Shown: positions 1 to 64,000 of the stretch, in pieces
Layout of the letters: every line of letters starts with the position of its first letter
How positions within the stretch are numbered: the stretch's first letter is position 1
Source: Candidatus Thorarchaeota archaeon
GTDB taxonomy: Archaea > Asgardarchaeota > Thorarchaeia > Thorarchaeales > Thorarchaeaceae
Assembly: GCA_050124975.1 (NCBI GenBank)
Contig: JASFEF010000002.1
Location: 22,690-86,689 of the forward strand
Direction: 5' to 3'
DNA: 64,000 nt
Notes under the pieces: generated by a model
The model's input: only the letters and a program-made list of their open reading frames with translations
Told to the model about the DNA's origin: nothing
Databases searched by the model: none
Made by a program: the position numbers and the translations under genes

Positions 1-122
1 GGAAAGTTGGGTTCAATGTAGAATCCATATCGCTACTATATAATCACCACACAGAATCGAAAATAGCCCACACTCACTATGCAAGTCTTGTCCGAAATAA
101 TGCCAAAGGATTGGAAATACTA

Positions 123-1418
123 TCACATGTGTATTAGCGCAGTGTCAGGAACCTCTTGGAAGACCTCACGTGCAGCCTTCCCCACCTTTGTACGGTTCTT
201 GTCGAATGTATATACCCTGATTACGTCAAGGTATGTTTTCATCATTTCTGCAATATTGGAATACTCAGAGAGGTTATGTGGCACTCTTTTTCCATCAACA
301 ATCTCGAAAATTCCTATTTCCATAGGATCAAGTTGGTGTGGATTGTAGGGAACTGATGGCAGAGTGGGAACATCAACTATCACTTCATCGTGATTGACTC
401 CAGCGATAGAAGCTATTTCTTCTTGGATGCTCTCACGGACCTTACTTTTTGTGAGGATCTTGGAAACAAACCTTTCTTGTGTATGAATAACCTTTTCGAA
501 AACAGATTTGTAAAGAATACGGGAGTCAAGGAGATTGACCATCTTTTTGGCTTCTTTTGCATCCTCTGATTCTGAAGGGTCTATATTCCGAACTCTGGAT
601 ATGAGAGACATATCATCCAATTCTAGAAACTCTTCAGGTGAGGAGAAACTAGTAAGCTCTAGTACTTTGTCTGCAGCTTCAATTAATTTGACTAACATCA
701 CTTCAACGCTTCGTACTGTTTTATGATAATAGACATTGAGAAACATCTCATATCTTGCAACAAGGAATGATTCTAAGGCACCTCTTGCAGCAATATCAAA
801 TTGCATCTGGTAGTCCTTTGAGATTTCAATGCTATCTATCAAACGATGAATATCAACTAGTCCGTAGTTTACTCCACAATAGAACGAGTCTCGAATTAGG
901 TAGTCCATCTTGTCTGAGTCAATTTGTCCAGCTACAATTCCAGCGATGATTTTGTCTTTTTTGGTCTTCTGGCGACCCCGAACTAGATTACCAATTCGTT
1001 TCTTCGAGATTCCATCGGCCTCTAACAAATCACCAAGCTCACTCTTGAGAATTATCCACTCTGTTACATCCTCATGATTCATCCCGCGTTTTTCTATGAG
1101 CACTTCCTCAAAGACATGACTGAAAGGACCATGACCAATATCGTGAAGAAGTCCAGCTATTCTTACTTCTTGGAGCTTCTGGTCTCCAAGACCCATTCGA
1201 CTCAGGAGCCGTCTACCACTGAGTCCTGCAAGGTACATAACACCAATACAATGACCAAAACGTGTGTGTTCTGCTGTTGGATAGACATAGTGGCCACCAG
1301 ATAGCTGTTTGATTCTGCGTAATCTCTGATAGGGCAATGAATTGATTATTTTGGCCTCAGTTTCAGTGATACCTATGAAACCATGAATAGGGTCGTTAAT
1401 CTCCATTGCAAATTTCAT
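123..1418 (-). CDS. HD-domain phosphohydrolase, dNTP triphosphohydrolase-like (SAMHD1/dGTPase family)
   Basis: 431-aa ORF. The N-terminal DPIHG...QRLRRIKQL...PTAEHTRFGHCIGV run and the HD motif (LHDIGHGPFSH) are typical of COG1078 HD phosphohydrolases. Confidence 0.65.
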   Translation of the reverse strand: MKFAMEINDPIHGFIGITETEAKIINSLPYQRLRRIKQLSGGHYVYPTAEHTRFGHCIGVMYLAGLSGRRLLSRMGLGDQKLQEVRIAGLLHDIGHGPFSHVFEEVLIEKRGMNHEDVTEWIILKSELGDLLEADGISKKRIGNLVRGRQKTKKDKIIAGIVAGQIDSDKMDYLIRDSFYCGVNYGLVDIHRLIDSIEISKDYQMQFDIAARGALESFLVARYEMFLNVYYHKTVRSVEVMLVKLIEAADKVLELTSFSSPEEFLELDDMSLISRVRNIDPSESEDAKEAKKMVNLLDSRILYKSVFEKVIHTQERFVSKILTKSKVRESIQEEIASIAGVNHDEVIVDVPTLPSVPYNPHQLDPMEIGIFEIVDGKRVPHNLSEYSNIAEMMKTYLDVIRVYTFDKNRTKVGKAAREVFQEVPDTALIHM

Positions 1419-1441
1419 TTTTCCACCGACTTGAGCAAGTA

Positions 1442-2185
1442 TTACATTTGAGGGTTAAACGATCGAATCTCGCGTACTAGTTCTTCAGCAGTATCTATTT
1501 CTGATATACATAAAGGTAGGTGTATACTATCAGCTATTTTTACAGCAAGTGGATCTAGTTCCTTTACACCTTGAAGTATCACTACTGCTGGTTTCACTGC
1601 GACTGACGTACCAATTTGACTAGCTTTTATCGCCACCATTGGTGAGCGACCAGTGCTAACATTAGTGAGAATTGCTCCACGCTGAGTTGTTCCTCCATAG
1701 AGACGAAGAAGCTGTTGTGGGGTGAGGCTTACGATAGCTTTGATGCTGTCAAGCGCCGTGTAACCATAGATGTCTCTATCGAGTAAGTTACGATGAGTAA
1801 GAACTTTGCAGTCGAGATGGTCCACAAGTAACCGTGAAGGTATTGGGAAACCAAACTCACGGCTGTCGAGAATTGCATCAGAAGCGATCTCAGGGGTGAT
1901 TAGTTTCTCCAAAGCCATGGCTACCCTTCCACCATCGGTTGCATCCATCTCAATCAGTCCCTCGACAAAACGTTTGATGGTTTCAACTCGAGGTGATTTC
2001 CGTCTACCACTCTCATAGTCACTTATGACTGAAGGTGAAACATTGAGATGTTTGGCGAGATTCTTCTGGGAGATGTGAAATCTTTCGCGCCACCGTCGCA
2101 TTACAGCTCCAGGATCATTCTCTGCGAGGCAAATCTCACCAGCCATTGCTTCTGCGAGCCTCCGGAACGCCTCACTGTTGTCCAT
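1442..2185 (-). CDS. HTH (XRE-type) transcriptional regulator with C-terminal DRTGG-like domain
   Basis: 247-aa ORF. The N-terminal helix-turn-helix (ISQKNLAKHLNVSPSVISDYESG) and the C-terminal GGTTQRG-containing region resemble archaeal COG1709-type regulators. Confidence 0.45.
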   Translation of the reverse strand: MDNSEAFRRLAEAMAGEICLAENDPGAVMRRWRERFHISQKNLAKHLNVSPSVISDYESGRRKSPRVETIKRFVEGLIEMDATDGGRVAMALEKLITPEIASDAILDSREFGFPIPSRLLVDHLDCKVLTHRNLLDRDIYGYTALDSIKAIVSLTPQQLLRLYGGTTQRGAILTNVSTGRSPMVAIKASQIGTSVAVKPAVVILQGVKELDPLAVKIADSIHLPLCISEIDTAEELVREIRSFNPQM

Positions 2186-2313
2186 AATCTGTCTGCCTTT
2201 TAGAATCGCTATAAGAGTTGCGTAAACGCTGATTTGAGGATAGTTGATGACTGATAGGTTTGTACCGAAGAACTCAAAGAGGTTGTTTTTTACAACTCGA
2301 TTTGGTTCTGCAG

Positions 2314-3078
2314 ATGTTTTTCACATTCATAGTTGGTACGGCAGGTTCAGGAAAATCTCTACTCACTGCATCTCTGGAGAAGTGGTTGGTTGGTTCGGAC
2401 TTGAGCGTGACTGTTGTCAATCTCGATCCTGGTGTCGACTCTCCTCCATATACAAGCGACGTCGATATCAGGGAATACGTAGACTATGGGGACGTTATGA
2501 GCTCGTTTGGTTTGGGTCCAAACGGAGCTCTTGTGGCATCATTGGACATGGCTGTTGGTAGTGTCAATGATATGAGAGATGAGATTATTGATACTGACCG
2601 AGATTATGTTCTTGTAGACTGTCCAGGACAGATGGAGCTGTTTGCATATCGTAACTCTGGCCCCTTGATGGTGTCTAGTCTCGGTGGAGATGACCCAGCA
2701 CTCTCTTTGTACTTGCTTGATTCTAATATTGCTCGTACACCTGCTGGATACCTCTCATCAACCCTATTGGGAATCTCAATTAGCATACGATTCAGTCTTC
2801 CACAGTTGAATGTCCTAAGTAAGCCAGATATCCTAACTGATGAAGAGGTGGAAGAGATTGTAGAATGGGGTTCAGAACCATATCTGCTTGAAGAGGCTCT
2901 CGAATCCTCTGCTGAGGGATTACGGAGGGAGTACTCGAGGTCCATTATGGAGATGCTTGAATCCCTAGACACTGCAACAGGCAGTGTGCCTGTTTCAGCA
3001 AAAGACATGACCGGGATTGATTTGTTGTATGGGGAAATGCAACGCATCTTTGCAGGTGGCGATAATCTATACGAGTGA
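2314..3078 (+). CDS. GPN-loop GTPase
   Basis: Walker A is GTAGSGKS, the GPN motif is LGPNGAL, and DCPGQ and NLDP are present. The likely start is the internal Met (MFFTFIV...); the longest ORF starts at 2260. Confidence 0.75.
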   Translation: MFFTFIVGTAGSGKSLLTASLEKWLVGSDLSVTVVNLDPGVDSPPYTSDVDIREYVDYGDVMSSFGLGPNGALVASLDMAVGSVNDMRDEIIDTDRDYVLVDCPGQMELFAYRNSGPLMVSSLGGDDPALSLYLLDSNIARTPAGYLSSTLLGISISIRFSLPQLNVLSKPDILTDEEVEEIVEWGSEPYLLEEALESSAEGLRREYSRSIMEMLESLDTATGSVPVSAKDMTGIDLLYGEMQRIFAGGDNLYE

Positions 3079-4111
3079 TGGCTGTTTGACGAGATACTTT
3101 GTCCATATTTCTGGCGAGAACATCAATGTAGCAAAAGCAGAAGTTGATGTGCTAGCTCGCTTGGCTGGGGTTGATAAAACAGTCTGTTGGGATGAACGTA
3201 TAGGCGTGATTGATGCTCATAATAATCCAACACTGTTCTTCCTTGAGCGAGCCGCCTTGGTCAAAGAGGCCGGAGTTGTACTGGCTGAAATAGATGCACA
3301 GGAGGACCTGTTTGGAAGTCTATCTGATGACCTGTTAGTGGATATTATTGGAACAGATGGAACGTTTTCTGTGAGAACTATATCGGAGAAGAGCAGTTTC
3401 TCTGTCAATGAACGGCTTGATTTTGAAACTAGTCTTGGTGCACGCATCAAACATGTTGTAGGTGCGAATGTGGATCTCGACAATCCTCAGACACGCATCC
3501 TTGTTGTATTCACACAAGATAGCATTCGAGTATGCGAAACTGTTTCGTCAAAACTAAGACCAATGTTGAGAGCTCGAGAACCCGGAAAAAAGGTATTCTT
3601 CCACCCTAGCATGATGAACGCCACACTGGCCAGAGTAATGTGCAATCTTGCAGGAGTTACACCGGATGAGGTTGTACTTGACCCATTTTGTGGAGGGGGT
3701 GGTATTCTGTGTGAAGCGGCTCATATTGGGGCCAGAACTATTGGAATCGATTTGAATTGGCGGTTGTTGATAGGAAGTAAAGAGAATCTCTCTTCGATTG
3801 GTGGTAGTTACGATGTCATTCAAGGAGATGTTCGAAATCTGCCAATTCATGGATGCGATTGCATCGTAACGGATCCACCCTATGGAAGAGCAAGTTCAAC
3901 AAGAGGGGCTTTGGGTATTGATTTGGTAGAAGCTCTTTTTGGAAGAGTGGATTCAATCCTCCACCGTCGTAAAGGGAGTATATGCATATGTGGGAGCAGT
4001 GAGATGAACCTTCAAGAGCTGGCTAAGAATATGGGACTGGTAGTGAATCAGGTTCTTCAGACTAGAGTTCATAGTGGGCTCGTTAGAGAATTACTTACAC
4101 TTGGATTCTAG
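3017..4111 (+). CDS. THUMP-domain tRNA (guanine-N2)-methyltransferase, Trm11/Trm-G10-like
   Basis: The SAM-binding motif LDPFCGGGG and the catalytic DPPYG motif are present. The start is uncertain: the longest ORF overlaps the upstream gene, so the true start is probably internal. Confidence 0.6.
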   Translation: MICCMGKCNASLQVAIIYTSDGCLTRYFVHISGENINVAKAEVDVLARLAGVDKTVCWDERIGVIDAHNNPTLFFLERAALVKEAGVVLAEIDAQEDLFGSLSDDLLVDIIGTDGTFSVRTISEKSSFSVNERLDFETSLGARIKHVVGANVDLDNPQTRILVVFTQDSIRVCETVSSKLRPMLRAREPGKKVFFHPSMMNATLARVMCNLAGVTPDEVVLDPFCGGGGILCEAAHIGARTIGIDLNWRLLIGSKENLSSIGGSYDVIQGDVRNLPIHGCDCIVTDPPYGRASSTRGALGIDLVEALFGRVDSILHRRKGSICICGSSEMNLQELAKNMGLVVNQVLQTRVHSGLVRELLTLGF

Positions 4112-4533
4112 TGGTCGACAATTCTCCCATCCTTTGTAGGAGGAGTAAACCAGTTAACAAACTCCTCAAATTCTGAATCAGAGTCAAAAGTGAGTATAAT
4201 CTCGATAGCGCCTAAAGATGGGAGTTCCTGATTATCATCAATGATTCGCATTTTCTTGGCGAAAGCAGCTTGTTTATCGAAATAGATCTTAGTTGTAGTA
4301 CCATTCCAATTAGACACCAGTCGCTTTCGAGCTGCATCGATAATTCTAGTTTCGTGGATAGTCTGACGTACGAGATTCATCGTATCTCGGTTTGTGTAGG
4401 ATTGGGAGATTTCTAATACATCAACATTGTCAGTAGCTGCAAAAGTAGACATGCCTAGAAGATTTTCAAGAGCCTTTTCGATCTTTCCAAGATCTTCTGT
4501 GGGATTCACTGGACATGTGATGAAAACTTCCAT
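4108..4533 (-). CDS. conserved archaeal protein, possibly UPF0201/COG1931-like (predicted RNA-binding)
   Basis: 141-aa ORF translationally coupled to the upstream kinase gene (ATGA start/stop overlap). The family assignment is from memory only. Confidence 0.3.
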   Translation of the reverse strand: MEVFITCPVNPTEDLGKIEKALENLLGMSTFAATDNVDVLEISQSYTNRDTMNLVRQTIHETRIIDAARKRLVSNWNGTTTKIYFDKQAAFAKKMRIIDDNQELPSLGAIEIILTFDSDSEFEEFVNWFTPPTKDGRIVDH

Positions 4534-4534
4534 C

Positions 4535-5149
4535 TCAAGTCAGCCTCATCACTAGTTTCTTAGATTGTTCTTCGAATTCAGCAAGTGTGCCTTGATTTAC
4601 TAGCATGATATCACTGAGTGCAATTACTCCCCCCAGACCTACTGAGATTTCTCTGACATCACGCTCTCTAAACACCTCCCAACTAGGAGGTGCATCTTCA
4701 CGATTTCGTTCGAGAAGTCGGGTGTATCGTTCTTTTGGAGAAGCATGAACACACACAATGACAACCGAATCAGCATAATCATCAAAAACATCGATTTCAG
4801 CGATGCTTCTACATCCCTCTATGACAACGATAGCAGAATCAGATGCTTTCAGTTCATCCATACAAAACGCTGCAACTGCTCCGGGACCATTCTTCTCTCG
4901 AAGTTCCAACATGACTTTTTTGGTATTCTCTGGGTTTGGTTCTAGACCACGTTTCTGAGTTTCTTCGCGTATCACATCACCCATCACAATAACTGGAATA
5001 CCAGCATCATGAAAAGCTTGAGCTACTCCGCTCTTCCCTGCACCGGGCATACCAGTCACAATCACCAGTTTCATTTTTCCCACCAGAAACCTCTCGCCTT
5101 CGTCTTGTGATTGTCCTTTAAGAATTGCCTTTGAATCAACTAGCGTCAC
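4535..5149 (-). CDS. P-loop nucleotide/nucleoside kinase, UPF0200/CoaE-like
   Basis: The P-loop is MKLVIVTGMPGAGKSGV and the size is about 180 aa. The probable start is the internal Met; the longest ORF is 204 aa. Confidence 0.5.
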   Translation of the reverse strand: MTLVDSKAILKGQSQDEGERFLVGKMKLVIVTGMPGAGKSGVAQAFHDAGIPVIVMGDVIREETQKRGLEPNPENTKKVMLELREKNGPGAVAAFCMDELKASDSAIVVIEGCRSIAEIDVFDDYADSVVIVCVHASPKERYTRLLERNREDAPPSWEVFRERDVREISVGLGGVIALSDIMLVNQGTLAEFEEQSKKLVMRLT

Positions 5150-5198
5150 TGTAATATTGTGGATTTGACATATTTATTCACCAATAGAGGTGTGAAAT

Positions 5199-5768
5199 GT
5201 GAGTGATGATGTCAGAGCGTTTCTGAGTATTGAAATTGAAAATCAGACGCTGCTATCCCGGGTTAGAACTATACAACAGAGATTGGATCAGACTGCTGCA
5301 AAGATGAAAATTATCAAGAGTGAGAATATCCATTTCACTCTACGATTCTTTGGTGATACTCCACTATCAAGATTAGACCAAATCAAGACTCGTCTTGATG
5401 AAATTAAATTCAATCCATTTGAGATTGAAGTGGCAGGAGTTGGGTCCTTCCCCAACAAACGAAGACCCAGAATCATTTGGATTGGCGTCACTCAAAATGC
5501 ACCCAAAGTCCTGAAGCTTAAGGATGAGATTGATTCCTCATTGATTGATATTGGCTATCAGCCTGAGAAGAGAAAATACACCCCTCATGCTACAATTGCT
5601 AGAGTACGTCATGTAAAGGATTCAAGACGAATTGCTGACAATCTAGAAAATCTTGCTAATGAAGTGATAGGAAAGATGAATATCACGAAAGTCATAATGA
5701 TGAAAAGCACCTTAACTCCCTCAGGTCCGATTTACGAATCCCTATGGGAGATCGGAAAGGGCTCTTGA
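5199..5768 (+). CDS. ligT: RNA 2',3'-cyclic phosphodiesterase / 2'-5' RNA ligase (LigT, 2H family)
   Basis: Two H-x-T/S-x motifs are present (HFTLRF and HATIAR) in a protein of about 185 aa. Confidence 0.7.
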   Translation: MSDDVRAFLSIEIENQTLLSRVRTIQQRLDQTAAKMKIIKSENIHFTLRFFGDTPLSRLDQIKTRLDEIKFNPFEIEVAGVGSFPNKRRPRIIWIGVTQNAPKVLKLKDEIDSSLIDIGYQPEKRKYTPHATIARVRHVKDSRRIADNLENLANEVIGKMNITKVIMMKSTLTPSGPIYESLWEIGKGS

Positions 5769-6118
5769 AAAATGATGGTGGGCCGGGGGAGACGTATTCC
5801 GATTGGGGAAGTCCCAAGTCGTTTGAACTCCCGATCTCTTGCATTCTGTGACTTGAGGTGTAGTTCCTCAGTCGCCCCAAGCAAGAATCATACCAAGCTA
5901 GACTACCGACCCATGCTGCATGAGATATTTGATGTACTCATGACTACAGTTGCCGTATTTCGGACTTAAGATAAACATTCCCTATCCCTGGGGTTCTCAT
6001 AGATGTTTGGAACACGTGTTCAAAAAAAATCGAGGATTTTACAGAAAGATTCAGACTTATCAGTATGTTCACAATTCCAATCAATATTGCAATCAGAACA
6101 AGAGATGGCTTTGTAATG

Positions 6119-7165
6119 GTCACCGATTTAGTTTACCACGATATCTTTGTTGAACATGTAATGTCACCAGGACACCCGGAGAATCCAGAACGACTGAGAA
6201 GTGCGATGAGTTCGATAAATGCTTCAGGTCTATTAGATGATCAAAAAGTGAACCTTTTCATCCCAAAGCAAGCTCCCCTAGATAAGGTGCATCTGGTTCA
6301 TGGGGAAGCATACCTTGAAGGGGTCAAAGCAAAATCGGAGAAAGGGGGCGGTTTTTTCACTAGAGATACCTATGTTAATTCACATACATATGATGCTGCG
6401 TTATTTGCCGCGGGTGGAGGAATAGGGGCTGTGGACCGAATTATGCAAGGGGATTCTGAGAATGCCTTTATTTTGTGCAGACCTCCAGGGCATCATGCTG
6501 AGTATGAGAGAGCATTTGGTTTTTGTTTCATCAACAATGTGGCTGTAGCAGCCAAGCATCTTTTACAGAAACAAGATGTTAAACGTGTAATGATAGTGGA
6601 TTATGATGCTCATCATGGAAACGGTACACAGCGTAGTTTCTATTCTTCAAAAGATGTGCTCTACGTGGGACTCCATCAGGATGGAAGAACACTGTTTCCA
6701 GGGTCGGGATTTGCAAATGAAGTTGGAACAGGTGATGGTGAGGGGTACACTGTAAATCTTGCAATGTACCCGGGGGCAGGAGATTCTTCATATGATCGTG
6801 CTTTTTCTCAAGTGATTGAACCCATTGTTGAGTCCTATGATCCCGATTTCATCCTTGTTTCAGTTGGTTATGATGGGCATTTCGTGGATCCTTTGACTCA
6901 GCTTGGACTCACCTCTTCTGGGTTTGCAATGATGAATTCTAGATTGAAACAGTTAGCTATCTCTCATGCAGAAGGAAGGATAGCATGCTTTCTAGAAGGT
7001 GGTTACAATCTTGAAGTCATGGGAATGTGTTCATTGAACCTTCTTCAAGAGCTGGCAGGTACAAGTGTCACGGTATTCGACGATGAATACGAAGAAAGCG
7101 ATATTGCAGGTGAATACACGGATAAGTTGATTGAGAAGATTGTGGCTGATTCACCTCTGTTGTAG
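6119..7165 (+). CDS. histone deacetylase / acetoin-utilisation AcuC family deacetylase
   Basis: The HHGNGTQ motif and the arginase/deacetylase-fold signatures (PPGHHA, DYDAHHGNG) are present. The internal Met is the likely start; the longest ORF starts at 6065. Confidence 0.8.
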   Translation, partial: VTDLVYHDIFVEHVMSPGHPENPERLRSAMSSINASGLLDDQKVNLFIPKQAPLDKVHLVHGEAYLEGVKAKSEKGGGFFTRDTYVNSHTYDAALFAAGGGIGAVDRIMQGDSENAFILCRPPGHHAEYERAFGFCFINNVAVAAKHLLQKQDVKRVMIVDYDAHHGNGTQRSFYSSKDVLYVGLHQDGRTLFPGSGFANEVGTGDGEGYTVNLAMYPGAGDSSYDRAFSQVIEPIVESYDPDFILVSVGYDGHFVDPLTQLGLTSSGFAMMNSRLKQLAISHAEGRIACFLEGGYNLEVMGMCSLNLLQELAGTSVTVFDDEYEESDIAGEYTDKLIEKIVADSPLL

Positions 7166-7168
7166 GGG

Positions 7169-9418
7169 CTATACACCAAAATCTTCCAATAGTGTCTGCA
7201 TCGAGTCAATATCATCATCATCGATTAGAGTATCAGCTTCAGTTGCTGTCAGTTTTATGTCAAAGCCTAGTTGTTTCTTAATTGATTCTGCGATTGCTGT
7301 ACCAATTGTTGGTATTCTTGCTAATTCTTCTAGGGGGACCTTGTGTAAATCTGGTAGATTGACCAAATTATGATTATGAAGCATTCTGCCTCTTACTCGT
7401 CCAACTCCTCTGAGACTTACAAGCTCCAGAATGTCTGAACGTACTCCATAACGAAGACGTGACCTCAAATTATGAAGGAATGGAATGTGACCAGTTGCGT
7501 TGGATATTCTGGAGATCTCTGATGCTGCATATGTCAGCCATTCTGCTGCCTGGACAAATCTGTGGACATCTCCCATTCCAACATTGTATCTCTCTGTGAT
7601 GTCCTTCTCAGTTTTCTCAGCAATCCAGTCTTGAAGTAAGGATGCTGTCTTCATTTGAGCTAAGAATTCTGCATAAGCACGCGGGCTCTCTTCAATAGGC
7701 GGTTCAATCATAAGTTCGTCAAGATAGTCATCCAAAGCAACTTCATATTCTTCAGCTTCCGATCTTGTCACGTATGTGAGTGGTTGGTCTGGGGTATAAC
7801 ATAATAGATGTAGAATCCCCATCATACTGTGACTGTCAGTTCCTGATAAAACATCACGAAACAGGATTGCTGTTTGTGGATCGATGTATAACTGTGAGGT
7901 CCTCCGTCCTAGTAGTGTGGCAGTGTACGAACCATCTGGAGTCGTTTCTATCAGACTACCTTCTTCGAGAAAGCCTAAAGCTGATGAAATATGTTGATTA
8001 ATCTCCCACTGGTCAAATTGGTGAGAGAAAAATGTCGCTGCAATGAGTGAGTCTATCTCTTTGCGGTTTCTTGTCATTTCGACAGCAATAGATGCCAAGA
8101 GATGAGCCCGTACTGCACGCGGAGATGCTAGCTTGGAGGTTATCTCTTCTGGTTCTGAGAGAGTATAGTTGTCAATAAGAAAATCATGTTCTGGCTCTGT
8201 CCTAGCTATTAGAACTGCTTCTCCATAATCATCATATTTCGGTCTACCCGCTCTTCCAGCCATTTGTTTATACTCCAGAACAGGAATAGGGTAGCTTCCG
8301 CGGTCTGGTTCAAAACGTCTGTAATCGCGAATAATCACACGTCTTGAGGGGAGATTAACTCCGGCTGCGAGAGTTGGAGTAGCAACAATCACTTTCAGGA
8401 GATTTTCCTTGAAATAATCTTCAACAAGAGCACGTTCTTGATTATCAAGTCCTGCATGATGAAATGCAGCGCCGTTTGCAATCAATCGTGCTAATGTCTT
8501 GGAAGCTTCAGGTGCTGAGGGAGCTCTTCCAATCTTGGTTGTTCCTTTAGAGAGTCGGCGCATTGCGTCGTCGGATATGTATCGACGGAGAAAAGGCGCA
8601 AGTTTCTTGGCAACTGCAATAGTTGAACGACGACTAGAAACAAAGACAAGAACCTGACCATCTTCATCAAGGGTATCACAGACAACGTCTGCTAGTTCAT
8701 CTTTCCGCGTACGATTGATTCTCCTTGCTGAGTTTTTTCCATCTCTATAGAAGTTGATTTGTCCATCTAAATAGACACCTTCGCTTAAGGGTACAGGTCT
8801 CCAAGTATCTCTCACAAGCTCAGCACCAAGCCACTCAGCAATCTGATTGGCATTCGAGATTGTTGCACTTAGTGCGACTGTTTGAAGATCTTCCACTATT
8901 TGTGTAAGTTTTGCCAATACCATCTCAAGAGTAGGTCCTCTTTTTGAATCATTAATGAGATGGACCTCATCAGCAATTACAATTCCAACATCGTTAATCC
9001 ATTCAGCTTTGTGTCGAACAAGAGAGTCAGCCCGTTCAGTCGTCACGATAACAATATCTGCATCATGCAGACTTCTTCCCGGAGAATCATAGTCACCCAC
9101 TGACATTGCTGTTGTTATTCCCAACGATTCATACTTCTTGAACTCGGAATATTTCTCTCTGGCAAGAGATTTCAGTGGTACAAGATAGAGCGCTTTTCCA
9201 CGTCCATCAAGTATTGTTTTGAGCATGCAGATTTCTGCAACCAGTGTTTTTCCTGAGCTAGTAGGTATTGCTAAAACAAGGTTCTTACCATCAAGAACAC
9301 CTGTTTTGAAAGCGCTAATTTGTGGTGGGAAGAGCTCTGAAATTCCTTGATCTTGAAGGTGTGTGATTATTCTCCTGTTGATATCCAGCTCTTCCAGTCT
9401 AATGTTTCTCCTCTCCAC
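7169..9418 (-). CDS. hel308: Ski2-like DNA helicase Hel308/Hjm
   Basis: 749-aa ORF with Walker A PTSSGKT and a DEVH box (ADEVHLIND), plus the helicase C domain and the Hel308 ratchet/HhH-like C-terminus. Confidence 0.8.
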   Translation of the reverse strand: MERRNIRLEELDINRRIITHLQDQGISELFPPQISAFKTGVLDGKNLVLAIPTSSGKTLVAEICMLKTILDGRGKALYLVPLKSLAREKYSEFKKYESLGITTAMSVGDYDSPGRSLHDADIVIVTTERADSLVRHKAEWINDVGIVIADEVHLINDSKRGPTLEMVLAKLTQIVEDLQTVALSATISNANQIAEWLGAELVRDTWRPVPLSEGVYLDGQINFYRDGKNSARRINRTRKDELADVVCDTLDEDGQVLVFVSSRRSTIAVAKKLAPFLRRYISDDAMRRLSKGTTKIGRAPSAPEASKTLARLIANGAAFHHAGLDNQERALVEDYFKENLLKVIVATPTLAAGVNLPSRRVIIRDYRRFEPDRGSYPIPVLEYKQMAGRAGRPKYDDYGEAVLIARTEPEHDFLIDNYTLSEPEEITSKLASPRAVRAHLLASIAVEMTRNRKEIDSLIAATFFSHQFDQWEINQHISSALGFLEEGSLIETTPDGSYTATLLGRRTSQLYIDPQTAILFRDVLSGTDSHSMMGILHLLCYTPDQPLTYVTRSEAEEYEVALDDYLDELMIEPPIEESPRAYAEFLAQMKTASLLQDWIAEKTEKDITERYNVGMGDVHRFVQAAEWLTYAASEISRISNATGHIPFLHNLRSRLRYGVRSDILELVSLRGVGRVRGRMLHNHNLVNLPDLHKVPLEELARIPTIGTAIAESIKKQLGFDIKLTATEADTLIDDDDIDSMQTLLEDFGV

Positions 9419-9447
9419 AGTGTGCTAGCAACGTAAACCAGCTTGGT

Positions 9448-11532
9448 CTAGCTTTGGGAATGTCTGATTTTACCCTCGCGTGGACTGTACAGTATCCCCT
9501 CAGCCAATAGTTTCTCAATAACTTCTTCAGCGCGTTCACGAGGTAGACCCATTGAAACAGCTCTCTGAATCAGGGCATCTCGGTTTACTGTTGAAGTTCC
9601 TTCAGATTCCATGTCGCGGATAGCTTTGATGATGATATCTGAGGAACTCCGCTGCGATGCACTCATCTTAGAAACAAGACTATCAATGTCGATTTTCCCA
9701 GTTATCCTGTCAAGTGCAACCATACGAAGAGATTCTTCCATGAGTCGGACCGCTGCTTGGGCGTCTTCTTTAGAAACTTTGGATTGTAACGCCATTCGGG
9801 CTCTTGCTTCTGCCAAACGAACAAGTGATTCTAGTTGACGTGCTGTGATTGGAACTGGGGAGGCCCCTCCTTCGGCGCTCTTTCGAAGGTCTACATAGAA
9901 TTTCTCAATCACTTCTGCAGCCTCTGATGATAGTTGTGGAATGACATAGCGATTTGCGTATCCAATGTACTTCTTCAAGAAATCAGGAGCAATTGTTGGT
10001 GTTGCACCTGTACTCTGTATCTTCTTCATTTGGTGCATGTTGAGTATGAATTGTGCAAGTTCACGGTCTCTTGTAGCCTCTGGAACATCAACTAGAATCC
10101 AAATTAGATCAAACCTTGAAAGGATGGTGAACGGTAATCGGATATTATCTTGAACAGAGAGTGATGATTCATAACGACCTAATGATGGATTGGCGGCTGC
10201 AAGGATTGAGGTTCTTGCATTCAGTGTAGCGACAATTCCAGCTTTTGCGATACTGACTGTGTGTTGTTCCATGGCTTCATGTATTGCAGTCCGATCATTG
10301 GGGTCCATCTTATCAAACTCATCTATACATGCTATACCTTGGTCCGACAGAACTAATGCACCGGCTTCCAATGTCATTGCACCGGATTCTGTATCGTGAA
10401 CAACCGCTGCAGTAAGTCCTGCTGCTGTAGTCCCCTTACCAGAAGTATAAAGTCCCCTTGCGGCCAAGCCCGAAACGAATTTGAGAATCTGACTTTTTCC
10501 TGTTCCGGGGTCTCCAATCATTAGTATATTGGATTTCCCTCTAAGACGTGTTCCATCTGGCAGTGTCTTTCCAACACCACCGAATAGAAGGAGTGCAATT
10601 GATTCTTTAATTCGTTCATGACCCTGTATAGATGGAGCAATGGAAGCATGGATTCTTTCGTGAACATATGGGTCCTCAGCCAACTCCTTTATTCGTTTCT
10701 CGTCTTCTTCAGATATCTCAAGCTGTTCATACTCTTTTTCAGCTATCTCAACACCATTTGCTTCAATGAAAATATTGAATGTCGCAAGCTTTCCTCCTCT
10801 TCTGGAGAAATCGGGAGAAGTCTGAAGGGTTCCAGTAACCTTGACTAATTCACCTGGTCTAGATATATCTACAATATCTCCTTCCAAAATGACATCAACA
10901 GAACGAGGCATCTGGCCAGGAGGAAGTTCCTCGGGTGATTCTTGGATTCTTACCTTTTGCCAGTCTTTGAACTGTGATTTCTGAGGAATCAAACGCATGG
11001 GTGTTTTCTTTGTGCACACTGGACACAGGGCGGGTTCGGTATATCTTCCTTCTTCCTGGGGTTGAGGTATTTCTGCTTGACAGATTCTGCAAAGGAACAT
11101 TGCTTGAACCAGAAGTGGTTTGACCACACTGGCTCTCATCATGATTCCACTGATGTGTATCAGCTTTCCAATATGACGAGACCGAAGAGCGCGCAATGCT
11201 ATGTGTTCAGGATAATTTACAAAACGTGTCTTTATGAAACTGATATCAAGACTATTGACATAGTCTGGGTCTTCAACACGAAGTACTGATACCAGAGCAT
11301 TATCAGACATCTCTAGGAACTTCTGAGGGTCTTCAGCTGCTAATGCCATGAACACGTTATCGAAGCTTGTCAAATCCTGAAAATCAACGGTGAGTGAAAT
11401 TTCATCATTAATTGACATTTGTTGGATTCTTGACCAATAAGTCAGAGTTCCCTGTTCATCTTTGTATGTTCTTAGGAACTCCTCGAATCTTTCCTGTTCA
11501 TCATAACTGGACATCTTTCTTAGCCTCGACAA
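9448..11532 (-). CDS. mcm: minichromosome maintenance helicase MCM
   Basis: 694-aa ORF with a zinc finger (CPVCTKK), Walker A GDPGTGKS, Walker B/arginine finger (IDEFDKM...SRFDL) and a C-terminal winged helix. Confidence 0.9.
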   Translation of the reverse strand: MSRLRKMSSYDEQERFEEFLRTYKDEQGTLTYWSRIQQMSINDEISLTVDFQDLTSFDNVFMALAAEDPQKFLEMSDNALVSVLRVEDPDYVNSLDISFIKTRFVNYPEHIALRALRSRHIGKLIHISGIMMRASVVKPLLVQAMFLCRICQAEIPQPQEEGRYTEPALCPVCTKKTPMRLIPQKSQFKDWQKVRIQESPEELPPGQMPRSVDVILEGDIVDISRPGELVKVTGTLQTSPDFSRRGGKLATFNIFIEANGVEIAEKEYEQLEISEEDEKRIKELAEDPYVHERIHASIAPSIQGHERIKESIALLLFGGVGKTLPDGTRLRGKSNILMIGDPGTGKSQILKFVSGLAARGLYTSGKGTTAAGLTAAVVHDTESGAMTLEAGALVLSDQGIACIDEFDKMDPNDRTAIHEAMEQHTVSIAKAGIVATLNARTSILAAANPSLGRYESSLSVQDNIRLPFTILSRFDLIWILVDVPEATRDRELAQFILNMHQMKKIQSTGATPTIAPDFLKKYIGYANRYVIPQLSSEAAEVIEKFYVDLRKSAEGGASPVPITARQLESLVRLAEARARMALQSKVSKEDAQAAVRLMEESLRMVALDRITGKIDIDSLVSKMSASQRSSSDIIIKAIRDMESEGTSTVNRDALIQRAVSMGLPRERAEEVIEKLLAEGILYSPREGKIRHSQS

Positions 11533-11621
11533 TATTCATTATACTAGAATGTTCATTCGTTTGTCAGTATCCGACTCCTTGTTCTTCTTGATTTGTATTT
11601 AAGGGCACTAATACTCATTGC

Positions 11622-12191
11622 TCATTCTGTAATGTTTTGGCGCCATCCAGAGAGTAAATCAATTAGCTCTTCACAGAGCCATCTCTCTTCATAAGCCATC
11701 TGTTTTCTCTTTTCTTGATATGCACCCGATTTGGCAACTCGGAGAATCTTTGATAATCGAGTTTCAACCAAGAAAGGGACCATACGTTGTAGTTTTTCGA
11801 TTTCGTCGTATTTTCTTGGATCTATCGATGTTCTGTCACTCTGTAATCGAAGAACCTTCCTGCTGAGTGCAGTATATAGAAATGGTTGAAATGTCTGCAG
11901 CTTATGTGGTTGTTTTTCTTCTTCACGATAGAGATTCTGAAGTCTTCTAAGTGAATCATATGCATCTTCAGGTACAATGTCTACTATATCATGTTTCAGG
12001 AACCGTTCTATAACCCAATTAGGAAGACTGGCCCGATCTCTCTTCTTGAAAGGACCTAGTTTGTTGCCCCCCACAATTATCTCAGATATTGGTTTAAGAA
12101 ATATACACTCCCGAGATTCGTTAAGGAACATCATCTCAAATCGGTTCATCTCATCTTTAGGTTCACTGCAAAGCTTCATGAAATCCCACAC
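11622..12191 (-). CDS. putative GINS subunit (Gins51-like)
   Basis: 189-aa helical ORF immediately upstream of mcm on the same strand, in the position GINS occupies in many archaeal replisome clusters. The family call is tentative. Confidence 0.3.
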   Translation of the reverse strand: MWDFMKLCSEPKDEMNRFEMMFLNESRECIFLKPISEIIVGGNKLGPFKKRDRASLPNWVIERFLKHDIVDIVPEDAYDSLRRLQNLYREEEKQPHKLQTFQPFLYTALSRKVLRLQSDRTSIDPRKYDEIEKLQRMVPFLVETRLSKILRVAKSGAYQEKRKQMAYEERWLCEELIDLLSGWRQNITE

Positions 12192-12379
12192 ATCTTTTTG
12201 GACTAGCGGAGATAAAGCCCTTGCTCTGTGATAACGAGCCAGAGTGATTAATCCTGTGTTTCATTTTTGAGGTGTAATCGTGTTGCCAGAGAATCTTTTA
12301 AGGGGTCAAGAAAGATGCGTAACAGAATTTGGCAAAAGCGGAAGACTATCACATCTTCAATATTGGATGGGAACTATAA

Positions 12380-13339
12380 ATGGATCTAGACCTGTGGACT
12401 GAGAAATATCGACCTCCAACCTTGGGCGAGATTGTTGGCCAAGAATCGTTGATTGAGAGCCTGAAGAAGTTTGTAGAAACCAAAGCAGTGCCTCACTGTT
12501 TGTTTGCAGGACCACCAGGTACCAGCAAAACCACTGCAGCAATGGCTATGGCTAGAGACCTCTTTGGCGATTCTTTTGAGCGCAATTTTATGGAGCTCAA
12601 TGCTAGTGATGAGAGAGGCATCGATGTTGTAAGGAATCAGATCAAGAACTTTGCCAGGACCATGCCATCGGGTGATGCTCCATTCAAGATACTCGTTCTC
12701 GATGAAGCTGACCATCTTACGGCAGATGCACAACATGCTTTGAGGCGTACTATGGAGTCCTATGCCGCCTCCTGTAGGATGGTGTTGATCTGTAATTATT
12801 CTAGTAGGATTATCCCACCAATTCAGTCTAGATGTGCGATATTTCGTTTCTCACGGCTTAGTAATGATGACATCGCGAGCAGACTCAAGTATATCGCCAA
12901 AAAAGAGGGGATTGGTCTTCTTGCAGGTGGAAATCAGGCGATTCTGTATCTTGTTGAGGGAGATATGAGAGCCGCTATCAACCTTCTACAAGCAGCTTCA
13001 TCTACAGGCCAAAAAGTGACTGACGAGATTGTTTACTCAATTTCAGGTAGAGCGAACCCAGAAGCTGTAAGGAAGATGCTTGATGATGCAAAAGAAGGAA
13101 AATATATTGAATCACTTGATAGCCTTAGGAATCTGATATATCAGCAAGGTGTTTCACCTGTGGATCTAGTGAAACAAATGCATCGAGAGATTGAGGGTCT
13201 CGGTCTTGATAACAAAGAACGGATGAGTATACTAAACCAGACTGCAGAAATAGAATTCCGTGTGGGTGAAGGAGCGAATGGTGAGATTCAACTTTCAGCA
13301 CTTCTGGCACGTTTAGGGTTTGGTAGTGATTCTGAATGA
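12380..13339 (+). CDS. rfcS: replication factor C small subunit
   Basis: Clamp-loader motifs are present: WTEKYRP, FAGPPGTSKTT, DEADHLT and SRC. Confidence 0.9.
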   Translation: MDLDLWTEKYRPPTLGEIVGQESLIESLKKFVETKAVPHCLFAGPPGTSKTTAAMAMARDLFGDSFERNFMELNASDERGIDVVRNQIKNFARTMPSGDAPFKILVLDEADHLTADAQHALRRTMESYAASCRMVLICNYSSRIIPPIQSRCAIFRFSRLSNDDIASRLKYIAKKEGIGLLAGGNQAILYLVEGDMRAAINLLQAASSTGQKVTDEIVYSISGRANPEAVRKMLDDAKEGKYIESLDSLRNLIYQQGVSPVDLVKQMHREIEGLGLDNKERMSILNQTAEIEFRVGEGANGEIQLSALLARLGFGSDSE

Positions 13340-14556
13340 ACGATGATAGTCTTCCTTGGGCAGAGAAACATCGTCCGAAGAAACTAGATGGACTTGTGGG
13401 GAACCCTGAAACAATAAGGACACTAAAAAGTTGGGTTGAGTCTTGGATATCAAGAGTACCAAGTAAAAGGGCTGCTCTTCTAGTTGGGCCACCAGGAACA
13501 GGAAAGACTGCATTGGTAGGGGCGCTGGCAAACGATTTAGACATGGAACTTGTTGAATTCAATTCAAGTGATAAAAGGAACAAAGATAGTATAGAAACGT
13601 TGGTCTGGAGAGCAGCAGCACAACAGACCCTTGATGGTCGACCTAGACTCATCTTGTTGGACGAAGTGGATGGTCTCTCTGGGACAAGTGATAGAGGTGG
13701 TGTTGGGGCCATCCTGAAAGTTATCAAAGATGCAGTACATCCGATTGTAATGACAGCAAATGATCCTAATAGTCCTCGTCTCAAGGACCTGATGAAAGTG
13801 TGTCAAGTCTTCAATTTTGGACTTATCGAGAATGATGATATGGAGATAGTATTGAAACATATCATATCTGAAAACGATGTGGAGGTATCTAGTGAAGCGT
13901 TAGATGAGATTATTGAGGGTTCAGGAGGCGACCTCCGTGCAGCAATTTCCGACTTAGAGTCCCAAGTAAGGAGTGGTCTAGCATCCCTAGTTGTTACACC
14001 AGCTTTCAGGGACTCGAAACGGGGGATTGAGGAAACTCTACGACACCTGTTTGCTTCTGCTGACTCCAAAGTTGCTAGAAGAACATTGTCTGAAACCGAG
14101 CTAAATCATGATTCGTTGATCTTATGGCTTGAGGAGAATCTCCATCTCCATCTTATGACCACTAAGGAATTGGATGAGGGATTTGAACAACTTTCTCGTG
14201 CAGACATGACGCTTGGAAGAATCATGAGAGACCAGAATTGGAAACTTCTTGCATATTTCTACGATTTCTTGTCTATAGGAGTAGCGATGAGTCGGTCTGA
14301 AACACCTTTTCGGCGTGTTAAATATTCACGGCCTACTTGGCCCCTTTTGGTCTGGCAGGGTAGTAGAAAGCGTGACAAACAAGCTGAAGTCTTGACATCT
14401 TTGTCGGTAGTAACAGGAGTTTCAAAGAGAAGAGTGCGGCAAACTCATCTTGACACAATTCGTGAAATTATTAGGATAAATCCTAAGAGTCTGAACGATT
14501 TCGCGATTTGGTTGAATGTTGAAAAGTCATCATTGGCTCAGAAAAGTAGTCGATGA
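13336..14556 (+). CDS. rfcL: replication factor C large subunit
   Basis: WAEKHRPKKL, VGPPGTGKT and LDEVDG motifs are present. The start overlaps the rfcS stop (ATGA), which indicates an operon. Confidence 0.8.
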   Translation: MNDDSLPWAEKHRPKKLDGLVGNPETIRTLKSWVESWISRVPSKRAALLVGPPGTGKTALVGALANDLDMELVEFNSSDKRNKDSIETLVWRAAAQQTLDGRPRLILLDEVDGLSGTSDRGGVGAILKVIKDAVHPIVMTANDPNSPRLKDLMKVCQVFNFGLIENDDMEIVLKHIISENDVEVSSEALDEIIEGSGGDLRAAISDLESQVRSGLASLVVTPAFRDSKRGIEETLRHLFASADSKVARRTLSETELNHDSLILWLEENLHLHLMTTKELDEGFEQLSRADMTLGRIMRDQNWKLLAYFYDFLSIGVAMSRSETPFRRVKYSRPTWPLLVWQGSRKRDKQAEVLTSLSVVTGVSKRRVRQTHLDTIREIIRINPKSLNDFAIWLNVEKSSLAQKSSR

Positions 14557-15346
14557 CATTAACAATGGTCCTAATTGAGCGTCTATATTGTTCAAGTTGT
14601 TCTCTTAATTGATTTCGAATCATTCTGATTGCGTTTTTGCTTGCCTTCATCTTGAATGGAACAATTGTTTCTACAAGGACCAAGTTTTCTGGAGGTGAAG
14701 GTTGAATGCCACTTGCAAGAGCTTTCTGTCCTGAGAGAATTTTGTTGATTGCCTCAAGTTCGATTCTTTCAGTTCCTATCTCTGTAAGTAGTGTGACCAT
14801 TTTGCGCACAAGTTTCCATAGAAATCGAGTTCCAAAGATATCCAGGAATAATGTATCATTATCATCATTAATGGATATATTCAGAATTGTTGTGTTTGTA
14901 TTTCGACCAGAATCAGGTTTTGCTAGTTGATTGAAATCTTTAGATCCAATTAGGAGTGATGTTGCCTTTTTGACAACCTCGAGATTCAGTTTTGCCCAAG
15001 ATTTGTCGAGATAATATCGATAGTGTCGCATTAGTACATCAAAACGCGGAATAAAATTGGGAGGAGCTTCTGTGGATGCCCACAAAATGATATCATCTGG
15101 AAGATAGCGATTGATTTTATCAATGTTGAATTGTTTTTCTGTAGTAATCATGACTAATTGCCCAATACTATGAACTCCTCTATCAGTCCTGCCAGAGATT
15201 TGTACAGTTTGAGTGGAGTGCTGCTCTTTACTCCATTTTTTGAGAGCCCCAATCAGTTCTCCTTGTACTGTAGTGTATTTCGGCTGATATTGTGAACCAT
15301 GATAATTGGTACCCAGATAGAACAAACGAGAAAGATAATTCGCCAT
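14483..15346 (-). CDS. truA: tRNA pseudouridine(38-40) synthase TruA
   Basis: The N-terminus is YLGTNYHGSQYQP and the catalytic Asp lies in the RTDRGVHS motif. The likely start is the internal Met; the longest ORF starts at 15373. Confidence 0.75.
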   Translation of the reverse strand: MANYLSRLFYLGTNYHGSQYQPKYTTVQGELIGALKKWSKEQHSTQTVQISGRTDRGVHSIGQLVMITTEKQFNIDKINRYLPDDIILWASTEAPPNFIPRFDVLMRHYRYYLDKSWAKLNLEVVKKATSLLIGSKDFNQLAKPDSGRNTNTTILNISINDDNDTLFLDIFGTRFLWKLVRKMVTLLTEIGTERIELEAINKILSGQKALASGIQPSPPENLVLVETIVPFKMKASKNAIRMIRNQLREQLEQYRRSIRTIVNVIDYFSEPMMTFQHSTKSRNRSDS

Positions 15347-15360
15347 GTCATGAATACCTC

Positions 15361-15645
15361 TCATGACTCCCAAAGATTGAACAGGCTTCTTAGTGAACGT
15401 GCTCTGAGATCTTCAATCTTGTAACGATAGATTTTGATTCTTCCAAATTTCTTCTCTTCTATAAGGCCTGAGCTCAGTAACACTTCAAGATGGGATTTTG
15501 TTGAACTATGATTGAGGTCTACTCTTCGACAAAGCTCAGAGATATTTAGCTCATTAGAAGCTGCTAGTTCCTTGAGTATCTTGATTCTGCCTCGTGATGA
15601 AAATATGTCCTCAATAGGAACTTTGGGTGAACTTTCAGCGGTCAT
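15361..15645 (-). CDS. small winged-HTH (ArsR-like) transcriptional regulator
   Basis: 94-aa ORF containing ILKELAASNELNISELCRRVDLNHSSTKSHLEVL. Confidence 0.45.
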   Translation of the reverse strand: MTAESSPKVPIEDIFSSRGRIKILKELAASNELNISELCRRVDLNHSSTKSHLEVLLSSGLIEEKKFGRIKIYRYKIEDLRARSLRSLFNLWES

Positions 15646-16856
15646 CTGTTAGCCTCCTTGGATGTATCGAGTAATCCTGACAGGAATTGCTCCAACATCT
15701 CAGCTGGAACATCCGAGAACCCAATAAGAGTAGTCTGACCTCTCTGACCTGAACCTGATTTCTTTGCATCTATTATACCGTGAGAATGAAGATCTTGGAC
15801 CCACTCCCAAATCTGAGTGTGGGCTCGTGGTTCTTCATAGTATTCCTCACATATTGAGCGATACATTTCTTCAACTTCGCCTATTGTGACATATGCACTA
15901 CGAATCTCCCGAAGCTGTCTTGCTGCTGCTAATAGTAGAAGTTTGTGCTGTGTAGGAAGTGTTACAAAAATCTCCTTTCTAAGCTCAGGATGGGTGTCTG
16001 TTTTTGCACGACGTGCATAATCAGGTATAACTACATCTACTTGGTCACTATCAGCGCCTTTGCCAGCACGCCATAAGAGCTCAATTGCATATCGTGCATC
16101 ACCGTGCTCGGAAGCAATATCACAAATGACTTGGATTGTTTCATCCATGACTGTCTTCTTCTCAAAAGCCATTTCTACACGGTCTTGGAGTATGTCATGA
16201 AGTGCGTCACGTCTATACCTCGAGAATCTGAGAACATTGCGTTGTAGGGTGCTTCGTGTACTAGAGTCTAGAATGTCATCATCAAGAGGGATTTTTCGAC
16301 CAATTCCTATAATTGAGAGACGTTGTGTTGCGTTAAGTCTATCATCCATAAGTCGTGTGAGATCATAAAGAATGTCAGCACCTCTCTGCCTTATGAAATA
16401 GTCCAGCTCATCAAGGATAAGGAGAAGATATCGATCTTCTTCATCGAGAATCTCCACTAGCATTTGTAGTAATTCGTCAGGTGAGTGTCCACGTCTAGGA
16501 AACTTAGGTTTGAATTCTCGTAGTGCTCGAAGAAAAACTAGGTATGCGGTCTTGTTGACACGGCAGTTAATGTGAATACTATGAAGTCTGATATTTCGCC
16601 TTTTTGCAGCTTGAATCATCTGTTCAGAAAACCGTTTTGCTACTGCCGTCTTCCCGGTTCCTACAGGCCCCTCAATGATGAACTTGTGACTTGTTCGACC
16701 TGGTGAACTGATTAGGGTCTTAAAACTTTGAACAAGTGTCCTAATCTCAGATTGTCGATGAGGAAGACTTTCAGGCACATAGTCGATAGATAAGAACTGC
16801 TCTGATTTGAATACACTACGTCTGCTGAGTTCATCTTCAACATAGTCGTGAGGCAT
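15642..16856 (-). CDS. orc1: Orc1/Cdc6 replication initiator
   Basis: 404-aa ORF with AAA+ motifs (GPVGTGKT; DELD) and a C-terminal winged helix. Confidence 0.85.
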   Translation of the reverse strand: MPHDYVEDELSRRSVFKSEQFLSIDYVPESLPHRQSEIRTLVQSFKTLISSPGRTSHKFIIEGPVGTGKTAVAKRFSEQMIQAAKRRNIRLHSIHINCRVNKTAYLVFLRALREFKPKFPRRGHSPDELLQMLVEILDEEDRYLLLILDELDYFIRQRGADILYDLTRLMDDRLNATQRLSIIGIGRKIPLDDDILDSSTRSTLQRNVLRFSRYRRDALHDILQDRVEMAFEKKTVMDETIQVICDIASEHGDARYAIELLWRAGKGADSDQVDVVIPDYARRAKTDTHPELRKEIFVTLPTQHKLLLLAAARQLREIRSAYVTIGEVEEMYRSICEEYYEEPRAHTQIWEWVQDLHSHGIIDAKKSGSGQRGQTTLIGFSDVPAEMLEQFLSGLLDTSKEANR

Positions 16857-17067
16857 GACAGTCCAAAAGCAATTCTACTGATGCACCTTAAAAGCATTTG
16901 CGGAGCGTACGATTAAATGTATACCAAAAGGGGAGGTTGCCGAAAGTAATGGCGAGCTCCTAACTCAAGATCCATATCATTGTCATTTCTGACTCATAGG
17001 GGTCATAGCAATCATTGCTCGCCATGGACACATTGGTTTATTATCCCTTAAATCTGACGAAAAGCAG

Positions 17068-17145
17068 TGGTGCGACCGCCGGGATTTGAACCCGGCTTGG
17101 AAGCTTGGGAGGCTTCCGTCCTAACCAGGCTAGACCACGGTCGCA
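17068..17145 (-). tRNA. tRNA-Gly (anticodon CCC), CCA encoded
   Basis: The hand-folded cloverleaf is GCGACCG-TG-GTCT/AGCCTGGTTA/GGAC-G-GAAGC/CTCCCAA/GCTTC-CAAG-CCGGG/TTCAAAT/CCCGG-CGGTCGC-A-CCA. Confidence 0.85.
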
Positions 17146-17996
17146 ATTCCAAAACACGATTGTTTCTGGTTGCGATTTAAGATTATTGATATTTTCCGCT
17201 GTTGGGAAGCTTCCGTCCTGACGTTCATTGCAAAGTAGACAAACTTAGACATGTGTCCTTTGTCCCAAGTCTGAGGAGCTCCCTCGAGAGTTCAGAGAGT
17301 CGATAATTGCTTCTGAAAATTGTAAACAGCCTGCAAAATCTTCACTTAGAGAAAGAAGTAGTAGAATTGTACGAGCTCATATACTTACATCAGCATGAAA
17401 TGGTATGACAGGGCTAAGTATGTGGACTAGGGCCTTGGACAAGACTCGACGTGCGCGACTGAAAGCCCGAAGGAAGAAGTCTTCTCAAGGGAAGTCCTTA
17501 CTCTCCACAAAGGAATTGACATCAGGTTCTGGAGAGTCCGCGGCTGTTCACTATGTCCAATCGGACCTTGTCAAATTCAATGATGAATCTGATGAGAGTG
17601 ATGATGACCCCGCCGTGGTAAGAACTGTGGAAACTCTCGCTGTCGTTGGGAGTGATGCTTCGACAATAGAACAGGAGAAGGAAACCAGGTCTTCAGGAGA
17701 GATTCCATCTCGATGATAGTTGACAAAGCCCTTGCTAAGTTTAGCATTTTCTCGAAAATGTTGGATGGTGGTGACACCGGCAAGGGAAGGGCGGAACACA
17801 GAAGTTTCTTGGTGTTGTGGTTCACTCACCACAAAATGTAAGATTTAGGTCAAAAGCATACTCTTACGGCATGAAAACACGCACCACTTTGTCATCTGTG
17901 TCAAGAATATTTTACCAAATATCACTCGGATAGGTTGGGACAAACCTGTATGCTTATCTTGAACATATTGCCAAACGCCAACTTGGAGTCTTAGCT

Positions 17997-19127
17997 ATGT
18001 CCGGTAATAATGAAAGAATCGAGTTCTGGCAAGGCAATCAAGCTTGTGCAGAAGCTGCTATTACGGCAGGTTGTAGATTCTTTGCAGGTTATCCAATCAC
18101 ACCAGCCTCAGAGATTGCGGAAATTATGTCAGTAAAACTTCCAGTGATTGGAGGTACATACGTTCAGATGGAAGATGAGATTGCTGCTATCTCTGCTGTA
18201 ATTGGCAGTTCTTGGGGAGGATCTTTGTCGATGACAGCAACCTCGGGTCCAGGATTCAGTCTGATGCAGGAAAACATAGGATATGCCATTATGACAGAAA
18301 CTCCTTGTGTTATTGTAGATGTTCAGAGAGCTGGTCCAAGTACAGGACAAGCTACGAAAGCGGCTCAGGGAGATTTTATGCAAGCACGTTGGGGGACTCA
18401 TGGAGACTATGAGAGTATTGTACTTGCCCCCAACTCCGCACAAGAAACATATGAACTGACGTTGAAATCATTTGAGCTATCTGAGAGACTACGCCATCCT
18501 GTCATTCTGCTCTCAGATGAAATTGTGGCGCATTCACGGGAAAAGGTTGTTGTTGATAGAAGCAAGGATAACTCGGTGAAAAGGCGATTCGCAAAGAGAG
18601 GAGATATGTCCTTTGGTGAGATTGATGCTGATGGACATGCGATGATGCCGAGATTTGGCGATGGTCATGATTTGCTCATTACAGGATCGACCCACAATGA
18701 GTCAGGACTACGAAAAACTGCAGACCCAGAGGTGCATGATAGACTGGTCCGTAGATTATCAGCTAAAATTCAGAACAAGCATGAATTATTGGAAGATTAT
18801 GAAATTTCAGGTCCTGATACAGCTGAATGGGGTGTTGTTTCATATGGTTCAACATCTAGATCAGTGGATGAACTGATGGCAATCACATCGGAACCCACAG
18901 TACGGTCTTTCAGAATGAGAACATTGTGGCCGTTCCCTGATGATGCATTAAAGAAATTTGCTAAATCTGTTGATAGGTTGTTGATCCCAGAACTTAGTCT
19001 TGGTCAGCTGTCAAGGGAAGTGAGTCGAGCGGTAGAAGGGTTGGTGGATGTTATTCCCTTGAACAAGATTGGTGGCGGCCTCATGATTGAACCAGATGAA
19101 ATTCTTCGTGAAATGGTCAAGTCTTGA
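17997..19127 (+). CDS. korA: 2-oxoacid:ferredoxin oxidoreductase alpha subunit (KorA/PorA-like)
   Basis: The N-terminus IEFWQGNQACAEAAITAGCRFFAGYPITPASEI and the pyruvate-flavodoxin oxidoreductase domain are present. No beta subunit follows. Confidence 0.7.
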   Translation: MSGNNERIEFWQGNQACAEAAITAGCRFFAGYPITPASEIAEIMSVKLPVIGGTYVQMEDEIAAISAVIGSSWGGSLSMTATSGPGFSLMQENIGYAIMTETPCVIVDVQRAGPSTGQATKAAQGDFMQARWGTHGDYESIVLAPNSAQETYELTLKSFELSERLRHPVILLSDEIVAHSREKVVVDRSKDNSVKRRFAKRGDMSFGEIDADGHAMMPRFGDGHDLLITGSTHNESGLRKTADPEVHDRLVRRLSAKIQNKHELLEDYEISGPDTAEWGVVSYGSTSRSVDELMAITSEPTVRSFRMRTLWPFPDDALKKFAKSVDRLLIPELSLGQLSREVSRAVEGLVDVIPLNKIGGGLMIEPDEILREMVKS

Positions 19128-20842
19128 GGATTATCAATATTGTAGTCACTCGTCGATATCACAATCGTGATGTTTGTTCGCATCCAAACCCTGACAGATA
19201 TTGAATAATTAACTGTCTTGAGATATTGACTGCTGATGCTGAAGGTAAAATTATGAATACCTGGTGATACCCACATGGGAAGTGATGCAATTTGGGTTGT
19301 GTTTGGGTTGACGTAGCCAGTCATTGCAAAAGGCGTTAGTTCGTCATCACAAAATATGGATATCTCAACCAAAGAGATTGATTGATTATTATCATCTTGA
19401 ACATCTATTTCGAATTCTAGGATTTCGTCATAGAATGAGTTTGTAACTGAAACGTTAGCCTCCATTGTTCCAAAAACAATCAGGTTGATTTGTTGAGTGG
19501 GTGTAAACTGATAGTATTCACTCATAGGTGAGATGTTGACAACGTGATGTCCTACTGAGATGTTATGCCAGATTGGGAATGTCAGGAAACTGGTTACACT
19601 TGGTTGAACATCAGATGCCTGCGAAAACTGCATCATTTCATCTGTAAATTGCAATTGTATTGATTGATTCCAGTCAAGAGTTGGTTCGATGAGGAATTCT
19701 ATTGTGACATTGTCACCTCTTGTCACATTCCAAGAGGATTGGGGTGCTGAAAATTGTAATGAGTTGGCAACTACATCTACGACAGTTGTTACTTCAGCAT
19801 TTTGGTATTGAGGATTGATTGCTGTGAGATTGATATGATAAAACCCTGGACTAACATTGAAAGGAATCATGTCTGAATATCTACCATTTCCCAAATCTGT
19901 CAATAATCCAAAACCAAAGCTTGTAGTCCATTGGACTATGCTATCATTTACGGGTTCTGAGTCTATATCCATGTGTTCAACTATAATTTCAGCCTGCTCG
20001 ACGTGACTTCCATCAGGTGACTGACAATATACTGGTCCGGGTGACGATATTATTGTTAGATTGGATGGAGCTGGAAGAACTGTAATTTGAAATGAATCTG
20101 CAAATGGAAGAAAATCCTCGTTTCCATAACCCGAAACAGACAGGTTGTAGGAGCCAGGAAATCCAAAAGAGTCACTCCAGTTGAGATAGACCATGCCTTC
20201 TGAAGTTGGGGTTGTATTCGAATGAAACACTGTTTGTGATTCTGAGTCTTCAACATGAAGATTGACTAGCTCTCCAGAGTAGACTACATTATTATTGTGA
20301 GTACTTGCAATCTTTAGTGGAATAGATGTATTCAATCCATATTGTACTGATAGAGAAGACAAAGGAATGGTGTCGAGATGTCCTCTGTTGATTGTTATTT
20401 CGATATTATCGCCAGCGCTTTGATACACTGTATCGAAGATTTCTACTGTGAAAAGCGCAAAGGCTTGAGCTCCTGATTCATTAGGGGCAGTATGTTCAGG
20501 TAAGATTGTATATGATGAATTCAGGTAGCGAACTGCAGGAAACGGGGGAATGTAGTATTCGTCCGCATAAGACGGTCCAAGATCAGTCACAAGAGCAAAT
20601 GAAACATAACACCATCCCTCGTCGCTGAAATCTGCAATAAGTTTAGCAACCATGTTAATGGTTTCTCCAACTTCATAAACTAGTTTGTCTGTTTCAAAGT
20701 ATTGAAAATCGAAGTAGAAGGCTGAAACTGGGATTACGAAGCATGCAATAAGGAGAAGAGCGATGGGTACAAGTGCTGTTTCTTTTTGTTTCACCAGACT
20801 ACACCAGAAAATCGTCGTTATCTTTCCTAAAAAACAGCACAT
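19004..20842 (-). CDS. secreted/cell-surface protein, hypothetical (sequon-rich)
   Basis: There is an N-terminal signal/TM segment, and N-x-S/T sequons are numerous through a beta-rich body. It overlaps korA convergently by 124 nt. Confidence 0.45.
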   Translation of the reverse strand: MCCFLGKITTIFWCSLVKQKETALVPIALLLIACFVIPVSAFYFDFQYFETDKLVYEVGETINMVAKLIADFSDEGWCYVSFALVTDLGPSYADEYYIPPFPAVRYLNSSYTILPEHTAPNESGAQAFALFTVEIFDTVYQSAGDNIEITINRGHLDTIPLSSLSVQYGLNTSIPLKIASTHNNNVVYSGELVNLHVEDSESQTVFHSNTTPTSEGMVYLNWSDSFGFPGSYNLSVSGYGNEDFLPFADSFQITVLPAPSNLTIISSPGPVYCQSPDGSHVEQAEIIVEHMDIDSEPVNDSIVQWTTSFGFGLLTDLGNGRYSDMIPFNVSPGFYHINLTAINPQYQNAEVTTVVDVVANSLQFSAPQSSWNVTRGDNVTIEFLIEPTLDWNQSIQLQFTDEMMQFSQASDVQPSVTSFLTFPIWHNISVGHHVVNISPMSEYYQFTPTQQINLIVFGTMEANVSVTNSFYDEILEFEIDVQDDNNQSISLVEISIFCDDELTPFAMTGYVNPNTTQIASLPMWVSPGIHNFTFSISSQYLKTVNYSISVRVWMRTNITIVISTSDYNIDNPQDLTISRRISSGSIMRPPPILFKGITSTNPSTARLTSLDS

Positions 20843-20916
20843 GGATTCAACGGCAGGTTTAATTCACACTTGCATGCCGTCAATTATAGGCTCTAGCAAA
20901 TAGAGGTGTATCATCA

Positions 20917-21282
20917 ATGGTAATTAGGCTAAAGACAGCTGTTATAGATTCTGTTGAAGAAACTGAAACTAGAAGATTGAAGATATTGAAGGTGTCTTCG
21001 AAAAGTGATGGTGCTACTCTCACATTGGAGCTGCCTGATGCAATATGTGACACGTTGAACACCAATGATTCCATCACTGTAGTTATTGATTCTAAACCGA
21101 TTACGAAAGGTGAAAAGGCGAAGCTATACGTTGAAAGCGGTGTCTTCAAGAAGATAGAGAAAAATGGTTTGGAGGTAATTGGATCAGTAGGCGGATTAAG
21201 ATTGGTCTTCACTCTTGGGAAAGCTACTCCAAGTCAGAGTAATATTTTCAACTCTGAGCGATTCTTCCTAGCAATCATGTAA
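20917..21282 (+). CDS. putative RNA polymerase subunit Rpo8 (RpoG, Rpb8-like OB fold)
   Basis: 121-aa ORF. Local resemblance to Rpb8 (LTLEL...DSITVVIDS; GGLRLVF) and the position upstream of tfb support the call. It is tentative. Confidence 0.4.
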   Translation: MVIRLKTAVIDSVEETETRRLKILKVSSKSDGATLTLELPDAICDTLNTNDSITVVIDSKPITKGEKAKLYVESGVFKKIEKNGLEVIGSVGGLRLVFTLGKATPSQSNIFNSERFFLAIM

Positions 21283-21314
21283 GCCTATGTTCGAAGAGGT
21301 TCTTACTTGATTAC

Positions 21315-21347
21315 TTTCGGTCATCTCTCTTTCTGACCAGACCGAAA
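21315..21347 (+). terminator. inverted repeat TTTCGGTC...GACCGAAA downstream of the Rpo8-like gene
   Basis: An 8-bp perfect inverted repeat with a 17-nt spacer lies about 30 nt after the stop codon. Confidence 0.25.
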
Positions 21348-21456
21348 AGGACTGTTCAATACCAGTTATAGTTCACTTAGACAGACTAGTCTTCTCTGTG
21401 AGCGTATTATTGGTATCTGAAACGTAGTTAGGAATGTTTGTGCACACTCTAACTGG

Positions 21457-22500
21457 GTGTGGTTTTTGACTGATGGAACATGTGAATCTCGTTTAACGAA
21501 TTCGAAATCTTGTCCTGACTGTAGCGGTTTTCTTGTCACTAGTCAAGGACATATAGTATGTGCTGAATGTGGTTTGGTACTCTCAAGAGAGTATGTCTTG
21601 CCCACATACCAGATGGGAGAGAGACCAAGTGGTGATTCTCCTGATGCAAGTATGTATGTGTCTTTGGGTAATCGGATGCATATTGTAGATGGCCTTGGTA
21701 GCTACATCGGTTTTCACAAGGATCGATACTTCCAAGATGCTCAGGGACATGCATTGTCTGGAAGAAAGCAAAAGAAGTTCAAACGCTTGAAGACGATATA
21801 CAGTACTAGAATCAGAATTGGTAAGAATGAGGCGAAGTACAGAGCTCTGCGAACCCTCAATCATGTATCAAAGCTTCTCATGATCAATGAGCAAGTTCGT
21901 GATCGGACTGCCTATCTGTACAAGAAAGTGGTGAATGAAACAGCTGGAAATGTGAGTAATAACATTCTGCTGATAGCAGTCTGCCTTCTTATGGCTGTAA
22001 GGGAATTCAAAGAAGAAGCTCCAATAACACTTGATGAGATAGCCGATGTGTTTGAGAAATGTGGACACCGGGTCAATGTGAGAGCGATTGTGCGGGAAGC
22101 GCTTAGGCTCAAATCACTCACAGGTTACTCACCTGAGATACGGAAACCAGAGGATTATGTCCCAAGAGTGCTGTCTATGTTGATGAACAGCCCAAGAGTA
22201 GTCAGCAAGGTTCAATCAAGAGGTTGGGAGATAAAGGACTATGAAAATGCTCTCAGAAAAAAGATACTAGAAGTTCTCAAGATGATACCTGCTTCAAAGA
22301 GAGGTGGAAGGAACCCTTTCATATTCACAGTTTCAGCTGCTTATGCAAGTGATAGACTGATTGCTGTGCAGCATGGAAAACGAGCTGTTCTAACTCAGAA
22401 GCTTGCATCGACTGCAACAAAAGTGGCTGAATACAGTATCAGAGATCACTTCGGGATGATGAAGAAAGTCATTGAGATATCTCATGCAAGCATCCAGTGA
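21457..22500 (+). CDS. tfb: transcription initiation factor TFB (TFIIB homologue)
   Basis: An N-terminal zinc ribbon (CPDCSG...CAECG) is followed by two cyclin-fold repeats. Confidence 0.85.
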   Translation: MWFLTDGTCESRLTNSKSCPDCSGFLVTSQGHIVCAECGLVLSREYVLPTYQMGERPSGDSPDASMYVSLGNRMHIVDGLGSYIGFHKDRYFQDAQGHALSGRKQKKFKRLKTIYSTRIRIGKNEAKYRALRTLNHVSKLLMINEQVRDRTAYLYKKVVNETAGNVSNNILLIAVCLLMAVREFKEEAPITLDEIADVFEKCGHRVNVRAIVREALRLKSLTGYSPEIRKPEDYVPRVLSMLMNSPRVVSKVQSRGWEIKDYENALRKKILEVLKMIPASKRGGRNPFIFTVSAAYASDRLIAVQHGKRAVLTQKLASTATKVAEYSIRDHFGMMKKVIEISHASIQ

Positions 22501-22556
22501 TGTATTCCCTAGGAGATTATCTAGTAATTCTCTGAATAAAAGGTAGAATCTATGAG

Positions 22557-24263
22557 GTGGTTTATTGGGTGAACTCAGATATCTATGTGATTCAATGTCC
22601 TAGTGGACGTTGTGAGAAATGTCCCCAGAAGATTAATCGCGGTTGCCAGAAGCTAGATGGCATTAGAGAATCCGGAAACGTGGAAATAAAATTGGTGTTG
22701 GTTGAACCCGAAAGGGGTTTACTCCACTTCTGCGATTCAATCAGTAACATACAAACTGAGCCTTCTTGGAAGACTGATGGGTGGGAAACTTTCTTCGTAG
22801 GTCCAAATAGCCATCTATTCGAAGGGGTAGATAATCTCGTGGCTATTTACAAGGTTGGACCTTATCTATCCATGTTCAGGCGGAATGAAAATAATCAGAC
22901 AGAATATATTACAGCTCCATTGGTTAGAACCGCTCTAGAACACTCACTTATTGAAGAGTTGAGTCACAAGTCGGTGTATTTTGGAGATAAAACATCTTCA
23001 TTAAGAAATGGTATTACTCAGAAACTGAAGCAGGTTACAGATGATGTTTCGAAACACATCATGAGTCTAATACCTGAAATTAATGAAACTACGAGAAAGA
23101 ATCTCTCAGAGATTGTTGCTCATCGTCGTAGCGTTCTTGGTCCCTTAATGCCCATTGTACTTGATGATTTCGTAGAGGAGATATATCTTGATAGTCCAGG
23201 AGTGCCCGTATATTTTGACCATCAGAAGTATGGTAGATGTATCACTACTATCACTTTTCGAAAACATGATGTGCCAAGGATTATCACGTTGATTCGTGCT
23301 GAGAGTAACTTTCACCTTGATAGAAGTAATCCATCTCTCAAAATGAATTTACAGATTCAAGATGCATCGTTGCGTTTCTCTGTGAGTATACCACCGCTCA
23401 GTCCGGATGGTTTACACCTTGAGATACGTAGGGCGAGAAACCATCCATTCTCAATTAATGATTTGATAGAAAACGGTACAATGACACCTGAAGTTGCAGC
23501 AATTCTACTTTTTGCTGTTTCATGTCGGTTCAATATTACAGTGACTGGGGGTCCAGGAACCGGGAAGACTACCTTGTTGAATGCATTAGATTTGACTACT
23601 CCAACATGGTGGAGAAAAATCTACATCGAGGATGCCATTGAGAGTAGAAAGCAGAGTAATCATCATCAAGTTCGATTCATGGTAGATCCCATGGATGAGC
23701 AATTGGTGAAATTAAGCAAAAGTGATGAGATAATCAAATGTCTTCACAGGTCACCAGACTATCTTGTACTTGGAGAAATTCAGACTGCTGAGCATAGTAA
23801 AGCTCTATTTCAGGCGATTACTGCCGGTCTCAGAACTATCCAGACCTGTCATAGTGAGTCAGCTTCAAGTCTCATTTCTAGATGGAAGCTAGGACACGGA
23901 ATCCAAGATGATAATCTTGCACTGATGGATGTCATAGTCACCCTCGAAAGACCAAGACCAGGTGAGTCAAAACGAAGAGTAAAGGAAATTTCTGAAATCC
24001 GGAGAAAAAACGTTAATGGCTTGATAGAATTTGCAGGCCTCAACAATGTGTATGATAGTAGTAGAGAGGATATCGATAGCTGGGCAGATGATGGGGCATT
24101 CATAACGCGAGCAAGAGATATTGGAGTTGAGAGTCATGTTCCGGCTCTAAGTACCTTGATTGATACTGTTCGTCATAGTGTGTACCATTCTAGTCTTGAT
24201 ATGTTGAGTGAGAAGATGTGGTCATATGGACATCCTATGAGGTACGTAGAGCGCACAACATGA
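22557..24263 (+). CDS. type II/IV secretion-system ATPase of the FlaI/VirB11/TadA class
   Basis: An N-terminal CxxC...CxxC cluster is followed by Walker A TGGPGTGKTTLLNAL, a Walker B/Asp box PDYLVLGEI and a His box TCHSESA. The PGVPVYF segment is typical of this ATPase class. Confidence 0.7.
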   Translation: MVYWVNSDIYVIQCPSGRCEKCPQKINRGCQKLDGIRESGNVEIKLVLVEPERGLLHFCDSISNIQTEPSWKTDGWETFFVGPNSHLFEGVDNLVAIYKVGPYLSMFRRNENNQTEYITAPLVRTALEHSLIEELSHKSVYFGDKTSSLRNGITQKLKQVTDDVSKHIMSLIPEINETTRKNLSEIVAHRRSVLGPLMPIVLDDFVEEIYLDSPGVPVYFDHQKYGRCITTITFRKHDVPRIITLIRAESNFHLDRSNPSLKMNLQIQDASLRFSVSIPPLSPDGLHLEIRRARNHPFSINDLIENGTMTPEVAAILLFAVSCRFNITVTGGPGTGKTTLLNALDLTTPTWWRKIYIEDAIESRKQSNHHQVRFMVDPMDEQLVKLSKSDEIIKCLHRSPDYLVLGEIQTAEHSKALFQAITAGLRTIQTCHSESASSLISRWKLGHGIQDDNLALMDVIVTLERPRPGESKRRVKEISEIRRKNVNGLIEFAGLNNVYDSSREDIDSWADDGAFITRARDIGVESHVPALSTLIDTVRHSVYHSSLDMLSEKMWSYGHPMRYVERTT

Positions 24264-24324
24264 TCTGTTCCTTTTTGGGGGCTTTAAAAGGAGTCGAATT
24301 AACATGAGTTAAAGGTGGAAATCT

Positions 24325-24534
24325 TTGACGAAGGATGATAGTTTGATTCATGATGAGCAGGGAGGTCCGTTGGTTGAGGAAAGTCTGCTCCTTGGTTTAG
24401 CAGTTGTTACTGTTTCAATTGTGATAGCGGTCATCCTTCAGGCTACCGGATGGGCACAAGATGTTGTTGAGGGATTACTTCAACTTCTTCAGGATAGTTG
24501 GAGCAGTCTGACACAGTTATTCGGCACACCATAA
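24325..24534 (+). CDS. putative Flp-like / class III signal-peptide pilin
   Basis: 69-aa ORF. The polar leader ends ...EQG, then GPLVEE with Glu at +5, then a hydrophobic helix LLLGLAVVTVSIVIAVI. This matches the Flp pilin G/xxxxE(Y) pattern. Confidence 0.4.
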   Translation: MTKDDSLIHDEQGGPLVEESLLLGLAVVTVSIVIAVILQATGWAQDVVEGLLQLLQDSWSSLTQLFGTP

Positions 24535-24619
24535 CAATACTGTTCTAGTTATGGGGAAAGGCTTATTTGTGGAATTTCTGACGAGCCTTCTCGCGCTCCG
24601 GACAGGCATTCCATTCACG

Positions 24620-24729
24620 GCTCCGGTAGAGTGTTGTATATTTCTATACAATAACACCGATTGTAGTCCGGCCCAGCATGGGGGACTCTCGATCCTCCGA
24701 CCCGGGTTCAAATCCCGGCCGGAGCACCA
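24620..24729 (+). tRNA. tRNA-Glu (anticodon CTC) with a ~32-nt intron in the D-arm region (non-canonical position), CCA encoded
   Basis: The 3' part folds as ...CAT-G-GGGGA/CTCTCGA/TCCTC-CGAC-CCGGG/TTCAAAT/CCCGG-CCGGAGC-A-CCA. The matching acceptor strand GCTCCGG lies 110 nt upstream. The intervening sequence is about 24630-24661 and contains the hairpin TTGTATA/TATACAA. Confidence 0.65.
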
Positions 24730-24739
24730 TCTTTCATTA

Positions 24740-26740
24740 TTAGCCTACGAGATATCTTCGTCGAATGATTGGAACTGTTGAAATCCCAACAGAAGCGATA
24801 AGAGCTATTGTTAGACCCATAATGCCAACTCCTTGTAGTGACATTACATCAGCTATTGTTACTTCGATTATGAACGAGCCACTAGTTGAGATGATTGAGC
24901 TTGTTGTTTCCGACTCATAGTATAAGACATAATTACCACTAGTAGCAGGGATTCTAAGATGAAGAAAGATTATGCCTCCTTCAGTGGTTTCAGCATTGAA
25001 ATTCGAGTTCAACCAATCAAAGTTAACTTGGACATTCTTTAGGGTCGATCCATTATAGCCTCTTAGTGTGAGATGTACCGACAATTCGTGGAGAGGGGCT
25101 ACAACTTCATAGAAACCAAGTTCTAGTCGCACAGGCATTTGACTAGTTACTTGGAGGTCATAATCAAACTTGACTGATGATTCAAAGAGTGTGTCGTTCC
25201 CATCATAAAATATGGAGATATTGTATTGTTTCTCGATGAATGGAACAGAGAAAGAGAAAATTACTCGACCATTTGTATCAGTGACATCCGATAGTTGGAT
25301 TTCATCATCTATCAGGAACTGGAGTGGTCTAAAGGAACAGTTTCCAGCCCAGTCGGTCATCTGGAGTTCGATAGAAACCTCTTGGCCAGGGGATGCATAG
25401 TGTTCAACATTGCATTTTACTAGTGATATCGTAGGGGTAGACCAAGCTGAGAAAGTAATACTTGAACTAGTATTCGTTATGAACGAGTTTTCTGTGATTT
25501 CTATATTGAGTGTGTGAATCCCAGCAGGACCTTGTAATTCGTATTGAAAGTTGGTGGTAGTTTCAATTGGACTTGAAGGAATTGTGAATCTCTGGTTGGA
25601 TGTGGAGTCAATAATTGAGATTAAGGAGTTGGGAATAGCACGACCTAGTAGATCAGAAACAGTGATTTCAATATCGACGCTGGAACCAATCCCGACTGAT
25701 TCAGGCACCTCAATAAGTATCTGAGCAGGACTTGTTACAGAAAAAGATGATTCGAGATAGGATTCAGAATATCGTTCAGTCCCGTTGTAGCGTATTATTA
25801 GTGAATGAGTCCCAAGTGTGAATCTTTCATCAATGATGATATGGAAATGGCCAATTCCAGAACTGTTGGAAGTGGTGATAAGTAGGGGGATATCATCTAG
25901 GAGTAGTTGAAGAGATTCGTTTGGTATTATGTTGCTTGTTTCATAGAGTTCAGCATACAGATCTACAGATTCATCGAGTCCGATTTCGTTGGGAAGAGGG
26001 TTTTGAAGAATGAGAGAAGTTTGTATTTTTGATATTTCGACTGTGAAATTAAATTCTGATGCGTCGAGAGAATTGATCAAGTCTTGATTGTACACAACAC
26101 GAATGTGATTATCTCCCAATGTAATCCATGAACTGTTACACATGATATCAAAATGGATACCTCCAGACGAGTTCGTTGTGCCTATTGCAAGTGGTGTATC
26201 ATCCTTGAAGATTGTCAAAGTTGCATCTGATATTGGATTATGTGAATCATCAGTCAGATGAAGTGAAAAGGATAGGTAGTCACCTGGAGCCAGTATATCA
26301 GGAGTTTGGTCAATCTCAATGTTGGTGGATGATAGTATTACCAGCGTTGTCCATTGGTATGAGGGTGCTAGAGAGAGAGACTCATTGCCATAGAATGTTG
26401 CATTGATTATTGTAGGTCCAAGGACATGATCTGAGGGAATATTCCAAGAAATGGAGGCAATGCCATTTGCATCCGTCTTGTCAGAGCCAATGAGAGAGTC
26501 GAATGTCTGGTCATAGAAGTATATTCTCTGGTTTGATACAGGGTTTCCATAGCTACCATTCTGAAGAAGAGTGATTGTGATTGTTACTGCATCCCCTCTA
26601 ACAACCACTGCTTCACCTTCTGCTGAAACCGGTTCAGTGTTGAACACGATCAATGAAAGTAGAACTATGAATATTACCGGGAACCAGTACGATTTCCTGA
26701 TGATATGTACCCCCTTGGGGAAGTTACAGGTATTTCTCAC
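24740..26740 (-). CDS. cell-surface protein, hypothetical; N-terminal signal peptide, sequon-rich beta-rich domains, C-terminal TM anchor followed by RRR
   Basis: 666-aa ORF. The N-terminus is MRNTCNFPKGVHIIRKSYWFPVIFIVLLSLIVF...SAEGE and the C-terminus is ...GIMGLTIALIASVGISTVPIIRRRYLVG. N-x-S/T sequons are frequent. Confidence 0.5.
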   Translation of the reverse strand: MRNTCNFPKGVHIIRKSYWFPVIFIVLLSLIVFNTEPVSAEGEAVVVRGDAVTITITLLQNGSYGNPVSNQRIYFYDQTFDSLIGSDKTDANGIASISWNIPSDHVLGPTIINATFYGNESLSLAPSYQWTTLVILSSTNIEIDQTPDILAPGDYLSFSLHLTDDSHNPISDATLTIFKDDTPLAIGTTNSSGGIHFDIMCNSSWITLGDNHIRVVYNQDLINSLDASEFNFTVEISKIQTSLILQNPLPNEIGLDESVDLYAELYETSNIIPNESLQLLLDDIPLLITTSNSSGIGHFHIIIDERFTLGTHSLIIRYNGTERYSESYLESSFSVTSPAQILIEVPESVGIGSSVDIEITVSDLLGRAIPNSLISIIDSTSNQRFTIPSSPIETTTNFQYELQGPAGIHTLNIEITENSFITNTSSSITFSAWSTPTISLVKCNVEHYASPGQEVSIELQMTDWAGNCSFRPLQFLIDDEIQLSDVTDTNGRVIFSFSVPFIEKQYNISIFYDGNDTLFESSVKFDYDLQVTSQMPVRLELGFYEVVAPLHELSVHLTLRGYNGSTLKNVQVNFDWLNSNFNAETTEGGIIFLHLRIPATSGNYVLYYESETTSSIISTSGSFIIEVTIADVMSLQGVGIMGLTIALIASVGISTVPIIRRRYLVG

Positions 26741-26914
26741 AATCTGATTTGGTGTACCAGTTCTCCATTCAGTTTCTGGGTTTTTATTCTCCTATAGAGT
26801 GTACATTGATGTATAATCTGTTTAGAGGTGTTCTTATGCTCAACAATGGTACGATGGTTCGGTTCCGTAGGCAATCATTCTTGGGCTAGAAAAAACAAGA
26901 TGAGGATTTCGTAG

Positions 26915-29900
26915 ATGCCATTTCATTTGCCCCGAAAAGGAGGATTAGGATTGGTTTCTTATGATTCACATAGAAAACCAAGGTCATGGCTGAGTATAAT
27001 CTGGACGATTGGAAATCTATTTGCCGGATTGTATTTGTTAGCGGTTTACTTGTTGCCATTGACTGGATTGGTTAGTCAACCATTGATTCCTCTAAAGACG
27101 GTTGTTGAAGTGACCATCTGTTTGATTCCAGTAATAACAGGATTTGTGTTGACTGTAAGAAAAGTTCGTCTTCAGAATCCTTTGGTTTCGGTAGAAGGTA
27201 GCACATTATTGATTCAACTTGGTGACCATGTGATTGGGACCTGCTGTCTCGATATTCTGTCCGTATCCGGTTCGGTGTATCTAGACGAAAATGGAAAACC
27301 AAGGTATAATGAGAGTATGTTATTGGCAATGAGGGCAGGAATGGACAAATCGGTAACAATGGCTTTTGAAGCGGGTGTATCTAATGGTGAACCGTTCTTG
27401 TATATCTTCATAACTGCAGTTGGACATAGCTTGAAGCAAATTCAGGAGATTCTGAGAAGAGAAGCAACCAGAACTGAAGCAATTCTTTTGTCTTCTCTGA
27501 ACAATGTGGAACTGAAACTTCTGGAGGGTGATTTACTGCAAGATGTTGTTTTGACGCATATGGAAGGGGTATACATAGAATCTCAAGGGATAATCCTCAA
27601 TGAGAGAGTAAAATCGATGGGAATCATAACCTTACAAGGATTACCCCGGACATTCCCAACACAGGATGCTTCTCAGGTAGGGACATTCATTTCAACTGTA
27701 CTCAGACAAGGGTATACAACAAGCATGACCTGTGTGTTTTCTTCAGCTAAACCAGGGAAAGAGAAACGTACACTTGAAAGTCAATGGAAAAATATCCAAG
27801 CAAAGGAAAAGCGGAAGGAAGAATCGCTTCAAGACTATGCAGAAAAGAAAAAACTAGTGACTCGTTATGAAGAAATTCAAGATAGGGCTGGTTGGTTTGA
27901 TACTACAGTATACTTCAAAGTGAATACATCAGCTACAAGTCATATTGAAGCTGATCTAAATGGAGTAGTTGGGCTAGTCCATGCCATTTGGGGTGGTGGT
28001 GATTCAATCAAGCTAAGTAAGCAGAAGTTGTCAAAACGGACAGCGTATAGGATGCTATCTCGTCGTCATTTGAAACGACAACGTATGCATATAGCTCGAC
28101 TGTCATCTTTTGTAAACACGCCGATTCAACAGCTTCCAGCTATCACTCCAAGACATGCACCGACATTTCCAGTTCCTGCTAAGGATTTGTTGGACAATGA
28201 ACTTGTTATTGGTGAAACAGTCTTCGGAGGGCGACGTTTATCAAATGCTGGATTGGAGGTTGATTGGTTAAGGGAGCATGTTACGATTTTGGGGGCAACT
28301 GGAACAGGGAAGACAACTCTTGTGAAGCATCTTATAGCTCAGTTAAGTACGGAAACGGATGTACCTTGGTGGATATTTGACGTCAAGGGGTCTGAGTATC
28401 TTAATCTGGTTGGTCATGGCGAATCAGAAATCCTAGTTCTAAGACCAGGTCTTGACTCTTCTTTTGTAATCAACCTTATCGACTCTGAGATGGCAAATGA
28501 TGAGAACCATGCTCATTCTACATTTGTGATATTGAGAGAGCTGTTGAATGAAAGAGGCGATTCTTCTGAACTTTCTCCAGCAATGGAAAAACTCCTGCGT
28601 GATTCAATAATGAAAATGGCAGTAACACTGGATCAGGGTAACTCAGTTCAGTTTCTAGTCAAGATGATTTCAGAGGTTGCTGGTAATGATCGTATAGGAA
28701 GCATGACCAGAGATGCGTTGCTCAATCGCCTTGAGATAGTGACTCGCGAACCACTAGCATCAATCCTTGGAGATGATACAGAAACTGTTCGATTTTCGGA
28801 ACTACTAAACAAGCGTGTTATCTTCGATCTTTCGTATGTTGCACGAGTAGGGGGAATGGATTCTGCAAGACTCCTCTACAATCTTGTTGCTAAACGAATT
28901 TTCGAAAGTGCAATGAGAAGAGGTGTCACTGAAGGTTTACATCATGTTGTTGTGTTAGAAGAAGCAAGTAATCTCGTGCCTGAAAGCTATACAAGACATT
29001 CAGCAGCAGATGTGACGACTGGAGAATCTATGGTGATGCTACAACGGGCTACCGGACAAGGCGTTGTTGTGATATCAACTAGACCCAATATCTCTTCGAA
29101 CATTTTAGCGAATACTTCAACTAAGATTGTATTTCGATTGCCTTATGATAGTCAAGTTGGTGGAAGATTCCTTTCTTTGAACGAGGATCAAGAACAGTAT
29201 CTTCGCACGATGCAACGAGGAAGAGCCTTGATGAGTATACCTCATACTGAAACCTTTGAAATTGTCACACAACGGTTTTCTGAAACTTTGGTGCAGGAGA
29301 AACCAGCAGATTCTATTGAACACAGTTCCATTCCAACAGTTGAAACTCCTGAAACAGATGATGCGAAAGATTTGGTGAGCGACAAAGAAGTATCTGAACC
29401 AGACCAAGACTCCAAGGCTCAGACCCTTGTTTTCAACAGAATTGACAGACTTGGAAGTCATGTTGTTGCATTTTTAGCATCGGAAGGATGGGCGACAGAA
29501 GGTGAAATCCGAAATCTTCTTTCAGTGTTGGATTCTACCGTAGTGGATGATGATATTTCGGAGGTTATTCGAAATCTTGTATCATTGGGTAGTGTTGAGA
29601 GAGAAGCCTTGGCGCTTGTTGATGGTGGATTTGTATTTGCCCTCCCTGGAAAGGCTTTGAACGCAGTCAGGCGTGTAATTGTTGAGTATATATCTGGAAA
29701 ACTTGGAATAGAGTATAATCCTTCGACCTCTTCTGATAATCCTGATTGGCCAGATATTGTCCTTGAGGACAGGGCTGTAATTGTAATTCCTCAGCATCTG
29801 AGAGCGTCATCTATGGTTTTGACATTAGATGGGATTCGTAATCAAATGAGTAAGCTTCAGAATGGTGTAAGCGAACTCATTGTTGTTGTCAGAGGCAGTG

Positions 29901-30706
29901 TTGCTGCTGCAAAGCTGAGAGAATTGATGGATTCATCGGAGGAGTTCAATGATGTTAGTGTTGTTTCAGCATTTCCTAAATCTCTGGATTCGATTATTGA
30001 AGGTTTGACTCACGAACCCGTTTTGTCTGAAGAAGCCTCCATTCAAACACAACTGGAAGAGAACACTGATTCGGACAAGCAGGAGGACTTGATTGGTGCG
30101 ATGCACGATGTAGGTTCTGCAACCAATCGAGCAATTCAGATTCGGCTGTGGTTTGGTCTGATTCAGGATTTGGTTGACATATCCAACGGCCAAGTCAAAT
30201 GGGAGGAGCTATTGGAATTCATTGAAACCACTGCTCTACAGTCTTTGAAAGGAAGATCAGCTCCATTAAACATAGAAGAAGGAAAACGTGCTCTGACAGA
30301 GTTGCTGGCTGATGAGGTTTTAATTGCATTACGTGTCAATGATAAATCCCAGTTTGTCGAGCTTGCAGAAGGCCTCTGGTTGGTGAACTCGTCAGTTCTC
30401 AAGAGTCTGAAAGAAAAGGCGATAACCAAAATAGAGCAAGAGCTGAAGAAACACCATTCAAAGGTGTCTAAGAATCATGGTTACTACGATCTTTGTGTTG
30501 GGAATATTTCGTATGTCATATTTCCAAATCAGCAACAACTGAATACGCTTCTTCATTTACATAGTGATATTGCTTGCAGGACCTGTAAATCAACAAAGGT
30601 TGTTTGTGTTTTAACCGCATCAGAGTATCTTGAAGAAAGTGAAACGACACCGAGTAATCTAATCGTTAAGACAATGGATGACAATATGTCAGCCCTTGTA
30701 ACATGA
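26915..30706 (+). CDS. membrane-anchored HerA/FtsK/VirB4-superfamily ATPase (DUF87-like), 1263 aa
   Basis: Two or three N-terminal TM helices are followed, in the central region, by Walker A ILGATGTGKTT, the HerA/VirB4-type motif WWIFDVKGSEY and Walker B VVVLEEASNL, then VVVISTRPN. The C-terminal stretch of about 500 aa is acidic and has no recognised domains. Confidence 0.6.
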   Translation: MPFHLPRKGGLGLVSYDSHRKPRSWLSIIWTIGNLFAGLYLLAVYLLPLTGLVSQPLIPLKTVVEVTICLIPVITGFVLTVRKVRLQNPLVSVEGSTLLIQLGDHVIGTCCLDILSVSGSVYLDENGKPRYNESMLLAMRAGMDKSVTMAFEAGVSNGEPFLYIFITAVGHSLKQIQEILRREATRTEAILLSSLNNVELKLLEGDLLQDVVLTHMEGVYIESQGIILNERVKSMGIITLQGLPRTFPTQDASQVGTFISTVLRQGYTTSMTCVFSSAKPGKEKRTLESQWKNIQAKEKRKEESLQDYAEKKKLVTRYEEIQDRAGWFDTTVYFKVNTSATSHIEADLNGVVGLVHAIWGGGDSIKLSKQKLSKRTAYRMLSRRHLKRQRMHIARLSSFVNTPIQQLPAITPRHAPTFPVPAKDLLDNELVIGETVFGGRRLSNAGLEVDWLREHVTILGATGTGKTTLVKHLIAQLSTETDVPWWIFDVKGSEYLNLVGHGESEILVLRPGLDSSFVINLIDSEMANDENHAHSTFVILRELLNERGDSSELSPAMEKLLRDSIMKMAVTLDQGNSVQFLVKMISEVAGNDRIGSMTRDALLNRLEIVTREPLASILGDDTETVRFSELLNKRVIFDLSYVARVGGMDSARLLYNLVAKRIFESAMRRGVTEGLHHVVVLEEASNLVPESYTRHSAADVTTGESMVMLQRATGQGVVVISTRPNISSNILANTSTKIVFRLPYDSQVGGRFLSLNEDQEQYLRTMQRGRALMSIPHTETFEIVTQRFSETLVQEKPADSIEHSSIPTVETPETDDAKDLVSDKEVSEPDQDSKAQTLVFNRIDRLGSHVVAFLASEGWATEGEIRNLLSVLDSTVVDDDISEVIRNLVSLGSVEREALALVDGGFVFALPGKALNAVRRVIVEYISGKLGIEYNPSTSSDNPDWPDIVLEDRAVIVIPQHLRASSMVLTLDGIRNQMSKLQNGVSELIVVVRGSVAAAKLRELMDSSEEFNDVSVVSAFPKSLDSIIEGLTHEPVLSEEASIQTQLEENTDSDKQEDLIGAMHDVGSATNRAIQIRLWFGLIQDLVDISNGQVKWEELLEFIETTALQSLKGRSAPLNIEEGKRALTELLADEVLIALRVNDKSQFVELAEGLWLVNSSVLKSLKEKAITKIEQELKKHHSKVSKNHGYYDLCVGNISYVIFPNQQQLNTLLHLHSDIACRTCKSTKVVCVLTASEYLEESETTPSNLIVKTMDDNMSALVT

Positions 30707-30707
30707 A

Positions 30708-31511
30708 CTACGATTGAATTCTTGTGCAGATTATTGATTCATTTTTTAACAAAGATTTGAGACGGTTAGGAACGGTCAGATTGAAGATAATGACCTCTCT
30801 ATTTTGTCGAGCAATTTCAAGAAGTTCGCTCACTTTCTTCGACATGCCACCTGTGACATCAGTATTGGTTGAAGGTCCTGTTTTAGCTAAAATGGCTTCC
30901 TTGTTTTCTTGATTTATTAGGGGTATGTGTTTGGCTGATGGATTCAATTTTGGGTTGTCATCCAAAACTCCATCAACATCAGTTCCAATGAGGATAGTCC
31001 CTGCGTTCATCTGTTGCGCAAGGTATACTGCAATTGTATCACCACTGAGAATGGATACAGTACTCTCTTCATCAAAACAAACATCTCCATGAGTTAATAC
31101 AACAAGCCCATTATCTAGTGCCCTTCTGATAATACTGGTTGGAAATTCGTGTATCTGGCCATTTCTTAATGTCACACAGGTAAAAGGTGCTATGATTATT
31201 GTTGGAATTCCTTCTTTGTTTAGTACTGTTTCTACAGATGTTGCCAGTTCGGACATATTGTGGCGTATTGGTGGAATGCCCCTCACAAGAAGTTCTTTGG
31301 AACTATTAGGATTGGCAAAACCGTATGAATGAGCAGCTTGATGACCATGAGCTCCTCCACCAAGAACAATGATAAGTTCACCTCTGTGTGTCTTTAGTTC
31401 TTTAGCAATACGGCTCAAGTTTGATTCGTTAACTTTTGGAGGAGATAAGTCCTTGTAGGTTATTACAGATCCACCTAGTTTTACAATTGTGAGGTGTTTC
31501 AATTGTATCAC
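30708..31511 (-). CDS. ipk: isopentenyl phosphate kinase (amino-acid-kinase fold)
   Basis: IVKLGGSVIT and IVLGGGAHGHQAAH motifs are typical of IPK/FomA-type kinases. Confidence 0.7.
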   Translation of the reverse strand: MIQLKHLTIVKLGGSVITYKDLSPPKVNESNLSRIAKELKTHRGELIIVLGGGAHGHQAAHSYGFANPNSSKELLVRGIPPIRHNMSELATSVETVLNKEGIPTIIIAPFTCVTLRNGQIHEFPTSIIRRALDNGLVVLTHGDVCFDEESTVSILSGDTIAVYLAQQMNAGTILIGTDVDGVLDDNPKLNPSAKHIPLINQENKEAILAKTGPSTNTDVTGGMSKKVSELLEIARQNREVIIFNLTVPNRLKSLLKNESIICTRIQS

Positions 31512-31646
31512 GTGTATCCAAGGTATGAGTCATGCTTATGGACGTTGCTTTTCTCAGGGATGTGATATGTCACACACAAGACAAGCTTTTTATCCACTTC
31601 AGATTTGGAACCTTCGGACACCTCGCCAACATTGAGGGATTCTTAA

Positions 31647-31958
31647 ATGACTCAAAGAGCAAGAATCAGATTATCTAGCACAAGCACAGAACACCTAGAT
31701 GGTGTGTGTAATCAAATCAAGAGGATTACTCGCAAGACAGGTGTCCGAATGGCTGGTCCAATACCTTTACCAACTCGCAGAATGGTTATACCTACGAGAA
31801 AGACTCCTTGTGGTCAGGGATCCGAGTCTTGGGATAAGTGGGAGATGAGAGTCCATAAGCGGCTGATTGATATTGATGCAGATGAAAGAGCTATTCGTCA
31901 GATAATGCGTGTACGAATTCCTGATTCTGTATATATTGAGATTGAACTGACTGGATAA
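31647..31958 (+). CDS. rps10: 30S ribosomal protein S10 (uS10)
   Basis: 103-aa ORF containing [17 protein letters not shown]...GPIPLPTRR. Confidence 0.85.
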
Positions 31959-32066
31959 TGTCACTAAATCTATCAGTTTATTGTTAATCGTACAATTGTG
32001 ACCTGATACAAAGCCTTTTTGCACAATTCTACAAGGGAGTTCTACTGCTCATGAGGTATCTCAGAG

Positions 32067-33890
32067 ATGTGTGGTATAATTGCTGTAGTACAGGAACGTG
32101 GTGTTGTTGCTCCATTCCTACATCAAGCATTGAAACGCCTTGAATATCGAGGTTATGATTCTGTGGGAGTGACTACTATTGCAGGGAACATGTTACACAC
32201 CAAGAAGGACAAGGGAAAGATTGAGGAAGTACACAAACGACTCAACCTTGATGAGATGCCAGGACTAATTGGAATTGGTCATACTCGCTGGGCTACCCAT
32301 GGTGCACCGTCTATGCTAAATGCACACCCACATTTTTGCTGCGATAATAAAATCGCTGTTGTTCATAATGGTGTGATTGATAATTTTATGGAGCTCAGGA
32401 GAGAACTGAATGAAAAAGGACACAAATTCAGTTCCGAAACTGATACAGAGGTTATCCCTCATATGATTGAAGACTTCATGAAAGAGGGAATGGACCTAAC
32501 TAATGCAATTAAAGAAGTCACGAAACGTATTGAAGGAACTTATGCCATTGTGGCAATGTCAACTAACGAGAACGACAGGATAGTATGTACCCGCGATGGA
32601 AATCCGTTGGTCATTGGAACAAAGTCGGGGGCTTCATATGTTTCTTCAGACATTCCTGCATTCTTGCCAATGACAAATGATATGATACTCCTGCTTGATG
32701 GAGAAATCGCGAATCTAACAACTGAGGGTGTTCATATTGAGAAGTTGTCCGATGGGTCATCTGTGGATCGAGAAACCATCAAGATTAGTTGGACTGCTGA
32801 TCAGGCTCAAAAAAGTGGATATCCTCACTTCATGTTGAAGGAGATACATGAACAGCCTGACGCAATCAAGAATACACTTAGACTTCGAATAGAGAGTATT
32901 GAAGAAGCAGCTAGGATAATCATGAAGTCCGAAAAAGTGTATATGCTTGCAATGGGTACCTCGGGACATGCTGCGCAAGCAGGGCGACACATGTTCGCAT
33001 CACTTGCAGGTACACTTCCATCCTTTGAGTTAGCAAGTGATTTTCCAGATACCGTCTATGGAGCACTGTCTGAAAAAGACTGTATTATTGCTATTACCCA
33101 GTCAGGCGAAACTACAGATACTATCACTGCTGTGAAATACGCGAAACAGCATGGTGTAAAGGTGGTAGCAATCACAAATGTTGTCGGGAGCTCAATAACT
33201 CGTCTTGCTGATCACACAATCATAACTCAAGCTGGTCCAGAGATAGGAGTTGCTGCTACAAAGACCTTCATGGTGCAGCTTACTTCTTTGGCTCTAATTA
33301 GCTTGGCATTAGGAGAAATGGTTGGATTCAAAGAGCCCAGTGAGATTCAAAGAAAGCGTAGTTCTTTGGAAAAATTACCCGAGCTCATCTCTGAAGTCAT
33401 ATCAAGAAACGAGGAGAGAGCACGGAAACTGGCTTCAGTTCTCTATGAGAAACCGAGTCTTCTATTCCTAGGAAGAGGCATTTCAATGGCCACAGCTGAA
33501 GAAGGAGCACTAAAACTCAAGGAGATAGCTTACAATCATGCAGAAGCATACTCGGCAGGTGAGTCTAAACATGGACCTATTGCGCTCGTTCAGGATGACT
33601 ATCCTGTCATATTCATAGCTCCTTCTGATGATACGAGAAACCGAATTGTTGGTAATATCATGGAAATGAAAGCAAGAGGTGCAACCATTATTTCTGTAAT
33701 TCAGAAGACAGACAATGAGATTGTAGGTTTGTCAGACCATGTCTTTGCTATTCCAGAACAGACCGAACCAGAGTTTTCGGTAATGCCTTATGTCGTCCCG
33801 TTACAATTGTTTAGCTATTATATGGCCTTGAGAAAAGGATATGATCCTGACAAGCCACGTAATCTAGCGAAATCAGTCACCGTACTTTAG
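32067..33890 (+). CDS. glmS: glutamine--fructose-6-phosphate aminotransferase (isomerising)
   Basis: An N-terminal MCGI Ntn-amidotransferase domain is followed by two SIS domains and the C-terminus ...KSVTVL. Confidence 0.9.
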   Translation: MCGIIAVVQERGVVAPFLHQALKRLEYRGYDSVGVTTIAGNMLHTKKDKGKIEEVHKRLNLDEMPGLIGIGHTRWATHGAPSMLNAHPHFCCDNKIAVVHNGVIDNFMELRRELNEKGHKFSSETDTEVIPHMIEDFMKEGMDLTNAIKEVTKRIEGTYAIVAMSTNENDRIVCTRDGNPLVIGTKSGASYVSSDIPAFLPMTNDMILLLDGEIANLTTEGVHIEKLSDGSSVDRETIKISWTADQAQKSGYPHFMLKEIHEQPDAIKNTLRLRIESIEEAARIIMKSEKVYMLAMGTSGHAAQAGRHMFASLAGTLPSFELASDFPDTVYGALSEKDCIIAITQSGETTDTITAVKYAKQHGVKVVAITNVVGSSITRLADHTIITQAGPEIGVAATKTFMVQLTSLALISLALGEMVGFKEPSEIQRKRSSLEKLPELISEVISRNEERARKLASVLYEKPSLLFLGRGISMATAEEGALKLKEIAYNHAEAYSAGESKHGPIALVQDDYPVIFIAPSDDTRNRIVGNIMEMKARGATIISVIQKTDNEIVGLSDHVFAIPEQTEPEFSVMPYVVPLQLFSYYMALRKGYDPDKPRNLAKSVTVL

Positions 33891-33923
33891 GTCTTTAAAT
33901 TGTAGCAGCCAACAGAGTAATGT

Positions 33924-34178
33924 GTGAAACCAATGTGGCTGTCGATTCTTAGTCCACTAACAGACTTTGCAAATTTGATAGCAGGATATTTCATGGAGAT
34001 TTGGGATTTCCTAATCTTCATAGGGAATATCTCAGCTTTCGTAGTTGTCTTGGTGGGTGCAATTCTGTGGTTTACGGGTGTAAATGATAAGAGAGGAAAG
34101 GGACTGGTTCTGAGTGGTATTCTTCTTGCAATTATTATTCAGTACTTTGTGTTCTATCCACCTTCATTTACGTTATAG
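33924..34178 (+). CDS. small membrane protein, hypothetical (2 predicted TM helices)
   Basis: 84-aa ORF with a hydrophobic composition. Confidence 0.3.
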   Translation: MKPMWLSILSPLTDFANLIAGYFMEIWDFLIFIGNISAFVVVLVGAILWFTGVNDKRGKGLVLSGILLAIIIQYFVFYPPSFTL

Positions 34179-35387
34179 TAACTCGGAGGCAATAACGGTT
34201 ATTGTGTCTACAAGACGATCTATGTCTTCAAGTGAGTTATAACCATGGATTGATGCTTGTATTATTCCATCGTCTGAAATTGATTGAACAAGAGAATGAG
34301 CACACAGAACACCACTTCTTACAGCTATGGTTGATTCATCGAGGAAGAGTGATACATCGTGGCAATTGATTCCATCTTCAGGGTTGAAATTGAATCCGAA
34401 TATAGTGTTATTTTCAGTAGGCTCTCCATAGATGACAAGACTGTCAATCTCTGTGAGTCTTTGAACTATGTATTTTGAGAGTTTGTTGATATGCTTGGTA
34501 AGTCCTTGTGCATGAAGATTTGTAAGGTATTCAAGAGACGAATCTAAGCCTGCAATCGCAGGAAGGTTCAGATATCCTGACTCGAACTTGTCTGGTTGTA
34601 GTGCAACTTCAAACAGACTGCCTTCAACGTTTGTGACTGAGGACCCACCTAATATTCCGGGTGTGTGAGTTTCACCAATTGTCTTATCGATCCATTGGAT
34701 AGCAAGACCTGGTGGTCCCATTAGTCCAATATTGGCTGATAGTACTAGTATATCTGAACCAAGGGCCGTCAGTGTTTCGCTGGTTAGTCCCGCTGATCGT
34801 GTGGCATCCGTTAGTAGAAGTGCATTCGATTGATGAGCAATTTCGGCAACTGCTTTTATCGGATTGTGTATTCCAGTACCTGGTGACACATGACTGACTG
34901 CTACTAAGCCTGTTTTATCATCCACTTTTCGTTCCAGTTCATCAATGAGCAGGTTTCCTTTCTCATCAATTGGAGCAATCTCTACACTCAGTCCCAATAC
35001 TTTGGCAGATTGAAGTAATGATACAAAGATAGAGTTCTCTTCTCCTTGTCCAATCACAATATTGCTCTTTTTGTTAGTCTTCCAATCATAACCATACACA
35101 AAAGATGCGACAGTAGTAGGAACTGACTTTTGGAATGATATCTGAGATTTGTCGGTTTCTAGAAACGTGGCTAAAGATTTTCTAACGTCTTCAACAATTG
35201 CACCACCTTTCATAGCAAGACGGTGAGCCCCGCGACGTGCTGAAGCCACAACTGAATCGAGAAAGTTATTGGTTGCAAAAACGGCTTGTCGTGGTACAAG
35301 TGTTGTGCTTGCTGAATCAAAATATGCCAAATCAGGAATATGGTCATAGACACCGAAGTCATGTTTTATGTCAAATTTAGCAGGCAT
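34173..35387 (-). CDS. class-V aminotransferase-fold (PLP-dependent) protein
   Basis: 404-aa ORF with the fold signature ...DILVLSANIGLMGPPGLAIQW, related to AGXT/SufS-type enzymes. The usual Schiff-base Lys appears to be replaced by Asn. Confidence 0.55.
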   Translation of the reverse strand: MPAKFDIKHDFGVYDHIPDLAYFDSASTTLVPRQAVFATNNFLDSVVASARRGAHRLAMKGGAIVEDVRKSLATFLETDKSQISFQKSVPTTVASFVYGYDWKTNKKSNIVIGQGEENSIFVSLLQSAKVLGLSVEIAPIDEKGNLLIDELERKVDDKTGLVAVSHVSPGTGIHNPIKAVAEIAHQSNALLLTDATRSAGLTSETLTALGSDILVLSANIGLMGPPGLAIQWIDKTIGETHTPGILGGSSVTNVEGSLFEVALQPDKFESGYLNLPAIAGLDSSLEYLTNLHAQGLTKHINKLSKYIVQRLTEIDSLVIYGEPTENNTIFGFNFNPEDGINCHDVSLFLDESTIAVRSGVLCAHSLVQSISDDGIIQASIHGYNSLEDIDRLVDTITVIASELL

Positions 35388-35431
35388 GATTACTATTCAT
35401 GAGATGAGCGACTTTAATACCATGCTATACA

Positions 35432-36436
35432 TTGGCCGCGGTGATTATTGTGAATAAGAATCTTGTAGAAGGTTATTTTGTCAAAACAGTAGAGAATCTC
35501 ATCTTTGAAATCAAGGGTATATTACATCCAAGAAACCGTGTCATTTCTTACTTGCGATATGTTCCAACTTCAAACGGGATTATTGGATACAGGAAAGTGT
35601 ATGCACTTAATGAGAGAGAAACATACCTTCAGAACAATTATCCATCATACCTCTGGTTCAGTGAACCTCATGGAAGGATTGTACAATCTGTTCCTAATGA
35701 CAGAATCAAATCGATGCTTGATCCTATTGATTGTCTAAAGAAACTTCGAGTCGGTGGTAAAGCGATTTCTGACTTGGAACAAGCTTCTGTGAAGCTGGCT
35801 ACAAGATTGGTGGAAACAACTGGGATTGAGTGGGTTGATATTGGTATTACAGGATCACAGCTTGTGGGTGTTGCAAAAAAAGGCTCAGACATTGACTTGG
35901 TGGTTTATGGACTAGATGCATGTCGAAAATTCTATTCCAATCTGTCTGATAATATCACATCAATTACGGGTATCGAACGCTATTCAGGGTCTTTGCTTGA
36001 TGCACATGTTTCTTTCAGATGGAGAGCCCACGAGAATCTGAAATCTGTTCTTCGGGAGATTGAACAAGCTAAGCTATTGCAAGGAATGTTTGAGGGGTAT
36101 CACTTCTTTGTCAGGTTAGTGAAGACTCCTGAAGATCTTGGTTATACTTATGGTGATTTTTCACACCAGATGAAAGGTCAACAGCTGGTATCGGGTAAAG
36201 TAGTAGATGATAGTGATTCAATATTCACACCTTGTGAATATTCGGTGGAATGCGATGGTTTACCAAGTCTTAGGAAGCTTGTCAGTTATAGAGGCAGATT
36301 TACTGAACAGATCTCAAAGGGGAAATCTTTCGAAGCTCATGGAAGACTCGAACTGGTCACTAATCACAAAGAGCAGGAACAGTTCATGCAGCTTGTTCTT
36401 GGGGAGCTCTCCACCGATTATCTCATCCCAAAATAG
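35432..36436 (+). CDS. nucleotidyltransferase-fold protein (Pol-beta superfamily)
   Basis: The GS...GSDIDLVVYG minimal-nucleotidyltransferase motif is present in a 334-aa ORF. Confidence 0.4.
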   Translation: MAAVIIVNKNLVEGYFVKTVENLIFEIKGILHPRNRVISYLRYVPTSNGIIGYRKVYALNERETYLQNNYPSYLWFSEPHGRIVQSVPNDRIKSMLDPIDCLKKLRVGGKAISDLEQASVKLATRLVETTGIEWVDIGITGSQLVGVAKKGSDIDLVVYGLDACRKFYSNLSDNITSITGIERYSGSLLDAHVSFRWRAHENLKSVLREIEQAKLLQGMFEGYHFFVRLVKTPEDLGYTYGDFSHQMKGQQLVSGKVVDDSDSIFTPCEYSVECDGLPSLRKLVSYRGRFTEQISKGKSFEAHGRLELVTNHKEQEQFMQLVLGELSTDYLIPK

Positions 36437-36596
36437 CAAGTAAAATGCTTTCACAGATTGTTCATATTTACATCAGTTCACACGTTAGTTGTGTGAATGG
36501 CGCCTTTATTGTGAACACTCTGGGAGAAACGGGCTTCTTAATGCCTTAATATCGGAATGGAGGCGTGATATGTTCTATGATACCTGTGAATGGACA

Positions 36597-36623
36597 CACC
36601 CCTTCGTTTCCAGTGGAAACAGG
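36597..36623 (-). promoter_or_regulatory. origin recognition box (ORB)-like element
   Basis: The bottom strand reads TTTCCACTGGAAACGAAGGGGGTGT, a perfect mini-ORB dyad plus G-string. It sits in a 480-bp non-coding region. Confidence 0.5.
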
Positions 36624-36916
36624 AAAGAAGACCTATGAAATGCTTACACACTCATTCACAAGAAGTATAGATTAGTGAATGATGAATTGGCTGGAGAATG
36701 TCGTTCTTTCAACGAAAAAAGGGCTCATATTGCTTTTTTATGGCTAATAGGGTCTGACAGGACGTCAGCACAGTAAAAACGAAGTGGACGAGTCCTATAT
36801 GTGTACAGACACACTATGTAGCTCTTATCTTGGTATAGATAATTCACATACTCACACTTATTTGGAATCTAACTCTAGTTCATTGTGAATAGTCAACAGT
36901 ATCGGAGAGATTATGT

Positions 36917-37546
36917 TTGACAAGCGAAGACAGAACTAACTATGTGTATGAGTTTACATACAGTTCAGCACCAGGTCTTCGTGAAATATTCCAGTGTAAA
37001 TATGTCAGACCAGATGAAGCACTTAACAGGTTTAGAAAGATCCTTGCGCTAACTGAGTCGCCCTTTGATTTCAAAATTATTGTGTCTGATGAAACAATGG
37101 GGGAGGAATCGAGTTTTCAGGTGAAGGGCGGCAGTATTGAGGAGATGTTTGTCAAGTTCAAAGTCTTTCTGGAAACAAGTACAGGATTCATCTTTGAGCC
37201 AGTCAGTGAAGAGGTCACAGAGGTCGGAATCGAGGAAGCCCGTTTTGAGTCGATGAGTAATTACGACAAGATGCAGGTGATAATCTATGCGTCATTCAAA
37301 CATGGGAAATTCTCTTCGCTTGATGTCACCGAAATTTACCAAGACTCCTTCAGTGAGGACCTTCCAAAGAGTACGGCTTCCACATATCTAGCAAGAATGT
37401 GGAACAACGGAAAAGGACACCTAGAACGATATGGAAATCGTTCTGGCTACACATATCGACTCAGAACTGAAATTGCAGAAGTTCAGAAAGAAACTGAGCG
37501 GGCAGAGGAACTTCTAGCTGCAATACAAATGCGAGTCAGGGATTGA
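36917..37546 (+). CDS. hypothetical protein, possible C-terminal winged helix
   Basis: 209-aa ORF with no recognised catalytic motifs. Confidence 0.3.
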   Translation: MTSEDRTNYVYEFTYSSAPGLREIFQCKYVRPDEALNRFRKILALTESPFDFKIIVSDETMGEESSFQVKGGSIEEMFVKFKVFLETSTGFIFEPVSEEVTEVGIEEARFESMSNYDKMQVIIYASFKHGKFSSLDVTEIYQDSFSEDLPKSTASTYLARMWNNGKGHLERYGNRSGYTYRLRTEIAEVQKETERAEELLAAIQMRVRD

Positions 37547-37593
37547 ACTCAAATCACTATGTGACCATCGTTCAAACCCCACTGTTTTGATCA

Positions 37594-38910
37594 CTACAGA
37601 TCAAATGTATTTTCGTCCATCTTGATGTCCAGTGTTTCTAGCTCGTCGAGGATTGGTTCATAGATTTCAGGAATTATAGGTCTGTGAACACCTGTCAGGA
37701 TTATCTTCCCATCTAGAATCATTTTACTGGCTATAGCTACTGGAAGAGCTACGGTCCTAGACATTGAACTGTCCCCATTTGGAATACCATAGTCAATGAG
37801 AGTAGACGTGATTCTTTCTTTCTTGTCTGGATACTCTGCTATGAACTCGTGATGCATGACTATCATATCACGCTCGCCTGGGGCATACTGTAGCTTCTCT
37901 TCAAAGAGATTGCATACTGCATCTAGGATTGTGTTGGTTCCAGAAGCAATCTGTTTTTCTTCAAACAGACCCAACCATTCCAAGCGATTGATAATTTGGT
38001 CATCAAGATCAATGTTACAGGTTTTAGCCACTGCAATCTTAACATCTGAATCACTGGTTAATGTTAGTTCACGCATTAGAGTAGCATATGTCATACCTTC
38101 AAGAGACCGTTCCTCTATGTCTAACAAGCCCAAATCTGCAATCTTGTCTAGTGTGCCACACCAACCAACATTCCTGAACGTTCCGCGAAGCATCGTCTTT
38201 GTTTCTGGAATACTGTAGATGTCAATGTAAGAGAGGCTGTCACGGTTTGGGTATCCTTCGAAAGTACCCATTCCCGGAACCTCCATGAGCTCGCAGTTAT
38301 CAAAGAGCTCAGAACCAGGGATTCTGACTTCTTTCCCATCACGGAGGAACTGCGCGTCGTTGCGCCCAGCTAGGAGAACTCCTCGTGGGCTCCACGATAA
38401 TTTGTAGCCATATGGATTGTTGTTTGCATCAGGAGCAGGAAGACCCCCAGTGAAAGAAGTAAAGCTCACAATCTTACCATCATTGTTGTGAACATGGTCA
38501 ATGATTTTCATGGCACTCATGTGATCGATACCTGGGTCAACTCCACACTCATTCAGGATTAAGATTCCAGCCTTCTTTGCATCTTCTTCGAGAGCTTTCA
38601 TCTCGTCTGAGATGTACGATGTAGTACAGAAGTGTGTCTTGTGTTTGATAGCGATCTTGGCAGCCTTCACGTGAAACGTGTAAGGTAGCAGAGAGCATAC
38701 AAGATCGACCTTCTTGGTTAACTCTTCTAGGAGCTCATCATCTTTTGCTATATTGAAAGCCACGGCTTCGGTGTTTTTACAGCCCTCAATAAGTCGTTCA
38801 GCTTTGCTTATTGTCCTACTTGCAACAATGACATGGAAATCATTGTCGGAAAGGTATTGTATGTATGGGCGAGCTACTAATCCTGCACCCAGACATAGTA
38901 CTTTCTTCAT
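37594..38910 (-). CDS. saccharopine dehydrogenase (NADP-binding, LYS9 / AASS C-terminal-domain-like)
   Basis: The N-terminal Rossmann segment is MKKVLCLGAGLVARPYIQYL and the length (438 aa) matches Sacchrp_dh enzymes. Confidence 0.65.
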   Translation of the reverse strand: MKKVLCLGAGLVARPYIQYLSDNDFHVIVASRTISKAERLIEGCKNTEAVAFNIAKDDELLEELTKKVDLVCSLLPYTFHVKAAKIAIKHKTHFCTTSYISDEMKALEEDAKKAGILILNECGVDPGIDHMSAMKIIDHVHNNDGKIVSFTSFTGGLPAPDANNNPYGYKLSWSPRGVLLAGRNDAQFLRDGKEVRIPGSELFDNCELMEVPGMGTFEGYPNRDSLSYIDIYSIPETKTMLRGTFRNVGWCGTLDKIADLGLLDIEERSLEGMTYATLMRELTLTSDSDVKIAVAKTCNIDLDDQIINRLEWLGLFEEKQIASGTNTILDAVCNLFEEKLQYAPGERDMIVMHHEFIAEYPDKKERITSTLIDYGIPNGDSSMSRTVALPVAIASKMILDGKIILTGVHRPIIPEIYEPILDELETLDIKMDENTFDL

Positions 38911-38912
38911 TC

Positions 38913-40217
38913 TTAGTTGTCCTCCTTTGGAAGGTATTGTTCTAGATATTGAAATTCCTCAGTTAGTTTTCCTCGGTATACAATCACAGCATCCTTGAAC
39001 TCCCGAGGTAATTCAAGATTTGAAAAATCAACAGTAAAATCTGCGTTCGCAAGAGCTGGTATAAAGTCAAGAAGTGTTTCACTGAAAGATGTAGAAGACT
39101 CACGCGGGAGCTCGCATGGTAAGTTATCAACAGCCATGACTACTGGTCCCTCACCTTCTACACCCAGCTTTGCTCTATTCTCATCAATAATAAAGGTAAA
39201 TGCAGGTTTGTCCGGACTCATGCATCGTACGGTGAACTCTATTGCACCTTTAACATCGCAGGAGATATCGCCGACAACCTGAAGTCTTCGTTCATCCTTG
39301 CTCCAGTGGTTGCGGATAAAATCGAGTGTGACTAGTCGAGGGTACTTGTCTGACCAATAGATGCAGTTCATTAGTACTGTGATGTGAGGGACATGTTTAT
39401 GGAATATGCCCTCATACTTTGTTTTTCCATTCTTATAGTAATCTTGAAGATCAAACTCTGCTGAGTGGTCTTTTGGTTGAACCATGTGTTCTTCCTTGAA
39501 AACGCACTTGTAGAGAAAGTTTGATTCTGGTGTTAAGCTGGATAGCTCATCAGGATTGACGGTCTTGTGTGGAAGAATATCAAAGATTTCTTGTGCACCT
39601 CGGGAAACATTCCCATAACCTGCAAACCCTACCACAAAGGGTGTGAGTTCACTAGGAAGTCCCTGTTCTTTAATACGGTTACCAAGAAACTCGAACTCTT
39701 CCTTTAGTTCATTAAGTTCTTTTATCTCGAGTGTTGTTTTCATTCCAGCAAATGGGTTGGGTGTTATGCCCATCAGTTCCAGACGATTACCGAGAACACG
39801 AAGTGTGTCTGAGATTCCAGCCATACCAGCCCAGTTACCAAAGAAGATTAACCTTCGACCTTTTTCATCGACAACTCGTTCATAATCAATCAGTGTAGCG
39901 CCGACATCCATTATCCGTTTGAGCATAGGCATGTTACTAGTTTGACCCTTGATGGTGTGACTGAAGAAGATGTAGACAATGTCTTTTTCGAAGATGTCAC
40001 TGGGCATCTCTTTTATTCCCATGATAATAGGAGTACCACTACCTTTCAAGGGAGCGACATCAATGTTATACTCTTCCTCAGAAAATGCACGTTGATTACT
40101 AGGTTCTAGTACAAAATCAATGCCATGTTTTTCACGAAGTAATCTAACATGATCGGGCACTAGTGGAACTCGGGTTTCGAATGGTTTCTCTTCCTTTCTG
40201 AGACCGATCTTGTTCAA
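38913..40217 (-). CDS. lysine-ketoglutarate reductase / saccharopine dehydrogenase (AlaDH/PNT-fold, LYS1 / AASS N-terminal-domain-like)
   Basis: 434-aa ORF with AlaDH/PNT N- and C-domains. It sits immediately upstream of the Sacchrp_dh gene with a 2-nt gap. Confidence 0.6.
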   Translation of the reverse strand: MNKIGLRKEEKPFETRVPLVPDHVRLLREKHGIDFVLEPSNQRAFSEEEYNIDVAPLKGSGTPIIMGIKEMPSDIFEKDIVYIFFSHTIKGQTSNMPMLKRIMDVGATLIDYERVVDEKGRRLIFFGNWAGMAGISDTLRVLGNRLELMGITPNPFAGMKTTLEIKELNELKEEFEFLGNRIKEQGLPSELTPFVVGFAGYGNVSRGAQEIFDILPHKTVNPDELSSLTPESNFLYKCVFKEEHMVQPKDHSAEFDLQDYYKNGKTKYEGIFHKHVPHITVLMNCIYWSDKYPRLVTLDFIRNHWSKDERRLQVVGDISCDVKGAIEFTVRCMSPDKPAFTFIIDENRAKLGVEGEGPVVMAVDNLPCELPRESSTSFSETLLDFIPALANADFTVDFSNLELPREFKDAVIVYRGKLTEEFQYLEQYLPKEDN

Positions 40218-40334
40218 TGATTATCCTCCATTTTCAAGCTCAAATTGGGTGTGGTGCTGAGGCCGTGGGCGAAGATACCCCCGCTTTAACTTTTCCCTGT
40301 TGGCCAAGTTTTGTATTACTAGCACTAAAAATCA

Positions 40335-40346
40335 GAACACGTGTTC
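40335..40346. repeat. 12-bp palindrome GAACACGTGTTC, copy 1 of 4
   Basis: Perfect palindrome with an E-box-like CACGTG core. It overlaps the GTG start of ORF 40341. Confidence 0.8.
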
Positions 40347-40658
40347 TTCAATTGGATGGTTCACTTGACATCGTATCTGTATCTTTATGATTGCCAGCAA
40401 GCCCGACGAACTAATGCTAGACGTGTTGCATTCACAAAGGAGCTCTATGGTTATTTCTACTCATGGAGAACAAAATCTGGAATCAAACAAAAAAGAAAAC
40501 CAGGTCTATTGGATGAGTGTCCTGGTGCTGAAGCTGTAGCGGACTCAGCTATTCTTGTGCCTTCTGAACATCGTATTGTGTTTAATGCCCTTTTCAAAAT
40601 GTATGAAGATATTCTCAAGTTAAAGATCTTTGAAGTTGTCCAAGAATTGGAGTGGTAA
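40341..40658 (+). CDS. hypothetical small basic protein
   Basis: 105-aa ORF bracketed by palindrome copies 1 and 2. It may start at the internal ATG at 40356. Confidence 0.25.
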   Translation: MFFNWMVHLTSYLYLYDCQQARRTNARRVAFTKELYGYFYSWRTKSGIKQKRKPGLLDECPGAEAVADSAILVPSEHRIVFNALFKMYEDILKLKIFEVVQELEW

Positions 40659-40668
40659 TTAACACTTC

Positions 40669-40680
40669 GAACACGTGTTC
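40669..40680. repeat. 12-bp palindrome GAACACGTGTTC, copy 2 of 4
   Basis: Perfect palindrome. Confidence 0.8.
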
Positions 40681-40735
40681 TAAATATCATCAAGACACTA
40701 TTACTTGTATTACAATCTGTTCAGTTATGATCCCT

Positions 40736-40788
40736 TTCCATTGGAACTCATTCTAACTATGGTTTCTTCCACTGGAACACGTGTTCCA
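40736..40788. promoter_or_regulatory. pair of mini-ORB-like dyads (TTCCATTGGAA, TTCCACTGGAA), the second fused to palindrome copy 3 (TGGAACACGTGTTCCA, 40773-40788)
   Basis: Read directly from the sequence. Confidence 0.55.
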
Positions 40789-40796
40789 TTAACAAT

Positions 40797-40820
40797 CGAA
40801 CCCCCTTGTTTCCACTAGAG
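40797..40820 (-). promoter_or_regulatory. ORB element (bottom strand CTCTAGTGGAAACAAGGGGGTTCG)
   Basis: It matches the archaeal ORB architecture of a dyad followed by GTGGAAAC and a G-string, and it is inverted relative to the ORB at 40945. Confidence 0.6.
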
Positions 40821-40920
40821 ATTATTAATATGTATCTAATCGTATAAATATCAAAAAATATATATAATCGTTTCAGCAGCCTTCATTTATCTCCATTTTT
40901 AATATATATATTATTACCCG
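40821..40920. promoter_or_regulatory. AT-rich putative DNA unwinding element between inverted ORBs
   Basis: About 100 bp of sequence above 80% AT (…ATATCAAAAAATATATATAATCG…TTTTTAATATATATATTATTA), flanked by inverted ORBs. Confidence 0.55.
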
Positions 40921-40944
40921 CCGAAGGTATTCTCCATAAGATCT

Positions 40945-40964
40945 CTCGAGTGGAAACCAAGGGG
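40945..40964 (+). promoter_or_regulatory. ORB element (CTCGAGTGGAAACCAAGGGG)
   Basis: Near-identical to the reverse complement of the element at 40797-40820. Confidence 0.6.
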
Positions 40965-41011
40965 TCTTATCCAGATACATTTTGACGGATTACCTAGATG
41001 GGGTTAACACA

Positions 41012-41023
41012 ATACTCACTAGA
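41012..41023. repeat. 12-bp palindrome GAACACGTGTTC, copy 4 of 4
   Basis: Perfect palindrome 100 bp upstream of iorA. Confidence 0.8.
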
Positions 41024-41122
41024 ACACGTGTTCCAATAATGAAAATCGTATTGTCCAAGACCACAAAACTGATACAGCACACACAATTCAAACCGAATCA
41101 TCCATACGCGGAGGATCAATGA

Positions 41123-43015
41123 TTGGCAAAGCCCAAGGAACTTCTTGAGGACAAACCAGGGAAGGAGATTCTTCTTCTTGCCAATGAAGCAATTGCTCGA
41201 GGTGTACTGGAAGCAGGTGTCAGACTAGTGGCACTTTATCCTGGTACACCAAGTAGCGAAATTGGAAATAATCTGACGTTCATGGCTCCACACATCCCAA
41301 ACTTCTATTTTGAATTCAGTACAAATGAGAAGGTTGCTCTAGAGGTGGCTGGTGCTGCCGCCGTTGCAGGTGTGAGATCCATGATGGTCTGCAAGGGTCC
41401 GGGTCTCAATGTTGCTGCAGATCCATTTTTCTCACTAACATATGTTGGTGTTCGAGGAGGGATGGTGATTGTCGTAGCTGATGATCCAAGTATGTGGAGC
41501 TCACAAAATGAGAATGATAGTCGATACTATGCCCTAATGGGAAACATGCCATTGATGGAACCCTCTGATCCCATTGAAGCAAAATCAATGTTGCTTGAGG
41601 CCTACAAGTTCTCAGAAAAACTAGAACTTCCAGTACTCTTCCGTACAACTACCAGGGTAAACCATACACGAGCACCTGTTAAGTTCGGGAAGATTCCTTC
41701 ACGCCCAGATAAGATTGAGTTTGAAAAGGAACCATTCCGTTTTGTTCCTGTTCCATCTGTCGCACGCAAAAGACATCCTTGGCTTCTTGAACAGATAGAC
41801 AAAGCACGCAAATTATCAGAGAAAAGCCCTCTGAACTTTGTCGAGGGTGAAGGTGATCTTGGAATAATCACTTCGGGTGTTTCCTACAACTATGTGATTG
41901 AAGCATTATCAATCATGGAAATTGACGCTGAGGTCCTGAAGCTTGGAATCACTCATCCAATTCCTGAGAAAATGATCACCGAATTTCTACGTCGTCACAA
42001 ACAAGTATTGATTGTTGAAGAGCTAGAACCGTTTCTCGAAACACATGCAAGGCGGTTGGCTCATCTGAACAATGTTACCGTAGAAGTCCTTGGAAAGGAA
42101 CAAGGAATCTTTTCTCGTGTCTATGAGTACAGTCCAAGGATTGTCATGGAAGCATTGAAGAAAGTTACTACACGTAATACACCTATTAACTGGGATGAGA
42201 TTGAGAAAAAGACCCGAAAATTGCCTGAGTTACCTCCAAGACCTCCACTTCTTTGTGCGGGGTGTCCTCATAGAGCAACTTACTATGCGATTCGGGCAGC
42301 GACTAGAGGGAAAGCAATCTACCCTTCCGACATTGGTTGCTATACTCTAAGCATTGCACCTCCACTAGAAACGGCTGACATATTGTTCGATATGGGATCA
42401 TCAATAACCACTGCATGTGGTCTTGCAGAAGTCACTGACCAAGATGTTGTTGCATCAATTGGGGACAGTACATTCTTTGCATCTGGTCTTCCAGGCATTG
42501 CGAATGCAGTCTACAATCAACACAGAATTTGCGTAGTAGTTCTAGACAATCGAACAACAGCAATGACTGGCCATCAGCCGCATCCTGGTACTGGAATAAC
42601 TGGTATGCAAAAGGAAGTCCCGCCTCTAGATATAGCAGAAGCATGCAAGGGTCTGGGTGTCAAATACGTCAAGACTGTTGAACCATTTGAATCAATGGCA
42701 GGCCTAGTTGCTGAAGTTCGTGAGATGGTCAAATGGACGAGGGAGAATCACAGTCCTGCAGTACTAGTTTCAATAGAACCATGTGCACTTCTCACTGCTG
42801 CTGATCGTAGACGTACTGGCAAGTTCCCACCCAAATACTATGTCGATTCAAAGATTTGTAATGCATGCAAACGTTGTTTCAATCGGCTTTCCTGTCCTGC
42901 AATGTATATGGACTCAGAAACAGAACAAGCTGTGATTGATGAAACTCTGTGCAACCTCTGCGGAACTTGTGTTTCAGTTTGTCCACAGGGTGCAATAAAG
43001 CAGGAGGATACATAA
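41123..43015 (+). CDS. iorA: indolepyruvate:ferredoxin oxidoreductase alpha subunit
   Basis: 630-aa ORF with TPP-binding domains and two C-terminal 4Fe-4S motifs (CNACKRC...CP and CNLCGTCVSVCP). Confidence 0.8.
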   Translation: MAKPKELLEDKPGKEILLLANEAIARGVLEAGVRLVALYPGTPSSEIGNNLTFMAPHIPNFYFEFSTNEKVALEVAGAAAVAGVRSMMVCKGPGLNVAADPFFSLTYVGVRGGMVIVVADDPSMWSSQNENDSRYYALMGNMPLMEPSDPIEAKSMLLEAYKFSEKLELPVLFRTTTRVNHTRAPVKFGKIPSRPDKIEFEKEPFRFVPVPSVARKRHPWLLEQIDKARKLSEKSPLNFVEGEGDLGIITSGVSYNYVIEALSIMEIDAEVLKLGITHPIPEKMITEFLRRHKQVLIVEELEPFLETHARRLAHLNNVTVEVLGKEQGIFSRVYEYSPRIVMEALKKVTTRNTPINWDEIEKKTRKLPELPPRPPLLCAGCPHRATYYAIRAATRGKAIYPSDIGCYTLSIAPPLETADILFDMGSSITTACGLAEVTDQDVVASIGDSTFFASGLPGIANAVYNQHRICVVVLDNRTTAMTGHQPHPGTGITGMQKEVPPLDIAEACKGLGVKYVKTVEPFESMAGLVAEVREMVKWTRENHSPAVLVSIEPCALLTAADRRRTGKFPPKYYVDSKICNACKRCFNRLSCPAMYMDSETEQAVIDETLCNLCGTCVSVCPQGAIKQEDT

Positions 43016-43016
43016 T

Positions 43017-43631
43017 ATGTCTAGCAACATTGGTAATACAGTAAATATTGCAATCACTGGAGTAGGAGGCCAAGGGGTTCTAACCCTTGCTGAGATTTTA
43101 GCTAAGGCGGCATTACAATGCGGTCTCAATGTTCGCGTCGGAGAGATTCATGGCATGGCCCAACGAGGGGGTCATGTTGTCTGTACAGTCCGTATAGGTG
43201 AGAATGCAAAAGGTCCGATTGTGGATTCTGGTTCTGCTCATCTTCTTGTTGGCTTTGAACCTATTGAAACTCTTAGAGAGATTCAGCTCATAAGACAGGG
43301 TGGCTGTGTCCTGATGAGTTCACATGTTCAATATCCAGTTGCCGTTTCAATGGGAAAGGCTGAGTACCCAAATCATGATGAGATAATCAAGAGCATGAAA
43401 AAATACACTGACAAGATAGTCGAGTTTGATGCTTTAGAACTTGCAGCAAAAGCTGGAAGCACCCGTGCGCTCAATATGGTCATGCTAGGAGCAATCATAG
43501 GCACTGGTCTAGTCCCAATCACTGAGAAAGTTGCAATCAATGTTGTCCGTGAAACATTTCCAAAGAAATTCGAGAAGATTAATACCACTGCGACAAAACT
43601 AGGACTTGAACAGGCAAAATCTTGTAGTTAA
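43017..43631 (+). CDS. iorB: indolepyruvate:ferredoxin oxidoreductase beta subunit
   Basis: 204-aa ORF with the gamma-like domain ITGVGGQGVLT. It is translationally coupled to iorA. Confidence 0.75.
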   Translation: MSSNIGNTVNIAITGVGGQGVLTLAEILAKAALQCGLNVRVGEIHGMAQRGGHVVCTVRIGENAKGPIVDSGSAHLLVGFEPIETLREIQLIRQGGCVLMSSHVQYPVAVSMGKAEYPNHDEIIKSMKKYTDKIVEFDALELAAKAGSTRALNMVMLGAIIGTGLVPITEKVAINVVRETFPKKFEKINTTATKLGLEQAKSCS

Positions 43632-43647
43632 TACTAGTATTACAATT
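43629..43647. terminator. hairpin TAATAC-TA-GTATTA + CAATT between the convergent stop codons of iorB and hypF
   Basis: A 6-bp inverted repeat lies within the 14-nt gap between the two stop codons. The same motif recurs at 50471 and 52963. Confidence 0.4.
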
Positions 43648-46003
43648 ATGAATCACTTAGTTTCGCCGCAGCAACAGCAACCTGTCCAATGGATATCCCT
43701 CCATCACCTGGTGGAACATTGTTGTGGATCATGGGTATGAGTTTCTCCTGATTGACACGATTGATTACAGCCTTTGTGATAATCCTGTTGAGCGCAACTC
43801 CTCCTGAGAAACCAATATGCTCCAATTGATTCTCATTGGCTACTCTACATGCAATATGTGCCAGCGATTCTCCTAAATACCCCTGCGCAGCATAAGCAAT
43901 CTCCTGTCTTTTGACACCCTTTTCTTTCAATTCAAGAACTTGCATCAGACCGTGTGATGTATCCAAAATCAATCCAGTTTTTGTTTTTATGAATCGAGGC
44001 TTGATTTGCAGCTCAGTAGGTTTCGCTATAGACTCAAGCTTCATTGGGCATTCTCCATCATAGGAGTTCTCCAAGCTTACACCGAGAACCATAGCCACTG
44101 CATCAAGGAATCTACCAGCACTTGTACTACTCATTGTACTGATTCGGCGACTTAACGAATCAACCAGAATATCAAATGTATCTGGAGTCATTTTGTATTC
44201 GGGTCCGATAGGTGCTGAATTAACTATTCGAAGGAAATCGTCTTTTTCGAGTGAATCACCCAAATAACCCTTCAAAATCCCAACCACAGATCTTGCTGCA
44301 TAGACTGCTGTGAGGTCTCCACCAGGATAGTCCACAGATTTGAGGCCGCCCATTTTCCTGAAATTTTTCAGACCCCCAAGAAGTATCTCCCCTCCCCAAC
44401 CATTACCATCCTGACCAAATCCGTATCCATCGGCTGTAATACAAACAATACTTGTATCATAAGGTAACTTGTGGTCCACAATCATTGAGGCAAGATGAGC
44501 ATGATGGTGCTGAACCCGAAAAAGAGGAATGTCCTGTTCACCACTCATCTGTTCTGCAAACTCTGTGGTCAAGAATTCTGGATGAAGGTCACATGCAACT
44601 CCATCAAGATTGTTTACATCGAGAAGGTGAAGAAGATGCTTTACAGCGTCAGACAAAAAGTCTAGGCTTTCAACCCGATTGATATCTCCGATATGTTGCG
44701 TTGGATAAATCATTCCTGATTTCAACACAGAAGCTGTGACCTTCTCTTCAGGACCAACACCAATAATCTTGACAGACTTCCAAGGCCCCCCGAATTGAAG
44801 AGGATCCGGAACATATCCTCTTGCTCGTCGGATAAATACTGGTTTATCCTCACCCACAAATTTAATGACAGAATCATCAGCTCTCTGGTAGACCCTACGA
44901 TTATGAATCAGAGAATAATCCACTATTCCCCTGAGCTCAGAAATGACAACATCTGGTTCGATATACATTGGAACTCCTGTGGGATTCGCACTTGTCAGCA
45001 CCAGAGCTGGTTCATCCGTATACTGGAAGAGAAGATGGTGAATCGGAGCGTAAGGCAGCATGACTCCTATAGTATCAAGACCTGGCGCAATTACTTCTTG
45101 TACATCGTCCAGCATCAACTCAGATTCCACTCTCTTTTCTAAAAGGACTATAGGTCTTCGCCAAGATGTCAGAAGTTTCTCTTGTATAGGATTCAGATAC
45201 GCAATTTGTTTCAAAACAGAGAAATCACGAACCATTATCGCAAAGGGTCGTTGAGATCGCTTCTTCCTTTGTCGTAGAATTTCGATTGCTTTGGAACTAG
45301 ATGTCTTAGTTGCGATATGAGTTCCTGCTATGCCTTGGATTGCAACAACTCCATCTTCCTCCAGTATCTCCGCGACACGCTGAACGGGATTGCCACCCTT
45401 AATCTGATTTCCCTCATCGTCAACTAATCTATAGACAGGGCCACATACCTCACAGGCCGTTGTTTGAGCATGATAACGTCGGTCAACAGGATTGGTATAA
45501 CCTGTATTACAAGTATCACACAATGGAAAATCCACCATAGTCGTGTTTGGGCGGTCATAGGGAAGATCCGTGATGGTTGAGAACCTTGGTCCGCATGCCG
45601 CACATGAGGTGAATGGATAATGGTACCATCTTGATACCGAACTAGTCAAGTCATCGATACAATCATTACACATTGCAATATCTGGTGGTAATACAGGAAC
45701 TGATCCTTCTGTTCGAGTTTCTGATGACTTGTGAATCTCAAATGATGTGAACGAATCTGTACTATCTGTCCAATCAACTGTCAATGAATCAATACGCGAA
45801 ATGGATGGAGGGTTGTTCTTTATACCATCAATCAAATCATTGATACCTGACTTTTCTCCTTCTATAACAATCCGTACTCCTGCATCACCCAGATTAAGAA
45901 CAAAACCTGTGAGCGATAGAGACTCAGCAACATTATAGACAAATGGTCTAAATCCAACTCCTTGGACTATACCTGTTATATGAATCTCAGCTCTTTTTTT
46001 CAC
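43646..46003 (-). CDS. hypF: [NiFe]-hydrogenase maturation carbamoyltransferase HypF
   Basis: 785-aa ORF with an N-terminal acylphosphatase domain, two CxxC...CxxC zinc-finger pairs, a YrdC-like domain and a Kae1-like C-terminal domain. Confidence 0.85.
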   Translation of the reverse strand: MKKRAEIHITGIVQGVGFRPFVYNVAESLSLTGFVLNLGDAGVRIVIEGEKSGINDLIDGIKNNPPSISRIDSLTVDWTDSTDSFTSFEIHKSSETRTEGSVPVLPPDIAMCNDCIDDLTSSVSRWYHYPFTSCAACGPRFSTITDLPYDRPNTTMVDFPLCDTCNTGYTNPVDRRYHAQTTACEVCGPVYRLVDDEGNQIKGGNPVQRVAEILEEDGVVAIQGIAGTHIATKTSSSKAIEILRQRKKRSQRPFAIMVRDFSVLKQIAYLNPIQEKLLTSWRRPIVLLEKRVESELMLDDVQEVIAPGLDTIGVMLPYAPIHHLLFQYTDEPALVLTSANPTGVPMYIEPDVVISELRGIVDYSLIHNRRVYQRADDSVIKFVGEDKPVFIRRARGYVPDPLQFGGPWKSVKIIGVGPEEKVTASVLKSGMIYPTQHIGDINRVESLDFLSDAVKHLLHLLDVNNLDGVACDLHPEFLTTEFAEQMSGEQDIPLFRVQHHHAHLASMIVDHKLPYDTSIVCITADGYGFGQDGNGWGGEILLGGLKNFRKMGGLKSVDYPGGDLTAVYAARSVVGILKGYLGDSLEKDDFLRIVNSAPIGPEYKMTPDTFDILVDSLSRRISTMSSTSAGRFLDAVAMVLGVSLENSYDGECPMKLESIAKPTELQIKPRFIKTKTGLILDTSHGLMQVLELKEKGVKRQEIAYAAQGYLGESLAHIACRVANENQLEHIGFSGGVALNRIITKAVINRVNQEKLIPMIHNNVPPGDGGISIGQVAVAAAKLSDS

Positions 46004-46783
46004 TTAACAAGACACCTTGATATTTTCGTGACCAAACTCGATATTAATTCAATGAAGTGACTATAACCTTCACTATAATACAAGAAACACCAGCATCATA
46101 CTGATTCTTTGTAGGTCCTCTTAAGGTCAATGTAGGAGAAAGGATTGAGTGAGCAATCTTGACAAGCCGCAGTGTACGCACCCGACGATTGGTTCGAGAA
46201 CCTGAGGCAACCCCTTCGATATTAGCTTCTATACCAGAGTGTCTTAGAGATGCACTCAAAGAGGCAATCAATACAAGGGGGAGAGGAAGGAAGTCTGTTC
46301 TAATTTCAAGTAACAGTCTTACTAACAGATTCATTTTTTCTAGATGGGGGATACGACCTTCCCAACGAAGAAGATACAAGAACCTCTTTGCCTCTGTTCG
46401 AAAACAAAGCCGCATTGTGTTCCAACATTTTCTTCTTCGTGGTCGAGTCGAATGGACCGATGATTCAGAAAGACATGTCTTTGGGGTCTACAAGTTTGAT
46501 GAGATTCGAGGGAATCTGATCTTGGGATTTGTTGCAATGACACCCGAATCTGAATGGACTCTTCCAAAGAGATGATTATTCTCACCCATATGGATAACTG
46601 AAAGCTACATAAGGTCTTGATACTGTCTTTTGTATACGAAATTGTATCCGCCCATCAGGACTTCTGGGTGACATTGGAAAAGGGCTTCATAACGCTCTAT
46701 TCTTGATTTAGGGAGTTTAGATGGTCGATAGAACTGACACATTGTGTGAATGCGAGACATAGAAACCAAACCGGTGAGCTAGC

Positions 46784-47332
46784 TTGAAATCTAGAATAAC
46801 AAAACAAGGCAAAGAAAAGGAAACTCTGAAACAGCTGACATCTGGAGCACGACAGGTTCTGAGGGAACCAATTCTAAAGAAGCTTCAAGAAGGATCTGTC
46901 TTGAGCGAACCTCAGATGGAAACACTGCTTATTGACTTAGTAGTAGAAGACAGCTTTGGAGCACACATCACTTACGAGGACAAAGCAACATACCGATCAA
47001 AACGAGGGACTAGGTCAAAAGGTGTATCAAGGGGCTCTTTCAACAGAACACTGAATCAGGCTCGTCGGAATTTATCTCGTTGTCTTTACACGATGCTTCT
47101 GTTAGCATACCTAGGTCTTTTTGAACTTACAATATTCCGTCCTTTCGAGGAGGTTGCTGCTCGTATAGGAGATTATCGAAGGATTCGTGATATTCTTGCA
47201 GGTAAGACTGAACTTAGCACAGAGGAATTAGAAAGTGTCAGAGCAACTGAACGAACAATCATGTCAGCACTTGATGAGCTCTCATCATCACTCGCGCTCA
47301 AATCTGAGATATCAAAAAAGAAGTCTGACTAA
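46784..47332 (+). CDS. hypothetical protein with HTH-like segment
   Basis: 182-aa ORF. GVSRGSFNRTLNQARRNL resembles a sigma-4/LuxR-type HTH. Confidence 0.3.
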   Translation: MKSRITKQGKEKETLKQLTSGARQVLREPILKKLQEGSVLSEPQMETLLIDLVVEDSFGAHITYEDKATYRSKRGTRSKGVSRGSFNRTLNQARRNLSRCLYTMLLLAYLGLFELTIFRPFEEVAARIGDYRRIRDILAGKTELSTEELESVRATERTIMSALDELSSSLALKSEISKKKSD

Positions 47333-47735
47333 TCAGTAAAACAAAAGAAAACGGCTCGAGCGTGTCGCACCGAGAAGTATCCCGACGCGTTTGAGCACAG
47401 TCCTTCTTCACTACTCAAGCAACCATAAGGTCATCCTGGAGGTTTGTTTGAGGAGATAGAGATGACAATGACGAGCGCCTGAAACGTCGGAGAGGTGTGT
47501 CCTATCGACGTCGGCCTACTTGCCATTGTACGACACACTCATACTTTACTTGGTAACAACAATACATAGTTCTAATCTTAGAACGACATTTTCAAGTTGT
47601 TTTCAAACACAATTTGGCGCTTATCTCATTGATTTGATACATGTAATACAGTAAATACAAATCTCAATGTCCCAAGAAACCTTAATCACAATCCCAGAAG
47701 CTCTAGAAATAACCGACAATACGTAGTGATGTGAC

Positions 47736-48989
47736 TTGGCTGATGAGAATAGTCGTGATAGGATCTTCAAGGCAGTCAAGGAACGCATCAAAGAAACTGA
47801 TGAACAAGAACGAATACAAATGATAGCCAACACAATTGGAGACCGTCGGTATAGAGACCTAGTCGACATCGTGGCCAAGATTGAGGGAGAAAATGATTGG
47901 TCAACTGCACTTGAGTTTTTGATTAAGTCACAAAACAAGAAGTATTCCTCGCCGATGACAATAGGCCAGGATAAAACAGACCTCGAAGAGCTGAAGTTCA
48001 GAGAGATGGTGTTCGAGTTGTTATCATGCCGAGGACTGGAACCAATCCCGACGGACACTACGAATCTTCTCAAGAGCTTGGACAATGAATCTTCACTTGT
48101 TGATGCTTCACGTGTACTTGTGACTAGGTTGGAACAACTAGCTGAGCAACAAATCAAAGATGGTGATACACTATTCTTCGACTTCTCTGAAAACGTTTCT
48201 GTTTCTCAAGAAACAGTAGACTTGCTAAATCAGATCAGGAGTGAGAATGTTCATAGTCTCTCTATAGAGCAGAGTGGGAACCTATTCAAAATAGAACCTC
48301 TTTGGTACACCGAGTATGGTCGACTTACAATGTCTGCCCTAGGAATCAAAGGGAATGTAATCGACTCAGACACTCTTGACAGTGTATTATCAATATTACA
48401 AGTGCCTTCAGCCATCAGAACTAGCATTGTGAATGTTCATTCACTAAAAGAAATGAATAAAGACTTGTGGACTCGTCCTACAAATCAAACCTACAGAAAG
48501 CTACACACTCATCATATTCATCAAGAAGTGAATGATCTAAGACTATTAGCAAGCAGACATTCAATACCCTTGCTCAACACACTCCTCGATGAAGCATTAT
48601 CCACTTACGATGACACATCATCCACGACTGGATACAAAAACATACTAGATTGTATCAATGCACACATCTCAGTTCGTGATGTAGAATCTATCCTCGTGTT
48701 AGAGAAATCATCACGGATCAAGAACACGCGTATCGCAACCACAGCTATCTTGGCAATTGGTAATTTCTATAATGAATCGTCAGTCATGACGTTAGTGAAC
48801 TTGTTTTGTACCGGAAAAGATGATGCAATACTAAGGACAGTCACAAAGGCAATCGAGAATGTCTATAAGAAATGCCCAGAGGCCGATTATGTAATTGCCA
48901 GCTCATTAGACACTGAGTGTAGAAACCGTGGCAAACTGAAGAAGCTCTATAGACGTCTAAGCAAGGAAAAACCATTGTATTACCAGTAG
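47736..48989 (+). CDS. hypothetical protein (alpha-helical, HEAT-like C-terminus)
   Basis: 417-aa ORF with no recognised catalytic motifs. Confidence 0.35.
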   Translation: MADENSRDRIFKAVKERIKETDEQERIQMIANTIGDRRYRDLVDIVAKIEGENDWSTALEFLIKSQNKKYSSPMTIGQDKTDLEELKFREMVFELLSCRGLEPIPTDTTNLLKSLDNESSLVDASRVLVTRLEQLAEQQIKDGDTLFFDFSENVSVSQETVDLLNQIRSENVHSLSIEQSGNLFKIEPLWYTEYGRLTMSALGIKGNVIDSDTLDSVLSILQVPSAIRTSIVNVHSLKEMNKDLWTRPTNQTYRKLHTHHIHQEVNDLRLLASRHSIPLLNTLLDEALSTYDDTSSTTGYKNILDCINAHISVRDVESILVLEKSSRIKNTRIATTAILAIGNFYNESSVMTLVNLFCTGKDDAILRTVTKAIENVYKKCPEADYVIASSLDTECRNRGKLKKLYRRLSKEKPLYYQ

Positions 48990-49048
48990 TACATCAAATA
49001 CTGACTCCTACGACAGACATAAATCGCACTCACTTCTGGCGTGGAACT

Positions 49049-50434
49049 ATGAAGGGTTCTGAGACCGAGCTGGTCAAGAGCATGGATCCGTTCTTCAATC
49101 CAAAAAGGGTCGCTCTTGTTGGCGCGTCTACAGATTACAGGAAACTAGGCAATTCAATCCTGATGAACCTACTAGCATCTGAGATTGATGTGTTTCCAGT
49201 AACTCGCAGCAGAAACCGTGTACTGGGTGTGCAAGCTTACAAGAGTCTCAACAACCTCCCAGAACCTGTTGATTTAGTAATCGTGGCTGTAGCTGCAAAG
49301 TACTGTTCCTCACTTATGCCCGAGATTCGAAAAGCTGGTGCAAGAAATGCAGTAGTGATTTCCGGTGGATTCAGTGAGGCTGGTCCCGAGGGGGCGGAAT
49401 TAGAAAAGCATCTCGTGATGGCGGCTCAGGACGCAGGAGTTCGAATAATCGGTCCCAATTGTGTAGGAGTTTCTAACAGCCGTCTATTCAATGGCACATT
49501 TACCATGATGCCTGAACGGGGCAATATTGCATTTGTATCGCAAAGCGGAGCTCTTGGTGGGATGATTATCTACACAACCCGAGCCAAGAGAATCGGGATG
49601 AGTAAGTTCGCTAGCATTGGTAACTCTGCAGATGTAGGTTTCGTTGAAATTCTAAACTACTTCAAAGAGGACCAAAAGTCGTCAGTCATTGCGGCCTATG
49701 TTGAAGGTGTTGATGAGGGACGAGCACTATTCGAATCTTTACATGATGCAGCAAAAGTAAAACCTGTAGTTCTCTTGAAAGGTGGAAGGAGCGAGGCTGG
49801 TGGTCGTGCTACCTTGTCCCATACTGGATCATTAGCTGGTTCTACTAAGGTATTTGATGGAATGATTCGTCAAGCAGGTTGCGTCACTGCACCAACCCTA
49901 GATACCCTGTTTGAAATCTGCAAACTCTTTGATTATCAACCAATACCAAAAGGAAATCATATTGGTATCATTAGCAATACCGGTGGCGCTGGTGTCCTTG
50001 CTACAGATGCCGCATCTGATTTCAACCTTGAAATCGCTCAGCTCACAGAGGGAACAAAAGAAGAGCTTCGACAAGTTCTTCCTCCGATGGCATCAACAAA
50101 CAATCCAATCGATGTTGTTGCTAGTGGTGGTAGAAGAGAATACAGAATAGCTACTGAACTCCTATTGAAAGATAACAATGTCGACATTCTTCTTGTTATT
50201 TGTGCGGTTCCAACCTTTGCAGGGATGACACAGACAGAACATGCAGCTGGAACCTTGGAAGGTGTCCGTTCAGCTTCAATAGATAAACCAGTAGTAGGAG
50301 TGTGGTTAGCTGGTGATGTTGGCAAACCAGGAAAGGATCTCCTAGAAATGAATAGGATTCCATGCTATGATGACCCAGCACAAGCAGCACTCTGTATCGC
50401 ACGAGTGGCTGAATATGCAGAGATGCATCGTTGA
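49049..50434 (+). CDS. acyl-CoA synthetase (NDP-forming) alpha subunit (CoA-binding + CoA-ligase domains)
   Basis: KRVALVGAS and a conserved phospho-His segment (LSHTGSLAGS) are present. No ATP-grasp beta subunit is adjacent. Confidence 0.7.
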   Translation: MKGSETELVKSMDPFFNPKRVALVGASTDYRKLGNSILMNLLASEIDVFPVTRSRNRVLGVQAYKSLNNLPEPVDLVIVAVAAKYCSSLMPEIRKAGARNAVVISGGFSEAGPEGAELEKHLVMAAQDAGVRIIGPNCVGVSNSRLFNGTFTMMPERGNIAFVSQSGALGGMIIYTTRAKRIGMSKFASIGNSADVGFVEILNYFKEDQKSSVIAAYVEGVDEGRALFESLHDAAKVKPVVLLKGGRSEAGGRATLSHTGSLAGSTKVFDGMIRQAGCVTAPTLDTLFEICKLFDYQPIPKGNHIGIISNTGGAGVLATDAASDFNLEIAQLTEGTKEELRQVLPPMASTNNPIDVVASGGRREYRIATELLLKDNNVDILLVICAVPTFAGMTQTEHAAGTLEGVRSASIDKPVVGVWLAGDVGKPGKDLLEMNRIPCYDDPAQAALCIARVAEYAEMHR

Positions 50435-50470
50435 GTCTTATGCACTCTACTAACACCTATCTTTGAGCCC

Positions 50471-50490
50471 TAATACCAGTATTACAATTG
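50471..50490. terminator. hairpin TAATAC-CA-GTATTA + CAATTG downstream of the acyl-CoA synthetase gene
   Basis: Same motif as at 43629. The flanking ~30 nt are also similar. Confidence 0.4.
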
Positions 50491-50499
50491 ATAAACTGT

Positions 50500-50802
50500 C
50501 TAAGACTCAAGATACTCCTCAGCTATTTGCGGAAATTCCTGTGCAACTGCCTCACGGAGTTGTTTCTCTACCCACATACTCAGGTTGATTGCCTTTGATT
50601 GTCTGATTGCCTTCAGACAAGCTCTGAGATCAGTTGGAATGGAGAAAGAAACAATTGGACTCTTACGTTCCTTATTTGGAACAGAAGATATGAGTTCACT
50701 ATGCCTTTCTACTGGCACAGTTCCTCCAGTTGCTACCGTTGTTGATTTTTCTTCTCCGTCTTCTTTTTCCGCCTCTTTTCTATACTTTCCAAGTAGACTC
50801 AT
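50500..50802 (-). CDS. ribbon-helix-helix (CopG/Arc-like) small protein
   Basis: A beta-strand IVSFSIPTDL is followed by two helices. The likely start is the internal Met at 50802, one nt after the stop of the upstream AAA+ gene. Confidence 0.4.
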   Translation of the reverse strand: MSLLGKYRKEAEKEDGEEKSTTVATGGTVPVERHSELISSVPNKERKSPIVSFSIPTDLRACLKAIRQSKAINLSMWVEKQLREAVAQEFPQIAEEYLES

Positions 50803-50803
50803 T

Positions 50804-51838
50804 TCATTGTACCTCCTTGAGTAGAGTTGCATATGCTTCAGAAACAAGCTCAGCAATGTTCCTAGTCACGTCTGGATTTCCAGAATTTCTAAAATTCTCA
50901 GCCGCCACTTGTTGGCATCCACGCGCCAACATTCGTATATCACGTGGATTTCCTTTCGCTGCTGTATTGATGACTTTCACTGCATCATCAGAAAAGGGGT
51001 AAACATCATAGTCATCTGGATCGAAACTATCAATTTGTCCCTGTGCGTAAGCAATCCGTCGACCTATGAATTCCCTCGCCTTTGCATCATTAAGTGGGGG
51101 AACATCAAGAGGTTCGGTACGGTCAGCTATTTGCGGCAAGAATGAAAGCATCGCATTCCAGTATATCAGAGTTCCAGACATTACCAAGGTGAAAATGGGT
51201 TCATCAAGAGCTCCTGAGTAGGCATCAATCATCTCCTCAGTCGGCAAGTCTGCAAGGAACCTTAACTTGTGAAATGCAGCCTCTTGATTATCTGCAACAT
51301 CTTCAATGAACAATGCAGTACGACTCCTTTCTTCGAGATATCTTCGAAGACTTTCTTTCGCAACTGCATCAATAATCTGACTAGACTCCCATGACCTTCG
51401 ATATTTTATTCTAAGAGAATCAGCAATCGCCGAGGCCATTTGTTTCTCATAGAGACCGGTCATACCTACATAGCCAGTGATGAATTTGTTACCCTTGCGA
51501 TCAGCTAGTGTAGGTAGGTCTCTCAAGGCCAAGAGCATCAGTGTGCTTTTTCCTGAACCTACTGGTCCTCGAATGAAGACATGACGCTCATTCGTGATAA
51601 TCAGGTCAACAATGGAATCCAGAAAGTCACTGTCTTCTATATACAGACGACTGTCCGGCATCTTGAAGCCACGAAAAGGTGAGAATCTAGCACCAATCTT
51701 CTCTTCCCAAGCGCGAAGAACTTCTTTGCGTGTATTGAAGTGACGAATCAATGCACTCTCATAAATTGCAATTGTCATCTTGTGGGCCTCTAAAGATTTG
51801 GTATCACAAGTACTTCTTGTAATACAATTTCGAAACAA
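50804..51838 (-). CDS. AAA+ ATPase with Orc1/Cdc6-like sensor-2 but no winged-helix domain
   Basis: Walker A is IRGPVGSGKSTLM, Walker B is LFIEDV and sensor-1 is TLVMSGT. GNPRDIRMLARGCQQVAAE resembles the Orc1/Cdc6 GDAR...L.LL sensor-2 segment. The ORF is 344 aa; the start may be the internal Met at about 51778. Confidence 0.5.
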   Translation of the reverse strand: MFRNCITRSTCDTKSLEAHKMTIAIYESALIRHFNTRKEVLRAWEEKIGARFSPFRGFKMPDSRLYIEDSDFLDSIVDLIITNERHVFIRGPVGSGKSTLMLLALRDLPTLADRKGNKFITGYVGMTGLYEKQMASAIADSLRIKYRRSWESSQIIDAVAKESLRRYLEERSRTALFIEDVADNQEAAFHKLRFLADLPTEEMIDAYSGALDEPIFTLVMSGTLIYWNAMLSFLPQIADRTEPLDVPPLNDAKAREFIGRRIAYAQGQIDSFDPDDYDVYPFSDDAVKVINTAAKGNPRDIRMLARGCQQVAAENFRNSGNPDVTRNIAELVSEAYATLLKEVQ

Positions 51839-51969
51839 TCAATCTAGATATAAAATGTGTGGTAAATTGTGCCATTAATGCTATTCAGACACAACATTTT
51901 TGAAGAGAATGAACTGGCTGAGAGTTCAACCCAAGCTTCAATCTCAAAGCAATATAGGAGTAACTTGGA

Positions 51970-52248
51970 ATGGATGTTGATCGAATTAAACACATCATGA
52001 ACTCGCTGATGATTCTCTCTTTCCTCATTTTTGGCGCCCTATCAGGAATCATTCTGATAACAGATGTTCCATTGAACAATACATCCGTTTCTCTACCTTT
52101 CGCGTTCCTGTATATCTCCATAGTCACTTTTGTGATTACGGCTCAAATCAACGAGCGTCCAAAACTGATACAGAGGTACCTCCGTGACTGGTTGATCATC
52201 TGTTTCATAGGAATCATAATCAGTGCATTGGCTTTCACATTCTATTGA
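51970..52248 (+). CDS. small integral membrane protein, hypothetical (3 TM helices)
   Basis: 92-aa hydrophobic ORF. Confidence 0.3.
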   Translation: MDVDRIKHIMNSLMILSFLIFGALSGIILITDVPLNNTSVSLPFAFLYISIVTFVITAQINERPKLIQRYLRDWLIICFIGIIISALAFTFY

Positions 52249-52310
52249 TACGGAACACAAGAGTTTAGAACCGCCATGATATACCCCACGCTACTCCACC
52301 CCCTGTAGAA

Positions 52311-52955
52311 GTGACAACCATGAGTAAGATTCTGCCTGGCACAAAGACTACTCGCATGGAACTGCTCGCTCTAAAGAACAGAATGAGATTAGCTGAAAGA
52401 GGACACGATCTTCTGAGAGAAAAACGTGATTCTCTCATAATGGAGTTCTTCAATGCCATAGCAGAAATCAAAGAGGCTAGAGAGAAAGTCGATATCGCAC
52501 TCTCAGAAGCTTTCTCAGCACTTACTCAGGCAAAGATGGTAATGGGTCCTGCAAGAGTTGTAGAGTTTGCCTACTCCAGCAGGTTTGAGGCCAACCTCAG
52601 TATCTCAACAAGATCAATGATGGGGGTTAGGGTTCCAGTCCTATCAGTAGAACAACACACTCCTGATCTTCCCTATTCCCTCTCAGATTCAAGTGCCAAG
52701 TTTGATGTCATGAGTGACAGATTCAAAGAAGCATTGAATGCCATTGTTCGCTTAGCAGAAATCGAGTCAACAGTAAAACGTCTTGCTCTCGAAATCGAAC
52801 GTACAAAACGACGAGTGTCAGCCCTTGAGACCGTTGTGATTCCTCGTCTTGATGCAACTGCACGTTTTGTCAAGCTCGCACTTGAAGAACGAGAACGTGA
52901 AGACTTTGTTCGACTGAAGATGGTTCGTGATTGGATTACTCAGGAGGATGAGTAA
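52311..52955 (+). CDS. atpD: A/V-type ATP synthase subunit D
   Basis: Coiled-coil stalk subunit beginning ILPGTKTTRMELLALKNRMRLAERGHDLL. It is not accompanied by other ATP synthase subunit genes. Confidence 0.8.
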   Translation: MTTMSKILPGTKTTRMELLALKNRMRLAERGHDLLREKRDSLIMEFFNAIAEIKEAREKVDIALSEAFSALTQAKMVMGPARVVEFAYSSRFEANLSISTRSMMGVRVPVLSVEQHTPDLPYSLSDSSAKFDVMSDRFKEALNAIVRLAEIESTVKRLALEIERTKRRVSALETVVIPRLDATARFVKLALEEREREDFVRLKMVRDWITQEDE

Positions 52956-52962
52956 TCCGTTC

Positions 52963-52978
52963 GTATTATCTGTAATAC
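52963..52978. terminator. hairpin GTATTA-TCTG-TAATAC + AACAAC between the convergent stop codons of atpD and NAC
   Basis: Reverse-orientation copy of the motif at 43629 and 50471. Confidence 0.4.
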
Positions 52979-52985
52979 AACAACA

Positions 52986-53393
52986 CTAGCGTCTTAGTTT
53001 TAGTATGGCAGCTGCCAAATCGCCTTCAGTTTCTTCTAGGGCTTGTTTTGCGACTTGGATATCGACACCTGTTTGGCTAGCAACCAATGCTGCATCTTCC
53101 ATTGGAACTTCAATCTTCTTCTCAATCTCTGGTTCTGGGGATTCCTCAGATTTACCTACAACGCCTCCAGAAAGTCCCCGTTCAGTCCTGCTACCGGCCA
53201 CCTGAAACGACTCACTACCTGCCTGTTTAATCATCGTGACCTGAGCATTTGAAATGACCCATTCTTTATCAGCGAAGCGAATTATCACTTCTTTTACACC
53301 GTCCACTTCTTTCTGTTCAATACCCATTTTTTTCATCATTCGTGCCATTTGTTTCGGTGACATACCTCTGAATCCCATTTGATCAGTCTCCAA
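52986..53393 (-). CDS. nac: nascent polypeptide-associated complex protein (NAC alpha homologue) with C-terminal UBA-like segment
   Basis: 135-aa ORF with an N-terminal MGFRGMSPKQMARMMKKMGI segment, a NAC domain and the C-terminus ...EETEGDLAAAILKLRR. Confidence 0.8.
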   Translation of the reverse strand: METDQMGFRGMSPKQMARMMKKMGIEQKEVDGVKEVIIRFADKEWVISNAQVTMIKQAGSESFQVAGSRTERGLSGGVVGKSEESPEPEIEKKIEVPMEDAALVASQTGVDIQVAKQALEETEGDLAAAILKLRR

Positions 53394-53466
53394 TTCTTAA
53401 TGTTAAGTGTAGGTCAAATTCTTCACTCGTTTTCCATACCTGCTGGTTTTGCAATGGATAAAACGA

Positions 53467-54297
53467 TTACGCTTCGGGTGTTGTCGTGATATCAAACACA
53501 TAGTGTTCTATTCCAGGAGAATAGTTCTTCACATGGTGTACGTTAATGGTTGAAGAGTATCCATGATTCTTGCACACTTTTCTGATGCTCATCCTGACAT
53601 AATCCAATCCAGAATCAGGGACATTCATATGCATATGAACAACTCCTCCATCATCAACTAAGGCATTGAGAGCAAATGGAAGATATTCTATAGTGTCATG
53701 TAAATACCCCATGACAATTCGATTGGCTGTTCTCTTTGGATGAATCTCACGACAATCCCCTAGCAGTGCAGTCACCTTTTCTTCTAGATTATTCAATTTG
53801 ATATTTTCAAGCAAGAATCGGTACGCATCTTGGTTAATTTCTATCGCGGTGACCTCAACGTTAACTGACATAGCAATCTGAAGAGCAAATTGCCCCACAC
53901 ATGAAAACATGTCTACGATTCTTTCGCCCTCGTTTACTACTCTTGAGAGACGCATACGTTCTCTCCTGTTTCCTCCTGAGAATGTCAAACGAAGTGGGTC
54001 TAGCCGGTATTTGACCCCGTTTTCAATATGTGTAGTAATTGTATTACCATTTCCAGCAACCAACTCATACGAAGGCAGTCTTGTTATGCCTTCTGTAGGT
54101 CCTGTTCTAACAGCTACTGACAGTATACGCTGATCATATTCCAAGGTTTTTTCGCCAATAACTGAGGCATATTTCATTGTTTCAAAATCTAGATGTACTA
54201 GGGCAACATGTCCTACGAGATGGAAACCGGTGGGCAATACAATTTCACTAGAAACTATACCACTTAACCTGCTTCTGAGAAAATCCCTATACCTCAT
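53467..54297 (-). CDS. tRNA methyltransferase of the Trm5/Taw2 (Met-10+) family
   Basis: Class-I SAM MTase motifs are present (VVDMFSCVGQFAL; NPP-like region). Confidence 0.7.
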   Translation of the reverse strand: MRYRDFLRSRLSGIVSSEIVLPTGFHLVGHVALVHLDFETMKYASVIGEKTLEYDQRILSVAVRTGPTEGITRLPSYELVAGNGNTITTHIENGVKYRLDPLRLTFSGGNRRERMRLSRVVNEGERIVDMFSCVGQFALQIAMSVNVEVTAIEINQDAYRFLLENIKLNNLEEKVTALLGDCREIHPKRTANRIVMGYLHDTIEYLPFALNALVDDGGVVHMHMNVPDSGLDYVRMSIRKVCKNHGYSSTINVHHVKNYSPGIEHYVFDITTTPEA

Positions 54298-54323
54298 TGT
54301 AAGTCACAAGCTGCCAGACTTAC

Positions 54324-55526
54324 CTAGCAGTATATGCTACCAGGAGCGCGATCACCTAATCCTCGTTCTTGGACTTTGGAGATAGCTTTTCGAAAGTCGT
54401 CCTGATTGACACATGTCCTATTATCACGGATTGCAAACATACCTGCTTCAGTACATATTGTCTTGATATCCGCACCAGTTCTCCCCTGAGTCGCAGTGAG
54501 CAACTGATCGAAATCAACCGCAGTGTCTATTTTCATTCCACGGATATGAATCTTGAAAATCTCTCTTCTACTTGCGTCATCAGGTAATGGGAATTCAATA
54601 ATCCGATCAAAACGACCTGGTCTCAGAAGTGCTGGATCCAAAATATCTGGACGATTTGTTGCACCCAAGACAGCCACTTGTCCACGGGTTTCAAAACCAT
54701 CTAGTTCACTCAAGAGCTGCATCAACGTACGCTGAACTTCTCTATCACCTGAGGTTGCGATATCAAGCCTATGAGAACCTACTGCATCAAGCTCATCTAC
54801 GAAGATGATTGCTGGTGCTTTCTCTTTTGCAAGCATGAATATCTCCCTAACGAGTCGAGCCCCCTCACCGATGAATTTCTGAACAAGCTCTGAACCAATG
54901 ACACGAATGAAAGTGGCGTTCGTTTCATGAGCAACTGCTCGAGCGCTTAGAGTCTTACCAGTTCCTGGTTTCCCTGTGAGCAACACTCCCTTAGGCGGTT
55001 CAATACCCACCTCTTCAAATAATTCAGGTTTCAGAAGTGGAAGTTCTACAATTTCTCTAATTTCTCTAAGTACATCTTGGAGACCTCCTATGTCTTGATA
55101 TGATACATTAGGAGCCTCTTCGATTTCCATGGCTCGTATTATCGGATCACGAGATGGTGGAAGTTCTTGTGTGATTGCGAATGATCTTTGATTAAGTGCT
55201 ACTAGAGCCCCAGGTTGTAGTTTGTCCCTAGCAATTGATGAAGCCACATGAACAACAAAATTCGGACCTGTGGAACTCTTGACTATTGCTCTGCCATCCT
55301 CGAGCATCTCAGTTATTGTAGCAGTAATTAGAGGCGATTGTCTCAGTTTCTCAAGCTCAGTCCTAAGAGTTTGCGTTTCTTTCTCAAGTCGACTACGTTC
55401 GGCTTGAAGTATTTGTTTTTCTGTTTCCAATGCCCTGAGTCTACGTTCTAGATGCCTAGTGTAGCTCTGTGAGTAAGCCGAATCATCGACACTACCTTCA
55501 TCTTTTGCATCTGCAGTACCTGGCAT
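54324..55526 (-). CDS. pan: proteasome-activating nucleotidase PAN
   Basis: An N-terminal coiled coil is followed by an OB domain, an AAA module (GKPGTGKT; DELDA) and a C-terminal HbYX tail (…SIYC). The likely start is the internal Met; the longest ORF runs to 55655. Confidence 0.9.
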   Translation of the reverse strand: MPGTADAKDEGSVDDSAYSQSYTRHLERRLRALETEKQILQAERSRLEKETQTLRTELEKLRQSPLITATITEMLEDGRAIVKSSTGPNFVVHVASSIARDKLQPGALVALNQRSFAITQELPPSRDPIIRAMEIEEAPNVSYQDIGGLQDVLREIREIVELPLLKPELFEEVGIEPPKGVLLTGKPGTGKTLSARAVAHETNATFIRVIGSELVQKFIGEGARLVREIFMLAKEKAPAIIFVDELDAVGSHRLDIATSGDREVQRTLMQLLSELDGFETRGQVAVLGATNRPDILDPALLRPGRFDRIIEFPLPDDASRREIFKIHIRGMKIDTAVDFDQLLTATQGRTGADIKTICTEAGMFAIRDNRTCVNQDDFRKAISKVQERGLGDRAPGSIYC

Positions 55527-55677
55527 TGGATGGCACCTCAGGACTCCATCCACTGTAGATGATTTAAGGATTGCTTTGAGGGAGCCGCTAGCAATAGAGA
55601 ATCTCACCCATGAATATGTATAGTCGGCAATCTTTATCAACACACCCCGATTCAATAACTATCAGAGGGAATCTGCT

Positions 55678-56262
55678 GTGCCCAGTTGTGAACTATGTGG
55701 CAGAAATATGAAGGGTCGCGGCCGAAACGTGACAATTGAAGGAGCTTCAATGTCAGTCTGCCCCCAGTGTGCTGCCAGATTCGGTGGTCAACCCACATCT
55801 TCCGAATCTCGATCATCATCAGCTCCCCGAACACGCCCCTCTTGGGTAGGAGGTCCTGAAAGACCAACCACATCCCAGCCGAGGCGGTCTTCAACACCTA
55901 AACCTAAACACAAACGAAGAACTGGTGTCTTGATTGATGATATGGAACTGATAGAGGACTATGCTAAAGCAATACGTTCAGCCAGACAAAAGAAAAATCT
56001 CTCTCAAGAAGAACTAGCCCAAAAGATTGGGGAACGAATCTCAACACTACAATCAATAGAATCAGGTCGATTGAAACCAATAGGTAAAACCATACGAGGT
56101 CTTGAAAGAGAACTTGAAATATCTCTCTTAGAACCTGTTGGAACGGCGCCAATCAAGGTAAGCAAAGGAAAAGGTGGTGCTGGTCCTACCCTCGGTGACA
56201 GAGTAGTAGTGAAGAGGAAGAAGTCACAGAAAGCGCGTCAGGAAGATACCCAAGCGAAGTGA
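55678..56262 (+). CDS. mbf1: multiprotein-bridging factor 1 homologue (Zn-ribbon + Cro/C1-type HTH)
   Basis: CELCG...CPQC is followed by a low-complexity linker, the HTH NLSQEELAQKIGERISTLQSIESGR and a C-terminal TLGDR-like motif. Confidence 0.75.
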   Translation: MPSCELCGRNMKGRGRNVTIEGASMSVCPQCAARFGGQPTSSESRSSSAPRTRPSWVGGPERPTTSQPRRSSTPKPKHKRRTGVLIDDMELIEDYAKAIRSARQKKNLSQEELAQKIGERISTLQSIESGRLKPIGKTIRGLERELEISLLEPVGTAPIKVSKGKGGAGPTLGDRVVVKRKKSQKARQEDTQAK

Positions 56263-56360
56263 ATATATAGTATCTGGACGTATAATACTATAGGTGTAAA
56301 TTTCCGCTGCGGATGTTTTCGCTATTACTTGGGTCAGTCGACTAGCCACATTGCATTTGG

Positions 56361-56894
56361 GTGATTACTTCAATGGTTCATACTAATTTCAATCATGACC
56401 TCTTCCGTCTTGTTGTTGAGGAAATTGCAGGTAAGGAAGGGGTAGATGTATCGACTGTCCTAGTCAATGCAGAGGAAACCACTGACGAAGAAATAGCTAC
56501 AAAGACTGATCTCAAGCTCAATATTGTCCGAAGAATACTCTACAAGCTTCACGACAACCATCTGGCATCATACCGGCGAATTAGAGATGCAAACACTGGC
56601 TGGTTTCTGTATTACTGGAAGATTGATCCAAAAAAGGCGCAGGCTTTGGTCAATAGAAAAAAGAGAATGGTGCTCAATCTCCTTGAACAGAGACTAGAAC
56701 ACGAGAGCAACAATGACCTTTATACTTGCGTCAATCGTGACTCGTCTCCTGTGCCATTCGAGGAGGCAATGAACCTCTCTTTCCGCTGTCCCACCTGTAA
56801 TGGTCAACTAGAGTTTGTAGATAATGCACAAGCAATCTCATTCTTGAGAAAACGTGTCGAAGAGCTTAAAGCTGACCTAGAAGCAACCTCGTAA
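56361..56894 (+). CDS. tfe: transcription factor E alpha subunit (TFIIE-alpha homologue)
   Basis: A winged helix is followed by a zinc ribbon (CPTCNGQLEF). Confidence 0.75.
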   Translation: MITSMVHTNFNHDLFRLVVEEIAGKEGVDVSTVLVNAEETTDEEIATKTDLKLNIVRRILYKLHDNHLASYRRIRDANTGWFLYYWKIDPKKAQALVNRKKRMVLNLLEQRLEHESNNDLYTCVNRDSSPVPFEEAMNLSFRCPTCNGQLEFVDNAQAISFLRKRVEELKADLEATS

Positions 56895-56973
56895 TTGATA
56901 CTCTAAGCTTCTATCAATTCCTTCTACAAAAGGTACTTAGCGCAACTAAAGGACACAAACTCGAGGCTCTCAG

Positions 56974-57744
56974 TTGAAGACTGTTATTCTACTTCAGAAA
57001 GCATATGGTGCATATAGAGGTCGACTACTGGAAACAATCAGATTTGAAGTTTCAGAGATGGTGGCAGAACTCGATGTCCAGATTACAAGCATAGGTACTG
57101 ACAAGAAAAATCACATCATTGTAAAAATCGATGGCGACGACGAAGAATTTGTAGGAAATGCCCTTACTAAGGAGTATGGCAGGTCTCTTCAATCTGACAA
57201 TCTAGTTCCAAACAAAGCATACCCTGGCCAGCTCATAGATGTTGGAAAAGTAGGTTATGGCCTATATTCAGATGTGGGAGTCACCGATTCCAAACGAATG
57301 GATGCATTAATTCCTCTCTATCAATTACGTGAACAGCTTGACTTTCATGGTCCCTTAAGGACAATCTCAGAAGCTTTTGTTCTTGTAGACTATCTTCCTG
57401 TTGAAGTGAACATCACAAACATCGATTTGTACAACGAAAGAGTGGAGGCAGAATTCGATCAATCCACACTGACTCGTATTTCAGACTGGATGCAAGATGA
57501 TCATGAACGTCTCTTGGTATTTGGCGCCAATCAAAATCAAATCGAAAGTTCGCTGAGGAAGACGAACCACAGAGAAGACATCTATGAGATAGAACAGCTG
57601 AGTAAGTTCGAGTTTTCGCTTAGATGTAAAAGAAGCACACGTGCTTCTGGGATACTTGCAGCCATTGGCCCTCGGCTCAGAGGTGTTCCAATGCACCTTT
57701 TCATACCAAAGGAACTTGAGGTGAAACAGAATGCCAAGACTTGA
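56974..57744 (+). CDS. conserved hypothetical protein
   Basis: 256-aa ORF with no recognised motifs. It sits between tfe and the TlyA-like gene. Confidence 0.35.
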   Translation: MKTVILLQKAYGAYRGRLLETIRFEVSEMVAELDVQITSIGTDKKNHIIVKIDGDDEEFVGNALTKEYGRSLQSDNLVPNKAYPGQLIDVGKVGYGLYSDVGVTDSKRMDALIPLYQLREQLDFHGPLRTISEAFVLVDYLPVEVNITNIDLYNERVEAEFDQSTLTRISDWMQDDHERLLVFGANQNQIESSLRKTNHREDIYEIEQLSKFEFSLRCKRSTRASGILAAIGPRLRGVPMHLFIPKELEVKQNAKT

Positions 57745-58408
57745 TGTATGGCTTGTAGAAACAGGTCACTTTTCATCGCGCCAAGCAGCAAAGCGTGCTA
57801 TCAAGGATGGCCTAGTCATCGTCAACGGGAAAAAAAGGAAACCATCTACCCAGGTTTCTGAGAAAGACACAATCAAACTACTGAGTACCGAGGCTGATGT
57901 TCCCCAAGGTTTTCAAAAGCTGAAAGAACTTGATGAGCGACTTCAAGACAAATTAGTATTCAGTGCATGTACTGCTCTAGATATTGGTAGTTCCGCAGGA
58001 GGATTTCTGATTTATTTGGCTGAAAAAGGCGTAAATGTCATAGGAATTGAGGTATCCAATAGATTTGCAGAGGAGCTACATGCTATCGTAGACAAATACC
58101 CTCAAGTTTCAGTGATTTTTGCAGATGCTTTCGATATTGATCCAACAATTATTGTCAACAATGGACAGCTTGATCTTCTTCTCATTGATGTAACAACTGA
58201 ACCAGAGGGTACATTGAAACTGATTGAAAGATACTCACCTCTACTCAAAAAAGAGGGGCGTTTGCTTGCAGCTTTCAAATCTGACCACAAACCCGAAACA
58301 CTAGCGTCATTCAAAGATGGTATCTCTCAACTTGGTTTTGATAAGATTCAAGAGATAATCCTAGACGAAACCCTTCAAGAACTACATATCACTGCACTTC
58401 ACATGTAA
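57731..58408 (+). CDS. TlyA-like rRNA 2'-O-methyltransferase (S4 RNA-binding + FtsJ-fold domains)
   Basis: An S4-like N-terminus (RLDVWLVETGHFSSRQAAKRAIKDGLVIVNG) is followed by the SAM motif ALDIGSSAGGF. Confidence 0.7.
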   Translation: MPRLDVWLVETGHFSSRQAAKRAIKDGLVIVNGKKRKPSTQVSEKDTIKLLSTEADVPQGFQKLKELDERLQDKLVFSACTALDIGSSAGGFLIYLAEKGVNVIGIEVSNRFAEELHAIVDKYPQVSVIFADAFDIDPTIIVNNGQLDLLLIDVTTEPEGTLKLIERYSPLLKKEGRLLAAFKSDHKPETLASFKDGISQLGFDKIQEIILDETLQELHITALHM

Positions 58409-58445
58409 GCAACTTTTTAATGGAAAGACAGACCCAACTCTCTCA

Positions 58446-58555
58446 GGGCCGCTAGTCTAGCCCGGCTATGATGTCTCGCTTACACCGAGAACTTTGTTGA
58501 GCTTCGTGCTCGACAAAATCGAAGGTCGCTGGTTCAAATCCGGCGCGGCCCACCA
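58446..58555 (+). tRNA. tRNA-Val (anticodon TAC) with a ~32-nt intervening sequence in the variable-loop region (non-canonical), CCA encoded
   Basis: The fold is GGGCCGC-TA-GTCT/AGCCCGGCTA/TGAT-G-TCTCG/CTTACAC/CGAGA-A[~58492-58522]AGGTC-GCTGG/TTCAAAT/CCGGC-GCGGCCC-A-CCA. Confidence 0.6.
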
Positions 58556-58659
58556 CTTTTCATCTTGATACCAAAGAGTTGAAGAGTAGGAGTACTAGAA
58601 TCTAAAAATGCGGTGAGTTCCTATCTTTAGAGTGGAATGACTACAGCCTATCTGGCCAA

Positions 58660-58781
58660 GCGGGAGTAGCCAAGCCAGGTCAAAGGCGGTGGACTTAAGA
58701 TCGCACAAAGACATGGGGTCAAGTGGATAAGATATCCACTCTCGTAGGAGTTCGTGGGTTCGAACCCCACCTCCCGCACCA
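58660..58781 (+). tRNA. tRNA-Leu (anticodon TAA) with canonical 37/38 intron (~34 nt, ~58700-58733), CCA encoded
   Basis: Acceptor GCGGGAG, D-arm GCC/AAGCCAGGTCAAA/GGC, anticodon arm GTGGA/CTTAAGA/[intron]/TCCAC, a long variable arm CTCGTAGGAGTTCG, and T-arm TGGGTTCGAACCCCA. Confidence 0.8.
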
Positions 58782-58837
58782 TGTGTTTTGATACATATCC
58801 CAACTTCTAAAACCAACATCAAAACGAGAGTCATACT

Positions 58838-59401
58838 ATGCCCATTCAGACCTTACTCACTTCAACAGGACTAGTCTTACTGATGGAGCTAGGCGACAAG
58901 ACAATGTTTACCACGATGTGTCTTAGTGCTCAGTACAGAAGGCCTGGGCTAGTACTTCTTGCGACTATGATTGCGTTAGCAACCTCGTCAATAATCGCAG
59001 TAATTGTGGGCTATGTTCTCTCCACAACACTTCCCATTGAAATCATAACTTATGTATCGGGAATTCTGTTTATTGGCCTTGGAATCTATACCCTTGCTAG
59101 AGCTAACTCTGAGGTTCCAGATACATGTGATAATCCGGGTACATTGTTTGGGATGTTCTCACTGGTCTTACTATCAGAGCTTGGTGACAAAAGCCAAATC
59201 ACAATTCTTGCTCTGGCCACTCAATCTCCCTTTTTCATCATGGTATTCATAGGCTCTATCATAGGGTTTCTTTTTGTGAATTCTATTGGTGCGATAGCCG
59301 GAAACCGTGTGGCAGCACGCATTCCATTGAAGACTGTGAAGATAGTTGTTGGGATAGTCTTCATACTATTTGGTACGCTCATAGTGATAGGAGTACTCTA
59401 A
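58838..59401 (+). CDS. UPF0016/GDT1-family membrane cation transporter
   Basis: Two E-x-G-D-K-(T/S) motifs are present (MELGDKTMF and SELGDKSQI) within a 6-TM protein. Confidence 0.7.
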   Translation: MPIQTLLTSTGLVLLMELGDKTMFTTMCLSAQYRRPGLVLLATMIALATSSIIAVIVGYVLSTTLPIEIITYVSGILFIGLGIYTLARANSEVPDTCDNPGTLFGMFSLVLLSELGDKSQITILALATQSPFFIMVFIGSIIGFLFVNSIGAIAGNRVAARIPLKTVKIVVGIVFILFGTLIVIGVL

Positions 59402-59413
59402 GTATCATATTTT

Positions 59414-60844
59414 GTGATGACGAAGCCTTTTATGACCTATCCGTCCTCTTTGAGTTCGAACTCGAAGGTGAGGATATCAATGAGTCTTGATGGTTCGGGT
59501 TATAGTGGTCTGGTACAAGAAAAGCTCTCCAATTCCGGTGTAAAGGTTGGAGATACAATTAGCATCAAGAAAGATGGAGAAGAGTATGTTGGAGTACTTA
59601 TGCCACGAAGCCAAGTCGGCAGCGATCAATTTCACATCATCATTAAGATTGAAAGTGGCTACAATATTGGTATCAGGTTGAACAAAGACTCTGAAATTAA
59701 AAGAATCAAGGGCAGTAAGAAGAGAAAAACAACCCCGCCAGAGGAGAAAACAGATACCAAGAACCTACCCAGTGCTTCAATTCTAAGTACAGGCGGAACC
59801 ATTGCCAGTAAAGTAGATTATCAGACTGGTGCTGTTAATCCTGCTCTGTCAGCACAAGACCTCTATGATACAGTTCCTGAACTTAGGAATTATGCCAATG
59901 TTCATGCAAAGGTCATCATGAGTGTGCTTTCTGAGAATATACAACCCAAAGACTGGACTAAGATTGCTCGTAGTGTGGCTTCTGAGATAAAAGGTGGAAC
60001 TGATGGAGTTGTGATAGCACATGGAACGGATACACTCGGGTCCACATCAGCAGCACTCTCGTTCGCACTCCAAAACCTTCCAGTTCCTGTAGTTCTAGTT
60101 GGTTCCCAGAGGTCCTCTGACCGTCCATCATCAGATGCTGCAATGAATCTGACAGGTGCAATCAACTTGGCTGTCAAAGCAGATGCCGCAGAAGTCTTTG
60201 TCTTAATGCATGCAGAAACAGGTGACAGCCATCTCCACGCTCATCGTGGATCTCGTACTCGAAAGTTCCATACAAGCCGTCGTGACGCTTTCCAATCTGT
60301 CAATGACTATCCAGTGTTTCGCGTAATTGGCGAAGATGTGAAAGAGTTACACACTCCACTATTACGAAGAAATCTAGAGAGAAAGTTGGTTCTGAAACCC
60401 AAATTTGAGGAGAAAGTAGCTCTGATTAAGACAAATCCAGGGGTTAAATCATCCATAATCGACTATTTTGTGGACACAGGTTACAGAGGAATCGTGATTG
60501 AAGGCACAGGCTTAGGACACGCTCCCAATCGTCTTCATTCATCAATCAAGAAGGCTGTTGATGCAGGACTCCTTGTAGCAATGTCTAGCCAGTGTCTATT
60601 TGGACGCGTAGATATGAACGTCTATCGCTCAGGTGTCGAGCTTCTTGACATCGGAGTAGTTCCCTGTGAAGATATGTTTCCAGAAACCGCCTTAGTGAAG
60701 CTCATGTGGGCTTTGGCTAATACCAAAAATCTAGAATCTGCAATAGAACTTCTATTGAAACCTCTTGTAGGCGAGATTGACATGCGTAGTGAGGAGGCTG
60801 AGTATATTTCAAGCCTAGGAGGAGACCATACTGGCTCAAGATGA
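59414..60844 (+). CDS. gatD: Glu-tRNA(Gln) amidotransferase subunit D
   Basis: An N-terminal AspRS-like segment is followed by an asparaginase-like domain (TGGTIAS; HGTDTL). Confidence 0.85.
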   Translation: MMTKPFMTYPSSLSSNSKVRISMSLDGSGYSGLVQEKLSNSGVKVGDTISIKKDGEEYVGVLMPRSQVGSDQFHIIIKIESGYNIGIRLNKDSEIKRIKGSKKRKTTPPEEKTDTKNLPSASILSTGGTIASKVDYQTGAVNPALSAQDLYDTVPELRNYANVHAKVIMSVLSENIQPKDWTKIARSVASEIKGGTDGVVIAHGTDTLGSTSAALSFALQNLPVPVVLVGSQRSSDRPSSDAAMNLTGAINLAVKADAAEVFVLMHAETGDSHLHAHRGSRTRKFHTSRRDAFQSVNDYPVFRVIGEDVKELHTPLLRRNLERKLVLKPKFEEKVALIKTNPGVKSSIIDYFVDTGYRGIVIEGTGLGHAPNRLHSSIKKAVDAGLLVAMSSQCLFGRVDMNVYRSGVELLDIGVVPCEDMFPETALVKLMWALANTKNLESAIELLLKPLVGEIDMRSEEAEYISSLGGDHTGSR

Positions 60845-60866
60845 GAGATACAGACAATTAGGCCTA

Positions 60867-62747
60867 ATGGTAGGTCTAGAACTTCACCAACAACTGAACA
60901 CACAACGCAAGCTGTTTTGTCATTGTCCAACAGTTATCCGTGATGAGGAACCAGATGGAAACTTCGTTAGGAGACTGCGTCCAACTCAAAGTGAGATGGG
61001 AGAAGTTGACCCTGCAGCCCTCTTTGAGTTTCAGAAACAAATGCGGTTCTGTTACGAGTATTACAACGACACTACATGTTTAGTGGAAAATGATGAAGAA
61101 CCACCTCATGACCTATGTGAAGAAGCTGTGGACATATGCTTGACAGTGGCTACTTTCCTCAAATCAAAACCCGTTGATGAAATTCATCCAATGCGGAAAA
61201 TTGTGATTGATGGATCAAATACAACTGGTTTTCAGCGAACAACAATCATTGCAAATGGTGGAGAAGTGGATGTAGGAGAGAAAACCATTGGAATACAGAC
61301 CATCTGTCTTGAAGAAGATGCTGCCAGAAAAATTGCAGACGATGATAAGAATAACATGAGAGTATACAGACTCGACCGTCTTGGCATTCCCCTAATTGAA
61401 GTTGCTACTGATCCTGACATACGAACTCCTGAGGAGGCACAGGAAGTTGCTCTTGCAATAGGTCTTCTCTTGAGATCAACAGGGTCCGTCAAACGAGGTC
61501 TCGGTACTATTCGTCAAGATGTTAACGTATCAATCAAAGAGGGAGCAATCATAGAAATCAAGGGATTTCAGCAGCTTGACATGCTATCAACACTGGTTGA
61601 ACTTGAAGCCCAACGACAAGAGAAACTCCTTGAAATTAGGGACACGTTAAAGACTCGTGGAATCTCTCCAAAGGACCTCAAATCAAAGTTCGTTGATGTC
61701 ACTACCATTTTTGACAAAAGTGAATCAAAAGTGATCAAAAAGGCTGTGAAATCTGGAGAAGCTGTATATGCCCTGAAACTACCTGGTTTTGCGAATCTCC
61801 TTGGTATTAAAGTTCAACCAAACCGAAGACTTGGGACCGAGCTCTCTGATTATGCCAAGTTCTGGGGAGGTGTTGGAGGGATATTCCATACGGACGAACT
61901 ACCCAAGTATGGAATCACATCCAACGATGTGTCAAACCTACGTCAAAAGGTCAACGCTCACGAACAAGATGCAGTAGTCATTGTTGCATCATCGAAAGAG
62001 CAGTGCCATGATGCATTAGAGGCAGTAGTAAACAGAGCCAAGGAAGCTGTGAAGGGGGTTCCAGCAGAAACCCGAACTCCACTTCCAGATGGCACATCAA
62101 AGTATGCACGTCCTAGGCCTGGATCATCTCGTATGTATCCCGAAACTGATGTGAGACCGGTCAAAATCACAGAATCACGCTTGAAGACAATTAAAAAGAA
62201 CATGCCTGAAACTATTGCGAATCGAGAAAAACGGTTCATCAAAGATTATGACCTGAGCCCAGATCTTGCCTACCAAATCACACGGTCTCAGAATCTCGAT
62301 CTCTTTGAACAGATAGTAAAGGAAACTAAGGTTTCTCCAACAATGATTGCAGCAACCCTAGAAAACACAATAGTCAGTCTTCATAGAGACCGTGTTCCCA
62401 CAGAGAATCTAGATGATGTCCACTTTCTTGAGATGTTCAAATCAATAGCCAAGAAAGCGATTTCATCAGAAGCAATACCCACAATTCTAACATTTTTCGC
62501 CAGTCATCCACAATCGAGCATTGAGAATGCAATAGAATCGACCGGTTTGGGAATGGCAACCAGTGGAGAGGTGGAAGATATCATCAAGAAGATAGTGTCC
62601 GAACGGGAAGATTTCATTCGAGAGCAAGGGGAACGGTCAGTAGGAGGTCTCATGGGCATAACCATGAAGGAACTTCGTGGGAAGGCTGATGGGAAGACAG
62701 TCAAGGAATTACTCGAAAAAGAAGTTCAAGCACTTCTTAAGTCATAG
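60867..62747 (+). CDS. gatE: Glu-tRNA(Gln) amidotransferase subunit E
   Basis: 626-aa ORF with MVGLELHQQLNTQRKLFCHCP and a GatB/YqeY-like C-terminus, directly downstream of gatD. Confidence 0.85.
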   Translation: MVGLELHQQLNTQRKLFCHCPTVIRDEEPDGNFVRRLRPTQSEMGEVDPAALFEFQKQMRFCYEYYNDTTCLVENDEEPPHDLCEEAVDICLTVATFLKSKPVDEIHPMRKIVIDGSNTTGFQRTTIIANGGEVDVGEKTIGIQTICLEEDAARKIADDDKNNMRVYRLDRLGIPLIEVATDPDIRTPEEAQEVALAIGLLLRSTGSVKRGLGTIRQDVNVSIKEGAIIEIKGFQQLDMLSTLVELEAQRQEKLLEIRDTLKTRGISPKDLKSKFVDVTTIFDKSESKVIKKAVKSGEAVYALKLPGFANLLGIKVQPNRRLGTELSDYAKFWGGVGGIFHTDELPKYGITSNDVSNLRQKVNAHEQDAVVIVASSKEQCHDALEAVVNRAKEAVKGVPAETRTPLPDGTSKYARPRPGSSRMYPETDVRPVKITESRLKTIKKNMPETIANREKRFIKDYDLSPDLAYQITRSQNLDLFEQIVKETKVSPTMIAATLENTIVSLHRDRVPTENLDDVHFLEMFKSIAKKAISSEAIPTILTFFASHPQSSIENAIESTGLGMATSGEVEDIIKKIVSEREDFIREQGERSVGGLMGITMKELRGKADGKTVKELLEKEVQALLKS

Positions 62748-62803
62748 AGACCGAAGGTTAACTTTTAATAGACTAGCTCAGCGTGTGCCTCTACGTGATA
62801 CGT

Positions 62804-62944
62804 GCCGCGGTGGCCTAGCCTGGTTAGGGCGCGAGACTCATAATCTGGCCGGGAAACCGGTTGACAACGGGGTCATTAGATTAGATGAGCGTCGAGAGAT
62901 GAGATATCTCGAAGTCGAGGGCTCGAATCCCTCCCGCGGCACCA
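62804..62944 (+). tRNA. tRNA-Met or tRNA-Ile2 (anticodon CAT) with ~63-nt canonical intron (~62843-62905), CCA encoded
   Basis: Acceptor GCCGCGG, anticodon arm CGAGA/CTCATAA/[intron]/TCTCG, variable loop AAGTC, T-arm GAGGG/CTCGAAT/CCCTC, then CCGCGGC-A-CCA. The G1:C72 pair argues against initiator tRNA. Confidence 0.75.
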
Positions 62945-63266
62945 TATCACCATTCGATTTTTGTCATGACGGGATTATTAGGTGCAATCTACACTTAACG
63001 CTATGAAGAAAGAAAAGTGGAAATTGGTAGGTGGTCGTGTCTATAGACTAGCAGAGATATTCGATAACATGTATGACGCGGCGCTACGAGCTAAGGAATT
63101 GAAAGAGAATAATCGCGTGTTCCTTTCAAAAATTGACAAAATACGATGGGCCGTATACTATAGACCAAGGGATCCTAATGTAGAATGCACTCCGAAGTAC
63201 TTCAATGTAGCATAGACAACTCAACCCTCTATTGGTGCTTAATAGAGTTCAAACACACATACGTTC

Positions 63267-63578
63267 ATGACAATCGACCCACTATTGACCGAAAATGATG
63301 CTGAGAACAAAAGAATCAGAGTGGAATCATTGGGTAGAGTTGTCAAACACATCCATCGTCCACACTTTGAGAAACTAATTCGCGAGTCCATCAGTTCAGG
63401 CGTTATTGATATCACAGACTGGACAATTGAGGCTGTGAGGGCACTCCTCAAAGTCTGTGCTGAGGAGAATCTCAGAGTCACCTTGAAAGACGGCACGCGG
63501 TATTTCATGCCTGTCAGATATCCAAAAGGTAAGATGCTAGAATCACTAGCTGATGCCATCGTGTCTGGTAAATGGTAG
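63267..63578 (+). CDS. hypothetical protein
   Basis: 103-aa ORF with protein-like composition. The overlapping 236-aa antisense ORF is Ser-rich low complexity and less plausible. Confidence 0.3.
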   Translation: MTIDPLLTENDAENKRIRVESLGRVVKHIHRPHFEKLIRESISSGVIDITDWTIEAVRALLKVCAEENLRVTLKDGTRYFMPVRYPKGKMLESLADAIVSGKW

Positions 63579-63644
63579 CCATCTTCCGGCTTTTTCGGTA
63601 ACCTCTTTATTGAAGTGAGTCCTAGTCGACACCGGAGATGGAGT

Positions 63645-64000
63645 ATGAATCTCACTTTCAAGACACTTGATGATGTGGATATTGCTGGAAAACGAGTACT
63701 GATTCGTGTTGACATCAACTGCTCTGTAGACCCAAAGACAAAACAGATTACTGATGCAACTAGGATTGAGGCTACTCGCGAAACACTAGTTGAACTCTCA
63801 AAAAGCAAAGTAGTACTGATGGCACACCAAGGGCGTCCCGGAAGCGATGATTTCATTTCGCTTGAGCAACACACTGCAATCCTAAAAGATATGGGGCTCA
63901 AAACAAGTTTTGTCGACGACATTTTTGGCGAGAAGGCAAAGAAAGCCATATCCCAGGTAAAAGATGGAGAAATACTAGTTCTTCAAAATGTTCGCTATTT
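63645..64000 (+). CDS. pgk: phosphoglycerate kinase, N-terminal fragment (continues beyond the window)
   Basis: MNLTFKTLDDVDIAGKRVLIRVDINCSVDP...LMAHQGRPG matches the PGK N-terminal signature. No stop codon occurs before the window end. Confidence 0.75.
   Translation, partial: MNLTFKTLDDVDIAGKRVLIRVDINCSVDPKTKQITDATRIEATRETLVELSKSKVVLMAHQGRPGSDDFISLEQHTAILKDMGLKTSFVDDIFGEKAKKAISQVKDGEILVLQNVRY

Follow-up and report, generated by a model that had tools for sequence, protein, structure and literature searches.

Within the 64-kb window (the whole stretch of Candidatus Thorarchaeota DNA analysed), a motor ATPase, a pilin-like protein and their own paralogue of TFB (TFIIB) are encoded beside a giant VirB4/HerA-like ATPase, making the locus, a reduced form of a pilus-type machine, a candidate cell-contact or DNA-transfer apparatus. 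We estimate a probability of about 0.55 that these genes form one composite system, in which components of type-IV-filament (Tad-like) descent are joined to a VirB4/Ced-like membrane ATPase, and that the locus is the Thorarchaeal form of a gene set shared by all Asgard groups sampled. Comparative genomics defines a core of three genes, encoding the TFB paralogue, a TadA/CpaF-class ATPase and a protein of ~70 aa. The system is probably used in cell contact or DNA transfer, a function that we infer, and it may act in DNA uptake or adhesion.

Gene organisation of the locus

An earlier note on this DNA had reported the co-occurrence of a secretion ATPase, a pilin-like gene, a tRNA gene, an anchored secreted protein and a large P-loop ATPase, and all five were recovered in the 64-kb window at the coordinates below; the TFB paralogue, a probable Rpo8 gene and an 84-aa protein with two transmembrane (TM) helices had been overlooked.

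19004–20842, minus strand: secreted sequon-rich protein, 612 aa; Thorarchaeota-specific neighbour of uncertain membership
20917–21282, plus strand: probable RNA polymerase subunit Rpo8 (RpoG), 121 aa; conserved upstream neighbour, possibly a mere flank
21457–22500, plus strand: divergent TFB (TFIIB) paralogue, 347 aa, with Zn ribbon and cyclin repeats
22557–24263 (probable start 22569), plus strand: TadA/CpaF/FlaI-class hexameric secretion ATPase with N-terminal Cys4 module
24325–24534, plus strand: Flp-like, pilin-like single-TM protein, 69 aa
24621–24729, plus strand: tRNA-Glu(CUC) with a probable ~30-nt non-canonical intron after the acceptor stem
24740–26740, minus strand: secreted Ig-repeat glycoprotein, 666 aa, anchored by a C-terminal TM helix; transcribed divergently from its partner, the HerA-like gene
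26915–30706, plus strand: membrane-anchored VirB4/CedD/HerA-like ATPase, 1263 aa
33924–34178, plus strand: two-TM hairpin protein, 84 aa; possible further component

The absence of a nearby TadC/FlaJ-type platform, VirD4 or integrase, as described previously, held up: the 64-kb window contains no platform or TadB/TadC-like gene, and there is none within 8 kb in any Thorarchaeota locus, while neither integrase nor VirD4 was found among the window ORFs profiled or read. Hydropathy gave no prepilin-peptidase-like polytopic protein in the window, and the locus contains no VirB6-like polytopic protein or relaxase, with no CedA/VirB6-like channel protein seen. The locus also lacks the arrangement associated with HerA-NurA end resection, a cytosolic HerA with a NurA nuclease partner. 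No common promoter k-mer was found upstream of the system genes in 65 Thorarchaeota loci. Genes for Orc1, RFC and MCM lie near the locus.

The ATPase, the TFB paralogue and the small pilin-like protein

The ATPase matched Pfam T2SSE (E 4e-23, 82 bits with a cut-off of 24.9), which places it in the PilB/TadA family, and its four N-terminal cysteines (C14, C19, C22 and C30) are invariant in 12 orthologues, bearing out the earlier description of a secretion ATPase with an N-terminal Cys cluster. The Walker A (GGPGTGKTT) and Walker B (DYLVLGEIQ) motifs are likewise invariant. Since the orthologues are 564 aa long, the true start is probably the GTG at 22569. The best PDB relatives were Archaeoglobus GspE2 (E 1.7e-26), CpaF (E 2.5e-23) and FlaI (range E 1e-20 to 1e-26), and TIGR03819 was matched with E 1.9e-29. 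Such ATPases also have a precomputed Pfam family (UCP018868/PF27713). The proposed VirB11 class had to be abandoned, as the NCBIfam VirB11 model gave 70 bits (cut-off 250), below the TadA and FlaI models, and orthologous loci carry T2SSF-type platform genes. As judged from these results, the ATPase descends from the type-IV-pilus/Tad lineage and does not belong to the VirB11 proteins of type IV secretion systems.

Located 57 bp upstream of the ATPase gene, the TFB paralogue aligns over the full TFB model, matching Pfam TFIIB (E 5.6e-6) and a TFB in the PDB (E 0.008). It was rejected as a canonical TFB on the basis of a score of 62.8 bits with NCBIfam PRK00423 (cut-off 384) and the PGAP name 'hypothetical'. 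It shows 57–96% identity across Thorarchaeota and adjoins the ATPase gene in Baldr, Odin and other loci, with the two genes overlapping in the Baldr and Odin loci; in these comparisons it is the most constant partner of the ATPase. The 121-aa protein upstream of it is a probable Rpo8, as the sole Pfam family matched was RNA_pol_RpbG, by three of four orthologues and at values weaker than the cut-off (E 0.0014–0.037). A 117-aa counterpart occupies the same position in locus L083 (RpbG, E 0.0065) and L116 also has one, while searches of PDB sequences and profiles found nothing for the Thorarchaeal candidate.

The 69-aa ORF is a real gene: the earlier note had allowed for an ORF lacking homologues, and 375 were found. 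Orthologues are 84–97% identical, and over 57 codons there were on average 27 synonymous versus 3.9 non-synonymous codon differences, indicating strong purifying selection. The protein has a single hydrophobic helix and the invariant motif GGPLVEESLLLG, which therefore places Glu at +5 of either possible cut after G. A prepilin-like motif, [KRQ]-[GA]/[GS]-P-L-[IV]-E (the slash marking the predicted cut), is kept across Asgard classes and would give a mature protein of ~55 aa with G or A at -1. Of the reported Flp hallmark, the Glu at +5 of the possible cut and the hydrophobic helix are present, but pilin and Flp families in Pfam and NCBIfam gave no match even at E 10. Two further features count against a pilin: in Thorarchaeota the leader is net acidic, and conservation is higher in the small protein than in the ATPase, unlike in exposed major pilins. 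We describe it as a Flp-like, pilin-like protein with a predicted prepilin cleavage site. In other Asgard loci its gene always adjoins either ATPase/TadB/TadC genes or a HerA-like gene.

The membrane-anchored ATPase and its surface-protein partner

Two hydrophobic helices lie at the N terminus of the 1263-aa protein, which also has a DUF87/HerA core (E 6.5e-12) with a conserved FDVKGSEY motif, in agreement with the N-terminal TM helices and HerA/FtsK/VirB4-type P-loop core described earlier. Its layout comprises the two TM helices, an N-terminal domain, the P-loop core, an acidic linker and two copies of a winged helix plus a small alpha/beta module, with the winged-helix domains in a 470-aa tail. 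The best NCBIfam match was CedD, over the ATPase domain only (E 2.8e-13, 49 bits with a cut-off of 600), and scores were 17 bits for CedB (cut-off 700) and 24 bits for VirB4 (cut-off 643). VirB4 was also the best structural match, at 7% sequence identity, with the predicted models being of moderate confidence only (pLDDT about 72, pTM 0.45–0.51). The protein is predicted to be anchored in the membrane, unlike the cytosolic HerA-type helicase that the earlier note had named as the outcome opposing its proposal. Homology of the C-terminal tail to a multi-wHTH protein encoded beside a relative in L009 was rejected, as the two lack similarity.

The divergently transcribed 666-aa protein, previously noted as secreted with a C-terminal TM anchor followed by RRR, indeed has this anchor, together with a signal peptide, Ig-like repeats (Big_3_5, E 2e-18) and 14 sequons. 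A 647-aa homologue (24% identity, E 2e-23) is found in the same divergent position in L006, where its partner is a relative of the HerA-like ATPase at only 28% identity. The 612-aa protein also has a signal peptide (PVSA/FYFDF, cut at the slash) and carries 21 sequons (N-x-S/T), matches nothing in Pfam and, like the Ig protein, evolves fast. The 84-aa two-TM protein may be a further component: in L009 the HerA-like gene is immediately preceded by a homologue, and others adjoin the TFB-like gene of ATPase-TadB-TadC clusters in Borr/Sif loci. Searches of PDB, Pfam and NCBIfam with this family gave one weak TrbC match (one member, E 0.008), by which it might be VirB2/TrbC-like.

Recurrence of the gene set in Asgard archaea

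The triad of TFB-like gene, TadA/CpaF-class ATPase and small Flp-like protein was found in about 60 MAGs of Thorarchaeota and again in loci of Baldr-, Odin-, Hel- and other Asgard archaea, and the gene set occurred in every Asgard group sampled here. Outside Thorarchaeota, 18 metagenome loci extended for 5 kb or more to either side of the small gene; both the ATPase and the TFB-like gene were found in 14 of them, an adjacent LSm gene in 12 and the HerA-like gene in one, making the last an occasional and not a constant member. Platform genes of the TadB/TadC type occur in L083, L088, L099, L104, L107, L116 and other orthologous loci, as do extra pilin-like genes with an N-terminal TM helix, with seven of ten TadB-like members matching Pfam T2SSF (best E 1.4e-5) and a profile-profile probability of 8.7% between TadC-like and TadB-like proteins. 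No platform gene was found within 8–10 kb in the Baldr and Odin loci.

The link to the HerA-like ATPase comes from loci outside Thorarchaeota. The metagenomic locus L116 has a single co-directional cluster of ATPase, TadB, TadC, small gene, a TM+NTD gene and a HerA ATPase gene (HerA HMM E 1.4e-60), and in metagenomic L135 a gene for a 607-aa TM+HerA-like protein begins 3 bp after the small gene. In Helarchaeota (L090) the TFB-like gene (41% identity, E 3e-90) directly precedes a 1393-aa HerA-like gene, with the small gene 2.3 kb downstream and no T2SSE gene within 8 kb, and in Borrarchaeum (L076) the HerA-like gene lies 7 kb from the ATPase-TadB-TadC-TFB cluster. The search of related genomes for a conserved neighbourhood, as the earlier note had advised, thus did find ATPase, pilin-like and HerA-like genes together. 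Its grouping of ATPase, pilin-like gene and VirB4/HerA-like ATPase as one recurrent set is supported by L116, L135 and L090, but outside Thorarchaeota the HerA-like gene is an occasional neighbour (1/18). Neither a lack of co-location nor a cytosolic HerA-like protein, both of which had been named as grounds for refutation, was observed, because the genes form a recurrent set and the HerA-like protein is predicted to be membrane-anchored.

Synteny within Thorarchaeota was rejected as evidence of function and is uninformative, because the housekeeping flanks (Cdc6, POR, IPK, S10 and GlmS) keep their order as well. The adjacency of the genes consequently proves nothing, which leaves room for a serious though unlikely alternative, that two unrelated modules have become neighbours in Thorarchaeota: a Tad-like adhesion-pilus triad, and a pair of Ig protein and membrane HerA-like ATPase serving in surface-protein handling, defence, or FtsK-like pumping of chromosomes or DNA at division. 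Each module is found alone, the Ig/HerA pair in L006, and the triad in Baldr (L081), Odin-labelled (L087) and L078 loci with no HerA or Ig gene nearby. Some HerA-like relatives have no system gene nearby (L091) or have only the Ig-like partner (L006) or the two-TM protein (L009). A breakpoint of the L056 inversion lies exactly at the junction of the small gene and the Ig gene, leaving the Ig/HerA pair joined, and this alternative also fits the FtsK-like order of TM, motor and C-terminal winged helix and the presence of Orc1/RFC/MCM genes close by. Yet the operon-like fusion in L116 and L135 and the TFB-then-HerA order in Helarchaeota are hard to obtain by chance.

An improbable explanation, though one with a published parallel, is that no filament is made, and that the ATPase, its small TM partner and the TFB paralogue, close to Rpo8 and LSm genes, form a device that is tethered to the membrane and serves regulation or is linked to transcription. 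Asgard archaea would then have an equivalent of the type-IV-pilus-like 'subclade 4D' system of Thermoproteales, for which a transcription-related role was proposed (Makarova, Koonin and Albers 2016, PMC4858521). In both, as described, the ATPase carries a small Cys-rich domain at its N terminus, the operon includes a TFB homologue, RPB8 (here the probable Rpo8) is adjacent, and typical pilins and TadC are absent; the very slow evolution of the small and TFB-like proteins, the TFB-like/ATPase gene overlap in Baldr and Odin, and the LSm gene adjacent in 12/18 loci point the same way. However, orthologous loci have T2SSF-type platform and extra pilin-like genes, the prepilin-like site of the small protein is conserved, and the subclade 4D partner is a protein of 4–5 TM helices instead of a 69-aa single-TM protein. 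Furthermore, its TFB has one cyclin domain, whereas the paralogue described here aligns with the full TFB model, and no HerA-like ATPase was reported there.

The tRNA-Glu gene is a conserved chromosomal neighbour

ARAGORN placed tRNA-Glu(CUC) at 24654–24729, and a 5′ acceptor strand (GCTCCGG) is present at 24621–24627, followed by an insert of ~30 nt, suggesting that the gene probably starts at 24621 and has a non-canonical intron. The earlier note had regarded this tRNA as an integration hotspot, and an integrated conjugative or mobile element would fit its position in mid-locus and the VirB4-like and secretion-type ATPases typical of such elements, but this was rejected as highly improbable: GC content is uniform (0.40–0.42) with no compositional break around the tRNA, there is no integrase and no att-like repeat of the tRNA 3′ end, the genes are at the same place between housekeeping genes in about 60 Thorarchaeota MAGs, and the tRNA adjoins the small gene in non-Thorarchaeota loci also. 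The tRNA is a conserved neighbour, and not an integration scar.

Comparison with known systems and a proposed mechanism

The Tad/Flp pilus (CpaF/TadA, TadB, TadC and Flp), with its archaeal Epd-like relatives, resembles the locus in its ATPase class, in the split TadB-like/TadC-like platform seen in relatives of the locus, and in the size, predicted cleavage site and single helix of the small protein. The Thorarchaeota locus differs in the absence of platform and peptidase genes, in an unusually conserved small protein without Flp or pilin profile match, in the Cys4 module, and in the attached TFB paralogue and VirB4/HerA-like ATPase.

In Sulfolobales, TFB3 activates the Ups and Ced genes (PMC6101591, PMC6101594), and this network likewise combines a type-IV-pilus ATPase and pilins with a membrane-anchored HerA/VirB4-like ATPase and a TFB paralogue as dedicated activator, as proposed for this locus, although TFB3 is a truncated TFB whereas the paralogue here is of full length. 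The 1263-aa protein has the TM + NTD + ATPase architecture of CedB and CedD (PMC11868833) and CedD as its best NCBIfam match, but falls far below the CedD and CedB cut-offs, and its 470-aa winged-helix tail is absent from both. The genes are also linked in one place, and neither a CedA polytopic channel protein nor a CedA1 VirB2-like pilin was found in the window, where the 84-aa family is weakly TrbC/VirB2-like. VirB4 (TrwK) of type IV secretion systems shares the P-loop, the FtsK-HerA superfamily and the D-x-K-G-x-E-Y motif, but differs by its low identity and profile score, and in the 1263-aa protein VirB3 is replaced by intrinsic TM helices and a C-terminal winged-helix tail is added. The locus contains none of VirB6, VirB8, VirD4 or a relaxase of the VirB/D4 system.

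Many other lineages have, within this operon, a TadB/TadC-like platform and further pilin-like genes, and some have a membrane-anchored VirB4/HerA-like ATPase after the small gene. At the Thorarchaeota locus the platform genes are missing, the ATPase bears the invariant Cys4 module, and the HerA-like ATPase, enlarged to 1263 aa with two winged-helix modules, is paired divergently with the anchored Ig-repeat surface protein. According to the composite-system reading, the TFB paralogue may switch on the set, in the manner of TFB3 acting on Ups and Ced genes, after which the TadA-class ATPase would power the step by which the small protein is assembled or extracted to form a short filament or membrane stalk, and the Ig protein would make contact. 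A VirB4/CedB/CedD-like hexamer, held in the membrane by its two helices, may then bind nucleic acid via its winged helices and move DNA (or pilin) across the membrane, so that the whole would resemble Ups and Ced combined, serving contact between cells and exchange of DNA. A narrower version, which is tentative and rather doubtful, is that of a dedicated Asgard machine for DNA exchange or uptake, in which a TFB paralogue of its own controls a Tad-like pilus joined to a VirB4/Ced-like membrane DNA translocase. It would correspond, within one locus and possibly as an ancestral form, to the Ups, Ced and TFB3 network of Sulfolobales, with the VirB4-like ATPase or the 69-aa protein replacing the lost TadB/TadC platform in Thorarchaeota.

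Significance

Asgard archaea are the closest known relatives of eukaryotes, and to our knowledge almost nothing is known of their surface machines. No published description of this gene set was found in the literature searched, which is no proof of absence. It would extend the unexplained combination of TFB, Cys-ATPase and RPB8 of Thermoproteales to the Asgards, and offers a candidate for the membrane DNA translocase that works with type IV pili in archaea. Contact with partner cells and gene exchange in Asgard archaea bear directly on models of eukaryogenesis, and because the gene set has a TFB paralogue of its own and occurred in all the Asgard groups sampled, it provides a concrete target for genetics and structure.

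Gene content of the locus

The base composition along this window of the Thorarchaeota (Asgard) chromosome is even (GC 0.40-0.44). All five elements that an earlier note had joined into one compact surface apparatus (secretion ATPase, small Flp-like protein, tRNA, anchored secreted protein and big membrane ATPase) were found and correctly placed, and further genes missed in that first reading were recognised beside them:

20917-21282, + strand: probable Rpo8, 121 aa, upstream of the TFB paralogue (missed earlier)
21457-22500, + strand: divergent TFB paralogue, 347 aa, on the same strand as the secretion ATPase and directly upstream of it (missed earlier)
22557-24263, + strand: secretion ATPase of the TadA/CpaF/FlaI class, 568 aa
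24325-24534: small Flp-like protein, 69 aa, with 375 homologues
24621-24729: tRNA-Glu(CUC), combining the ARAGORN call (24654-24729) with an acceptor-strand match upstream
24740-26740, - strand: Ig protein, 666 aa
26915-30706, + strand: HerA-like ATPase, 1263 aa
33924-34178, + strand: two-TM hairpin protein, 84 aa, 3.2 kb past the HerA-like ATPase (missed earlier)

The secretion ATPase matched Pfam T2SSE (E 4e-23) and, all far under the family cut-offs, the NCBIfam models TIGR03819 (1.9e-29), FlaI (2.7e-26) and VirB11 (merely 1.3e-19), with GspE2, CpaF and FlaI as the nearest solved structures. Four N-terminal cysteines and the Walker A and Walker B motifs were invariant in 12 orthologues, and the true start probably lies 12 nt downstream of the called one. 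The TFB paralogue, labelled hypothetical by the NCBI pipeline, scored 62.8 bits (cut-off 384) and was similar to the Pyrococcus TFB core at just E 0.008; the sole Pfam match of the probable Rpo8 was archaeal Rpo8, below threshold. This gene adjoins the TFB paralogue of the system across Asgard classes (in the window and in the homologous loci L083:4623-4976 and L116:1957-2319), and an LSm gene lies beside them in loci outside Thorarchaeota.

Homologues of the two-TM protein adjoin relatives of this system in other loci. In L009 (1340-1591) one immediately precedes a HerA-like gene, and in the ATPase-TadB-TadC clusters of Borr and Sif one sits beside the TFB-like gene (L076:12614-12892); one family member gave a weak match to TrbC/VirB2 (E 0.008). 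Upstream of the locus, 7169-16856 holds replication genes (Hel308-like, MCM-like, RFC small and large subunits, and Orc1/Cdc6 at 15642-16856, - strand), named from reading the sequence alone save for Cdc6, which had precomputed Pfam matches in orthologous loci; Borr and Baldr-type loci likewise have an Orc1/Cdc6 gene close to the system. The genes for the POR alpha-subunit (17997-19127, +) and a secreted 612-aa protein (19004-20842, -) overlap convergently by 124 bp, and are called likewise in L003 and L004.

With 24654 as the 5′ end of tRNA-Glu(CUC), as called by ARAGORN, there is no pairing to the 3′ acceptor strand. Since a perfect complement (GCTCCGG) is present at 24621-24627, with an insert of ~30 nt that can form a hairpin after it, and versions spliced in silico are called tRNA-Glu from base 1, the gene probably carries a non-canonical intron of ~30 nt right after the 5′ acceptor strand. 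The unspliced genomic sequence scored 25.1 bits with the Rfam tRNA model (threshold 29).

The small protein

The 69-aa ORF is a genuine gene beyond question. Identity between orthologues is 84-97%, compared with 50-79% for the neighbouring ATPases, and codon differences (mean over 57 codons) are 27 synonymous versus 3.9 non-synonymous. The site [KRQ]-[GA] | [GS]-P-L-[IV]-E-[EQ]-[GS]-L-L-[LI]-G is kept across Asgard classes, and resembles that of Flp and type IV prepilins in the G/A at -1, the Glu at +5 and the hydrophobic helix that follows. Three features speak against a classical major pilin: the extreme conservation, the lack of any match to a pilin profile, and the net acidic leader of the Thorarchaeota proteins (mean charge -1.8), which is basic in other classes.

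The Ig protein and the HerA-like ATPase

The Ig protein, whose gene is on the minus strand, carries a signal peptide and 14 sequons, contains Ig-like repeats and is anchored by a C-terminal TM segment. The 1263-aa protein combines two N-terminal hydrophobic helices with a DUF87/HerA P-loop core, and is one of a large family of ATPases anchored at the N-terminus, with 2038 representatives at E <= 1e-3. Its AlphaFold models were of moderate confidence (pLDDT 72.8 and pTM 0.51 for residues 85-800, 72.3 and 0.45 for 801-1263). Lower-ranked structure matches included DptH (15.7), Sulfolobus HerA (13.2), the VirB4 C-terminal domain (12.5), TrwB (12.4) and FtsK (8.5); EccE of type VII secretion was also matched (10.9 and 9.6), probably by the N-terminal domain of the model. 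The top NCBIfam model was CedD (49 bits, cut-off 600), a recently described DNA-import ATPase of Saccharolobus (PMC11868833), with which the protein has the layout of TM, NTD and ATPase in common. From the structure matches and CedD as best NCBIfam model, we therefore predict that it works like a membrane ATPase of the VirB4/CedB/CedD type; by their own thresholds it falls outside all three families.

Association of the genes across Asgard archaea

The block is collinear in about 60 Thorarchaeota MAGs, down to ~40% ATPase identity, in the order Cdc6-POR-secreted 612 aa-Rpo8-TFB-ATPase-small-tRNA-Ig-HerA-IPK-S10-GlmS. Because this collinearity includes the flanks, adjacency within the class cannot tell whether the genes form one system, and loci outside Thorarchaeota were examined. 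Scanning genomes with the ATPase profile brought up MAGs of Baldr-, Odin-, Borr-, Sif- and other Asgard groups. A tight triad of TFB-like, ATPase and small genes, the first two overlapping, was present in Baldr (L081), an Odin-labelled locus (L087) and L078, with no HerA or Ig gene nearby. L083 and L088 have the order LSm, Rpo8-like, TFB-like, a pilin-like 138-aa gene, a 686-aa ATPase with Cys-rich N-terminus, membrane proteins of 229 and 219 aa, and the small gene. The first membrane family (TadB-like) resembles T2SSF in 7/10 members (best E 1.4e-5), and the second is TadC-like by position only. In Borr and Sif loci, ATPase-TadB-TadC is accompanied by the two-TM protein and by a TFB-like gene in convergent orientation. 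When metagenomes were scanned with small proteins from outside Thorarchaeota, 46 loci were obtained, 18 of them flanked by at least 5 kb on either side; the ATPase and a TFB-like gene were each found in 14 of these 18.

The HerA-like family recurs inside this system. L116 carries, on one strand, ATPase-TadB-TadC-small-(TM+NTD)-(ATPase domain), preceded by LSm, Rpo8, TFB-like and four pilin-like genes, and in L135 the small gene is followed after 3 bp by a 607-aa TM+HerA-like gene. On a Helarchaeota contig a 1393-aa HerA-like relative comes directly after a TFB-like gene that shares 41% identity with that of the window (E 3e-90), with a small gene 2.3 kb downstream and no secretion ATPase within 8 kb; the ATPase cluster of Borrarchaeum has a HerA-like relative 7 kb away. 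The relative in L006, just 28% identical, keeps a divergent 647-aa Ig protein homologue (E 2e-23) in otherwise unrelated surroundings.

The four pilin-like genes of L116 (3401-5443, -; 279, 144, 124 and 127 aa) are consecutive, lie upstream of the ATPase, and each encode an N-terminal hydrophobic helix like that of minor pilins; their counterpart is the 138-aa gene in L083-type loci, with none in Thorarchaeota. L126 (9980-11763) has genes of 128 and 383 aa after the small gene, where L116 carries its split HerA-like pair; lacking both a Walker A motif and an HMM match, the 383-aa product may represent a degenerate, inactivated copy.

The single apparatus proposed in the earlier note is supported in part, in that a VirB4/HerA-like ATPase recurs inside this system (L116, L135, Helarchaeota), but its presence in just 1/18 well-flanked loci speaks against a strict link. 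Moreover, no system genes accompany the HerA-like gene in L091, only the Ig partner does in L006 and only the two-TM gene in L009, and in L056 the small and Ig genes are parted exactly at the breakpoint of an inversion. Our reading of these gene orders is that the triad would form the core, often with a TadB/TadC-like platform, and the VirB4/HerA-like ATPase a recurrent yet facultative addition, which in Thorarchaeota appears fixed and paired with the Ig protein.

Nearest described systems and proposed function

No description of the Asgard gene set was found in the literature searched. The nearest described oddity is 'subclade 4D' of Thermoproteales, which has the same RPB8-TFB-ATPase adjacency as the Asgard loci: an ATPase with N-terminal Cys domain, a TFB homologue and RPB8, without pilins, for which its authors suspected a transcription-related role (PMC4858521). 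Such a role is a live rival here too. We class the Asgard set as machinery of the type IV filament kind, to which a VirB4/Ced-like ATPase and a TFB of its own are added. Gene content, conservation and predicted folds are what the analysis shows; how the set may work we infer. The TFB paralogue would activate the gene set, as suggested by the precedent of TFB3, which activates ups and ced genes (PMC6101591, PMC6101594). The TadA-class ATPase would drive the small protein into a filament or stalk, the Ig protein would make contact, and the anchored VirB4-like hexamer, with winged helices, would move DNA or pilin.

Follow-up and report, generated by a model that had tools for sequence, protein, structure and literature searches.

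The 1263-aa ATPase encoded at 26915..30706 of the window (the whole stretch of Thorarchaeota DNA that was analysed, 64,000 nucleotides) belongs to a conserved gene cluster. In at least three Asgard lineages a VirB4-like gene is linked there to genes for Ig-like surface proteins, a TFIIB paralogue, a Flp-like mini-pilin and a TadA/FlaI-type ATPase. Very probably the protein is a VirB4/CedD-like motor within this surface-apparatus cluster, while the whole reading, in which an Asgard-only, envelope-spanning apparatus has this protein as its cytoplasmic motor ATPase, has in our estimate a probability of about 0.5. The genomic context is the main new point; the cluster was absent from the earlier note, which read the sequence alone. 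The neighbouring genes in the window are:

24740..26740, - strand: 666-aa Ig-like surface protein, the divergently transcribed partner (Pfam; membrane segments)
24325..24534, + strand: 69-aa Flp-like mini-pilin (motif GG|PLVEE, then a hydrophobic helix)
22557..24263, + strand: 568-aa type II/IV secretion-family ATPase (Pfam T2SSE, E 4e-23)
21457..22500, + strand: 347-aa divergent TFIIB/TFB paralogue (Pfam TFIIB and Zn_Ribbon_TF)
20917..21282, + strand: 121-aa conserved protein, possibly Rpo8/RpoG-like, a tentative cluster member (Pfam RNA_pol_RpbG, E 0.037 only)
19004..20842, - strand: 612-aa secreted or anchored surface protein, a tentative cluster member (N-terminal hydrophobic segment; synteny)

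The 666-aa protein has an N-terminal signal or anchor, Ig-like Big_3_5/Big_1 domains (Pfam) and a C-terminal membrane anchor, with membrane segments at residues 20 and 638. The mini-pilin is 66-97% identical across Thorarchaeota, which makes it the most conserved member of the cluster. For the 568-aa ATPase the top NCBIfam matches are the TadA-family (1.9e-29), FlaI, TrbB and VirB11 models, and its cysteine-rich N-terminal segment is also found in the Helarchaeota and Promethearchaeota copies; taken by themselves, the pilin and the T2SSE ATPase would point to ordinary adhesion pili, which speaks against a motor for transfer. The TFB paralogue combines a zinc ribbon with a cyclin repeat and scores 62.8 bits with the NCBIfam TFIIB model, whose cut-off is 384. 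Both tentative members are syntenic in Thorarchaeota; the 121-aa protein gave no PDB match, and the 612-aa protein, which has no known domain, moves with the TFB-ATPase-pilin block in rearranged loci.

In Thorarchaeota the cluster is present at every locus with enough flank, always with the Ig-like gene adjoining the ATPase gene, and it stays within 10 kb in four rearranged genomes. At a Helarchaeota locus (L003) the TFB paralogue (41% identity, E 3e-89 to the Thorarchaeota TFB) lies directly upstream of the VirB4-like gene; downstream follow, at 2.3 kb, the pilin, which has a weak Pfam Flp1_like match (E 0.047), and, at 8 kb, the T2SSE ATPase. A Promethearchaeota operon (L011) runs from the pilin through the T2SSE ATPase, a 505-aa polytopic protein and a 91-aa membrane protein to the VirB4-like gene, and at L004 a homologue of the Ig-like surface protein (31% identity, E 2e-21) stands divergently beside a 937-aa relative of the ATPase.

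This context could also be that of an accessory motor for pilus or cell-surface building that does not move DNA, which we regard as unlikely but worth weighing. Such a motor would extract or feed the Flp-like pilin, as VirB4 does in pilus biogenesis, or alternatively export or anchor the two large adjacent surface proteins. The tightest, never-broken linkage is indeed to the divergent Ig-like gene, the pilin is the best conserved member, the VirB4-like gene comes last in the Promethearchaeota pilin, ATPase and polytopic-protein operon, DNA-processing genes were not found nearby, and protein-protein contacts would suit an acidic C-terminus. However, a T2SSE ATPase and a platform protein normally suffice for type IV filament systems, and we know of no archaeal system of this kind with a second ATPase of the HerA/VirB4 type. 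No such ATPase is mentioned in Makarova 2016 (PMC4858521) or in a preprint of 2026 about the machineries of archaeal type IV filaments (TFF), and the closest characterised archaeal relatives, CedB and CedD, serve DNA import (PMC11868833).

The features of the gene itself are:

26915..30706, + strand: whole gene, probable membrane-anchored VirB4/CedD-like ATPase (ORF call and full-length homologues)
26990..27166, + strand: membrane hairpin, aa 26-84 (Kyte-Doolittle profile and AlphaFold2)
27173..28234, + strand: N-terminal domain, aa 87-440 (model block pLDDT mostly 60-87; Foldseek to TrwK/VirB4)
28235..29284, + strand: P-loop ATPase domain, aa 441-790, DUF87/HerA clade of the FtsK-HerA superfamily (Pfam, NCBIfam, PADLOC)
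28292..28315, + strand: Walker A GATGTGKT, aa 460-467, with K466 (motif position; wide Asgard alignments)
28946..28966, + strand: Walker B VVVLEEA, with E682 and E683 (motif position; alignments)
29075..29089, + strand: STRPN motif (HMMER alignment to HerA-like PDB chains)
29285..29419, + strand: variable acidic linker, aa 791-835 (alignment A1, composition, pLDDT)
29420..30010, + strand: C-terminal unit 1, aa 836-1032 (AlphaFold2 secondary structure, block pLDDT 59-82)
30086..30703, + strand: C-terminal unit 2, aa 1058-1263 (invariant columns of alignment A1; low-confidence model)

The ORF, which has an in-frame TAG directly 5' of its ATG, is a real gene and not a chance ORF. Nor is it a fusion artefact, because it is found at full length both in homologues (more than 120 clusters, 56-100% identity, about 1230-1290 aa) and at 79 loci in species-representative Thorarchaeota genomes; 9 additional clusters share 42-62% identity. 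The earlier note had allowed for a fusion of two genes, but the ORF is uninterrupted in all relatives. Among the Thorarchaeota genomes recovered the gene is core, universal, apparently single-copy and syntenic. As had been stated, the protein has about double the length of HerA, which counts 500 aa in 4d2i, and of the 590-position CedB model. The general description, an ATPase of the HerA/VirB4 superfamily that is anchored at its N-terminus and ends in a long acidic extension, also holds.

Judged by its invariant catalytic motifs, the ATPase is a catalytically intact member of the FtsK-HerA superfamily, and its core is HerA-clade by sequence. By Pfam, aa 443-642 form the DUF87/HerA central domain, with E 6.5e-12 and a score of 46.4 bits where 23.2 is the cut-off. 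In the Walker A motif, G460, G463, G465 and K466 are invariant even across wide Asgard alignments. Walker B lies within VVVLEEASNL (aa 678-687) and is invariant in the family (E682 also in alignment A6), and STRPN, within VVVISTRPN (aa 717-725), aligns with the SQRP motif of HerA and has R723 and P724 invariant in alignment A6; the central P-loop and both of these segments had been proposed before, and each was located. We take R723 to be the probable arginine finger, as in FtsK/HerA ATPases generally. The top named sequence model is CedD (NCBIfam, E 2.8e-13 over aa 430-780), with 49 bits against a cut-off of 600, while the CedB model gives 17 bits (cut-off 700) and the VirB4 model TIGR00929 24 bits (cut-off 643), such that all VirB4, CedB and CedD model cut-offs in NCBIfam are missed. 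No match to Pfam CagE_TrbE_VirB was reported, and BLAST found no plasmid VirB4, TraC or TrbE.

The plasmid relatives that BLAST did find are only DUF87 'ATP-binding proteins', as might be seen for a defence-associated HerA-like ATPase (compare SIR2-HerA, DUF4297-HerA and mad8 of Mads) that senses or degrades invading DNA. PADLOC likewise reports mad8 (E 6.6e-14) and several HerA defence models (E 1e-6 to 1e-13), and of the distant relatives at L006, L009 and L010, none of which has a pilus module next door, the one at L009 (Freyarchaeota) lies beside Hachiman genes and the one at L006 beside OLD-family and methyltransferase genes. We nevertheless consider a defence role very improbable: the PADLOC matches are weak and span the generic ATPase core only, the ATPase gene has no SIR2, DUF4297, NurA or nuclease gene beside it as an effector partner, no viral or mobile-element signals were found, and, unlike defence islands, the gene is universal and syntenic in its lineage. 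A housekeeping HerA of the HerA-NurA DNA end-resection machinery is suggested by the Pfam name ('Helicase HerA, central domain') and by PDB profile matches to HerA, including Sulfolobus 4d2i (E 1.5e-4). These matches are confined to about 50 residues round the P-loop, with no match to the HerA N-terminal part, Foldseek aligns HerA over about 350 columns against about 800 for VirB4, the protein has a conserved membrane hairpin, and there are no NurA, Mre11 or Rad50 genes within 10 kb on either side. The core is therefore not placed with housekeeping HerA, an assignment that the P-loop-only match, the membrane anchor and the missing partner genes effectively refute.

The membrane anchor consists of two hydrophobic segments, at about aa 26-53 and 57-84, and the Kyte-Doolittle profile shows no others in the protein. 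This hairpin, with basic residues flanking both sides, is common to 20/20 aligned family members and is modelled by AlphaFold2 as two long helices (20-49 and 61-86, block pLDDT 68-85); of the 2-3 TM helices claimed earlier, two were found and the third was not. We infer that both ends of the hairpin are cytoplasmic. Natural VirB3-VirB4 fusion proteins have VirB3 at the N-terminal position, which the hairpin would match by analogy, with no claim of homology. Following the hairpin, the N-terminal domain (about 350 aa) is modelled as mixed alpha/beta with a charged helical segment at about aa 283-325. It has no Pfam or NCBIfam match, and the named relatives that share it are all Asgard (Helarchaeota, Njordarchaeota, Hodarchaeota, Freyarchaeota and Promethearchaeota).

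For residues 1-792, the top 13 Foldseek matches are full-length TrwK/VirB4 of R388 (E 4e-15 to 6e-9, about 800 columns), for a model of medium confidence (mean pLDDT 64; TM-score about 0.27). A 457-residue TrwK/VirB4 chain (8rtd_h) of the same PDB entry, taken as the ATPase part, gives E 3e-7, and HerA (E 1.4e-6) and TrwB (E 7e-6) match in the ATPase domain only. Because these three score weaker, over about 350-470 columns each, the N-terminal domain contributes to the VirB4 match. The first 792 residues are thus predicted to have the two-domain VirB4 architecture, with aa 87-440 adopting the fold of the VirB4 N-terminal domain. A VirB4-like resemblance of the same kind has been reported for CedB, CedD and TedB.

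The C-terminal extension, described earlier as about 500 aa, acidic and of unknown fold, is indeed acidic but not featureless: its 473 aa comprise a 45-aa variable linker and a 428-aa region that is strongly conserved, with a net charge of -24, which is unusual for a DNA-binding part. The linker (14 D/E against 4 K/R, pLDDT <50) is unconserved and length-variable in alignment A1, and it contains the acidic stretch that had been pointed out, ETPETDDAKDLVSDKEVSEPDQD, at aa 810-832. The conserved region is exclusive to Thorarchaeota, and we tentatively model it as two units of a winged helix and a small alpha/beta domain. In the model, unit 1 passes from a winged-helix-like domain through a long helix to a small alpha/beta domain, where an invariant RGSxAAAKLRE segment is located, and unit 2 likewise combines a winged-helix-like region and a long helix, here with a beta-rich domain; a repeat relationship between the two was not significant (hhalign). 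Invariant C1194, H1216, C1221 and C1224 (alignment A1) may form a zinc site (C/H/C/C). Weak Foldseek matches of unit 1 to MarR/MecI winged helices, XPF/Hef nucleases, EcoO109I and RsbS include none with E <= 1e-3.

FtsK is laid out as a membrane anchor, a linker or N-terminal domain, a motor and a winged-helix C-terminus. The Thorarchaeota protein, whose own C-terminus is modelled as winged-helix-like, shares this order as well as the superfamily, and its gene is core in every recovered Thorarchaeota genome and embedded among housekeeping genes near Cdc6/Orc1 and MCM, so that a membrane-anchored pump clearing or segregating chromosomal DNA at division, with its winged helices in the role of FtsK gamma, has to be considered. 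We find it improbable, as the protein stays below the Pfam FtsK_SpoIIIE cut-off (16.7 against 24 bits), its N-terminal domain is different and its closest predicted fold is VirB4. Furthermore, the C-terminus is acidic, has no detectable gamma-domain similarity and is missing from non-Thorarchaeota relatives, and the genomic context differs, with the pilin, T2SSE and surface-protein linkage recurring in lineages without other shared synteny.

Among known systems, bacterial VirB4/TrwK shares the predicted two-domain fold over about 800 residues, and its gene likewise occurs together with those for a VirB11-family (T2SSE) ATPase and a small protein resembling a pilin, whereas the Thorarchaeota protein lacks sequence-level membership (TIGR00929), has an extra C-terminal part and is encoded in the core chromosome, outside any mobile element, at a locus without VirB6, VirB8, VirB10, VirD4 or relaxase genes. 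CedB and CedD (Sulfolobales Ced) and TedB (Thermoproteales) are likewise archaeal and chromosomal, with the same order of membrane segment, N-terminal domain and HerA-clade ATPase, the same combination of HerA-like sequence and VirB4-like predicted N-terminal fold, and their host genomes likewise employ type IV pili and a TFB paralogue in that process. In CedD in particular, which is the ATPase for DNA import, a membrane segment and an N-terminal domain accompany the HerA/VirB4-like ATPase part (PMC11868833). In contrast to Ced, where the VirB4-like N-terminal domain is split between CedB and CedD, the Thorarchaeota protein is predicted to hold it complete; at about double the length, the protein carries a C-terminal extension of 470 aa, its gene adjoins a T2SSE ATPase and a Flp-like pilin, and its host is an Asgard archaeon and not a member of Thermoproteota. 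No CedA/CedE (VirB6-like) polytopic channel, CedA1 (VirB2-like) two-helix pilin, VirD4 or relaxase gene was found within 10 kb on either side in Thorarchaeota. This speaks against our reading, as do the missed sequence-model cut-offs, the medium confidence of the structural model, the acidic C-terminus and the distant relatives that have no pilus module next door.

A third likeness is to the Thermoproteales 'subclade 4D' type-IV-pilus-like locus (PMC4858521), whose unusual make-up recurs among the neighbours of the ATPase gene: a secretion ATPase that bears a small cysteine-rich domain at its N-terminus, together with a divergent TFIIB homologue at the same locus; the 121-aa protein would tentatively be the counterpart of the Rpo8/RPB8-like gene. 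As described, the 4D locus comprises just the ATPase and a membrane protein of 4-5 helices, without pilin or secreted protein, whereas the Asgard cluster adds the Flp-like pilin, the Ig-like surface proteins and the VirB4-like ATPase; families arCOG05558 and arCOG05559 are compared here by gene make-up, with no claim of orthology. Makarova et al. 2016 (PMC4858521) read the association of TFIIB with an Rpo8-like protein as possibly 'transcription-related', which counts against our reading.

In the mechanism we propose, a hexameric or dodecameric ATPase ring would lie under the membrane, anchored by at least 12 transmembrane helices, and, jointly with the pilus module, would spend ATP on pushing or pulling a polymer through a channel. 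The pilus module would draw cells together, as Ups does in Sulfolobales, DNA would be moved by the VirB4-like motor in the part that CedB/CedD play, and the Thorarchaeota-only acidic C-terminus, with its winged-helix-like units, would recruit a partner protein or substrate. TFB3 drives ups and ced genes, and by analogy the TFIIB paralogue would turn the cluster genes on. A role of TFB3 in the Sulfolobus UV response is indicated in PMC6101591. DNA swapped between cells would be the most likely cargo, although we hold this part only tentatively, at rather less than even odds. Ced and Ted derive from type IV secretion, have been domesticated on the chromosome and serve DNA exchange (PMC9905601), and the Asgard apparatus is perhaps an undescribed cell-surface transfer machine for DNA transfer of the Ced/Ted kind.

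The open reading frame at 26915..30706 (+) codes for 1263 aa, with an in-frame TAG immediately before its ATG. A search of 5.8 billion proteins returned full-length relatives in more than 120 clusters (1253-1292 aa, 56-100% identity), all from Thorarchaeota or related Asgard metagenome-assembled genomes (MAGs), within a set that also holds some contig-end fragments. Another nine full-length clusters, at 42-62% identity, came from running HMMER exhaustively over 1.8 billion cluster representatives. A scan of one genome per species, based on alignment A6, located 79 loci, with matches almost only in Thorarchaeota. Conservation runs from end to end in a 20-sequence alignment and lapses only in a pair of short acidic linkers (about aa 791-835 and 1033-1057). 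This full-length conservation in relatives rules out a fusion artefact, and the three agreeing searches together with the whole-length alignment bear out the earlier note, which had treated the frame as a single real gene.

The motifs named in that note are all found as claimed: GATGTGKT at aa 460-467, VVVLEEASNL at 678-687, VVVISTRPN at 717-725 and an acidic stretch at 810-832. The ATPase motifs are intact, with K466 (Walker A), E682/E683 (Walker B) and R723 of the (S/T)(Q/T)RP motif all invariant, and the STRPN aligns with the SQRP of HerA chains. Besides weak generic P-loop families, the sole recognised Pfam domain is the DUF87/HerA central domain (PF01935, aa 443-642, 46.4 bits vs a cut-off of 23.2, E 6.5e-12). 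Judged by sequence, the ATPase core belongs to the HerA/DUF87 clade of the FtsK-HerA superfamily. The note had also proposed a membrane anchor of two to three helices at the N-terminus; the anchor holds and the count settles at two, as the only hydrophobic segments in a Kyte-Doolittle scan span about aa 26-53 and aa 57-84. Both segments are conserved in 20 of 20 aligned relatives with basic residues on either side, which implies a hairpin with both termini in the cytoplasm.

Among the NCBIfam models, the top named match is CedD (NF053655, aa 430-780, E 2.8e-13, 49.4 bits vs a cut-off of 600), followed by anti-phage HerA, VirB4_CagE (TIGR00929, 24 bits vs 643) and CedB (NF041017, 17.1 bits vs 700), all of them, CedD included, far under their cut-offs. 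The Pfam VirB4 family (CagE_TrbE_VirB) was not reported for the protein, and a family profile matched only HerA-like chains in the PDB, mostly near the P-loop. A tblastn comparison with 72,556 plasmids matched just 14 'DUF87/ATP-binding' genes, with no VirB4, TraC or TrbE among them. As regards a viral or mobile-element origin, the PHROGs matches cover the P-loop only and no relative was found in viral contigs.

To describe the fold, we modelled the protein with AlphaFold2 in two parts, aa 1-792 and aa 830-1263. The first model, built from 14 sequences, has a mean pLDDT of 64; the hairpin and the N-terminal domain lie mostly at 60-87, and the ATPase domain is poorer. Its Foldseek matches are as follows.

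Foldseek matches of the aa 1-792 model (PDB)
Full-length TrwK/VirB4 of the R388 type IV secretion system, ranks 1-13: E 4e-15 to 6e-9, ~800 columns
8rtd_h, a 457-residue TrwK/VirB4 chain of the same entry, taken as the ATPase part: E 3e-7, 466 columns
Sulfolobus HerA: E 1.4e-6, ~350 columns
TrwB: E 7e-6, ~370 columns

The TM-scores to TrwK/VirB4 are low (~0.27), which is unsurprising given the imperfect model and the hinge between the two domains. Since TrwK/VirB4 aligns over ~800 columns at the best E-values, the N-terminal domain contributes real VirB4 similarity, and a VirB4-type architecture of N-terminal domain plus ATPase is predicted. HerA chains align over the ATPase alone in Foldseek (~350 columns) or over the P-loop in the profile comparison. 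Together with the membrane hairpin, and with the finding of no nurA, mre11 or rad50 gene among the neighbours, this restricted match makes a housekeeping HerA, as in the HerA-NurA system, scarcely credible. The predicted fold instead repeats a pattern described in 2025 for CedB and CedD of Sulfolobales, which are HerA-like by sequence and have a VirB4-like N-terminal fold (PMC11868833). The layout of CedD in that study, with a membrane segment, an N-terminal domain and a HerA/VirB4-like ATPase, is likewise common to the Asgard protein.

The C-terminal model (aa 830-1263) is weaker, with a mean pLDDT of 56, reaching 59-82 in blocks within about aa 850-1029 and staying mostly below 65 in the second half. 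In this low-confidence model both halves show the same order of elements, namely a winged-helix-like unit, a long helix and a small alpha/beta or beta-rich domain. The idea of two repeated units comes from this order and nothing else, and hhalign between unit 1 (aa 836-1032) and unit 2 (aa 1058-1263) was not significant (probability 0.5%). Neither a profile search of the PDB nor Foldseek (at E <= 1e-3) gave a significant match, in agreement with the earlier claim that the fold is of no recognised type. Weaker Foldseek matches, to MarR/MecI-type winged helices, the XPF/Hef and EcoO109I nuclease folds and RsbS, are leads only, and no XPF catalytic motif can be made out. With a net charge of -24 the region is acidic, and C1194, H1216, C1221 and C1224 are invariant and may form a zinc site. 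No counterpart was detectable in relatives from outside Thorarchaeota, and no homology was found to the C-termini of P0145, a Helarchaeota relative, and P0142, another relative. An FtsK-like segregation pump is improbable on these data, with the FtsK model PF01580 at 16.7 bits, below its cut-off of 24, and with a C-terminus whose lack of a significant PDB match by sequence or fold leaves a gamma domain without support. From motifs, hairpin, fold and C-terminus, the reading of the protein as a HerA/VirB4-superfamily ATPase with an N-terminal anchor and an acidic C-terminal extension stands, both as observation and as interpretation.

The gene lies in a cluster with the following members, in window coordinates.

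19004..20842 (-), surface protein
20917..21282, 121-aa protein
21457..22500, TFIIB (TFB) paralogue
22557..24263, T2SSE ATPase
24325..24534, pilin
24740..26740 (-), Ig-like protein
26915..30706 (+), VirB4-like ATPase

Of the 79 Thorarchaeota loci, each one with sufficient flank contains all seven genes. In four rearranged genomes the TFB-ATPase-pilin block has relocated and is still within 10 kb, and the Ig-like and VirB4-like genes are never separated. A defence-associated HerA, of the SIR2-HerA, DUF4297-HerA or Mads kind, is very unlikely: the PADLOC matches are confined to the ATPase core, the neighbours are surface, pilus, TFB and housekeeping genes with no adjacent effector, and the gene is syntenic in the 79 Thorarchaeota loci and not patchy. 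Five Thorarchaeota MAGs carry a second copy at 51-57% identity on short contigs (L073, L076, L079, L087, L088), again adjoining an Ig-like protein gene wherever flank exists; these copies are either genuine paralogues or the product of strain or bin contamination.

Within Thorarchaeota the entire neighbourhood is syntenic, so synteny there says little on its own and distant loci provide the informative comparison. The second-tier relatives (20-33% identity) share the N-terminal domain and the ATPase and nothing else, and those that are named are all Asgard (Hel-, Njord-, Hod-, Frey- and Promethearchaeota). Their loci are unlike the Thorarchaeota locus in all other respects, and yet the same partner genes recur.

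Partner genes at loci of distant relatives
L003 (Helarchaeota): TFIIB paralogue orthologue 75 bp upstream, same strand, 41% identity, E 3e-89
L003: homologue of the 69-aa pilin, 2.3 kb downstream
L003: homologous T2SSE ATPase, 8 kb downstream, 43% identity
L011 (Promethearchaeota): one co-directional operon of pilin, T2SSE ATPase, 505-aa polytopic protein, 91-aa membrane protein and VirB4-like ATPase
L004 (another relative): Ig-like surface protein homologue, divergently adjacent as in the window, E 2e-21

The linkage to pilus, surface-protein and TFB genes is therefore recurrent, whereas at L006, L009 (Freyarchaeota) and L010 (Helarchaeota) the pilus module is not next to the VirB4-like relative. 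The 505-aa protein is found only at L011 and is assigned to no family, with no T2SSF, VirB6 or other Pfam match.

Several further observations concern these loci and the surroundings of the cluster. L011 also encodes a second DUF87 ATPase of 1154 aa (8145..11609 (-)), which has about seven membrane helices at its N-terminus and whose gene converges on the VirB4-like one; some Asgard loci therefore have two different membrane-embedded HerA-clade ATPases. The distant relative at L009 (5030..8921) lies beside Hachiman genes (HamA and helicase), and that at L006 (16768..20956, a JGI contig) beside OLD-family and methyltransferase genes, so defence or mobile islands may house some members of the wider family. 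The two Helarchaeota loci, L003 (17565..24182) and L010 (1468..5629), keep a set of a Roadblock/LC7 protein, a 300-aa protein of no known kind, an Arf/Ras-like small GTPase and a 524-599-aa surface protein, which adjoins the T2SSE ATPase in L003 and recalls the MglB/MglA pair governing pilus polarity in Myxococcus. In the window, a tRNA-Glu(CTC) (24654..24729 (+)) falls within the cluster, where it separates the pilin gene from the 3' end of the gene for the Ig-like protein. A tRNA-Gly(CCC) (17068..17144 (-)) near Cdc6 is overlapped by a 21-nt direct repeat (17105-17125 / 17202-17222), which may mark a second tRNA or a remnant. Genes for a Hel308-like helicase (7169..9418), MCM (9448..11532) and Cdc6/Orc1 (15642..16856) are found a short way upstream of the cluster, and many Thorarchaeota genomes keep Cdc6 in synteny with it. 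The DNA-damage response of Sulfolobales takes in the ups and ced genes. This response is reported to be mediated by the Orc1/Cdc6 paralogue Orc1-2 (PMC12490963).

The pilin gene encodes a mini-pilin with a GG|PLVEE motif (RG|SPVVEE in the Helarchaeota copy) followed by a hydrophobic helix. This motif resembles the G|xxxxE(Y) signal of Flp/Tad pilins, and a weak Pfam Flp1_like match (E 0.047) is the only tool support for it. The T2SSE ATPase is nearest to TadA-family, FlaI, TrbB and VirB11 models; its cysteine-rich N-terminus is kept in all three lineages, and a homologue search returned only Thorarchaeota orthologues. No platform protein (TadC/FlaJ/PilC) or prepilin peptidase was found in the window. 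The 121-aa protein, which stands in a row with the TFIIB paralogue and the T2SSE ATPase (20917..22500 and 22557..24263), shows a faint match to Rpo8/RpoG (RNA_pol_RpbG, E 0.037), and a four-sequence profile searched for this identity gave no PDB match. The row, with its putative Rpo8-like member, mirrors the Thermoproteales 'subclade 4D' loci, which combine a cysteine-rich ATPase, a divergent TFIIB homologue and an Rpo8-like protein, but unlike the Asgard cluster contain neither a pilin nor a VirB4-like gene. Makarova et al. (2016) regarded subclade 4D as the most unusual of the archaeal type-IV-pilus-like systems, and a 2026 preprint survey describes archaeal type IV filament systems as widespread 'except the Asgardarchaeota'. 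The MoxR/vWA 'putative secretion system' (Makarova 2015) was also weighed and set aside as having no relation to the cluster.

We propose that the protein would act as a ring-shaped motor docked beneath the membrane, driving a polymer through an envelope apparatus. DNA is the favoured cargo, with a probability of roughly one in three, because the nearest characterised archaeal relatives, CedB, CedD and TedB, move DNA, and because pili, a VirB4-like motor and a TFB paralogue parallel the Ups, Ced and TFB3 of Sulfolobales. Against this, no VirB2-type pilin, VirB6/CedA-like channel or relaxase was found near the gene, the C-terminus is acidic, and the pilus module could make adhesive pili only. 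Within 10 kb to either side, the window and the distant Thorarchaeota loci L001 and L002 contain no VirD4, no relaxase and no polytopic membrane protein, and no CedA/CedE or CedA1 was found around the gene in the window. An 84-aa protein (33924..34178 (+)) with two predicted membrane helices and no family match, 80-84% identical in L001 and L002, recalls CedA1/VirB2-type proteins in size and topology; its sole tie to the cluster is a distance of 3 kb. A motor for pilus or surface-protein biogenesis, which the same partner genes would suit, is possible and on balance rather unlikely.

We tentatively envisage, as a scenario more doubtful than probable, a chromosomally fixed Asgard hybrid machine. 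In it a Tad/Epd-like pilus module, made up of the Flp-like mini-pilin and the TadA-type ATPase with its cysteine-rich N-terminus, would be combined with a VirB4-like motor to which a membrane hairpin is fused; Ig-like surface proteins, a TFIIB paralogue of its own and perhaps a subunit resembling Rpo8 would complete the set. Such a machine would carry out contact-dependent transfer of DNA, or protein, between cells, and in Thorarchaeota the motor would have acquired a double winged-helix C-terminus, unique to it, for selecting the cargo.

Our literature search found no description of this ATPase family, nor of a link between VirB4, Ced or Ted and Asgard archaea. The added value here lies in the VirB4/CedD-like assignment, a tentative first account of the C-terminus, the finding that the family extends across Asgard lineages, and the conserved gene cluster. 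Ced and Ted are the only known chromosomally encoded machines for DNA exchange in archaea, and neither is known outside Thermoproteota. This gap in Asgard archaea would be filled by a VirB4/CedD-like motor that is universally conserved and genetically linked to a pilin, a secretion ATPase, surface proteins and a dedicated TFIIB paralogue. Loci that puzzlingly pair a secretion ATPase with TFIIB, as in Thermoproteales, would thereby extend to a second archaeal superphylum, and more than 100 database entries labelled 'DUF87 / ATP-binding protein' gain an annotation that can be tested. The motor would also be a concrete candidate for how Asgard cells make contact or exchange genes, which bears on how the archaeal ancestor of eukaryotes met partners and swapped genes.

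Follow-up and report, generated by a model that had tools for sequence, protein, structure and literature searches.

A conserved locus with inverted origin recognition boxes as the probable oriC1-type replication origin of Thorarchaeota

Where does the replication of a Thorarchaeota chromosome start, and could an origin stand far away from the gene of its initiator? The question is raised by a short intergenic module in the stretch of DNA analysed here (64 kb in length, hereafter the window), in which two origin recognition boxes (ORBs) in inverted orientation enclose an AT-rich spacer, 24 kb away from an orc1/cdc6 gene. A first reading, made from the sequence alone, had left several options for this module: an orc1-distal or secondary origin, or the remnant of an integrated replicon. 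In a full-text search of the archaeal and Asgard origin literature, no sequence-defined origin was found for any Asgard archaeon, the origins reported there having been guessed from the GC skew of a small number of closed genomes. The model we favour, on the grounds of sequence and comparison, is that the module is very probably a genuine chromosomal replication origin core of the oriC1 type (an Orc1-1 initiator plus ORBs) and not a captured replicon. In kind, the locus would belong to the already known oriC1 class of archaeal origins. Its features are collected in Table 1.

Table 1. Coordinates of the features of the locus and of the replication genes in the window
Feature	Position	Strand	Remarks
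Fifth copy of GAACACGTGTTC	6010-6021	.	43 nt upstream of a histone-deacetylase-family gene (6065-7165)
Replication-gene cluster	7169-14556	.	Hel308-like, MCM, GINS, RFC small, RFC large
Hel308-like helicase	7169-9418	-	
MCM	9448-11532	-	
GINS	11622-12191	-	
RFC small subunit	12380-13339	+	
RFC large subunit	13336-14556	+	
Orc1/Cdc6 paralogue, not the Orc1-1 orthologue	15642-16856	-	Pfam and NCBIfam matches; best PDB match 1FNN
Conserved non-coding region, 480 bp	36437-36916	.	ORB-A and 8 TTCACA/TGTGAA boxes; upstream of the winged-helix gene
ORB-A, third fully canonical ORB	36598-36619	-	GTTTCCACTGGAAACGAAGGGG-type; 4.2 kb to the left of the ORB pair
p209, 209-aa protein	36917-37546	+	Small N-terminal domain; C-terminal domain resembling a winged helix-turn-helix (wHTH)
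PAL1, GAACACGTGTTC	40335-40346	.	9 nt before the ATG of the small gene
Small protein, 100 aa	40356-40658	+	Ferredoxin-like fold; conserved, always beside the ORB pair
PAL2, GAACACGTGTTC	40669-40680	.	Just past the small gene's stop codon
Two mini-ORB-like dyads, TTCCATTGGAA and TTCCACTGGAA	40736-40746 and 40767-40777	.	Exact in near-identical contigs
PAL3, GAACACGTGTTC	40775-40786	.	13 nt left of ORB-B; left cassette boundary
ORB-B, origin recognition box	40800-40821	-	ACCCCCTTGTTTCCACTAGAGA; dyad toward the AT-rich spacer, G-string distal
AT-rich spacer, putative duplex-unwinding element (DUE)	40822-40943	.	122 nt
Conserved central spacer motif TTATCTCCATTTT	40887-40899	+	Kept in alignments; 1 exact copy in the window
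Second TCTCCAT in the spacer	40931-40937		
ORB-C, origin recognition box	40944-40965	+	TCTCGAGTGGAAACCAAGGGGT; inverted relative to ORB-B
PAL4, GAACACGTGTTC	41022-41033	.	56 nt right of ORB-C; right cassette boundary; about 90 nt upstream of iorA

The two boxes that define the module, ORB-B and ORB-C, are 22 nt long each, 86% complementary and 122 nt apart, which bears out the inverted, near-identical elements described by the sequence-only reading. Both are built on a dyad, TTCCAGTGGAAA, followed by a G-string, and the derived consensus is nTTCYAnTGGAAAYnrrGGGGT. The pattern GTGGAAACNAAGGGG, chosen a priori and allowed up to 2 mismatches, finds 4 matches in the 64-kb window for 0.34 expected, a count that was reached in none of 100 shuffles, and three of the four are the ORBs (at 36599, 40801 and 40950). 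A stricter regular expression of 22 nt, derived from the observed sites themselves, occurs 3 times for 0.0013 expected per 64 kb. The archaeal oriC layout of ORB dyad and G-string claimed at the outset thus corresponds to a canonical ORB sequence whose counts are far above chance. The dyad matches the Pyrococcus mini-ORB TTCCAGTGGAACT with its conserved TTCC and GAA cores (PMC1904270), and the G-string has been described for the ORBs of other archaea (PMC1904270, PMC1868953). The spacer which the inverted ORBs enclose, in a unit of 166 bp, has an AT content of 74.6% over its 122 nt and of 81.0% over its best 100 nt, in agreement with the roughly 100 bp of more than 80% AT first reported; at each of the segment sizes of 60, 80, 100 and 120 nt, it ranks first in AT over the 64 kb, where the average is 57.6% (sd 4.4). 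Its central motif TTATCTCCATTTT was found mainly in Thorarchaeota modules among the fetched loci. No RNA family was detected by Rfam in this intergenic region or in that of ORB-A, either at the gathering threshold over the whole window or at an E-value threshold between 36.3 and 41.2 kb.

The module is framed by copies of a palindrome, GAACACGTGTTC, present 5 times in the window for 0.09 expected, with four exact copies at 40335, 40669, 40775 and 41022. PAL2, which reads CGAACACGTGTTCT in its context (40668-40681), is invariant in 5 aligned lineages, and the fifth copy is kept at its position in 28 of 44 related loci. The copies at 40335 and 41022 coincide with the start and end coordinates of the piece of DNA on which the earlier reading had commented. 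That reading had missed ORB-A, the four palindrome copies and the paralogy of the orc1 gene at the locus; ORB-A and the palindromes are part of it. In 5 of 21 loci, all from one clade, the 260-bp cassette of palindrome, ORB, spacer, ORB and palindrome is inverted as a whole with respect to the flanking genes, an independence of orientation that counts in favour of an origin. A role of the spacer as promoter or 5' leader of iorA was rejected on account of this inversion. The two additional TTCCAnTGGAA dyads noticed at the start are present, but they are specific to the lineage of the window: the first lies inside an insertion of about 34 nt found only in this lineage and in near-identical relatives, and the second, which overlaps PAL3, is degenerate in other lineages.

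Could these repeats be ordinary transcription-factor operators for iorAB and the small gene, without any role in replication? The promoter-like positions of the palindrome before the small gene, iorA and the deacetylase gene (Table 1) would suit such a function, as would a conserved TATA-like AAGTATAAATA in the spacer. However, the ORB sequence is the specific recognition motif of Orc1-1 and more than a palindrome, a directional iorA promoter would be broken up where the cassette is inverted, as it is in one clade, and both the nucleotide-skew switch at the module and the adjacency of orc1 in other lineages, described below, would be left unexplained. We regard plain operators as extremely improbable.

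The anatomy of the module is also conserved. In 7 related Thorarchaeota loci scanned in full, whose small protein is 63-84% identical to that of the window, ORB-A, ORB-B and ORB-C stand at equivalent positions, that is, in 8 of 8 long loci with the window included; the ORB pair recurs in 20 further Thorarchaeota metagenome contigs, the spacer measures 119-123 nt across 8 lineages, and the gene order around the module is kept in every Thorarchaeota lineage sampled, about 64 kb plus fragments being covered for any one genome, so that more ORB clusters and further origins may exist elsewhere. Long contigs with the locus include Ga0589154_00000004 (285 kb, module at about 153.1 kb), JAFGAR010000088.1 (268 kb, module at about 233.0 kb) and SMTZ1_10000031 (179 kb). 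The consensus, for which the sequence-only reading had proposed a search in related genomes, is therefore retained there. As for its dispersal over many non-origin sites, the observation that this reading had named as fatal to its own proposal, the motif proved to be rare: 854,121 nt around the orc1 paralogue in 44 Thorarchaeota-type assemblies contain no strict and 1 loose ORB match. No ORB was found within 10 kb of the orc1 paralogue in these 44 assemblies, and in two lineages the Orc1-1 orthologue has none within 6 kb either.

A replicator is normally paired with an adjacent initiator gene (PMC4010727), a pairing from which the module departs and whose lack counts against an origin at this place. 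In the window, the orc1 gene is confirmed as an orc1/cdc6 gene without a nearby ORB, and the distance of 24 kb from the module was correctly given by the sequence-only reading; the framing of the module as orc1-distal has to be amended in that this gene encodes a paralogue, the orthologue being 65-76 kb off. The Orc1/Cdc6 protein of the window, which an exact-sequence look-up found not to be on record, shares 29% identity with P0425, the Orc1-1 orthologue of Thorarchaeota, and 31% with the Orc1-1 of L260, a related, low-GC lineage. The initiator of the Orc1-1 class is encoded by the Thorarchaeota lineage outside the window: the orthologues are proteins of 415 aa, 61-65% identical to L260 Orc1-1, which itself matches Sulfolobus Orc1-1 (E 1.7e-112) and Aeropyrum ORC1 at about 1e-111. 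In two relatives the Orc1-1 gene is located on the same contig as the module, 64.8 and 75.5 kb away, together with the genes of PolD-DP1, PCNA, primase and GINS51, likewise at 65-76 kb. The genes of MCM, GINS, the RFC subunits, Hel308 and the Orc1 paralogue are found 24-33 kb to the left of the module.

The lack of an initiator gene beside the module might suggest that it is a plasmid or virus origin captured by the chromosome, whether it now serves as a secondary origin or is a remnant, the more so as the multiple origins of archaea are thought to stem from extrachromosomal elements that were captured (PMC4010727). Against this reading, the gene order is identical in all the Thorarchaeota lineages sampled, PHROGs gives no match for the small, 209-aa and 334-aa proteins, no integrase is present among the flanking genes scanned with Pfam, viral contigs yield 79 single matches to the ORB pattern and none in pairs, and the identity of plasmid Orc1 proteins stays below 30%. 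Furthermore, the ORBs belong to the oriC1 type, which is universally conserved, and the L260 counterpart of the module is flanked by DP1 and Orc1-1. A captured replicon is thus a most improbable origin of the module, and the option of an integrated remnant is not supported, in view of the conserved gene order, the absence of PHROGs matches for these three proteins, the absence of paired ORBs in viral contigs and the same gene order beside PolD-DP1 and Orc1-1 in a relative.

It is L260 that connects the module of Thorarchaeota to an initiator. This lineage carries, in one contiguous run, PolD-DP1, Orc1-1, an ORB with TTCACA boxes, homologues of p209 and then of the small protein, the succession palindrome-ORB-AT-ORB-palindrome, and iorAB. 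Since the same parts are found in the same order, the Thorarchaeota locus corresponds to an initiator-adjacent origin of the oriC1 type from which the initiator would later have been separated. Nine other metagenome loci have an inverted ORB pair 176-599 nt from an orc1 gene, and these nine pairs share a common geometry, with distal G-strings and a spacer of about 120-135 nt. The orientation of the ORBs relative to the DUE is not stated in the review texts; it can be considered as settled because the nine orc1-adjacent pairs display it. Moreover, at least 14 non-Thorarchaeota ORB pairs have no orc1 within 4 kb or more, so that adjacency is typical and not universal.

Among the known origins, three come closest. 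In the case of Sulfolobus/Saccharolobus oriC1, three ORBs are likewise present, of which two face each other in inverted orientation across a very AT-rich DUE, in a unit of 130 bp as against 166 bp here (PMC12141716), the spacer contains a short conserved motif in its middle, and the lineage encodes an Orc1-1-class initiator; the 130-bp ORB3-DUE-ORB2 unit is genetically required for oriC1 activity (PMC12141716). The differences are that the third ORB is 4.2 kb off in the window but in the same intergenic region in Sulfolobus, that the central motif is TTATCTCCATTTT here and the ucm motif ATTATACAAAC in Sulfolobus, that orc1-1 is 65-76 kb away here and adjacent in Sulfolobus, and that palindromes flank the module here whereas none are mentioned in the descriptions of Sulfolobus oriC1 consulted. 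The ucm motif ATTATACAAAC, of Sulfolobales type and with a binding protein, UBP, is absent from the aligned spacers. In Pyrococcus and the Thermococcales, the mini-ORB (TTCCAGTGGAA) is almost identical to our dyad, an inverted ORB pair is accompanied by a satellite ORB a few kb off, which in Pyrococcus also binds Cdc6, and the origin is linked to cdc6 and to dp1, the gene of the PolD small subunit, as it is here in L260 (PMC1904270); by contrast, the dp1-orc1-1 pair is separated from the ORBs in Thorarchaeota. Finally, haloarchaeal oriC1 (Haloferax, Haloarcula) shares ORBs with G-strings around a DUE, and the validated autonomously replicating sequence of pHV3 has distal G-strings in the repeats that flank its inversion point, although the pHV3 ORBs of Haloferax form a divergent family and the comparison of polarity is only suggestive. 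The halophiles differ by a specific extended G-string and by a directly adjacent cdc6.

The second line of evidence is given by the nucleotide skew, for which the sequence-only reading had proposed to look for an inflection. From 12 to 40.7 kb, the third-codon-position GC skew of the top strand is positive in 18 genes out of 18, whichever strand they lie on (+0.225), whereas on the right-hand side of the module this holds for no more than 3 genes out of 19 (-0.062; Fisher p = 9e-8). The skew is uneven between the two sides and weak before 12 kb (+0.048), which counts against an origin. Among 48 genes, a single change-point is best placed in the gap 40658|41123 (chi-square 79.4). The third-position AT skew flips there as well; G exceeds C and T exceeds A on the left side, with the opposite on the right side, and the sign change is independent of gene strand. 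In the 7 relatives, 29 of 35 gene values are positive on the left and 16 of 21 negative on the right, so that in these lineages and in the window the sign switches exactly at the module's intergenic region. The expected skew switch of an origin is therefore present, with a polarity opposite to that of bacterial origins, the module being the maximum of the cumulative GC skew.

In bacteria, the cumulative GC-skew maximum marks the terminus. Could the locus be a terminus of replication, or a region in which forks meet, its ORB-like repeats serving another purpose? This reading has the bacterial polarity on its side, as well as the practice of the field: published Asgard analyses place origins and termini with iRep gc_skew.py (PMC11291895), and a study of Odinarchaeum took the cumulative-skew minimum as the putative origin (PMC9246712). 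A terminus, however, has no known need for canonical inverted ORBs around an AT-rich spacer, the L260 counterpart and the nine other loci directly adjoin orc1, the genes of MCM, GINS, RFC and Orc1 are clustered beside the locus, and 4 of the 5 tRNA genes, like 66% of the coding bases on the right-hand side, are directed away from the module. An origin at the skew maximum does require an inverted polarity, as is known from haloarchaea, where the oriC1 GC-skew extreme has inverted polarity and the leading strand is C-rich (PMC1868953); Pyrococcus differs from the module in this respect, a bacterial-type polarity being stated for thermophilic archaea (PMC1868953). We consider a terminus very unlikely.

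A further alternative accepts the ORBs as genuine Orc1 sites and makes of the locus a dormant origin, or a site from which Orc1 regulates p209, the small gene or iorAB, replication starting elsewhere. Such a role would fit the detachment of the initiator genes and the position of ORB-A within the promoter region of p209 in several lineages, and it has parallels: Sulfolobus Orc1 paralogues are described as transcription regulators, and Thermococcus kodakarensis is reported to be able to replicate when Cdc6 or its origin is missing (PMC5663688). It is nevertheless difficult to reconcile with a strand-independent skew switch exactly at the module that is conserved across lineages, with a fixed spacer length and an extreme AT richness which suit an unwinding element and not an operator, and with the tolerated inversion of the cassette. 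A dormant or purely regulatory locus is therefore unlikely in our eyes. The option of an orc1-distal origin, on the other hand, is supported by the conservation of the module, the scarcity of the ORB motif elsewhere in Thorarchaeota DNA, the switch in skew and the order of parts shared with L260.

The mechanism that we propose for this origin is modelled on Sulfolobus oriC1. ORB-B and ORB-C would each be occupied by one Orc1 monomer, the two monomers having opposite polarity; in each, the winged-helix domain would contact the dyad on the side of the spacer and the AAA+ domain the distal G-string. MCM loading and the first opening of the duplex would take place at the 122-nt AT-rich spacer, from which the origin would fire and replication would then proceed in both directions. 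ORB-A would be an extra Orc1 site in the promoter region of the winged-helix gene. As judged from the comparison of lineages, the ancestral locus would have been compact, with adjacent PolD-DP1 and orc1-1 genes, and in Thorarchaeota the initiator genes would have been relocated, the paralogue to a distance of 24 kb and the Orc1-1 orthologue to one of 65-76 kb.

Besides the ORBs, the locus contains conserved elements of which we found no published description. In the 480-bp region of ORB-A, the density of TTCACA/TGTGAA boxes is 16.7 per kb as compared with 0.81 per kb elsewhere in the window, and the arrangement of ORB-A and boxes recurs in L260 and in another lineage, L174. A C/D-box small RNA in this intergenic region was considered and rejected, its boxes not being kept in the alignment. 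The p209 protein encoded downstream is very highly conserved (83-100% identity over its best 120 homologues), and its homologues adjoin ORBs in non-Thorarchaeota lineages. The p209 of the window has no match in Pfam even at E <= 5; its distant homologues have only sub-threshold matches to wHTH families, NCBIfam gives a weak CopY match, and the matches to Penicillinase_R and HTH_45 (BlaI/CopY-type repressors) are likewise sub-threshold. Its AlphaFold2 model has a mean pLDDT of 54.7 over the whole protein, the C-terminal (winged-helix) half being poor. The assignment of its N-terminal half to PCNA was discarded, the phmmer match (E 0.19) not being significant. The small protein has 138 homologues, and all the source names among the 120 listed are Thorarchaeota or 'Promethearchaeota'; the eight homologue loci looked up all have the Thorarchaeota gene order, and L260 possesses a homologue in the equivalent position (40% identical, E 5e-26). 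Without any match in Pfam or NCBIfam, the protein is modelled by AlphaFold2 with a mean pLDDT of 91.5 as a generic ferredoxin-like fold for which Foldseek finds no significant match in the PDB; its resemblance to Cas2 is weak (best TM-score 0.42-0.50, E > 0.1).

Could these elements be parts of a conserved, multi-component origin in Thorarchaeota and in at least one related Asgard-like lineage? Such an origin would comprise an invertible cassette bounded by GAAC-N4-GTTC, with p209, its TTCACA boxes beside the third ORB, and the small Cas2-like protein as unrecognised accessory origin factors, and its leading strand would be C-rich; we put this forward tentatively, as an idea that may well turn out to be wrong. 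If the leading strand is C-rich, the minima of cumulative GC skew to which origins have been assigned in published Asgard genomes would mark termini, and the usual rule that equates the origin with the skew minimum may be inverted in the Thorarchaeota group. The locus also offers an anchor for the coverage-based (peak-to-trough) estimates of growth in uncultured Thorarchaeota, which need a known origin position. Furthermore, it documents a case in which an origin of the oriC1 type is separated from its initiator genes, while L260 keeps the parts contiguous.

A last observation concerns the palindrome itself. To our knowledge, a LexA homologue is not expected in archaea. A literature search with the palindrome 12-mer returned only the SOS boxes of S. 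aureus and two unrelated papers; these boxes, CGAACACGTGTTCT (umuC) and CGAACATGTGTTCT (yolD), are identical to the flanking palindrome (PMC11442139), which thus has the same sequence as the Firmicutes-type LexA SOS box (GAAC-N4-GTTC), a resemblance in sequence only. Unlike the LexA SOS box, the palindromes of the window bound an origin cassette and precede the deacetylase gene.

The module formed by two inverted origin recognition boxes (ORBs), an AT-rich spacer and the palindromes around them is very probably a genuine, conserved chromosomal origin of Thorarchaeota, of the oriC1 type. The inversion of its cassette in some relatives, a pair geometry shared with initiator-adjacent origins, a counterpart in the related low-GC lineage L260 and the replication genes nearby favour an origin over a terminus or a group of operators; its detachment from the initiator genes, its inverted skew polarity and its set of conserved accessory elements are the features worth testing. 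The module occupies the intergenic stretch within 40300-41130, between a small gene and iorA, and the inverted pair of near-identical elements noticed in the sequence-only reading is real. In both members a dyad (TCTAGTGGAAA or TCGAGTGGAAA) is followed by a G-run at the 3' end, AAGGGGG or CAAGGGG. The archaeal ORB consists of a mini-ORB core and a G-string (PMC1904270; PMC1868953), and by their sequence, which has both, the two elements are archaeal ORBs. When the probability of chance occurrence was assessed with an a priori pattern, GTGGAAACNAAGGGG, allowing at most two mismatches, four matches were observed against 0.34 expected, among them a third box, ORB-A, which is more canonical than ORB-B and ORB-C. 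The two additional TTCCAnTGGAA dyads claimed upstream of the pair both exist. The first belongs to an insertion (about 34 nt) shared only by this lineage and the near-identical L001, L002 and L004; the second, which overlaps the third palindrome (40775), is degenerate in other lineages.

Features of the module and its surroundings (window coordinates unless a related locus is named)
Feature	Position	Strand	Sequence or remark
Palindrome	40335-40346, 40669-40680, 40775-40786, 41022-41033, 6010-6021		GAACACGTGTTC, 12 nt, exact
ORB-B	40800-40821	-	ACCCCCTTGTTTCCACTAGAGA
Spacer	40822-40943		putative duplex-unwinding element
ORB-C	40944-40965	+	TCTCGAGTGGAAACCAAGGGGT, imperfect inverted copy of ORB-B, 122 nt from it
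ORB-A	36598-36619	-	TTTCCACTGGAAACGAAGGGGT
ORB-A intergenic region	36437-36916		480 bp
Insertion with first dyad	40722-40756
p209 gene	36917-37546	+	209 aa
Small gene	40356-40658	+	100 aa
iorA	41123-43015
Histone-deacetylase-family gene	6065-7165
Replication-gene cluster	7169-16856
orc1	15642-16856	-
tRNA genes	58446-58552, 58660-58778, 62804-62941		107-138 nt
Flipped cassette, L009	6309-6586
Flipped cassette, L142, L159, L192, L194

The claim of more than 80% AT between the inverted elements was borne out: the best 100 nt of the spacer reach 81%, against a mean of 57.6% (sd 4.4) for the window, and the spacer ranks first among the 60-, 80-, 100- and 120-nt stretches of the 64 kb. In relatives its length is kept at 119-123 nt, it is AT-rich throughout, and a conserved motif, TTTATCTCCATTTTTA, lies at its centre. 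The small protein has 138 homologues, and those among the matches listed all come from Thorarchaeota-type metagenome-assembled genomes, which marks the window as Asgard DNA; its tRNA genes that presumably have introns agree with an archaeal source. Seven increasingly distant homologue loci, with small proteins 63-84% identical, share one gene order: aminotransferase, 334-aa protein, an interval of some 480 bp, p209 (the 209-aa protein), saccharopine dehydrogenase, an AlaDH-like gene, the small gene, an interval of some 400 bp, iorA, iorB and hypF. The three ORBs stand at equivalent positions in all eight sequences, window included, with the consensus nTTCYAnTGGAAAYnrrGGGGT. A search of the DNA around the window-type orc1 in 44 Thorarchaeota-type assemblies (854,121 nt) gave no match to the strict ORB pattern and one to a loose pattern, so that the motif is neither dispersed, an outcome that would have spoken against an origin, nor placed beside this orc1.

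When metagenomes were scanned for inverted ORB pairs separated by 125-150 nt, more than 120 loci emerged; 20 loci were collinear with the Thorarchaeota locus, nine pairs had an orc1 homologue 176-599 nt away, an origin directly beside orc1 being the textbook arrangement, and the spacer was richer in AT than the surrounding locus in 97% of the scanned pairs. By this comparison the Thorarchaeota pair, whose dyads are proximal and whose G-strings are distal, has the geometry of initiator-adjacent origins. Fourteen other loci (L149, L151, L160, L166, L177, L199 and L213 among them), mostly from marine metagenomes and with modules of 174-178 nt, carry an ORB pair but lack an orc1 homologue in the 4-8 kb to each side, which suggests that origins lacking an initiator neighbour may be common in another archaeal lineage; the neighbours of the L160 pair are GGGP synthase and a beta-CASP nuclease.

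The palindrome, which goes unmentioned in the sequence-only reading, occurs five times in the window (0.09 expected), and four copies lie around the small gene and the ORB pair. The fifth lies 43 nt upstream of the histone-deacetylase-family gene and is kept in 28 of 44 related loci; in the Thorarchaeota DNA scanned for it (window, module loci and 854 kb surrounding the orc1 paralogue), the palindrome is found only at these two places, and of 65 non-Thorarchaeota ORB pairs none has a copy nearby. Its sequence equals that of two S. aureus LexA SOS boxes, a likeness that we treat as resemblance only. The cassette, of about 260 bp, consists of palindrome, 13 nt, ORB-B, spacer, ORB-C, 56 nt and palindrome, and in 5 of 21 Thorarchaeota loci, which form one clade, the whole of it is flipped with respect to the neighbouring small gene and iorA, with breakpoints within the palindromes. 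The module would thus work in either orientation, and such independence would suit a bidirectional origin, unlike a directional promoter.

The skew inflection proposed as a check is present in the window and in the seven relatives. To cancel out gene orientation, GC skew was computed from third codon positions and given for the top strand throughout. From 12 to 40.7 kb it is positive in 18 of 18 genes (10 top-strand, 8 bottom-strand; pooled +0.225), whereas right of 41.1 kb only 3 of 19 genes have a positive value (pooled -0.062; Fisher p = 9e-8). The best single change-point among 48 gene boundaries is the gap 40658|41123, that is, the ORB intergenic region (chi-square 79.4), the adjoining boundaries scoring nearly as well (77.9 and 77.3), and third-position AT skew also changes sign at the module. 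Across the module in the seven relatives, 29 of 35 gene values are positive on the left and 16 of 21 negative on the right; among 35 further lineages, 91-100% have positive raw skew on the left, the orc1 gene itself excepted. The polarity is that of a cumulative-skew maximum, which in bacteria marks the terminus. A haloarchaeal origin has the same inverted polarity (PMC1868953). In the literature that we searched, Asgard origins have so far been proposed only from cumulative GC skew under the bacterial convention (PMC9246712; PMC11291895), and we found no description of ORBs or of a mapped origin in any Asgard archaeon. Left of about 12 kb the strand-independent skew is weaker (+0.048 against +0.225 at 12-40.7 kb), and positions 1-12000 may reflect an old rearrangement boundary or a non-uniform skew along the replichore.

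As to the initiator, the window orc1 product is by its sequence a true Orc1/Cdc6 (NCBIfam NF001623, score 355.8, cut-off 311), and its gene adjoins a cluster encoding a Hel308-like helicase, MCM, GINS and both RFC subunits. Among solved structures the product comes closest to Pyrobaculum Cdc6 1FNN (8e-57), Sulfolobus Orc1-1 reaching only 2e-46, and its identity of 31% to L260 Orc1-1 and 29% to P0425, a Thorarchaeota Orc1-1 orthologue, makes it a paralogue. The idea of an orc1-distal origin is supported in that the module is not adjacent to this gene. Thorarchaeota Orc1-1 orthologues, of 415 aa, exist and lie 64.8 kb and 75.5 kb from the module on the same contig in two relatives, beside DP1, PGM, PCNA, primase and GINS51 and with no ORB or palindrome within 6 kb. 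The paralogue keeps its distance of about 23 kb to the module in a lineage (L012 and L038, the same contig) where it is 78% identical to that of the window. The promoter of one Orc1-1 orthologue (L265, 5783-6000) contains, besides several GTTCCA half-sites, a single TCCATTGGAAC dyad that lacks a G-string; this may be a mini-ORB-like autoregulation site.

L260 (33% GC), reached through a p209 homologue, reads contiguously PGM, PolD-DP1, Orc1, intergenic DNA that holds a single ORB and eight TTCACA/TGTGAA boxes, the p209 homologue, a small-protein homologue (4526-4819; 40% identical, E 5e-26), an intergenic region with the ORB pair, iorA and iorB; the pair region consists of GAACATATGTTC, a degenerate ORB, an AT-rich spacer, an ORB and GAACATATGTTC. 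Its Orc1 matches the ORB-binding initiators Sulfolobus Orc1-1 (E 1.7e-112) and Aeropyrum ORC1 (6e-111). By this order and this match, the Thorarchaeota locus is the part-for-part counterpart of an Orc1-1-adjacent origin, differing in that two metabolic genes separate p209 from the small gene and that the initiator genes are far off.

The conserved, non-coding ORB-A region upstream of p209 has eight TTCACA/TGTGAA boxes in the window; such regions hold 7-8 boxes, or 14-17 per kb against 0.5-1.5 elsewhere, and similar boxes with a third ORB accompany the p209 homologues of L260 (3516-4483) and L174 (1033-1700). The most economical reading is that p209, a very highly conserved, putative winged-helix protein, would bind these boxes; it is a candidate origin-associated factor, though it may instead regulate just its own gene. 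Its best 120 listed homologues are 83-100% identical and nearly all from Thorarchaeota-type assemblies; at 50% identity the family falls into 99 clusters, and in at least five other lineages its members lie 0.3-1.7 kb from ORB pairs, twice directly opposite orc1. The small protein belongs to no Pfam or NCBIfam family and is confidently predicted to adopt a ferredoxin-like fold weakly resembling Cas2; its gene adjoins the ORB pair in all examined module loci of sufficient extent, as in L260. Elsewhere in the window, three tRNA genes found by Rfam and missed by ARAGORN are presumably intron-bearing.
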